NCBI GenBank assembly: GCA_016867005.1
Contig: VGKM01000003.1
Span: 1-32,863, forward strand
From: Candidatus Omnitrophota bacterium
Lineage (GTDB): Bacteria; Omnitrophota; Gorgyraeia; Gygaellales; Profunditerraquicolaceae
Reading direction: 5' to 3'
Length of the DNA stretch: 32,863 nucleotides
A program made the position numbers and the translations under genes. This document shows, piece after piece, positions 1 to 32,863 of this stretch (positions within the stretch are counted from its first letter, which is position 1; the number at the start of each line of letters is the position of its first letter). Under the pieces are notes generated by a model. That model saw nothing but the letters and a program-made list of their open reading frames with translations, did no database searches and had not been told where the DNA came from.

Positions 1-63
1 TTTGGCTAGAGCGCAGCGTTCGGGACGCTGAGGCCGACAGTTCAAGTCTGTCCGCCCCGACCA
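1..63 (+). tRNA. tRNA-Pro (anticodon CGG), 5' end truncated by the window edge
   Basis: Anticodon arm CAGCG-TTCGGGA-CGCTG (14-30); T arm GACAG-TTCAAGT-CTGTC (36-52); acceptor 3' strand CGCCCCG, discriminator A and encoded CCA (61-63). Confidence 0.95.
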
Positions 64-108
64 CCTTTCGATAAACTCAAGGTGATCGCCCTGAGTGGAA
101 TCGAAGGG
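64..108. repeat. Imperfect inverted repeat / REP-like hairpin directly after the tRNA
   Basis: CCTTTCGAT..ACTCAAGG pairs with CCCTGAGT..ATCGAAGGG; resembles the CCTTCGACAAGCTCAGG/CCTGAGCTTGTCGAAGG type of extragenic palindrome. Confidence 0.6.
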
Positions 109-146
109 CGGACAAATAACAAAAGCCACAAGGAGTCCAAGAAGTT

Positions 147-3100
147 ATGAAAACCGGGCCCAGGCGCAAATATTTAATAATTCCGGTTGTGGTTATTACG
201 GGGATAATTATTTCTTTTATCCTCTTTTTTATGTCAAAGCGCCTGGAGAATAAGCGCCTGATCGCCGATTTTGAGTTATTGGCAGATGCAAGAAGCGACG
301 CGATACAACTCAGTTTGCAGGACCATATATTCGAGCTTTATTCTTTGCAAAGTTTTTTTGATGCCTCGCAATCGGTAAATAGGCAGGAATTTTCCACTTT
401 TGTCTCTGTTATTTTGCCCCGCCATCTCGGAGTGATCTCTTTTGACTGGGTCCCGCGCATAACCGATTCTAACAGGGAAAAATTTGAGGAGGCAATCCAG
501 AAAGAAGGCGTTGGCAGCTTTAAAATCAGGGACCTGGGAAATGAAGGAAAACTTTCAGAAGCCAAGCCCCACCCCGAGTATTTCCCTATCTATTATTCAG
601 TCCCTCCTGAAAACAATGCAAATGTCCTTGGTTTTAACCTTATGTCCAGTGAAGTACGCTGGCAGGCAATGCTGAGGGCGGTAAATGATGATGCCCCGAT
701 AGCTACTCCCCGCATAAGATCAATCCGGAAGGGTTCGGATTATGCCTGCCGTTTGTTTCTGCCTGTATACCGCAATGGCGTTATTTATAATACAAAAGAA
801 CTTCGTCAGCAGAATTTATTAGGTTATGTTTCGACGCTTTTCTTGGTCAAGGATACTATAGACGAGGCCTTAAAAGGCATGAAGCAGGCAGGTATTAATG
901 TATGCCTCTATGACGAAAGCGCGCCTCCCGATGATAAATTGCTGTATTGCCATATAGAAAATGCCTCCTTAGGCAATAGTAAACAAGGCTCAAGCAGAGG
1001 ATTTATCGCCCGTTCTACATTTGATTTCGGCGGCAGAAAATGGAGGATTGTTGCAACGCCTACAGAAGAATTCTTTGCTGTAAGAAAATTTGCCGGGCCA
1101 TGGTTTGTGCTCTTTGGGTCATTTATTTTAACATTTTTCTTAGCATCGTATTTATTCAGTATCTTAAACAGGTCAGCTGAAATCGAAAGGTTGATCGAGG
1201 AGCGCACAGCGGAATTAATCAAAGCAAAAGATAAAGCTACGCTTTTGTATAAGGTAAGCCCCAGCGCTATTTTTACGGTTGATAAAGAAATGCGGATCGT
1301 AAGCTGGAATAATAAGGCAACCGAGATAACCGGCTATACCAATGAAGAGGTAATGGGTAAGCAGTGCTTTATGTTTACCGAATACCCCTGCAAGGATAAA
1401 TGTGGACTTTATTCTGACGATGTCTCAAAACCTATAATCGGCCAGGAATGCACGATAAAGAGAAAAGATGGCACGATGCGTATTGTTACAAAGAATGCCG
1501 ATTTTCTAAAAGACGAATTCGGCAATGTAATGGGAGGCATTGAGAGTTTTGAAGATATCACCGAAAGAAAGCTTGCTGAAAACGCAATTAGAATTGCTTT
1601 TGATATGACGCATTCCATCCTGGAAAAGGCGCCGTTCGGCATATTTGTTGTAAATAAAACAGGAAATATCGATTATGTAAATACCCGCATGATTGAGATC
1701 TCCGGCTCGACTTACGAGCAATTCAAGGGAATGAATATTCTGCAAGTCCCCACATATAAGGAACTCGGCCTGGACCAGAAAATAAGGGATGTAATAAATT
1801 CTGGCGAATCATTTTTTATGGGTGACGTTGATTATACTTCTTTTTACAGCAAGAAAAGGAGCATCAGGAATTTTACCGGGATGTCTTTTGAAGAAGAGGG
1901 GCAGAGAAAAGCGCTTATTTTCGTAGAAGATGTTACTGCGGAAAAGCAGGCTGAGCAAAAGCTTGAAGAGGCGGCAGAAGAATGGAAGAGGACATTTGAT
2001 TCTATTTCCGATATGATCTTTATCCAGGATATCGACTCTACTATATTAAGGGCAAATAAGGCCTTCCTTGAATCTATAAAATCTCCTGCCGGCGACGTAA
2101 TCGGAAAGAAATGTTATCAGGTAATGCATAACCTTGACCATCCCTGGCCGGAATGCCCGTTTGAAAAGACCAAGCAGGATAAACTTACGCATACCGAAGA
2201 GGTCCATGATAAAAATATCGGTATCCCGCTTTTGGTTTCTACTTCTCCGATCTTTGACAACAAGGGTAATTTGATCGGCTCTGTCCATATTGCCAAGGAT
2301 ATCTCTGATATTATCAGGGCAAGAGAGGAACTTGAAAAAAAGAATGAAGAACTGAGAAAGCTCGATCAGCTCAAATCAGATTTTGTTTCTACGGTTTCGC
2401 ATGAATTACGCACCCCGCTATCTATTACCAAGGAAGGGATAAGTTTAATAATCGACGGTATCCCGGGAGCGATAAATGAAAAGCAGCGGAAAATATTAAG
2501 TACGGCAAAAGATAATGTGGACAGGCTGGCGCGCATCATCAATGAATTGCTTGATATTTCAAGGATCGAGGCAGGCAAGATTGAGATCAGAAGAGAATCC
2601 ACCAGTTTGAATCATATTATAGAGACAGTTATTACTTCGTTTTCATTAAAGACGCAGGAAAAAAACCTGGAATTGAAGTTAACCATGCCCGGGAGGCCTG
2701 TTGAAATCTATATTGACCCGGATAAAATAATCCAGGTATTTACTAATTTTGTGGATAATGCGATTAAATTCACCGAGAAAGGCACAATTGAGGTTTCTTG
2801 CTTTGAAAAAGAAAATGAGGTTGAGTGTTGTGTCAGGGATTCGGGTATCGGCATATCCGCTGATGACCTGCCTAAGCTGTTTGATAAGTTCCAACAATTC
2901 GGCCGTACGCCCGGGCCGGGAGAAAAAGGGACTGGCTTAGGGCTATCTATAGCCAAAGGGATAATCGACCTGCATAAGGGGCGTATTTGGGTAGAAAGCG
3001 AATTCGGCAAAGGCACGAAGTTTTATTTTAGCCTGCCCAAATATACTTATGAAACTCTTACAAAGGAATATGTTGATTCAGGCATCGATGATTCTTTGAA

Positions 3101-3458
3101 AAATCATACTAAATTCTCTTATATAATTGTAACTGTCGTAGATTTTAACAAGATATCCGAAGAAATCGAAAAAAATAAATTACATGAAGTCCTGCGTGAT
3201 ATCGAGGCGGCCATACGCAACAGTTTACGCCGTTCAAAGGATACTACATTAAAAGGGGAAAAAGAATTCGGTGTCTTCTTGTATGACTGCAACAGGGAGA
3301 ATGCTTTAAGGGTCGAGGGTAGGATCGAGCAGGTCATAGAGGATTGTTTGATTACGCATAGTTTGAGCGGAAGGCTGCAATTTAAATTCGGCTGCGTTAC
3401 ATATCCGGATCAGGCATCAAATTATGAAGAACTGATCAATATAATCAGGAAAGAATAA
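147..3458 (+). CDS. Sensor histidine kinase: TM-CHASE-TM, three PAS domains, HisKA, HATPase, C-terminal degenerate GGDEF-like domain
   Basis: Two TM helices flank a CHASE-like region (YFPIYYSVPPENNANVLGFNL). PAS/PAC motifs (DITERK, DVTAEK, DISD). H-box SHELRTPL, N-box NFVDNAIKF, G1 DSGIGI, G2 GTGLGLSI. Tail has a GGDEF-fold pattern with GEKEF. Confidence 0.92.
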   Translation: MKTGPRRKYLIIPVVVITGIIISFILFFMSKRLENKRLIADFELLADARSDAIQLSLQDHIFELYSLQSFFDASQSVNRQEFSTFVSVILPRHLGVISFDWVPRITDSNREKFEEAIQKEGVGSFKIRDLGNEGKLSEAKPHPEYFPIYYSVPPENNANVLGFNLMSSEVRWQAMLRAVNDDAPIATPRIRSIRKGSDYACRLFLPVYRNGVIYNTKELRQQNLLGYVSTLFLVKDTIDEALKGMKQAGINVCLYDESAPPDDKLLYCHIENASLGNSKQGSSRGFIARSTFDFGGRKWRIVATPTEEFFAVRKFAGPWFVLFGSFILTFFLASYLFSILNRSAEIERLIEERTAELIKAKDKATLLYKVSPSAIFTVDKEMRIVSWNNKATEITGYTNEEVMGKQCFMFTEYPCKDKCGLYSDDVSKPIIGQECTIKRKDGTMRIVTKNADFLKDEFGNVMGGIESFEDITERKLAENAIRIAFDMTHSILEKAPFGIFVVNKTGNIDYVNTRMIEISGSTYEQFKGMNILQVPTYKELGLDQKIRDVINSGESFFMGDVDYTSFYSKKRSIRNFTGMSFEEEGQRKALIFVEDVTAEKQAEQKLEEAAEEWKRTFDSISDMIFIQDIDSTILRANKAFLESIKSPAGDVIGKKCYQVMHNLDHPWPECPFEKTKQDKLTHTEEVHDKNIGIPLLVSTSPIFDNKGNLIGSVHIAKDISDIIRAREELEKKNEELRKLDQLKSDFVSTVSHELRTPLSITKEGISLIIDGIPGAINEKQRKILSTAKDNVDRLARIINELLDISRIEAGKIEIRRESTSLNHIIETVITSFSLKTQEKNLELKLTMPGRPVEIYIDPDKIIQVFTNFVDNAIKFTEKGTIEVSCFEKENEVECCVRDSGIGISADDLPKLFDKFQQFGRTPGPGEKGTGLGLSIAKGIIDLHKGRIWVESEFGKGTKFYFSLPKYTYETLTKEYVDSGIDDSLKNHTKFSYIIVTVVDFNKISEEIEKNKLHEVLRDIEAAIRNSLRRSKDTTLKGEKEFGVFLYDCNRENALRVEGRIEQVIEDCLITHSLSGRLQFKFGCVTYPDQASNYEELINIIRKE

Positions 3459-3463
3459 ATAAT

Positions 3464-3491
3464 TTTACAAAACTTGATTTATGTGTAAAAT
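3464..3491 (+). promoter_or_regulatory. Candidate sigma70 promoter for the receiver/pilus genes
   Basis: TTTACA-16 nt-TAAAAT in the intergenic gap; GGAGG Shine-Dalgarno before the ATG at 3528. Confidence 0.4.
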
Positions 3492-3527
3492 AAGGCAGGA
3501 TAGGATTTTTTATTACCGGAGGTAGAA

Positions 3528-3899
3528 ATGGGAAATAGCAGGATTTTGCTGGTTGATGATGAGACGGACCTGGTTGAAATGGTCAAGATGCGGCTTGAGG
3601 CCAATCATTACGAAGTAATTACCGCTTTTGACGGGCAGGATGGCCTGGAGAAGGCGCGCAGCGTAAATCCTGATTTGATCATCCTGGATATTATGCTTCC
3701 TAAGATGGATGGTTATAAGGTCTGCAGGATACTGAAATTTGATGAGAACTTCAAGAAAATACCCGTTATCATGTTTACCGCACGCGCTCAAGACCAGGAC
3801 AAGGAGACCGGTACGCAGGTCGGGGCAGATGCCTATATAACAAAACCGTTCGAGCCGGAAGTATTATTGAATAAAATCAATGAACTAATGCCAAAATAA
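3528..3899 (+). CDS. Single-domain response regulator (receiver only)
   Basis: LLVDDE acidic pocket, LIILDIMLP phospho-Asp, FTA, YITKPF; 123 aa with no output domain. Confidence 0.95.
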   Translation: MGNSRILLVDDETDLVEMVKMRLEANHYEVITAFDGQDGLEKARSVNPDLIILDIMLPKMDGYKVCRILKFDENFKKIPVIMFTARAQDQDKETGTQVGADAYITKPFEPEVLLNKINELMPK

Positions 3900-3906
3900 G
3901 GAAAAT

Positions 3907-5580
3907 ATGGATATCAGGCCGGATATTAATTTATTGATACAAAAAGGGATCATTAGCCAGGAACAGGTGGATAAAGCAAGGGAAGAGAGCGCCAAGACAG
4001 GGCTTCCTATTGAGAAATCACTTGAGCGGCTGGGTTTTATTTCTGAAGTGGATATCGCAAAAATTGCCGCGGATTCTATCGGCGTGCCTTTTATCAATTT
4101 GACCGATTACCTGATAGATGCTGAAGCAATCAAGCTTGTCCCTGAGGCATTGGCGAAGAAATTTAAAGCAGTGCCTATTTTTAAAATAGGCGATAGTTTA
4201 ACCGTGGCAATGGCAGATCCCCGCGATATCGCGGCAATCGATGAAATCAGGTTAAAAAGCAAGGTCGGGATAATCGAGCCGGTCATATCTACGGTAGACA
4301 TGATCCAGAAAGTTATTGACCAGTATTATGGGGCTATCGGTAGCGCCGAGGAATTAGTCAAGGGCCTGACCAAAGAAAAAATGGAGGAGCGCCTCAAAGG
4401 GACAAAGGGGCTTGCCGAGATCGCCGAAGATGCACCTATCGTAAAATTAGTAAGTTTAATAATCATGCAGGCCGTAAAAGACAAGGCAAGCGATGTGCAT
4501 ATTGAGCCGGCTGAAGATAAAGTCCTTGTGCGTTACCGCATAGACGGTATTTTGCATGAGGTACAAAAGATACCTAAACACTTGCAGAGTGCTTTGGCAT
4601 CGCGCGTCAAGGTAATGGCAAGGATGGATATTGCCGAGACCCGTAATCCTCAGGACGGAAGGATACAATTAAAGATGGAGAATAAGGATCTTGACCTGAG
4701 GGTTTCTTCTTTTCCGACAATAAACGGAGAAAACCTGGTTTTAAGGATTTTGGATAAATCATCGGTCCTTATGGGGCTTGCGGAACTCGGGTTTGCCGGC
4801 AAGGATTTAAAAAACTTTGATAAACTTATCAGGCGGCCAAACGGGATAATCCTTGTTACCGGCCCCACTGGTTCGGGAAAAACCACGACTTTGTATGCCG
4901 CGCTTTCCACTATCAATTCCATAGAAAAGAATATCATTACCATTGAGGACCCTGTTGAGTATGAGATCCCGCTTATCCGGCAGACGCAGGTAAATCCGAA
5001 GGCAGGGCTTACTTTTGCTAACGGCTTGCGCAGTATCCTTCGCCAGGACCCCGATATAATCATGGTCGGCGAAATACGCGATAAAGAAACCGCAGAGATA
5101 GCGATCCAGGCGTCTTTAACCGGGCATTTAGTTTTTTCAACGCTGCACACAAACGATGCCCCGGGCGCCCTTACCCGCCTGATAGATATGGGGATTGAAC
5201 CGTTTTTAATCGCAAGTTCCATCACCGGTATCCTGGCTCAGAGATTAGTGCGTGTGATCTGCCCGAAGTGTAAAGAAAAATATACTCCTTCGGATGAGGT
5301 CATGCATGATTTAGGGTTGAAGGAGAAAGTTGAATTGTACCGAGGAAAAGGATGTATGCACTGTAAAGAGACCGGTTTTTCCGGAAGAGTAGGTATTTTT
5401 GAATTACTTCTTATGAATGAGGAGATAAAGAACCTGGTTACCGCAAAGGCATCAAGCGGCGATATCAAGAAAAAGGCCTTGGCTCAAGGGATGACTACTT
5501 TATATGAAGACGGGATGGAGAAAATAAAGAGCGGAGTAACTACCGCAGAAGAAATGCTTAGAGTGACAGAGGAGGTGTAG
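3907..5580 (+). CDS. pilB: Type IV pilus/T2SS extension ATPase (PilB/MshE/GspE family)
   Basis: ASDVHIEP, Walker A GPTGSGKTTT, Asp box TIEDPVEY, LRQDPDIIMVGEIRD, His box TGHLVFSTLHTND, Zn motifs CPKC and CMHC. Confidence 0.93.
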   Translation: MDIRPDINLLIQKGIISQEQVDKAREESAKTGLPIEKSLERLGFISEVDIAKIAADSIGVPFINLTDYLIDAEAIKLVPEALAKKFKAVPIFKIGDSLTVAMADPRDIAAIDEIRLKSKVGIIEPVISTVDMIQKVIDQYYGAIGSAEELVKGLTKEKMEERLKGTKGLAEIAEDAPIVKLVSLIIMQAVKDKASDVHIEPAEDKVLVRYRIDGILHEVQKIPKHLQSALASRVKVMARMDIAETRNPQDGRIQLKMENKDLDLRVSSFPTINGENLVLRILDKSSVLMGLAELGFAGKDLKNFDKLIRRPNGIILVTGPTGSGKTTTLYAALSTINSIEKNIITIEDPVEYEIPLIRQTQVNPKAGLTFANGLRSILRQDPDIIMVGEIRDKETAEIAIQASLTGHLVFSTLHTNDAPGALTRLIDMGIEPFLIASSITGILAQRLVRVICPKCKEKYTPSDEVMHDLGLKEKVELYRGKGCMHCKETGFSGRVGIFELLLMNEEIKNLVTAKASSGDIKKKALAQGMTTLYEDGMEKIKSGVTTAEEMLRVTEEV

Positions 5581-5581
5581 G

Positions 5582-5791
5582 ATGGTAATTTTAGTTATTA
5601 TCGGGGTTGTTTCTTTGATTTTAGGGTTGTTCCTTATGACCGATCCAAAATTATTGGAAAAGTTTATTAATCAGTTGAACAAAGTCATTATAGCAACAAG
5701 GCCGCCGAGCCTTAAGCAGAATAAGCTCCTCGGGATCTTCTTGATTGTTTTTTCCTTAGTTATGTTTTATATAGGGATGAAGTTAAGGTAA
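5582..5791 (+). CDS. Small hypothetical membrane protein with two TM helices
   Basis: 69 aa with hydrophobic N- and C-terminal helices; GGAGG SD; fills the gap between the ATPase and platform genes. Confidence 0.75.
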   Translation: MVILVIIGVVSLILGLFLMTDPKLLEKFINQLNKVIIATRPPSLKQNKLLGIFLIVFSLVMFYIGMKLR

Positions 5792-5803
5792 CTGATAAGG
5801 ATC

Positions 5804-7018
5804 ATGCCAAACTTTAAATATAGGGCAAGAGATAAGTTTTCGAGGGCAGTTAGCGGCACAATTGCCGCATCCGGAGAAGACGAAGCAGCCAAAAAGCTCC
5901 AGGATATGGGGTATGTGCCTATATCTGTTGAAAAGGCCCGCGATTTTTCCGCCCATGACCTGCTTAAGAAATTCAAAAGCGTAAAGCTGGAGGAGGTTAA
6001 TGTTTTTACCCGCCAGCTTTATTCTTTGCAAAAAGCCGGCGTCCCTCTTTTGTCCAGTTTGGAAGTAATCGCTATCCAAAGTAAGAACATGTATTTCAGA
6101 AGTGTTATCGAAGAAATAGCGGCAAATATCAGGTCAGGCAATAGTTTTTCTGCCTCTCTTCGAAAATACCCAAAGATCTTCGACGAAGTTTATGTCAGTA
6201 TGGTTAAAGCAGCAGAGTCAGGCGGTAATATCGCCAATATCCTGGAAAGGTTAAGCGCCTTACTGGAACAGGATATTGATACAAGGGCAAGGATCAAATC
6301 TGCAACGCGTTATCCCTTGCTTGCTTTTGTAGTTTTGTGTATCGGGTTCCTGATCATGGTCACTTTTGTAATCCCCCGTTTTTCAGTGATTTATGGCCAA
6401 TTTAATGCGGAGCTGCCTTTGCCGACCCGCGTTTTAATTATGATAAACCTCTTAATCAGAAAATTCTGGTTTTTGTTTATCACGCTTATTATCGCAGGTT
6501 TTATCGGTTTTAGAAAATTCATTAGATCCGGCTTTGGCCGTCCTATATGGGATAATTTTAAGCTTAAAGTTTATGTCCTGGGCCCTTTGATGCAAATACT
6601 GATAATGTCCCGTTTTGCCAGGATCACCAGTTTATTGATGAAAAGCGGGGTCCCGATATTGGAGATCCTGGATTTAGTGGCAAATACATCAGGTAATATT
6701 ATTATCGCCCGCGCCATAAGAAACGTCAAAGAAAGCGTTAACCAGGGAAGGGGCATTTCAGAGCCGATGAAAGCAAGCGGCCTTTTCCCGCCGGTTGTCG
6801 TACAGATGGTGGCAATAGGAGAGCAAACCGGCAAAGTCGATGAGCTGCTTTTAAGCGTCGCAGACTACTATGACCGCGAATCCAGCTATATGATCAAGAA
6901 TTTGAGTACCTATATTGAACCGGCGTTGATCTTCGTTTTAGGAATAATGGTTTTAGTGATGGCACTAGCGATATTTTTGCCGATGTGGAACCTGATCAGG
7001 TTATTCAGGCCTTCTTAA
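5804..7018 (+). CDS. pilC: Type IV pilus inner-membrane platform protein (PilC/MshG/GspF family)
   Basis: MPNFKYRARD start, FTRQL...AGVPL, AESGG, YP, IGEQTG, IEP...AIFLPMW. Confidence 0.93.
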   Translation: MPNFKYRARDKFSRAVSGTIAASGEDEAAKKLQDMGYVPISVEKARDFSAHDLLKKFKSVKLEEVNVFTRQLYSLQKAGVPLLSSLEVIAIQSKNMYFRSVIEEIAANIRSGNSFSASLRKYPKIFDEVYVSMVKAAESGGNIANILERLSALLEQDIDTRARIKSATRYPLLAFVVLCIGFLIMVTFVIPRFSVIYGQFNAELPLPTRVLIMINLLIRKFWFLFITLIIAGFIGFRKFIRSGFGRPIWDNFKLKVYVLGPLMQILIMSRFARITSLLMKSGVPILEILDLVANTSGNIIIARAIRNVKESVNQGRGISEPMKASGLFPPVVVQMVAIGEQTGKVDELLLSVADYYDRESSYMIKNLSTYIEPALIFVLGIMVLVMALAIFLPMWNLIRLFRPS

Positions 7019-7020
7019 AG

Positions 7021-7404
7021 ATGGCAAAGCGCGGCCTTACGCTCTTTGAGTTATTGGTTTCGGTTTGCGTTATTTCTACTCTTATCGGTTTATTTGCAAT
7101 TTATGCCAACAATACCGTAAAGGTCTCAAGAGAGATTGCCTTGCAAAGCGAGCTTAAGAATATCCGGATGTCTATCCAGCATTTTTATATTTTAAACGGA
7201 AGATATCCCAACGATTTGTTTGAGTTAACGCGTGAGCCCTTGACAATAGGCAGTGATAATAGTAAAATAATACTTCAAAGTTACTTGGGTTCTTTCAGGG
7301 TTGACAAGGAAGGCTGTATGCTCGACCCTTTCTTCAATAGGTATGTTTATAACAAAGTAGATGGCTCGGTTCATCCGGGAGGCAATGATTACCAGCGGTG
7401 GTAA
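7021..7404 (+). CDS. Prepilin-like protein (minor pilin/pseudopilin)
   Basis: Start reassigned to ATG 7021: MAKRG/LTLFELLV type III signal with Glu+5; GRYP and DPF..RYVY motifs of pseudopilin-type heads. Confidence 0.8.
   Translation: MAKRGLTLFELLVSVCVISTLIGLFAIYANNTVKVSREIALQSELKNIRMSIQHFYILNGRYPNDLFELTREPLTIGSDNSKIILQSYLGSFRVDKEGCMLDPFFNRYVYNKVDGSVHPGGNDYQRW
7240..7268 (+). promoter_or_regulatory. Near-consensus sigma70 promoter inside the upstream pilin-like gene, likely driving the major pilin
   Basis: TTGACA (7240-7245), 17 nt spacer, TAAAAT (7263-7268); about 210 nt upstream of the pilin ATG. Confidence 0.6.
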
Positions 7405-7479
7405 ATTTTTGGAATTAATAACACCCCGCGCTTATCGGAATTGCGCGGGCGTACCCTTATTGGGTAAAAAGGAGGGGTA

Positions 7480-7881
7480 ATGGGTAAAAAGTCAGGTTTT
7501 ACTTTAATTGAATTAGTAATGGTCATAGTTATCCTCGGGATACTCGCCTCAGTCGCATTACCGACATTTTTCAACTTGCAGGAAGATGCAAAAAGAGCAG
7601 CTGTTAAAGGCGATTTAGGCGGCCTTCGCAGCGCAATTGCTATCTGGTATGCCAAGACAGCGGCATCGGCTGGTGTGGCATCATATCCTTCTATTACAGA
7701 ATTGAATTCTTCTCCCGGCGGGCCTTTAGCATTCGGCGTCCCGGTCAACCCTTATACAAATTCAAGCGGAATAATCGCGGGTGCCGCAGAAACTGCTAAT
7801 TCAAGCCAGGGATGGATTTATGACGTTACTACCGGCAGGATTTGGAGTTCCGCTCCGCAGACCCAGGGTTCGGGTTATTAG
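7480..7881 (+). CDS. Probable major type IV pilin (MshA/PilA-like)
   Basis: MGKKSG/FTLIELVMVIVILGILASVALP; strong SD AAGGAGG; flanked by its own candidate promoter and a downstream hairpin. Confidence 0.88.
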   Translation: MGKKSGFTLIELVMVIVILGILASVALPTFFNLQEDAKRAAVKGDLGGLRSAIAIWYAKTAASAGVASYPSITELNSSPGGPLAFGVPVNPYTNSSGIIAGAAETANSSQGWIYDVTTGRIWSSAPQTQGSGY

Positions 7882-7907
7882 TAAGATATTTTAGTTTGAC
7901 TTAAACG

Positions 7908-7949
7908 TAATGGCTGGCTTTTCAGAACAATTTGGAGAGCCAGCCATTA
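7908..7949 (+). terminator. Long stem-loop after the major pilin (terminator/attenuator or mRNA stabiliser)
   Basis: TAATGGCTGGCT (7908-7919) is the exact reverse complement of AGCCAGCCATTA (7938-7949), extendable with G-U pairs. No classical U-tract follows. Confidence 0.6.
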
Positions 7950-7955
7950 AATTAT

Positions 7956-9461
7956 ATGATTAAGCGGCCGTATTTTAAACTTAAGTTTATCCTCATTGTT
8001 TTATTGGCTTGTATAAGTTTTGGTGTTTATATCAATTCTTTACAGGGCGGGTTCCTGATTGATGACCATGCAGGGATACTTGAAAATAAAAATATCCACG
8101 ATTTAAATTCCTACCTTAAGAATAATTTTAATTTTTCGCCAGGCGCTTTTGTTGAATTGGTGCGCGCAGTAATCTGGAACTTCTTTGGCAGCAATACCTT
8201 GCCTTATCACTTATTCAATGTCTTGGCGCATGTTGTTACGGTCATCCTTATATTTGTACTTTGCAATATTTTATTCAAAAATATAACCCTGTCATTTTTA
8301 ACAGGGCTAATTTTTGCGGTACATCCCATTCATACCGAAGCGGTAAGCTGGATTTCGGGCGGGCCTTATGTTTTATCAGCGTTATTTTTTACGCTTTCGC
8401 TTATTTTTTACATAAAATCAGAGCAGTCGATGTTTTATCTGGTTTTAACTGTTCTTGCTTTTGTATTGAGTTATCTGACCGGGAATTCCGCAGTTTCGCT
8501 TCCCCTTATATTTATAGTATATGAATTATTTTTCAGGGACAAAACACAAGATAGGGGAGTATTTTCCAGAAAGATAAGGATTTTTGTATTAGCTGCGCTA
8601 TTATTAACGGCAATAATGGTGGCAGCCATATTCTTTTTAAGAAGAAACACATTTATCCATACTATTTTTTATTTTAAGGGATTCAGCTATTTGGTAGTTG
8701 TTACAAAAGCGTTTCTTTATTATTTAAAGATCATTTACCTCCCCTTAGCAAGGGGGCTGTACCATCCTTTTGCCTATAACTCGGTTGATACCAGCAAGTT
8801 GAGCCCGGCATTCTTTGTTTCTCTGTCTGTGCTGGTATTTTCAATATTTTTGTTTTTTAAATGCCTTAAGAAAAACAAGCCGGTATCTTTTAGCATCGCT
8901 TTGTTTTTTGTCACCTATCTGCCTTATTCCAATATTATCCCTGTATGCAACATCATTTCCGAACGCTACGTTTATCTTCCGTCTTTGGGGGTCTCGCTTC
9001 TTATCGCCGCACTTTTTTTAATAGCATGGGAGGCGATAAATAAAGACCTTTCTTCTAAGAAAGTTTTAAGGATTATTGCTATGGTATTGCTGGTTTTATT
9101 TATTTTAAGTTACTCAATTCTGACGGTAAAACGCAATAATGAATACAAAGACATCATTACTTACTGGAAAACAAACATAAATAACTTTCCGGACGGTTAC
9201 ATGGCCTACAATAATCTGGCCGGTACATTTTATGTGATGGGCCAGACCGAGCAGGCCCTGGCTTATTCCTGGATAACGCTGATGATCAAGGCTGACCAGC
9301 CGCATGTCTGGTGCAATCTGGGTAAAGTTTATTTTGAGAAAAAAGATATGGCGATGTCGGAATTCTGCTATAAAGAAGCATTGAAGCTGGATAAGGGGTA
9401 TCCGCCGGCGATCCAGGGGATGAAACTGATCAAAGAAAAAGAGCTCCCTAAAAAGGATTAA
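7956..9461 (+). CDS. TMTC-like GT-C glycosyltransferase (protein O-mannosyltransferase-like) with C-terminal TPRs
   Basis: Multi-TM protein; DD motif after TM1 (FLIDDHAGILEN); YHLFNVLAH; LIFAVHPIHTEAVSWISG; ERYVYLPSLG; TPR-like AYNNLA and WCNLGKVY..YKEALKLD. ATG 7956 preferred over TTG 7932, which lies inside the hairpin. Confidence 0.8.
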   Translation: MIKRPYFKLKFILIVLLACISFGVYINSLQGGFLIDDHAGILENKNIHDLNSYLKNNFNFSPGAFVELVRAVIWNFFGSNTLPYHLFNVLAHVVTVILIFVLCNILFKNITLSFLTGLIFAVHPIHTEAVSWISGGPYVLSALFFTLSLIFYIKSEQSMFYLVLTVLAFVLSYLTGNSAVSLPLIFIVYELFFRDKTQDRGVFSRKIRIFVLAALLLTAIMVAAIFFLRRNTFIHTIFYFKGFSYLVVVTKAFLYYLKIIYLPLARGLYHPFAYNSVDTSKLSPAFFVSLSVLVFSIFLFFKCLKKNKPVSFSIALFFVTYLPYSNIIPVCNIISERYVYLPSLGVSLLIAALFLIAWEAINKDLSSKKVLRIIAMVLLVLFILSYSILTVKRNNEYKDIITYWKTNINNFPDGYMAYNNLAGTFYVMGQTEQALAYSWITLMIKADQPHVWCNLGKVYFEKKDMAMSEFCYKEALKLDKGYPPAIQGMKLIKEKELPKKD

Positions 9462-9477
9462 ATAAATGCAGATTAAG

Positions 9478-9486
9478 TGTTATAAT
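9478..9486 (+). promoter_or_regulatory. Extended -10 promoter, probable leaderless transcript for the minor pilins
   Basis: TGTTATAAT is a perfect TGnTATAAT; ATG 9493 lies 7 nt downstream with no SD. Confidence 0.55.
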
Positions 9487-9492
9487 AATCGC

Positions 9493-9987
9493 ATGAAAAG
9501 GCGCGGGTTTACTCTTATTGAAGCAATAATGGTCATTATGATCGTCGGGATCCTTGCCGCAGTAGTCTCTGTTGATTTTATCTCATCTTTTTCTACGTCG
9601 AAAATAGAAGCGGCCAGGTTTAAGCTGAAGAGCGATATTATTTATGCCCAGGAGTTAAGTGTTACGCAGCAGTTGAATCACGGCGTTATTTTTGATCCGG
9701 GCGGGGAAACCTATTCGGTTTATAAACAAACTACCGGCAATATCATTAATAACCCTTTGACAGGGGCGCCTTTTACAGTGAATTTTAATACGGACCCGGA
9801 TTTAACCGGCATAGATTTAGTATCTGCCAATTTCGGCGCGCCGACAACAAACCGTGTTGAATTCAATAGCTATGGCATTCCTTCCGACGGCACAACTGTT
9901 TTGGCTGCTAACGGCTCAGTTTCTCTTAGTTATTCGGGGCTAAACGGTTTGGTTACGGTAACCAAGAATACAGGGATGGTTAATTGA
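9493..9987 (+). CDS. Minor pilin (MshC/FimT/GspH-like)
   Basis: MKRRG/FTLIEAIMVI; AARFKLKSDIIYAQ; VEFNSYGIP; C-terminal VTVTKNTGMV. Confidence 0.85.
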   Translation: MKRRGFTLIEAIMVIMIVGILAAVVSVDFISSFSTSKIEAARFKLKSDIIYAQELSVTQQLNHGVIFDPGGETYSVYKQTTGNIINNPLTGAPFTVNFNTDPDLTGIDLVSANFGAPTTNRVEFNSYGIPSDGTTVLAANGSVSLSYSGLNGLVTVTKNTGMVN

Positions 9988-10373
9988 TGGGGAAAAAAGG
10001 GTTTACTCTTATCGAGACGGTAATTGTGATTATTGTTTTAGCAATTACCCTTACGCCCTTCAGCGTCCTTACGACCAATGTAATAAGCCGCAATGTCCGT
10101 TCTCAGGGGACGGCAACAGCTGTCAGCCTTGCTGAACAGGAAATGGAGAGGGTGACGGCTCTTAGGTTTTCTTTGGCCGTTGATGAGGCGGCTGCTTCTT
10201 TTTCCGCTCCTTTTAACGGTTTTACAAAAGAAATAATTGTAGATTATGTTAATTCAGGCAGCCTGAATACTCCTGTTGCAGGGCCTACTGATTATAAAAG
10301 AGTACAGGTAAAGGTCACAAGCGCCACTGCCGATACCATAACCCTTACAACATTAATAACAAATGACTGGTAA
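9987..10373 (+). CDS. Minor pilin (MshD/PilV-like)
   Basis: MGKKG/FTLIETVIVI; AVSLAEQEMERV; YKRVQVKVT; start overlaps the upstream stop codon. Confidence 0.85.
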   Translation: MGKKGFTLIETVIVIIVLAITLTPFSVLTTNVISRNVRSQGTATAVSLAEQEMERVTALRFSLAVDEAAASFSAPFNGFTKEIIVDYVNSGSLNTPVAGPTDYKRVQVKVTSATADTITLTTLITNDW

Positions 10374-10878
10374 AAAAAGTTTTACACTTATTGAACTTGT
10401 TATGGTGATGGTAATCGTAGGCATAATCGCCGGTATCGGTGTGCCTGTCATACTGACAACTGCTGATGCCTGGTCATTGGCAAGTTTTTTTCAGGATAAT
10501 GCGGTTTCTCAGGCAATAGTTGCGCAAAGCAGGATGTCCAGGGAGATCCGCCGGCTCTTAAATGACGCATCTGTAGCAGGCGCAAGTTCAACACAATATT
10601 CATTTACTGACCTAGGCAGCAATGTGATCACCTATAACAGAAGCGGCAATACCCTGATGCGTAATTCCGACGGGCTGGCAGCCAATGTTACAGCATTAAG
10701 TTTCATATATTATGATGATGATAACAATACTATAACTACCCCGGTAGTAAGCCCAGATGATACCGATATCAGGATAGTCCAGGGTAACTTTTCAATTCTG
10801 GCAGGCAGCAATACCTTGAATTTCCGATTTGCAACCAGGCCACAGAATTTAAGGCGGTTAAATGAAAAATTTAAATAA
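10363..10878 (+). CDS. Minor pilin (MshO/PilW/GspJ-like)
   Basis: MTGKKS/FTLIELVMVM; RMSREIR; LAANVTALSFIYYD; C-terminal RPQN. Confidence 0.85.
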   Translation: MTGKKSFTLIELVMVMVIVGIIAGIGVPVILTTADAWSLASFFQDNAVSQAIVAQSRMSREIRRLLNDASVAGASSTQYSFTDLGSNVITYNRSGNTLMRNSDGLAANVTALSFIYYDDDNNTITTPVVSPDDTDIRIVQGNFSILAGSNTLNFRFATRPQNLRRLNEKFK

Positions 10879-12364
10879 AATTAAAGGCGTCAGTTTAGTT
10901 GTTGCCGTAGCAATAATGTTGATCTGCGGCGTACTGGGAGCTGTGATGGCGCAATTATTGGGAGTTACTTCGCGCGGCTCCGTGGATTATATGCGTTCTT
11001 CCCAGGCCTTAGGACTGGCTCAGGCAGGCATCAATTGGCAGATGATGCAACTAGCTACTGCAGCAGATTGGGATGTTTTGACCGGGCAGACGGTTTCTTT
11101 AGGGGGTTGGATATTTACGACAAGCTTAAGCAATTGGGCGCAGCCGCAAACCGACAGCTCTACAAGCACGCGCCTGGATATAAACGTTACAGGAAAGACA
11201 AACGGCTCGGATGGCGCTATCATCCAGCGCACGATGTCTCAATCCGCCTGGAAACTTCCTTCAGCAACTAAATTCGCACTTTTTTGGGGGAGAGACGTGG
11301 CAAATCTTTCTTTCAGTAATGTAGCGGTTTCCGGAGATTTTTGGTCAATCGGCTCAACCAGTATTCCCGGGAGTTCTTCCGTAACAAGCGGAAGCGCCTA
11401 TAGGCCGCAAGGAGAGGATATTTCAGGGGCGGGCTCATATACGGAAGTCGATGTTGGTGTATTCCCGTATTTTTCCAATTTTACAGGTTCAACTTCCACT
11501 CATTCTACTCCGCCTTTTGATGCGTCTTATTTTACAACTTTAACCAGTGACTACGATAGCCGTGAGGCAGCTTGCGTTACCGGCACTGATATTAACCAGA
11601 ATTCAAGCTTGGCTTTATCAGGCAATACAGTTTGCTGCCGCGACTTTAACACAAACGGGACTATAACAATAAGCGGTAACGGGTATATTATTGCCAATCG
11701 GGATATGTTGTTGCATACGCAGAACGGTGATTCAGGGACATTGACATTTTCTCCTTCCGGAGGGAACATTGTTTTGATCGCCGGGCGCGATATCCTTATT
11801 AATTCAGGCCAGAATGATACTCCGGTTACAATGAATTCCGGGGTAAGGATGTATTCGAAAAGCGACGGGGTTAATACCGGCGAGATTACCATTCGCAATA
11901 ATACGACAAACATCGACGATGCTTTAATATTGGCTGATCGGCGCATTATTATTCAGGACAGTGCAAATATAACCGGTTCTACTCTTTTTGTCAATGACCC
12001 TGGCAATGCCACAAATAATGTGCTTCGAATTGAGGATTCAGGCACAAGCGTTGGCACGCAAGCGTCTCCCTGCAATGTAATAAGTATCGGCCGCGGGACA
12101 CCGACAATCCAGATTACGGATACTGCAAGCGTTATAGGCCTTGTTTATCAAAGAGATGCAAATAATTTGGGAAGGACCAGGATTGACGGGCAAAATAATG
12201 CCAACAGGGTTAATATCACCGGTTCTGTAATAGCCAATGCTTTTCAGGGCAATGATATAGATAATGCCAATATTACTTATGACCCGGATAGTTTGCCTGA
12301 TCCTCCTATTGAAGGATTTGACGGTTTTGCTACCAAAAAACCTGATTCCTGGAGCGGAAATTGA
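10862..12364 (+). CDS. PilX/MshP-like minor pilin with a large Asn/Thr/Ser/Gly-rich C-terminal domain (putative adhesin)
   Basis: KIKG/VSLVVAV with no Glu+5, as in PilX/GspK; SSQALGLAQAGINW; about 370 aa beta-rich extension; overlaps the upstream gene. Confidence 0.8.
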   Translation: MKNLNKIKGVSLVVAVAIMLICGVLGAVMAQLLGVTSRGSVDYMRSSQALGLAQAGINWQMMQLATAADWDVLTGQTVSLGGWIFTTSLSNWAQPQTDSSTSTRLDINVTGKTNGSDGAIIQRTMSQSAWKLPSATKFALFWGRDVANLSFSNVAVSGDFWSIGSTSIPGSSSVTSGSAYRPQGEDISGAGSYTEVDVGVFPYFSNFTGSTSTHSTPPFDASYFTTLTSDYDSREAACVTGTDINQNSSLALSGNTVCCRDFNTNGTITISGNGYIIANRDMLLHTQNGDSGTLTFSPSGGNIVLIAGRDILINSGQNDTPVTMNSGVRMYSKSDGVNTGEITIRNNTTNIDDALILADRRIIIQDSANITGSTLFVNDPGNATNNVLRIEDSGTSVGTQASPCNVISIGRGTPTIQITDTASVIGLVYQRDANNLGRTRIDGQNNANRVNITGSVIANAFQGNDIDNANITYDPDSLPDPPIEGFDGFATKKPDSWSGN

Positions 12365-12383
12365 TGTAGTTTGGCTGAATTTA

Positions 12384-12392
12384 TGATATACT
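12384..12392 (+). promoter_or_regulatory. Candidate extended -10 promoter for the pilMN-O-P genes
   Basis: TGATATACT (TGnTATAcT) about 10 nt before ATG 12403; no SD visible. Confidence 0.4.
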
Positions 12393-12402
12393 ATTTATTT
12401 AT

Positions 12403-12654
12403 ATGAAAATATCAGGCCTGAAGATTGATTCCATTTCCTCGCTATTCTCTCCGAAAACGAATTCCTTTGTTATCGCTGACCTTAGTTCAGGGTTAAAGCT
12501 TTCTTATGCCAATTTTAGTAACGGTATCAAGGTTTTAGCGGCAGAAGATATTGCATGCAGCCACCAAATGCATGAGGTGATATTGAGCTCACTGCGCGCT
12601 TTCTTAAAAGATAATAATATACAGTCAAGGAACACGATTCTTCCCCTTTCTTAA
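12403..12654 (+). pseudogene. N-terminal fragment of the PilM(-PilN) gene, separated by an apparent 1-nt frameshift
   Basis: Ends FLKDNNIQSRNTILPLS*. The next ORF's frame is open from 12618 and reads PFLSSVFVKRIQLP, which continues a PilM-type sequence. Confidence 0.7.
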
Positions 12655-12680
12655 GCTCTGTTTTTGTAAAAAGAATACAA

Positions 12681-14027
12681 TTGCCCTGTGTTTCGGACGC
12701 GGAATTGCTGGAGGCGATTAAATGGAAGATAAAGGATGAACTGCCGTTTGAACTTGAAAAAGCGGTTTTCGATTATCAGATCATCAAGAAGAGTTCTTTA
12801 AATGACGGCTCAAAGGTATTTGACCTGGCCTGTATTGCAGCGCTTGAAGAAGAAATAACCAGCCAGGTAGTTTTATTAAAACAGGCAGGGCTTAATGTCA
12901 TCGGAGTAGGTTTTGCGCCTTTCGGTTATATCAGGCTGATAGAAAAGTATCTGGCAGAGGATAAAGGGGCAGCCCAGGCAGTATTATACCTATGGGCAAA
13001 TGCCAGTTATCTTAATATTTATAAAGACAATAAGCTGGTTTTCTTCAGGGAGCTTCCGGTCTCCCTCAATAAATTCAGAAATTCTCTTTCTGCTGCGTTG
13101 GTCACCGAGAAAGGCAAAGTCCAATTAAGCCCTCTTCAGATAGAAGACATCCTTTTTAAACACGGCGTCCCGATCCCCGAATCGGGCCTTTATAACGACA
13201 AAACAATGGCAAGCCAGATCATGGCAATGTGGCGCCCAGCCCTTGAAGCATTAGCCCAGGAAATAAAGCGTTCCTTTGTTTATTATAAATCGCAATTCCA
13301 GGAAGAAGATGCCGGTAAAATATTTGTTGCTGCTGAGGCACAAAATATAATCAACCTGGATAAATTCCTGGCAAAAGAGCTATCTTCCGAAGCCGAAGTT
13401 TTTCCCGTTATAGAGAAAATCTTGCCTCCGCCGCAAACCAGCCCTTCGGAATTGGTAAAAATTTACCCGGGTATCGGGCTGGCAATTGATTATAAACACA
13501 ATATCAATCTTCTGCCGCGGCAATTCCGGACAGAGAAAATTGAGAATGTCCAGAAGATCTCTCTGCGTTGGGTCGCTTTTATCGCATTTTTATTGTTAGC
13601 GGTTTCATATATCCTTGCCCGGGCAGGCGTGACTGCTTATGAAAAAAGATTGGACCGCACATTATTCCAGCTCAATGTCTTATCCGAGATAAAGAATATA
13701 AAAAATAAGCTGGATGCATTCGAGATCTTTTCTGCCGGTGTCAAGGACAGAGAGCTGCCGTTAGGGGAGATTTTTAAAAAAATCAGCAATATTTCCCCCA
13801 GAGAGATGTTTTTTAATTCACTCGTAATTAATTGCGGCTCAAAGACAGGTTCGATTTCCGGCTATGTTAAGACCACAAATCAAAACGCAGATTCAATCCT
13901 TACCCAGTTTATCAGCCAGTTAAATTCTTCAAAGATGTTTTTTGATGTTAATCTGAGCGAGCTTAAGAAAACCGGCACTCAGGGGTTTGATTTGGCAAAT
14001 TTTGAAATAAGCTTTAGGATAAAATGA
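12681..14027 (+). CDS. pilM: PilM-PilN fusion (MshI-like), C-terminal part of the frameshifted gene
   Basis: LP...ELLEAIKW..KDELPF...VFDYQ; LKQAGL; QEIKRSFVYY; GLA followed by the PilN motif INLLP, a TM helix and a PilN-like periplasmic domain. Confidence 0.8.
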   Translation: MPCVSDAELLEAIKWKIKDELPFELEKAVFDYQIIKKSSLNDGSKVFDLACIAALEEEITSQVVLLKQAGLNVIGVGFAPFGYIRLIEKYLAEDKGAAQAVLYLWANASYLNIYKDNKLVFFRELPVSLNKFRNSLSAALVTEKGKVQLSPLQIEDILFKHGVPIPESGLYNDKTMASQIMAMWRPALEALAQEIKRSFVYYKSQFQEEDAGKIFVAAEAQNIINLDKFLAKELSSEAEVFPVIEKILPPPQTSPSELVKIYPGIGLAIDYKHNINLLPRQFRTEKIENVQKISLRWVAFIAFLLLAVSYILARAGVTAYEKRLDRTLFQLNVLSEIKNIKNKLDAFEIFSAGVKDRELPLGEIFKKISNISPREMFFNSLVINCGSKTGSISGYVKTTNQNADSILTQFISQLNSSKMFFDVNLSELKKTGTQGFDLANFEISFRIK

Positions 14028-14590
14028 TGGAACTCACAAGAGAACAGAAGAAGATCATTTATATTGCCGCGTTGGTTGCGGCATTTTTGATGTTTTTCTG
14101 GATTTTTATTTATATACCGCAAAGCCGTAAGCTTAAGGAAATCCAGCATAAATTAAGTATCACCGAGGGCGAAATTTCCGATATAAACCGTATCACCGGA
14201 GGCATGCCTGAAGCAGAGGCCGTACAAGGCCTGAATAATAAGCTTAACCAGATGATAGCAGGTTTCGGAGATTCCGACGATGATATAATCGATGCATTGT
14301 CTAAGGCAGCCAGGGAGCTGAAAATAACCATCAATAATATTTCACTTTCCAGCCGTCAGTTGATAAACTCTCAAATTCCCGGATATGAAGTCAGGGAAAT
14401 GCCGGTTTCTTTGAAGCTTACGGCTGAATACAGGCCGTTGGGGGAATTTTTGTACAGGATAAGGGATAATTTCCCTGTTTTATTAACAGTAAGGAATCTT
14501 TCAATAAGCGGCGAAGGAGAAGGGGATCCCCGTTTAGACGTGGATTTGGAGATCTCGGCCTATTTATTATCGCCTGCTTCAGGGCAATAG
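14024..14590 (+). CDS. pilO: PilO/MshJ-like alignment-complex protein
   Basis: N-terminal TM, coiled coil, EMPVSLKLTAEYRPLGEFLYRI; ATGA overlap with the upstream gene. Confidence 0.82.
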   Translation: MMELTREQKKIIYIAALVAAFLMFFWIFIYIPQSRKLKEIQHKLSITEGEISDINRITGGMPEAEAVQGLNNKLNQMIAGFGDSDDDIIDALSKAARELKITINNISLSSRQLINSQIPGYEVREMPVSLKLTAEYRPLGEFLYRIRDNFPVLLTVRNLSISGEGEGDPRLDVDLEISAYLLSPASGQ

Positions 14591-14594
14591 AAGA

Positions 14595-15050
14595 ATGGAT
14601 AAGCAAAAAAAAGAGATTATCATTACCGGGGTACTGGCATTGGTCTTCGTTTTTACTCTTACAAACAGTATCCGCAAGATAAAGGCGCGCTATAGCCCTG
14701 CAGCAAGGACTGTTGTTCAATCTATACCAGGGAAGGCGCAGGTATCAGTACCTTCTGTATCTCTAAAACAGGAAGATGCCGCGCCGCTAAAGAATATCGA
14801 GAAAGAACAACTGGATTGGATCAGGGATCCTTTTTCAGGAAAGATCTATTTTAGCAAAGAAGAAGGTGCGGCGATTGATTTAAACCTGACCGGTATTGTC
14901 TGGGATGAGCAAAAACCCCGGGCGCTTATCAATAGCGACATAGTCCAGGAAGGAAGCACGATAGGCCAGTTCAGGGTATTGAAAATTTTTAAAGATAAAG
15001 TAGTATTGGAGCAGGGGGCGAAAACTTTTGAGCTCCGTTTAAAACAGTAG
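14595..15050 (+). CDS. PilP/MshK/GspC-like protein
   Basis: N-terminal TM, RDPF motif, LTGIVW...ALIN..IVQEG..I...VLKI.KDKVVL. Confidence 0.75.
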   Translation: MDKQKKEIIITGVLALVFVFTLTNSIRKIKARYSPAARTVVQSIPGKAQVSVPSVSLKQEDAAPLKNIEKEQLDWIRDPFSGKIYFSKEEGAAIDLNLTGIVWDEQKPRALINSDIVQEGSTIGQFRVLKIFKDKVVLEQGAKTFELRLKQ

Positions 15051-15086
15051 CAAGCCAATCTTTTTTCGTGTTTCTTCAAAAATCCC

Positions 15087-15115
15087 TTCAAAAATCAGGC
15101 AATCCTGTGTATAAT
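15087..15115 (+). promoter_or_regulatory. Candidate sigma70 promoter of the acyP-ligA-xerD operon
   Basis: TTCAAA-17 nt-TATAAT; the -35 lies within an 11-bp direct repeat. Confidence 0.5.
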
Positions 15116-15137
15116 TATTATGTTAACTTAAGCGAGG

Positions 15138-15409
15138 ATGAAAAAACAAGTCCACCTTCTTTATAGCGGCAGGGTCCAGGGCGTGGGATTCAGGTTTTCT
15201 ACCGTCAATTTTGCCGATGGCCTTTCCATAAGCGGATGGGTAAGGAATTTGAGCGGCGGGAAAGTGGAGGTAATGGCAGAAGGCGAAGAGAAAGACCTGA
15301 TGGATTTTTTAAGCCGTATTAAAATGCACTTTGGCAGCTATATATCGGATGTAGAGGCCCGGTGGCAGGCGGCAACCGGAGATTACCATGATTTTGAAAT
15401 AAGGTTTTA

Positions 15410-15410
<1 letters not shown>
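15138..15410 (+). CDS. acyP: Acylphosphatase
   Basis: GRVQGVGFR and GWVRN signature motifs; 90 aa. Confidence 0.95.
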
Positions 15411-18631
<3,221 letters not shown>

Positions 18632-18635
<4 letters not shown>

Positions 18636-19258
18636 TCTTAGAGTGTATCAAGGTCGGGCAGCTTGAGGCCAATTGTTATGTGTTGGCAGAGTCCGCCGGT
18701 TCAGGGGCGGTGATTATCGACCCGGGGAGCGAATTTAAAAAAATCCGGAAGGTGCTCAGTAAGCATAATTTATCTCCGGCATTCGTCATAAACACCCACG
18801 GCCATGTTGACCATATCGGTTCTGATGCTGAATTTAAAGTGCCCGTATATATTCATAAGCTTGATGCCCCAATGCTCAAAGACCCTGAGCTTAATTTTTC
18901 CTCTTTTTTCGGCGCGCCTTTTTCTGTCGGCCAGGATGCCGAAATCCTGGCGGTTAATGACGGCGATTATTTGGAATTAGGAAAAATTAAGCTGCGGGTG
19001 ATCCATACGCCCGGCCATTCTCCCGGGGGGATCAGTTTGTATCTGGAGGACGGGGCAAAGAAAATATTGTTTACAGGAGATTCATTATTTTCCGGCAGTA
19101 TCGGCAGGACGGACCTGGCTGGTTTAAGAGATGCGGATTTAGTAAAGTCAATTAAGGAAAAATTACTGGTTTTCCCCTCTGAGACAATCGTTTATCCCGG
19201 GCACGGGCCCGGTTCAACAATAGGAGATGAGGCCAGAAATAACCCCTTTTTATTATGA
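18632..19258 (+). CDS. MBL-fold metallo-hydrolase (glyoxalase II family)
   Basis: THGHVDHIG, HTPGHSPG, FTGDSLF, GRTDL, YPGHG. Confidence 0.93.
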
Positions 19259-20142
19259 AGGAATTTATCGATATGTTTTTGAATTATATTTCAGTTGAGC
19301 GGGGGCTTGCCAGCAATACCATTATTTCATACAGGGAAGACCTGGAGTCATTTATGGATTTCTTAAAAAAGCATCCGCCTATTCAGTTATCAAAGACGAC
19401 CAGGAATGATATCAGCAATTTTATGCTTCAGCAGAAAGACAGGGGGCTCTCCAGCAGTTCTATTTCAAGGCGGCTTGCCGCAATAAAATCATTTTACCGT
19501 TTCCTGGTGAGAGAAAAAATCTTAAAGGCCGACCCGACCAGTTTGATTGATTCTCCGAAACTCTGGAAAAAAATTCCGGAGACGCTTTCTTTAAACGAGG
19601 TCGATTCTCTGCTGAATGCCCCGGACCTAAGGAATATACAGGGGATAAGAGACAAGGCAATTCTAGAGACGTTATATGCAACCGGCATGCGGGTTTCCGA
19701 AGCCGGTAACCTTAAGCTTGATAATGTAAATTTAGATATCGGTTTTTTGCGTTGTATCGGTAAGGGCAATAAAGAACGCGTTATACCTTTCGGGAAGAAA
19801 GCAATTGTGGCTGTTAAAAGATATCTGGAGGTATCAAGGCCGGCTTTGTTAAAGAAAAATGAAAGCGATATCTTGTTCCTTAGCCGTTTCGGCAAGAAGA
19901 TATCCCGGCAGTCCATTTGGAAGATCATCCAGCGTTACACCAAAGAAGCAGGCATCAAAAAACATATTAAGCCGCATCTTTTAAGGCATTCTTTTGCGAC
20001 TCATCTTTTGGAGAGAGGGGCTGATCTAAGGAGCGTACAGGAAATGCTTGGCCATGCCAATATTTCCACGACGCAAATTTATACGCACATAAATAAAGAC
20101 AGGCTTAAGAGTATCCACAGGATGTTCCATCCGCGTCCTTAA
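19255..20142 (+). CDS. xerD: Tyrosine recombinase XerD
   Basis: ERGLASNT, LYATGMRVSE, GKGNKER, HLLRHSFATHLL, VQEMLGHANISTTQIYT, C-terminal HPRP. Confidence 0.93.
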   Translation: MKEFIDMFLNYISVERGLASNTIISYREDLESFMDFLKKHPPIQLSKTTRNDISNFMLQQKDRGLSSSSISRRLAAIKSFYRFLVREKILKADPTSLIDSPKLWKKIPETLSLNEVDSLLNAPDLRNIQGIRDKAILETLYATGMRVSEAGNLKLDNVNLDIGFLRCIGKGNKERVIPFGKKAIVAVKRYLEVSRPALLKKNESDILFLSRFGKKISRQSIWKIIQRYTKEAGIKKHIKPHLLRHSFATHLLERGADLRSVQEMLGHANISTTQIYTHINKDRLKSIHRMFHPRP

Positions 20143-20157
20143 TGAGGGGTAAGTTTG

Positions 20158-21435
20158 ATGAAAAAATATTTGGATAAGCTACCGCAGGAATTACGCAAGC
20201 TGGTTTCTTTATGCGCCAGGACCGCAGAGGGCCATAATTATAAAGCTTATCTTGTCGGGGGTTTTGTACGGGACCTGATAATCGGGGTCGATAATTTTGA
20301 CCTCGATATCGTAATTGAAGGAGATGGTATTAAATTTGCAGAAGAGCTTTCAAGCCGGTTAAAAGCTAAGCTTATCTGCCACAGAAGATTCGGTACCGCG
20401 ACAGTAATGAGCGGGCAAACTTTGAAGGTTGATATCGCATCGGCAAGAGAAGAATGTTACCCGCACCCCGCATGCCTTCCTTTTGTCAAGCCGGGGACAG
20501 TTAAAGATGACCTTAAAAGGCGCGATTTTTCCATAAATGCCATGAGCATAGGTTTAAATAGGGATAACTACGGGAAATTGATCGATTTTTTCGGGGGGTT
20601 GGAAGATCTTCGTAATAAAAAGATCCGTATCCTGCATGATTTAAGTTTTATCGATGACCCGACTAGGATATTGCGGGCAGTCCGTTTTGAGAAAAGGTAT
20701 AGTTTTCATATTGAGCCCTGCACCTTAAAGGCATTAAAGGAGGCAAACAGGCTAAAGATGCTGGAAAAAGTGCAGCCGCAGCGCCTGCGGGATGAATTGA
20801 TTTTAATATTGAAAGAACAATGCCCCTCCAGGCCTTTAAAACGCCTGCAGGAACTTGTCGGGTTAAAATTTATAAATCCCGCGCTCTCGTTGGACAATAA
20901 GGGTTTTTACCTTATAAAATCATCAGGCAGGCAAATCCTGTGGTTTAAAGAGAATTGCAGCGGCAGGAGGCACCTTGATGACTGGGTGGTTTATCTGTCG
21001 GCAATGCTGGACGGGCTCACGCTTTCGTCTATGCAGGAGGTCTTTAAGAGGTTTGTTTTCAGAAAAGGGGAAGAGAAAAGGGTCATTGATTACAGAAAGA
21101 TCAACAGCCGCATATTAAGGAAATTAAAAAGCGCATCGGTTAAGCCTTCGGAGGTCTTCAAAGCGCTTAACCCTTTAAGTTATGAGACTATCCTCATGCT
21201 CCGGGCCAAACATAGGGACCCTTATTTTCTGAAACATAGCGGAGATTTTCTTGAGTCCTACCATTCTATACGCATACATTTAAGAGGGGATGATTTGCTG
21301 GGGCTGGGGATAAAGCAAGGCCCGGATTTTAAAAAAGCTTTCCAGAAGGTCTTTAATGCCAAGCTGGACGGAAGGATTTCCACAAAAGAAGAAGAATTGA
21401 TCCTGGTAAAGAGATTATTAAAGGTAAAAAAGTAA
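20158..21435 (+). CDS. Class II tRNA nucleotidyltransferase (CCA-adding family, probably the A-adding type)
   Basis: LVGGFVRD, DLDIV, FGTA, DLKRRDFSINAM, SFIDDPTRILRAVRF. Confidence 0.88.
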   Translation: MKKYLDKLPQELRKLVSLCARTAEGHNYKAYLVGGFVRDLIIGVDNFDLDIVIEGDGIKFAEELSSRLKAKLICHRRFGTATVMSGQTLKVDIASAREECYPHPACLPFVKPGTVKDDLKRRDFSINAMSIGLNRDNYGKLIDFFGGLEDLRNKKIRILHDLSFIDDPTRILRAVRFEKRYSFHIEPCTLKALKEANRLKMLEKVQPQRLRDELILILKEQCPSRPLKRLQELVGLKFINPALSLDNKGFYLIKSSGRQILWFKENCSGRRHLDDWVVYLSAMLDGLTLSSMQEVFKRFVFRKGEEKRVIDYRKINSRILRKLKSASVKPSEVFKALNPLSYETILMLRAKHRDPYFLKHSGDFLESYHSIRIHLRGDDLLGLGIKQGPDFKKAFQKVFNAKLDGRISTKEEELILVKRLLKVKK

Positions 21436-21484
21436 TCAGTTTAAAGACAGGCAGATGTAACAACTACGGGATGGAGAAAATCTG

Positions 21485-21928
21485 ATGGCAAGATATGAAA
21501 AAGTTGCAGAGGCGATTAGGCAGGAAGTAAGCAATATTGTGCATGATGAATTAAACGACCCCCGGGTGGGTTTTGTAACGGTTACGCGGGTTGAGCTGAC
21601 CGAAGATTTGCGCTACGCCAAGATTTTCTTCAGCGTATTAGGCAAAGAAGAGGATTATAAAAAAACTCAGGCAGCGCTGGATTCTGCACTTGGGTTCATC
21701 CGCCGGCTGGTCGCAGAAAGATTACAGCTTAGGTTCGCACCGGAGATTATTTTTAGGGAGGACAGGTCTCAGGAATACAGCGTACGCATTGAAGAGGTCT
21801 TAAATGAAATTAAGGGCTTATCTAAACCGCAGCCCTTGCCTGTGCCCATAGTCAGGATTAATCCTAAAAAGAGAAAGGGAAGAAAAATTGGGGCTAAAAA
21901 AAGTAATCCGCCTAATAAGAAAAAATAA
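21485..21928 (+). CDS. rbfA: 30S ribosome-binding factor A with a basic C-terminal extension
   Basis: DPRVGFVTVTRVELTEDLRYAKIF and LRFAPEIIF. Confidence 0.95.
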   Translation: MARYEKVAEAIRQEVSNIVHDELNDPRVGFVTVTRVELTEDLRYAKIFFSVLGKEEDYKKTQAALDSALGFIRRLVAERLQLRFAPEIIFREDRSQEYSVRIEEVLNEIKGLSKPQPLPVPIVRINPKKRKGRKIGAKKSNPPNKKK

Positions 21929-22856
21929 AACTTTTTTAATCACTGCGCATACTAATCTTGAAGGCGATGCCTTGGGTTCGGAATTGGCTTTTGCCTCTCT
22001 TTTGAAATCCATTGGTAAAAAAGCCATTATCGTAAATGATGATATCCTTCCGCAGGGATATGAATTCTTGCCGGGTTTAAATTCGGTAAAAAGGTATAAA
22101 GCAGGGATGGATATCGGCAAATTCGATTGTTTCGTGCTGTTGGATTGCTCCGATTTAAAACGCCCGGGGAATGTCTATAAACTCAACAATGAAAAAAAAC
22201 CGGTTTTAAATATCGACCATCATATAAGTAATGTATATTTCGGCGATTACAACTGGGTGGAGCCCCGGGCCTCTTCCTGTGCGGAGATGGTTTATAAACT
22301 TTTTAAAGCTATGCGTGTCCCTTTAAATAAAGATGCAGCGCTTTCTTTATATGCCGGGATACTTACCGATACTGGCTCTTTCAGGTATTCGACAACCTCA
22401 AGCTTCACGCATCAGGCAACAGCTGACCTGTTGCGTTATGGGATAAATATCGTCGAGGTATTCAGGAATATTTATGAGAATAAGCCCTATCAGGATATGC
22501 TGCTTCTGGCGCGGATTTTAAGCAGTATTAAACGAACGGCTTCGGGGAAAATCGCCTGGGTTGAGCTTAAGAGGGGCATTTCGCATAATAAGGGCATTGC
22601 GTTTGATCTGTCGGAGCGTGTCTTAAGTTTCTTGCGCGCGATAAAAGACGTGGAGGTAGCGCTGCTTTTTAAAAAAATAGAAGGCAGGGTAAATGAGGTA
22701 AGGGTCAATTTCCGTTCGCAGGGTAAAGCCGATGTAAATAAAATAGCTCAATCCTTCGGCGGAGGCGGGCATAAGACCGCCAGCGGCTGTACGGTTAAGG
22801 GAAGCATTCAACAAGTTAAAGCAAAAGTTTTAGCTAAGATTAAAGAAGGCTTATAA
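21888..22856 (+). CDS. nrnA: DHH/DHHA1 phosphoesterase (nanoRNase/pAp phosphatase NrnA)
   Basis: GDALGS, LDC, IDHH, GILTDTGSF, FGGGGHKTASG; TTG start overlaps rbfA. Confidence 0.9.
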   Translation: MGLKKVIRLIRKNKTFLITAHTNLEGDALGSELAFASLLKSIGKKAIIVNDDILPQGYEFLPGLNSVKRYKAGMDIGKFDCFVLLDCSDLKRPGNVYKLNNEKKPVLNIDHHISNVYFGDYNWVEPRASSCAEMVYKLFKAMRVPLNKDAALSLYAGILTDTGSFRYSTTSSFTHQATADLLRYGINIVEVFRNIYENKPYQDMLLLARILSSIKRTASGKIAWVELKRGISHNKGIAFDLSERVLSFLRAIKDVEVALLFKKIEGRVNEVRVNFRSQGKADVNKIAQSFGGGGHKTASGCTVKGSIQQVKAKVLAKIKEGL

Positions 22857-22887
22857 ATATTTATTTGCAGGTTCTCTTATAGCAGTG

Positions 22888-22924
22888 TTTTTGCGGGTGG
22901 CGCAGCAGACAGGACCCGCAAAAA
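22888..22924. repeat. Perfect 11-bp inverted repeat between nrnA and ribF
   Basis: TTTTTGCGGGT (22888-22898) and ACCCGCAAAAA (22914-22924), 15-nt loop. Confidence 0.7.
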
Positions 22925-22938
22925 TCCATAGGAAACAA

Positions 22939-23844
22939 ATGAAAACTTATTACGGATTAAATAAGCTGAAAGAATTAAAGGCCCCTGTTGTGGTATTGGG
23001 AGTGTTTGATGGGGTGCATAAAGGGCATATCTTAATTTTGCGCGCCGCGGCAAAGAAGGCCAGGCAGACAAAGGCAAAAAGCATTGTCGTTACCTTTGAC
23101 CCCCATCCGCAAAAAGAAGAGAGTTTGTATTCCCTGGAGCACCGGCTTAAATTGATCGCCGGCTCAGGTATAGATATCTGCGCAGTGATCAGGTTCAATA
23201 AGAGGTTTGCCCGTATATCTGCCCATAATTTTATCAAGGATATTTTGTTAAAAAAACTAAAGCCCGGGTATATTTTCGTCGGAGAAAATTTTACTTTTGG
23301 GGCAGGGGCTAAGGGTAATATCGCGCTGCTAAAAATTTTCTCGGGAGAATATAACTTTAAATTAAAAGTTTTCCGCGTCCTTAAGAAGAAAGGCCGTGTT
23401 ATAAGCAGTACGCAAATCCGCAGGTTTATAAAAACCGGAAAGTTCTCGCTGGCAGAGAGCTTGTTAAGCCGTCCTGTAAGTATTTTAGGGACGGTAATTA
23501 AAGGTGCTTCTGTAGCCAGGCAATTAGGCGTTCCTACTGCAAATATTGACCCGCATCATGAAGTTTTACCTCCTTCAGGGGTTTATTTGGTAAAGGTCAA
23601 TTATAATAAAAAGAAGCATTTCGGCGTCTGCTCTATAGGCAATAAGCCGACTTTCGGTATCAATAAGATGCAGCATATTGAAGTGCATATTTTAAATTTT
23701 GATAAAAATATATATAAAGAATTCCTCGAAATAGAGTTTATCAAACTCTTAAGAAAGCAAAAAAAATTCTCTTCCAGAGAGGCATTAGTTGCTCAGATAA
23801 GAAAAGATATAATTTCTGCCAAAAGATTGATCTCCAGCCACTGA
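22939..23844 (+). CDS. ribF: Bifunctional riboflavin kinase/FAD synthetase
   Basis: GVFDGVHKGH, TFDPHP, VGENFTFG, ISSTQIR, PTAN, GVY, IEVHI. Start placed at ATG 22939. Confidence 0.95.
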   Translation: MKTYYGLNKLKELKAPVVVLGVFDGVHKGHILILRAAAKKARQTKAKSIVVTFDPHPQKEESLYSLEHRLKLIAGSGIDICAVIRFNKRFARISAHNFIKDILLKKLKPGYIFVGENFTFGAGAKGNIALLKIFSGEYNFKLKVFRVLKKKGRVISSTQIRRFIKTGKFSLAESLLSRPVSILGTVIKGASVARQLGVPTANIDPHHEVLPPSGVYLVKVNYNKKKHFGVCSIGNKPTFGINKMQHIEVHILNFDKNIYKEFLEIEFIKLLRKQKKFSSREALVAQIRKDIISAKRLISSH

Positions 23845-23923
23845 TAAACACCACAATATCTGCACTCCCCATCTTTTAATACCACTACCCATTGTGTCTA
23901 TTATATTTAGAGAAATATTTTTC

Positions 23924-23952
23924 TTGACAAAATGGCGGAATTTGTCTACAAT
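23924..23952 (+). promoter_or_regulatory. sigma70 promoter of the dcw cluster
   Basis: TTGACA-17 nt-TACAAT upstream of mraZ. Confidence 0.8.
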
Positions 23953-23960
23953 CAACCTAC

Positions 23961-23990
23961 AAAGTGGTTAATAGTGGAGTAAAGTGGATT
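23961..23990 (+). promoter_or_regulatory. MraZ operator: three GTGG boxes at 10-bp period
   Basis: aaaGTGGtta ataGTGGagt aaaGTGGatt (GTGG at 23964, 23974, 23984), matching the known MraZ-binding direct-repeat architecture. Confidence 0.85.
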
Positions 23991-24026
23991 TCAGTTAAAT
24001 AAGGATCCTAAAAGGAGTTTCTGTTT

Positions 24027-24464
24027 ATGTTTTACGGCGAGTATCTTCATTCTATAGACAGGAAAGGCCGTCTCATTCTGCCTGCCAAATTTCGCGAGTC
24101 AGCTAAGAACAATTTCATTGAGAAATTCTTTATGACGCGGGGTTTGGACAAATGCCTTTTTATGTTCGGGGAAGAGGAGTGGAAACAACAGGAAAATAAA
24201 TTTAAATCCGTGTCCTTTACCAAGCAGGAATCGCGTACATTTAACCGCCTGTATTTTTCCGGAGCCGTAGATATCGTGCCTGATAAGCAGGGGAGGATCC
24301 TGGTACCGCAATACCTGAAGGATTTTGCGGAAATCAAAAAAGATGTTATTGTGGTCGGGGTCTCCAACAGAATAGAGATTTGGTCAAAAGACAAATGGCA
24401 GAGTTTTTATGGGAATTCCCAAAAGTCCTTTGAAGAGATCGCTGAGAAATTAATCGATTTATAA
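24027..24464 (+). CDS. mraZ: Transcriptional regulator MraZ
   Basis: DRKGRLILP, DKQGRILVP, IEIW. Confidence 0.97.
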   Translation: MFYGEYLHSIDRKGRLILPAKFRESAKNNFIEKFFMTRGLDKCLFMFGEEEWKQQENKFKSVSFTKQESRTFNRLYFSGAVDIVPDKQGRILVPQYLKDFAEIKKDVIVVGVSNRIEIWSKDKWQSFYGNSQKSFEEIAEKLIDL

Positions 24465-24484
24465 AACATAATGGATTTTCTTAA

Positions 24485-25375
24485 GTGGCAAAACTACATA
24501 TACCCGTAATGCTTAAAGAAGCTACAGAATATTTAAATTTATCGCCCGGAAATATAGTAGTGGATGCGACGGTAGGTACGGCGGGCCACTCTGAGGCCAT
24601 ACTGGAAAGCATTACTCCCGGCGGGCGCCTGATCGCCGTTGACCGCGATCAGGAGTCGCTGGTAATAGCAAAAGAGAGGCTTAAGCGCTGGCAAGATTCA
24701 TGCAGCTTTGTGCATGGGAATTTTTCTGATATCAATATCATTTTAGGGGAGCTGGGCATCAAGAGGATCGACGGCATATTATTCGATCTGGGGCTTTCTA
24801 CTTTTCAACTTGATAATCCCGAAAGGGGTTTTAGTTTTCAGCAGGAAGGGCCGCTCGATATGCGCATGGACAGAGAAAGCTATATCTCGGCATATGACCT
24901 GGTGAACAACCTTAATGAGGAAGAGCTTTCAGGGCTTATCCGTAATTACGGGCAGGAAAGGTTCCATAACCGTATCGCGCATCTGTTGGTCCAAGAAAGA
25001 GAGAAGCATCCGATTGCCACGACCCGTGAATTATCCAATATCATAGTCCGGGCAATACCGCATCGTTTCAGGCACTACCGGATCCATCCGGCAACCAGGA
25101 CTTTTCAGGCCGTGCGGATCGCAGTGAACAGGGAGCTGGAGATATTGGAAGGGGCACTGGAGAAAGCAATCAGCTTCCTGAACAATAAGGGAAGGGTCTG
25201 CGTGATCTCTTTTCATTCGCTCGAAGATAGGATCGTAAAATTAACTTTTAAGAAAGCAAAGGCTCAAGGGCTGGTAGAGATCGTTACTCCTAAGCCCCTG
25301 GTCCCACAGTGGCAGGAGGTTAAGGATAATTCCGCCAGCCGCAGCGCTAAATTCCGCGTTGCAGAAAAGGTCTGA
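24485..25375 (+). CDS. rsmH: 16S rRNA m4C1402 methyltransferase
   Basis: HIPVML, DATVGTAGHS, DLGLS, RGFSF, LDMRM, HPATRTFQA, ISFHSLEDR. Confidence 0.97.
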   Translation: MAKLHIPVMLKEATEYLNLSPGNIVVDATVGTAGHSEAILESITPGGRLIAVDRDQESLVIAKERLKRWQDSCSFVHGNFSDINIILGELGIKRIDGILFDLGLSTFQLDNPERGFSFQQEGPLDMRMDRESYISAYDLVNNLNEEELSGLIRNYGQERFHNRIAHLLVQEREKHPIATTRELSNIIVRAIPHRFRHYRIHPATRTFQAVRIAVNRELEILEGALEKAISFLNNKGRVCVISFHSLEDRIVKLTFKKAKAQGLVEIVTPKPLVPQWQEVKDNSASRSAKFRVAEKV

Positions 25376-25377
25376 CT

Positions 25378-25746
25378 ATGAAGTTAAATAAATTTATATC
25401 CGCAACTGTTTTTGTTACTGCTTTTTCCCTCCTTTATGTATACCAGCAAACAGAGGTTTTCCGGCTTGCTTATGTAGGGCAGAAAAAGGCCTCCAGCTTC
25501 CAGGATTTACTTGATAAGAATTCGTTTCTTCGTTATAATATAGAACGCAGCACATCGCTTACTCGTATCGGAAGCAAGATTTCCGGCGCGCATGATTATG
25601 AGATGCCGGAAAGCTACCGTTTGGTTAGGTTAAACAGGCCTCCTGCAGCTTTTAAATTAGCCAGACACGTTTACAAGAAAGAAACGTTATTATCTCGCCT
25701 TTTTGGGATTAAAAGACAGGCTGAGGCAAGGCAAGTCAATCCTTAA
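25378..25746 (+). CDS. FtsL-like cell division protein
   Basis: Single N-terminal TM plus a coiled-coil-like segment; lies between rsmH and ftsI. Assigned mainly by position. Confidence 0.6.
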   Translation: MKLNKFISATVFVTAFSLLYVYQQTEVFRLAYVGQKKASSFQDLLDKNSFLRYNIERSTSLTRIGSKISGAHDYEMPESYRLVRLNRPPAAFKLARHVYKKETLLSRLFGIKRQAEARQVNP

Positions 25747-25779
25747 AATTTAGTTTCCAATATTTTATTTTAAAATTTC

Positions 25780-27480
25780 GTGTATATCCGTAATTACCAT
25801 CGCCGAGTCAATGCGGTATTTTTAATCTTTTTTTTGCTGTTGGTTTTTTGCGCCTTTCGCCTTGTTTTCATCCATTTTTTCCGCGGAAATTACCTCGCCT
25901 CTTTAGCAAGAAAGCAGCATAACCTTTTTATAGAGCTTGAGCCCCGCAGAGGGGCTATTTATGATACCAACCTCCGCCCGCAGGCCTTTAATGTAGCCGT
26001 TGATTCGGTTTATGCCGCTCCAAACGAAATACCGGAAAAAGATAAAGATAGGATTGCCGGCCAGCTTGCGCCTATTCTTAATACAGAATATGCCAAATTA
26101 AAGGACAAGTTGTCGCGCAAAAAGTCATTTATCTGGCTGGCGAGAAAAATTTCTCCGCAACAGGCCAATGCCATTAAAGAGCTAAAGATCAAAGGAATCG
26201 GCTTTATCAAAGAAAGTAAGCGCAGCTATCCTAATGGATACCTCTTAAGCCATGTCATCGGTTTTGCCGGGATTGATAATCTGGGGCTCGACGGAATAGA
26301 ATTAAGATTGAACAATTACCTCAAAGGAGAGCCCGGCTGGGCGCTGTTTTTAAGGGATGCCCGGCAGAAGAAGCTGGACATCTGGGAAAAAATGGTTTCT
26401 CCCCGCGACGGTTTTGATGTGATATTGACTATAGATGATGTTATTCAGTATATCGCAGAAAGGGAATTGGATAAGGCCTTTAAAGCGACTCACGCAAAAG
26501 GGGCAAGCATTGTTGTTATGAACCCCCATACCGGAGAGATACTCGCTTTGGCAAATAGGCCGACGTTTGACCTCAATGAATACCCCGGGGCACCCAAAGA
26601 TAATCTGCGCGACCGTGCCATTACGGATATGTTTGAACCAGGCTCAGTATTTAAGATCGTCACCGCTTCCGCTGCGATAGAGGAAGGCAAGGTTTCAGAA
26701 GAAGAGAAGGTCTATTGTGAAAACGGCGCTTATAAGATCGCCGGGCACATACTTCATGACCATCAGCCGCATGGGACGCTTACTTTTACCGAAGTGATCG
26801 AGCAGTCCAGTAATATCGGCACATGTAAAATCGCTCAAATAGTGGGAGCCGAAAATATATACCGCTATGAAAAGAAATTTGGTTTTGGCATAAAAAGCGG
26901 GATCGACCTGCCCGGAGAGATCTCCGGTTCCGTAAAAGAACCGCGTTTCTGGTCTAAGACCTCTATCACTGCCGTACCTATGGGGCATGAGGTGGGGGTT
27001 ACTGCTTTACAGCTGGCAAATGCTGTTTCAGCAATAGCTAACGGCGGTAACCTGATGAGGCCTTATGTTGTCCGCATGATAAGGGATAAATTCGGCGAAG
27101 AGATCGTTTCTAATGAACCTGTATTCGTCAATAAGGTGATGTCTTTGGATTCTGCGGCAAGGGTCAGGAAGATGCTTATTGGAGTTGTAGAAAAAGGGAC
27201 GGGGAAACTAGCAAGGATCCCTCAGGTAACTGTTGCCGGTAAAACCGGCACTGCCCAGAAAATCGAACCTAACGGAACATATTCGCATGATAAATTTGTG
27301 GCGACCTTTATAGGTTTTACTCCTGCTGAGGACCCGGTTTTAGCGATTGCAGTAGTAATTGATGAGCCCCGCCCTTATTATTTCGGCGGGGTAGTGTCTG
27401 CGCCGGTATTTAAGAATGTTGCAATGGATGCCCTGAGGTATTTAAAATCAAGAGAGCCGCTTGTAGTATTGCAAAATTAA
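25780..27480 (+). CDS. ftsI: Class B penicillin-binding protein (FtsI/PBP3)
   Basis: RGAIYD, RSYP, EPGSVFK (SxxK), SSN, GKTGTAQK; no PASTA domain. Confidence 0.93.
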   Translation: MYIRNYHRRVNAVFLIFFLLLVFCAFRLVFIHFFRGNYLASLARKQHNLFIELEPRRGAIYDTNLRPQAFNVAVDSVYAAPNEIPEKDKDRIAGQLAPILNTEYAKLKDKLSRKKSFIWLARKISPQQANAIKELKIKGIGFIKESKRSYPNGYLLSHVIGFAGIDNLGLDGIELRLNNYLKGEPGWALFLRDARQKKLDIWEKMVSPRDGFDVILTIDDVIQYIAERELDKAFKATHAKGASIVVMNPHTGEILALANRPTFDLNEYPGAPKDNLRDRAITDMFEPGSVFKIVTASAAIEEGKVSEEEKVYCENGAYKIAGHILHDHQPHGTLTFTEVIEQSSNIGTCKIAQIVGAENIYRYEKKFGFGIKSGIDLPGEISGSVKEPRFWSKTSITAVPMGHEVGVTALQLANAVSAIANGGNLMRPYVVRMIRDKFGEEIVSNEPVFVNKVMSLDSAARVRKMLIGVVEKGTGKLARIPQVTVAGKTGTAQKIEPNGTYSHDKFVATFIGFTPAEDPVLAIAVVIDEPRPYYFGGVVSAPVFKNVAMDALRYLKSREPLVVLQN

Positions 27481-27490
27481 AGCGATTACG

Positions 27491-28942
27491 ATGAAGCTAT
27501 CCAGCTTGTTTAAAGGTATTTTAGAATATAAGGCCGGGGCCGGAATACCCGATATCGAGATCAAAGGTATTAGCAGTGATTCCAAGAAAACATCCTGCGG
27601 GTATATTTTTGTTGCGGTAAAAGGCGCCTGTTTTGACGGCCACCGTTTTATCAAAGAGGCGGTGGATAACGGTGCCAGCGTAATATTGGCAGAAAAACCC
27701 CGGCAGGCAGGTTATTGCCATAATGTGCCGGTGCTCCCGGTAAAAGATTCAAGGAGCGTATTAGCAAGATTAGCATCTGTATTTTACGGCAGGCCAAGCG
27801 ATAAACTTAAAATTATCGGTATCACCGGGACTAACGGAAAAACAACAGTCACATATCTTATAGAGGCATTGTTAAGAAATGCTAAGAAAAAAACAGGAGT
27901 CATAGGGACGATCAATTATCGTTTTAACGGGAAAATCATACCTTCGGTCAATACTACTCCCGGGCCGCTGGAGTTGCAGCCGATGTTTAAAGGCATGTTG
28001 GATAGTAAAGCAGAGTATCTTGTTATGGAAGTTTCTTCGCATGCATTGGACCAGAAGAGAGTCGAAGGCATAAAATTCCAAAGTGCCATATTTACAAACT
28101 TAACAGGCGACCACCTTGATTACCATGGGAGTTTCTCGAACTATTTTCATGCAAAAGCTAAACTCTTCAGGGCTCTCCCCGGAAGTTCTGCAGCCATTAT
28201 CAATATTGACGACCCTTATGCTAATAAGCTGATAAATATGACCAAGGCAAGAGTTATCACCTATGGCATAAAGAACAAGGCAAATATTATGGCAGGCGGT
28301 ATAAAATCCGGCCCCCGGTATACCGAATTTATTTTAAGCTGGGGAAAAAATAAGCTGCAGGTTAAGTCCCCGCTTATAGGCAGGCATAATATTTATAATA
28401 TTCTTGCTGCAGCCAGTTTTGCGCTTGAAGAAGGGTTAAGGCCGGCACTTATTAAATCGGCATTGGAGAAATTTGTGGCGGCCCCCGGCCGGCTGGAAAG
28501 GATAGATTCGGGTAGGGATTTTAGTTGTTTCGTTGACTATGCCCATACGCACGATGCCCTTAAGAACGTCATAGTCGCCCTTAGAGAAATTTCCCGCAAT
28601 AAAATAATCGTGGTCTTTGGTTGCGGCGGAGACAGGGACAAGTTAAAAAGGCCGCTGATGGGTAAAGTCGCTACCGAGTTGGCAGATTTTTCCGTGATAA
28701 CCAATGATAACCCGCGTTCAGAAAATCCCCGGAAGATAATCTCTGATATTGAAAGAGGGATAAGAAAAGACAATTTTTGCGTTGTCCTGGACCGTAAAAA
28801 GGCAATCAAAAAAGCGATTTCTCTTGCCGCCAAAGGAGATGTTATCCTGGTAGCCGGCAAGGGGCATGAGGTTTACCAGGTTTTGGGGGATAAAAAGATC
28901 CATTTTGATGACCGAGAGGCAGTCAGAGAATGTTTACGATAA
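27491..28942 (+). CDS. murE: UDP-MurNAc-L-Ala-D-Glu:meso-diaminopimelate ligase
   Basis: GTNGKTT, MEVSSH, DHLDYH, DYAHT, DNPR (meso-DAP specificity motif), AGKGHE. Confidence 0.97.
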   Translation: MKLSSLFKGILEYKAGAGIPDIEIKGISSDSKKTSCGYIFVAVKGACFDGHRFIKEAVDNGASVILAEKPRQAGYCHNVPVLPVKDSRSVLARLASVFYGRPSDKLKIIGITGTNGKTTVTYLIEALLRNAKKKTGVIGTINYRFNGKIIPSVNTTPGPLELQPMFKGMLDSKAEYLVMEVSSHALDQKRVEGIKFQSAIFTNLTGDHLDYHGSFSNYFHAKAKLFRALPGSSAAIINIDDPYANKLINMTKARVITYGIKNKANIMAGGIKSGPRYTEFILSWGKNKLQVKSPLIGRHNIYNILAAASFALEEGLRPALIKSALEKFVAAPGRLERIDSGRDFSCFVDYAHTHDALKNVIVALREISRNKIIVVFGCGGDRDKLKRPLMGKVATELADFSVITNDNPRSENPRKIISDIERGIRKDNFCVVLDRKKAIKKAISLAAKGDVILVAGKGHEVYQVLGDKKIHFDDREAVRECLR

Positions 28943-30282
28943 AAGAAATACTTTTTGCTACCAAGGGAAAACTGATCAAGCCGGTAAAGGATTTTAGCAT
29001 ACGGTCATTTTCTACCGATTCCCGTTCGATTAAGAAAAACGATGCTTTTATTGCTTTAAAAGGCGATAAGTTTGACGGGCATTTGTTTATCCGGGAAGCG
29101 CTTAAGAAAGGCGCAAGCTGTATTATTGTTCAGTCATCAGCTTTCAGCTTTCAGCTGCCAGCTAAAATTCCTTTTATTATCGTTAAAGATACTGCAAAGG
29201 CATTGGGCGACCTGGCGCGGTTTAACAGGCTTAAATTTAATATTCCGATCATTGCCGTAACCGGGTCCAACGGAAAAACAACTGCCAAGGAAATGATCGC
29301 CTGTGTTTTATCCGGAAAATTCAAAGTTTTAAAAAACGAAGGGACAAAGAACAACCATATCGGCCTGCCGCAGGCACTATGTAAACTCGATGCCAGTTAT
29401 CAGGTAGGCGTTTTAGAATTAGGGGCGAACCACTTCGGAGAAATCAAATATCTGGCAGGGATATTGCGGCCGAATATCGGGTTGATCACCAATATCGGGC
29501 CGTCGCACCTGGAGAATTTTTCCAGCCTTAGCGGAGTCTTTAAGGAAAAAAGTTCATTAATGGCGTCGCTTATCAGCCCGCATATCGGGGTGCTTAACCA
29601 GGATGATGCATTTTTAAGAAAGATACCCGGCAGAGAAAAGCTTAAGCCGTTCATTTTTGGTTTTGGGATTGACAGGAAAAGCGATTTTACCGCTTCCGAT
29701 ATCAGGGCAAGCGGCGACAAAATATCTTTTTTGGTCAAAGGCAATAAATTCACCCTTTGTAATTTCGCCAGGCACAATATTTATAATGCAATGGCTGCAA
29801 TTGCAATCGGCAGGATTTTCGGCTTAAGCTACCGGCAGATAAGCCAGAGATTAGCCGGGTTTTCTTCTCCGAAAGGGCGGTTCAATATCTTTGAGCTATC
29901 CGGTGCCACATTTATCGACGATACTTATAATTCTAATCCGTTCTCATTCAGGGCGGCCCTGGAGGCGCTGGAGAATTATAAGAAAAGCGGCAGGAAGATC
30001 GTGGTTATGGGTGATATGCTTGAGCTGGGAGCCGATAAAGAATCATTCCACCGTAAGGCGCTTATTGATGCGGCGCGCGTTTCTGATTGCATTATTACTG
30101 TCGGCCCGCTTTCAAAAATAGCCGCAGAGGCAGCCCAGAAGGCCGGGGCCGGCAATATCTTTACCTGTTTTGACCCGCACCAGGCGCGGGACGTCCTGTT
30201 TAACCAGGTTTATCCGCGCAAAAACGATGTCGTTTTAGTCAAGGGCTCCCGGTCGATGCGAATGGAAGGAGTTTTTATTTAA
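28930..30282 (+). CDS. murF: UDP-MurNAc-tripeptide:D-Ala-D-Ala ligase
   Basis: GSNGKTTAKE, NNHIGLP, DDTYNSNP, GDMLELG, LVKGSRSM. Confidence 0.97.
   Translation: MFTIKEILFATKGKLIKPVKDFSIRSFSTDSRSIKKNDAFIALKGDKFDGHLFIREALKKGASCIIVQSSAFSFQLPAKIPFIIVKDTAKALGDLARFNRLKFNIPIIAVTGSNGKTTAKEMIACVLSGKFKVLKNEGTKNNHIGLPQALCKLDASYQVGVLELGANHFGEIKYLAGILRPNIGLITNIGPSHLENFSSLSGVFKEKSSLMASLISPHIGVLNQDDAFLRKIPGREKLKPFIFGFGIDRKSDFTASDIRASGDKISFLVKGNKFTLCNFARHNIYNAMAAIAIGRIFGLSYRQISQRLAGFSSPKGRFNIFELSGATFIDDTYNSNPFSFRAALEALENYKKSGRKIVVMGDMLELGADKESFHRKALIDAARVSDCIITVGPLSKIAAEAAQKAGAGNIFTCFDPHQARDVLFNQVYPRKNDVVLVKGSRSMRMEGVFI
29129..29163 (+). repeat. Five tandem degenerate heptamers inside murF
   Basis: TTCAGTC ATCAGCT TTCAGCT TTCAGCT GCCAGCT, encoding QSSAFSFQLPA. 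Confidence 0.8.
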
Positions 30283-30284
30283 GC

Positions 30285-31373
30285 ATGCTGTATCATTTTT
30301 TATACCCGCTGCATGAAGCAGTATCATTTTTGAATATCTTCCAGTATATTACTTTCCGTAGTGCAATGGCGGCCATCACCGCATTTTTGCTCAGCCTGAT
30401 CTTCGGCCCCGTGATTATAAATAAACTGAAGGCCTTAAAGATAAGGGACAAAATCACCAAGGGTGACAGCGTAGAATTAGATAAATTACACAGTTATAAA
30501 CGCGATACCCCGACTATGGGCGGGATACTGATTTTGTCCGCGGTGATCATTTCGGCTTGTTTATGGGCGGACCTTTCTAATAAATACATATTGCTAGGCC
30601 TTTTTGTGCTGGCCTGGCTCGGCCTGACAGGGTTTATCGACGATTACCTGAAACTGGTAAAGAACAAATCCAAGGGCCTGACTGTTGCATCAAAATTTAC
30701 CAGCCAGCTGATACTCGGCCTTTTGATCGGTGTTATTTTATTTATGGACCCGGAGTATAATTCAAGGCTGGATATCCCTTTTTTAAAGGGTGTATCCGTT
30801 GACCTGGGATTGTTTCTTATTTTATTTGTGATCATAGTGCTTACAGGTACTTCCAATGCCGTTAACCTCACCGACGGCCTTGACGGACTGGCTATCGGCT
30901 GCGTGATCATGGTCAGCATAGCTTTCAGCGTGTTAAGTTATGTTTCAGGCAATATTAAATTTAGTGATTATTTATTGATCCCATACATAAAAGGGGCAGG
31001 AGAGCTGGCCGTATTCTGTTCTGCTATTTTGGGAGCGGGCCTGGGGTTTCTGTGGTTCAATTGTTTTCCTGCGTCAGTTTTTATGGGGGATGTCGGCTCA
31101 CTGGCATTGGGAGGCGCTTTGGGGATGGTAGCTTTGTTGATTAAAAAAGAATTACTCCTTATGATTGTCGGGGGAATTTTTGTCGTAGAGGCGCTTTCAG
31201 TAATCCTGCAGGTAACATCTTTCCGTTTTTTGAAAAGGCGTATCTTTAAGATCGCGCCGCTGCATCATCATTTTCAGTTTCTTAACTGGCCGGAAAGCAA
31301 GATAATCGTAAGGTTCTGGATCATCGCCGGGCTCCTGGCACTTTTTACAATAATCACACTGAAGATCAGGTAA
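30285..31373 (+). CDS. mraY: Phospho-MurNAc-pentapeptide translocase
   Basis: TPTMGG, DDY, NAVNLTDGLDGL, FMGDVGS, APLHHHF. Confidence 0.98.
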   Translation: MLYHFLYPLHEAVSFLNIFQYITFRSAMAAITAFLLSLIFGPVIINKLKALKIRDKITKGDSVELDKLHSYKRDTPTMGGILILSAVIISACLWADLSNKYILLGLFVLAWLGLTGFIDDYLKLVKNKSKGLTVASKFTSQLILGLLIGVILFMDPEYNSRLDIPFLKGVSVDLGLFLILFVIIVLTGTSNAVNLTDGLDGLAIGCVIMVSIAFSVLSYVSGNIKFSDYLLIPYIKGAGELAVFCSAILGAGLGFLWFNCFPASVFMGDVGSLALGGALGMVALLIKKELLLMIVGGIFVVEALSVILQVTSFRFLKRRIFKIAPLHHHFQFLNWPESKIIVRFWIIAGLLALFTIITLKIR

Positions 31374-31379
31374 ATTTCT

Positions 31380-32648
31380 ATGCGCAATCATGATTATTTC
31401 AGGGGGAAAAGCGTAACAGTCGTCGGGCTGGCAAGAAGCGGATTAAGCTGCGCTAATCTTTTATTTGACTTGGGAGCAAAGGTCAGCGTGACAGATAGCC
31501 AGGATAATGCAATCACCCGTCAGAATGCCTCGAAATTAAGATCAAAAGAAATAAAGGCCGAGCTGGGGGCGCACACCTATGAATTTATAAAAGGGCGAGA
31601 CCTGGTTGTTATTTCTCCCGGGGTCCCGGATTCGGCGCCGCCCATTGCCTGGGCAGGAGATTTGAAGGTCCCGGTTAAAAGCGAGATAGAGATCGGTTCA
31701 ATTGTATGCCCCGCTACCATTATTGCGGTAACGGGTTCTTGCGGCAAGACCACTGTCACTACTTTAATCGGTAAAATCCTTGAAGCAGAGGGCAGGAGGG
31801 TGTTTACCTGCGGCAACATCGGCAATCCTTTTTGCGGAGAAATACAGGATATGCGGGAAGGCGATTTTGTGGCCTTGGAGGTCAGTTCATTTCAGCTGGA
31901 ACATATTGTTTCTTTTAAGCCGAAAGCAGCGCTGATCTTGAATTTCAGCCGCAACCACCTGGACAGGTATAATAATATGGAAGAATATATTACAGCCAAG
32001 AAGCGCATTTTTATGAATCAGGATGAGGGCGATTTCCTGGTTTTAAACAAAGAGGATAAGCTTTCCGGAAAAATAGCCGCTGAAGCTAAAGCGAAAGTTA
32101 TATTTTTTTCCCGCACCAGCAGGCTTACTTCAAACCAGGCAGCAGTGGCGGCTATAGGCGGGATATTCGGCATAAAAGAAGAAACCTGCCAAAAGGTATT
32201 CTCTGAATTTAAAGGGCTGGAACACCGGTTTGAATTTGTTGCAGAGATCAACAGAGTAAAGTTTATTAACGACTCCAAGGCAACAACGGTCGAGTCATGT
32301 AAAATGGCGCTGGAGAACTTATCTTCTCCTGTGATCTTGATTGCAGGGGGCAGGCATAAAGGGCTTGATTACAGCGGCCTGCTTTCGTCTGCGCGGGGAA
32401 AGGTCAAGGTCGCGATCTTGATCGGAGAAGCAAGGCAGAATATAAGAGAAGCTTTTAAAGAAGAGCTTCCTTTGGAGGAAGCAAATACCCTGGAAGAGGC
32501 AGTGGGAAAGGCCTATAGAAATGCGAAAGCCGGGGATTCCGTATTATTATCTCCGATGTGCTCGAGTTTTGATATGTTTTCAAGCTACGAGGAAAGAGGC
32601 AGGGCCTTTAAAAAGGCAGTTAATGATTTGTTGATAGAAGAGGGCTGA
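31380..32648 (+). CDS. murD: UDP-MurNAc-L-Ala:D-Glu ligase
   Basis: GLARSG, SPGV, GSCGKTT, EVSSFQL, HLDRY, NDSKAT, LLSPMCSSFDMF..YEERG. Confidence 0.96.
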   Translation: MRNHDYFRGKSVTVVGLARSGLSCANLLFDLGAKVSVTDSQDNAITRQNASKLRSKEIKAELGAHTYEFIKGRDLVVISPGVPDSAPPIAWAGDLKVPVKSEIEIGSIVCPATIIAVTGSCGKTTVTTLIGKILEAEGRRVFTCGNIGNPFCGEIQDMREGDFVALEVSSFQLEHIVSFKPKAALILNFSRNHLDRYNNMEEYITAKKRIFMNQDEGDFLVLNKEDKLSGKIAAEAKAKVIFFSRTSRLTSNQAAVAAIGGIFGIKEETCQKVFSEFKGLEHRFEFVAEINRVKFINDSKATTVESCKMALENLSSPVILIAGGRHKGLDYSGLLSSARGKVKVAILIGEARQNIREAFKEELPLEEANTLEEAVGKAYRNAKAGDSVLLSPMCSSFDMFSSYEERGRAFKKAVNDLLIEEG

Positions 32649-32649
32649 T

Positions 32650-32863
32650 ATGCTGCGTACCATCCGGATAAACCTGTTTATTGTAACCGTGATCCTGATC
32701 TGTATCGGGGTCGTAATGATTTTCAGCGCTTCGAGTATTTATACATGGGAAAGGTACAAAGACAGTTTTTTCTTTTTAAAGAGGCACCTTTTGTTCCTTC
32801 TGATCGGTTCTGTCCTGACTTTTCTGGCTATGGCAATCGATTACCGCATACTGCGTAAATTTG
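32650..32863 (+). CDS. ftsW: FtsW (SEDS family), 3'-truncated by the window edge
   Basis: Own translation: MLRTIRINLFIVTVILICIGVVMIFSASS...FFLKRHLLF...IDYR; directly after murD. Confidence 0.9.
   Translation, partial: MLRTIRINLFIVTVILICIGVVMIFSASSIYTWERYKDSFFFLKRHLLFLLIGSVLTFLAMAIDYRILRKF

Follow-up and report, generated by a model that had tools for sequence, protein, structure and literature searches.

We consider it reasonably likely that the gene lying directly behind a presumed major pilin gene in an Omnitrophota genome encodes an inner-membrane glycosyltransferase of the GT-C class that is dedicated to the type IV pilus and that, like TfpW of Pseudomonas aeruginosa, would glycosylate pilin. 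The case is built on the predicted fold of the enzyme, on the conservation of its periplasmic loops and on the constancy with which it accompanies one particular pilin.

Members of the phylum Omnitrophota are small bacteria that probably depend on hosts or live as predators. The window, by which we mean the whole 32,863-nucleotide stretch of DNA analyzed here, comes from an uncultured lake bacterium, and its section 7480..9461 holds the pilin and the enzyme genes together. The pilus operon in which the two genes lie consists of the following features.

3528..3899, + strand: response regulator that opens the pilus operon (Pfam Response_reg, E 1.3e-28; upstream of PilB in related loci)
3907..5580, + strand: PilB/GspE-type assembly ATPase with an N-terminal MshEN domain (Pfam T2SSE, E 6.8e-144; MshEN, E 1.6e-19)
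5804..7018, + strand: PilC/GspF platform protein (Pfam T2SSF, E 5.4e-61)
6985..7404, + strand: pilin-like protein of 139 aa (weak GspG match, E 6.2e-5; kept in part of the related loci)
7480..7881, + strand: presumed major pilin, a 133-aa prepilin and the proposed acceptor (Pfam N_methyl, E 6.6e-8)
7908..7949, + strand: terminator-like RNA hairpin between the pilin and enzyme genes (conserved, with a 19-bp stem)
7932..9461, + strand: predicted GT-C fold membrane glycosyltransferase with 11 transmembrane (TM) helices and a periplasmic C-terminal TPR domain (AlphaFold2 model, structural matches, invariant DD/HPxHxE/ER)
9466..9987, + strand: minor pilin, GspH/ComGD-like (N_methyl, E 2.4e-7; GspH, E 6.5e-11)
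9984..10373, + strand: minor pilin, PilV-like (N_methyl, E 8.2e-6; PilV, E 8e-5)
10363..10878, + strand: minor pilin (N_methyl, E 1.7e-5)
10862..12364, + strand: 500-aa, Ser/Thr-rich protein of no known family with an N-terminal TM helix (no Pfam or NCBIfam match)
12681..14027, + strand: PilM-PilN fusion (Pfam PilM_2, E 7.6e-15; PilN, E 6.9e-4)
14024..15050, + strand: pair of short ORFs (188 and 151 aa) at the operon end, PilO/PilP-like by position only (no Pfam match; kept after PilMN in related loci)

Pilin, enzyme and the three N_methyl ORFs downstream are all called on the + strand, and the ORF map places the enzyme where a preliminary description of this DNA had put it, between the major pilin (7480-7881) and three minor pilins. 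The presumed major pilin gene has a strong Shine-Dalgarno sequence, and its product has 13 orthologs with a mean column identity of 76%. The same description had called the pilins Ser/Thr rich, which was not borne out; the Ser plus Thr content of the operon pilins is 14 to 22%, and a composition check found no mucin-like or other obvious glycosylation tract in them.

Judged from its sequence, the enzyme gene is real, because a search with the enzyme returned 92 relatives at 45 to 68% identity (E ≤ 1e-77) and because D44, D45, H131, P132, H134, E136, Y146, K259, H278, E344 and R345 are invariant in 39/39 orthologs. One enzyme copy (G371), with two TAA codons, was considered as a pseudogene, a reading that we rejected; in L097 the reading frame runs uninterrupted for 494 aa, and the stops were taken to lie beyond its end. 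The window ORF (7932-9461) encodes 509 aa from a TTG codon that stands 50 nt behind the pilin gene. Since the 19-bp hairpin at 7908-7949 overlaps this TTG, the true start is probably the ATG at 7956 (Met9), giving a protein of 501 aa. The hairpin itself is unusually stable (-30.6 kcal/mol, z -6.73, with 0 of 200 shuffles as stable), and hairpins occur at the pilin/enzyme boundary in 20/20 loci. When those of 12 loci were aligned, 15 pairs were recovered, of which 5 carry compensatory changes, and pairing reached 95.4%; Rfam gave no match for the region. A terminator after the pilin gene is also described for the pilin-accessory cassettes of P. aeruginosa in the sections of PMC11841053 drawn on here. 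In the mechanism proposed here the hairpin would act as a leaky terminator and keep enzyme expression low relative to that of pilin.

The enzyme is predicted to adopt a GT-C fold, which the preliminary description had set as a test of its assignment. An AlphaFold2 model with 11 TM helices (pLDDT 87.2, pTM 0.88) matched solved GT-C enzymes in two structural searches. With VIA the best match was Pmt1-Pmt2 (6p2r_B; Z 20.6 over 344 aligned residues at 4.3 Å), alongside AglB (3waj_A; Z 20.2), STT3B (6s7t_A; Z 19.9), Pmt4 (Z 18.8), PglB (5ogl_A; Z 18.4) and ArnT (5f15_A; Z 16.6); Foldseek returned STT3, PglB and ArnT, its best match being STT3A (E 2.4e-4) and its 4 matches at E ≤ 0.001 all being STT3. 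At the sequence level the TM domain has no match in the PDB. A profile search of PDB sequences with the enzyme alignment, together with phmmer, yielded TPR matches only, the NCBIfam scan produced only subthreshold TPR matches, and in the window protein Pfam showed no match to PMT_2 (PF13231) or PMT (PF02366) at E ≤ 10 and none to YfhO (PF09586). PMT_2 was reached by only 1/39 orthologs (E 1.4e-5), and among 23 scanned distant relatives it was found in 12 and PMT in 4. A Lys/Arg-rich N terminus suggests an N-in topology, which would place the TPR domain on the noncytoplasmic side. TfpO/PilO and PglL, which are Wzy_C-type O-oligosaccharyltransferases, likewise glycosylate pilins; however, they belong to another fold family and use Und-PP-linked oligosaccharides, and the window protein has no Wzy_C match even at E ≤ 10.

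The sequence features reported in the preliminary description were all found in the multi-TM protein. D44-D45 follows the first TM helix (13-32), in periplasmic loop 1 as judged from the translation and the model helices; HPIHTEAVSWISG occupies residues 131-143 and ERYVYLPS residues 344-351; and the C-terminal TPRs are represented by a Pfam TPR_1 match at 459-488 (E 1.3e-9) and by seven model helices at 408-504, or about 3.5 repeats. Within the ERxxY motif, E344 and R345 are each present in 39/39 orthologs and Y348 is present in 37/39. A very large bacterial family, with 1,834 representatives at E ≤ 1e-30, shares DD, ERxxY and HPIHTE, and the enzyme finds clear, full-length relatives at 25 to 35% identity among bacterial TPR-containing, PMT_2-type GT-C proteins, a large and uncharacterized group. 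The pilus clade differs from these in forming a separate monophyletic branch (SH-aLRT 100, stem 0.77) with a remodeled donor site. If our reading holds, it would supply a testable function for one branch of this large unnamed TPR-GT-C family, the bacterial kin of human TMTC.

The enzyme itself had been proposed to be TMTC-type, a label that holds only in part. Eisenhaber (2021; PMC7801869, as far as the excerpted text goes) defined seven TMTC motifs, M1 to M7. Like TMTC1-4, the window enzyme is predicted to have 11 TM helices and a noncytoplasmic TPR domain, and it keeps M1 (DD, loop 1) and M7 (ERxxY, loop 5). Its AVHPIHT stretch is identical to the human TMTC3 fragment given in that text, and a TMTC_DUF1736 cluster of the ESM Atlas stands at rank 21 for the enzyme (score 0.93). 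In contrast, M2 (SHKSYRP, loop 1, a sugar contact), M3 (RxD, loop 2), M4 (KE(T/Q)xxT, loop 3) and M5 (DW, loop 4) are absent, the place of the last being taken, by our own placement, by Y277-H278; at the place of M6 (PxxP, TM9) the window reads LPYSNIIP (P331, P337), with a different spacing. TMTC_DUF1736 (PF08409) has no match in the window protein at E ≤ 10 and was matched by 0/39 orthologs at E ≤ 0.01. The enzyme also has far fewer TPRs than TMTC1-4, is bacterial and stands in a pilin context.

Motif counts in the 39 orthologs and in 101 more distant relatives locate these losses in the pilus clade. A YRP-like string occurs in 1/39 orthologs (the window protein being without it) versus 78/101 relatives. 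The M3 Arg is found in 3/39 versus 80/101, and the M3 Asp/Glu in 0/39 (Asp alone, 0/39) versus 87/101, the window reading G144-P-Y146; the M4 Lys/Arg and the M4 Glu are each found in 0/39 versus 84/101, the window reading G184-N185. The statement in the preliminary description that homologues carry Arg where this protein has Gly, directly after SWISG (position 144), proved accurate for the distant relatives (Arg in 80/101), and Gly is in fact the rule in the clade (32/39 orthologs). Because the clade has lost YRP, RxD and KE, either its donor sugar or its mode of binding the phosphate of that sugar probably differs from what TMTC, ArnT and the remaining bacterial relatives use, and the remodeled site may be a lead to new donor chemistry.

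The same losses could mean altered catalysis or none. In the latter case the protein would be a GT-C scaffold without catalytic activity, acting as a chaperone of pilin or as an adaptor in assembly, its TM domain holding the N-terminal helix of pilin and its TPR domain the globular part, in a TfpY-like role. TPR domains mediate protein binding, and a domain of this type would suit such a role. Nonenzymatic pilin accessory genes do exist, TfpY being the example in the available part of PMC11841053. We nevertheless regard this as quite unlikely. The DD and ER residues do not vary among the orthologs, and conservation within the protein is highest in the periplasmic loops; the majority fraction is 0.90 in loop 2 and 0.87 in loop 5, compared with 0.54 to 0.71 in the TM blocks. 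Moreover, as described below, enzymes of another GT-C type that lack a TPR domain alternate with it in the same slot.

That the enzyme is dedicated to the pilus, and that its adjacency to pilin is conserved in relatives, were both upheld by gene neighborhoods. At 45% identity or more, a pilin gene lies directly upstream in 20/22 genome loci; the other two have no upstream DNA, so that the count is 20/20 where it is informative, and the informative metagenome orthologs add 5/5. Among 401 sampled Omnitrophota genomes, 8 contain an ortholog of the enzyme (E ≤ 3.4e-171; the next best match is at 1.5e-52), and these same 8 hold the best pilin matches (61 to 100% identity), the pilin gene always adjoining that of the enzyme. 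The major pilin is the constant neighbor of the enzyme; the minor pilins and the 500-aa protein are less constant, being absent or altered at several loci (L003, L004, L007, L018 and L021), and the gene of the 500-aa protein is present at 10/20 informative orthologous loci.

Pilus genes were found nearby at 0/57 loci of relatives at 24 to 36% identity, which means that the wider family acts on other acceptors. In the sister group (P0108-like) as well, no pilus genes were seen at the three loci with enough flank (L127, L128 and L132). A rival reading is that the enzyme is an active GT-C, as its modeled fold and conserved catalytic loops would suggest, and yet acts on something other than the major pilin. 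Its target would then be the minor pilins or tip complex, another protein of the periplasm or outer membrane, or a lipid or glycan in the vicinity of the pilus apparatus. Characterized YfhO enzymes, too, act on teichoic acids and not on proteins, as stated in the part of PMC5836110 consulted. However, no candidate acceptor in the operon other than the major pilin is a constant neighbor, and the type of enzyme tracks the pilin subtype; we therefore hold another acceptor to be unlikely.

The slot behind the pilin is not reserved for this enzyme. In related pilus operons that lack it, a YfhO-family gene follows the pilin in 18/24, and the remaining 6/24 have no GT-C in the slot, from which it follows that the function is not obligatory. 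The YfhO family (PF09586) is known from lipoteichoic acid glycosylation in B. subtilis and wall teichoic acid glycosylation in Listeria, and the model of its slot enzyme also shows a GT-C fold (Z 17.6 to 13.8 to Pmt4, STT3B, Pmt1-Pmt2, PglB and ArnT). These slot enzymes differ from the window enzyme in their length (ca. 770 to 845 aa) and in having a C-terminal beta-rich domain and no TPRs, and alignment of the two types gave an hhalign probability of 10.6%, with no detectable homology. The sugar donor of YfhO is believed to be a C55-P-sugar (PMC5836110, in part). Going by the models, what the two slot enzymes share is lipid-linked-sugar GT-C chemistry and not the TPR domain, and their alternation points to a shared chemistry, not a shared scaffold. 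It also offers a natural comparison of how GT-C enzymes choose protein acceptors, since TPR-type and YfhO-type enzymes are swapped behind closely related pilins.

A broader idea, speculative and in our view doubtful, is that Omnitrophota possess a general cassette of pilin, leaky terminator and GT-C, in which YfhO-type enzymes (in most) and TPR-type enzymes (in a minority) are interchangeable. The TPR-type donor site would have been rebuilt (YRP, RxD and KE lost; Y146, K259 and H278 fixed) for a donor sugar or phosphate-binding mode that TMTC, PMT and ArnT do not show, and YfhO, known only from teichoic acid glycosylation, would here be a pilin glycosyltransferase. Were this so, Omnitrophota would as a rule glycosylate their pili.

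The preliminary description had assigned TfpW to a different family and was not aware of any characterized system of this kind, a view that must be given up, since TfpW has the same design by its published description. TfpW is the pilin D-arabinofuranosyl transferase of P. aeruginosa group IV strains (Pa5196/PA7); in the portion of the preprint used here (10.1101/2020.04.19.049825) it is presented as a 646-aa member of the GT-C class, modeled on ArnT, that has a cytoplasmic N terminus and 11 TM helices; the DDx of its periplasmic loop 1 is essential, its C-terminal TPR domain lies in the periplasm, and its gene lies immediately 3′ of pilA, as tfpO too lies directly after pilA. The window enzyme agrees with that account in its post-pilin position, predicted GT-C class, 11 TM helices, loop-1 DDx and periplasmic TPRs, and also in the terminator-like hairpin after the pilin gene; its loop 4 holds a proline string that resembles that of TfpW without being identical to it. 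It differs in its length (509 or 501 aa), in having only about 3.5 TPRs, in its phylum and in that no D-Araf pathway genes were seen. By analogy, then, the window enzyme would represent no new kind of system, the principle being known already from TfpW.

The likeness to TfpW raises a further question, namely, whether the enzyme might be an oligosaccharyltransferase and/or polymerase that builds or transfers an oligosaccharide, as proposed for TfpW, instead of a single sugar. TfpW is reported to suffice for both polymerization and transfer of D-Araf, and it has a YX6PFX7P “chain-length” motif in periplasmic loop 4 (10.1101/2020.04.19.049825, same portion), which the loop-4 string Y264-x6-P271-x7-P279 resembles. 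However, this string is one residue shorter and lacks the Phe, and although P279 is present in 35/39 orthologs, Y264 (96/101 relatives) and P271 (101/101) are general to the family. The Pfam scan, moreover, showed no pentofuranose, D-Araf or oligosaccharide pathway genes in the operon. We consider oligosaccharide transfer or polymerization very unlikely.

Returning to glycosylation of pilin by a dedicated GT-C, the enzyme probably works by a polyprenyl-phosphate-sugar mechanism. A cytoplasmic GT2 synthase would join the sugar to polyprenyl phosphate; the product would be flipped to the periplasm and bound at the periplasmic loops by D44-D45 (loop 1), HPIHTE/Y146 (loop 2), K259/H278 (loop 4) and E344-R345 (loop 5). 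The short periplasmic TPR domain would presumably hold the membrane-anchored pilin, and the sugar would pass to Ser/Thr residues of the pilin before assembly. By analogy, the sugar would likely benefit the cell by masking the surface of its pili, for instance against pilus-specific phages.

The Pfam scan found no donor synthesis or flippase gene within the pilus operon. A search of the genome for the polyprenol-phosphate-mannose synthase that the preliminary description had suggested looking for was productive in part. Three short AglJ/PpgS/DPM-like GT2 proteins and a GT2+GtrA_DPMS_TM fusion are candidate donor synthases, although the GT2 candidates all lie below the NCBIfam cutoffs and none of them is specific to this system. 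The genome also encodes other GT-C enzymes, with 4 PMT_2 matches over the cutoff.

The enzyme (509 aa), whose nearest relatives are named Candidatus Omnitrophota or Omnitrophica, is encoded within a single co-directional type IV filament operon (window positions 3528-15050) of a 1.52-Mb Omnitrophota genome assembly that is 86% complete. In order, the operon comprises the following:

3528-3899, response regulator
3907-5580, PilB (T2SSE and MshEN)
PilC (T2SSF)
139-aa pilin-like gene
7480-7881, 133-aa pilin
7932-9461, gene for the 509-aa enzyme
three minor pilins
500-aa protein of no family
12681-14027, PilM-PilN fusion (448-aa ORF)
two small ORFs

Between PilB and PilC lies a 69-aa ORF (5582-5791) that contains two hydrophobic segments, and the PilM-PilN fusion was seen again in related loci, where it is 480 to 580 aa long. 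A histidine kinase with CHASE and PAS domains and a fused GGDEF domain (147-3458) is encoded upstream; its position, with the response regulator, ahead of an MshEN-bearing PilB suggests c-di-GMP control of the pilus. Up to four response regulators precede PilB in related loci. Positions 24027-32648 hold the start of the dcw cluster (mraZ, rsmH, an FtsI-type PBP, murE, murF, mraY, and murD).

All of the sequence features listed in the preliminary description were located in the 509-aa protein: D44-D45 directly follows the first TM helix, HPIHTEAVSWISG occupies residues 131-143, ERYVYLPS occupies residues 344-351, and the C-terminal TPRs match Pfam TPR_1 (E 1.3e-9). Pfam and NCBIfam scans of the enzyme returned nothing but TPRs, and PDB sequence searches returned TPR proteins only. 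An AlphaFold2 model built from 39 orthologues (at least 45% identity; here called the pilus clade, or TPR-type) reached a pLDDT of 87.2 and a pTM of 0.88. In this model there are 11 TM helices, the periplasmic loops are helical, and residues 408-504 form seven helices, equivalent to about 3.5 TPRs. In an exhaustive structural search with this model, GT-C enzymes ranked first (Pmt1-Pmt2, Z 20.6 over 344 residues at 4.3 Å; AglB, 20.2; STT3B, 19.9; Pmt4, 18.8; PglB, 18.4; ArnT, 16.6), all beyond the caution line for helical bundles of about Z 13, and Foldseek gave weaker agreement (best E 2.4e-4, TM 0.46, STT3A). Because model confidence, structural-search scores, and Foldseek agree, we regard the GT-C fold as established at the level of prediction. 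Four asparagines in the first TPRs (N415, N418, N427, and N462) are invariant and may resemble the asparagine ladder in the TPRs of OGT.

The position of the gene directly behind the major pilin, from which a role in the pilus was originally proposed, proved to be conserved. A prepilin gene ends 60 to 271 nt ahead of the enzyme match (farther in locus L006) in 20 of 22 orthologous loci from GTDB species genomes (at least 45% identity), the other two (L016 and L020) having no upstream DNA; in 19, PilC is also encoded upstream. Six further orthologues came from a metagenome scan, and all five that have upstream DNA show PilB-PilC-pilin there. Of 57 loci encoding distant relatives (24-36% identity), none has PilB, PilC, PilMN, or a prepilin motif in the flanks fetched. 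The only constant partner of the enzyme is the major pilin; the minor pilins and the 500-aa protein are absent or different in L003, L004, L007, L018, and L021. We also surveyed 401 evenly sampled Omnitrophota genomes, a set that overlaps the loci and is not independent of them (e.g., L006 is G057 and L007 is G371). Some relative of the enzyme (E<=1e-10) occurs in 302 genomes, and an orthologue in only 8 (E<=3.4e-171; the next-best value is 1.5e-52). These 8 span five GTDB families and are the same 8 whose pilin matches rank highest (61-100% identity; E 9.9e-84 to 4.8e-44), and in them the pilin always adjoins the enzyme. The enzyme is a real, well-conserved, pilus-dedicated GT-C/TPR protein, and probably an active one. 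The major pilin genes are in tandem in L098 (genome G057; 6929-7809) and in L006, with a gap of about 770 nt to the enzyme gene (in L006, 786 nt to the enzyme match).

The orthologues form a tight group (about 500 aa, 45-65% identity), separated by a gap from thousands of distant relatives of 500 to 900 aa (25-35% identity; 1,834 representatives at E<=1e-30). Pfam PMT_2 was matched by 12 of 23 scanned relatives, PMT by 4, and TMTC_DUF1736, below threshold, by 1; among the 39 orthologues, PMT_2 was reached by one, and PMT and DUF1736 by none. We mapped the seven TMTC motifs (M1 to M7) given by Eisenhaber et al. in 2021, in Table 4 among other places (PMC7801869), onto an alignment comprising 13 orthologues and 101 relatives. 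Acidic and basic residues in the loops are conserved, M1 (DD) and M7 (ERxxY) being retained everywhere, and the AVHPIHT stretch of the enzyme is identical to a human TMTC3 fragment quoted there. The enzyme nevertheless fails four of the seven motif tests for TMTC membership. The M2 string YRP is present in 78 of 101 bacterial relatives versus 1 of 39 orthologues. For M3 (RxD), relatives have Arg in 80/101 and Asp/Glu in 87/101, and orthologues have Arg in 3/39 and Asp in none; Gly144, correctly singled out early on as standing in place of Arg, is Gly in 32 of the 39. For M4 (KE), Lys/Arg and Glu are each found in 84/101 relatives, and neither Lys nor Glu in any orthologue. Both M3 and M4 are complete in 63 of 101 relatives; where they stood, the pilus clade has fixed G144-x-Y146 and G184-N185. 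A tree of the GT-C domain (114 rows) recovered the pilus clade as a monophyletic group (SH-aLRT 100) with a long stem (0.77). Given these losses and this separation, the label "TMTC-type" is apt for the kinship of the wider family and not for the active site of the pilus clade.

In the TMTC models, the YRP, RxD, and KE residues touch the sugar, phosphate, and metal (PMC7801869). Their loss, read from the alignment, is the main caveat to an active enzyme and is what a noncatalytic role has in its favor; we nevertheless consider such a role quite unlikely, given that DD and ER are invariant and that conservation within the enzyme is highest in periplasmic loops 2 and 5.

A second TPR-GT-C subfamily (663-702 aa, 25-26% identical to the enzyme) keeps KE and has lost the M3 Arg. 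In metagenome contigs from soil and peat, its genes adjoin PilB/PilC, which are encoded on the other strand, and in L148 two pilin genes lie next to it:

L148:4650-6653
L193:3156-5147
L200:4755-6860

The preliminary description assigned TfpW to another family and knew of no characterized system of this kind. This was incorrect, since the enzyme shares the design of TfpW given in the TfpW preprint (10.1101/2020.04.19.049825): a GT-C enzyme of 646 aa and 11 TM helices with a cytoplasmic N terminus, an essential periplasmic DDx, a periplasmic C-terminal TPR domain, a structure model based on ArnT, and a gene immediately after pilA, whose loss abolishes pilin glycosylation. The enzyme agrees on each architectural point, the comparison being with the description of TfpW rather than its sequence. 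The TfpW loop-4 motif, YX6PFX7P, has a similar counterpart one residue shorter (Y264-x6-P271-x7-P279); P279 is present in 35 of 39 orthologues, and only the Tyr and first Pro are general to the family. As judged by description, then, the enzyme is a TfpW-like variant, of a kind already known, with a remodelled donor site. As far as listings and passages show, none of the literature searched deals with the glycosylation of pilins in Omnitrophota.

The strongest argument for function came from the slot, i.e., the gene position directly 3' of the major pilin, where an alternate to the TPR-type enzyme was unexpected. We fetched the 24 next-best pilin loci; in 18 of these related Omnitrophota pilus operons, a 770- to 845-aa YfhO-family protein is encoded directly 3' of the (last) major pilin:

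L093:3630-5987, minus strand
L094:6518-8851, plus strand
L095:3559-6075, minus strand
L096:3663-5975, minus strand
further genes in L105-L112, L114-L116, L118, L119, and L121

The gene is absent from six (L113, L117, L120, L122, L123, and L124). Three of four slot proteins scanned match Pfam YfhO (E 2e-21 to 4e-33), the fourth shares 50% identity with one of these, and the others match an HMM made from the four (E 1e-68 to 1e-253). The AlphaFold2 model of the YfhO-type protein (pLDDT 85.6) has GT-C enzymes as its top 13 structural matches (Pmt4, Z 17.6; STT3B, 17.2; Pmt1-Pmt2, 17.0; PglB, 16.7), and no sequence relation to the enzyme was detected (hhalign probability, 10.6%). A C55-P-sugar donor has been proposed for YfhO (PMC5836110); titles and abstract openings yielded no paper linking YfhO to pilins. 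L093 and L094 come from the window's own family. Their PilB (72% identical to the window's) and PilC (65%) fall inside the range of TPR-type operons (63-79% and 57-72%), and their pilins are lower (54-60% versus 51-80%); therefore, the enzyme was swapped in one operon lineage, with pilin divergence. Behind one pilin family, a single position is occupied by either of two unrelated enzymes, whose only common ground is lipid-linked-sugar GT-C chemistry. This swap argues that the slot serves glycosylation and that the acceptor would be the pilin; an active enzyme with some other acceptor is, in our judgment, unlikely. Tandem pilins also occur in the YfhO-type loci L095, L096, L106, and L115, and L122, an operon without a slot GT-C, encodes a 377-aa Laminin_G_3 (ConA-like lectin) protein after its pilins (6849-7982).

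On balance, we favor the view that the enzyme glycosylates the pilin: it would take a polyprenyl-phosphate sugar as donor, and its TPR domain may bind the pilin. A variant acting on an oligosaccharide or as a polymerase seems very improbable. Judging by its gene content, the organism is probably capable of producing lipid-linked sugars. The search for a polyprenol-phosphate-mannose synthase, proposed at the outset, yielded GT2 candidates, among them a 601-aa ORF on contig C58 (L083:1486-3291) that fuses GT2 to a GtrA_DPMS_TM domain with a methyltransferase-like region. The best NCBIfam matches of three short GT2 proteins (AglJ, PpgS, and dolichyl-phosphate hexose transferase) are all below cut-off, none of the candidates lies inside the pilus operon, and other GT-C enzymes in the genome could use their products. 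Sequence about 2.3 kb downstream of the 601-aa ORF weakly matches PMT_2, possibly marking a separate pair of lipid-sugar synthase and GT-C enzyme. On contig C197 (L081:1-2285), two DPM/AglJ-like GT2 genes adjoin a multi-TM ORF with a C-terminal motif that, by eye, we take to resemble the O-antigen-ligase (Wzy_C) signature.

A 19-bp hairpin separates the pilin and enzyme genes (7908-7949; -30.6 kcal/mol; z -6.73; 0/200 shuffles). Its 3' arm covers TTG 7932, and ATG 7956 (Met9) is therefore the likelier start; most orthologues match only from about residue 15 to 30, and a Shine-Dalgarno sequence is strong before the pilin and not clear before either start. Pilin-accessory cassettes of P. aeruginosa commonly carry a Rho-independent terminator behind the pilin gene, for which a role in dampening the expression of the accessory gene has been proposed (PMC11841053). 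In 20 of 20 TPR-type loci, the pilin stop is followed by a comparable hairpin of 12-28 pairs and -17 to -35 kcal/mol; inspection by eye shows one in most YfhO-type loci as well, and a U-run frequently accompanies it. An Rfam scan of the region gave no match. An alignment of 12 of the 20 loci, picked for similar-looking stems and biased accordingly, has 15 pairs with 95.4% of cells paired and compensatory changes in 5, a score reached by 0/500 shuffles (slid controls, 29-59% pairing). Across genera the stem is conserved in sequence as well as structure (consensus AATGGCTGRCTTTTC ... GAAAAGYCAGCCATT), and this sequence conservation exceeds the needs of a plain terminator.
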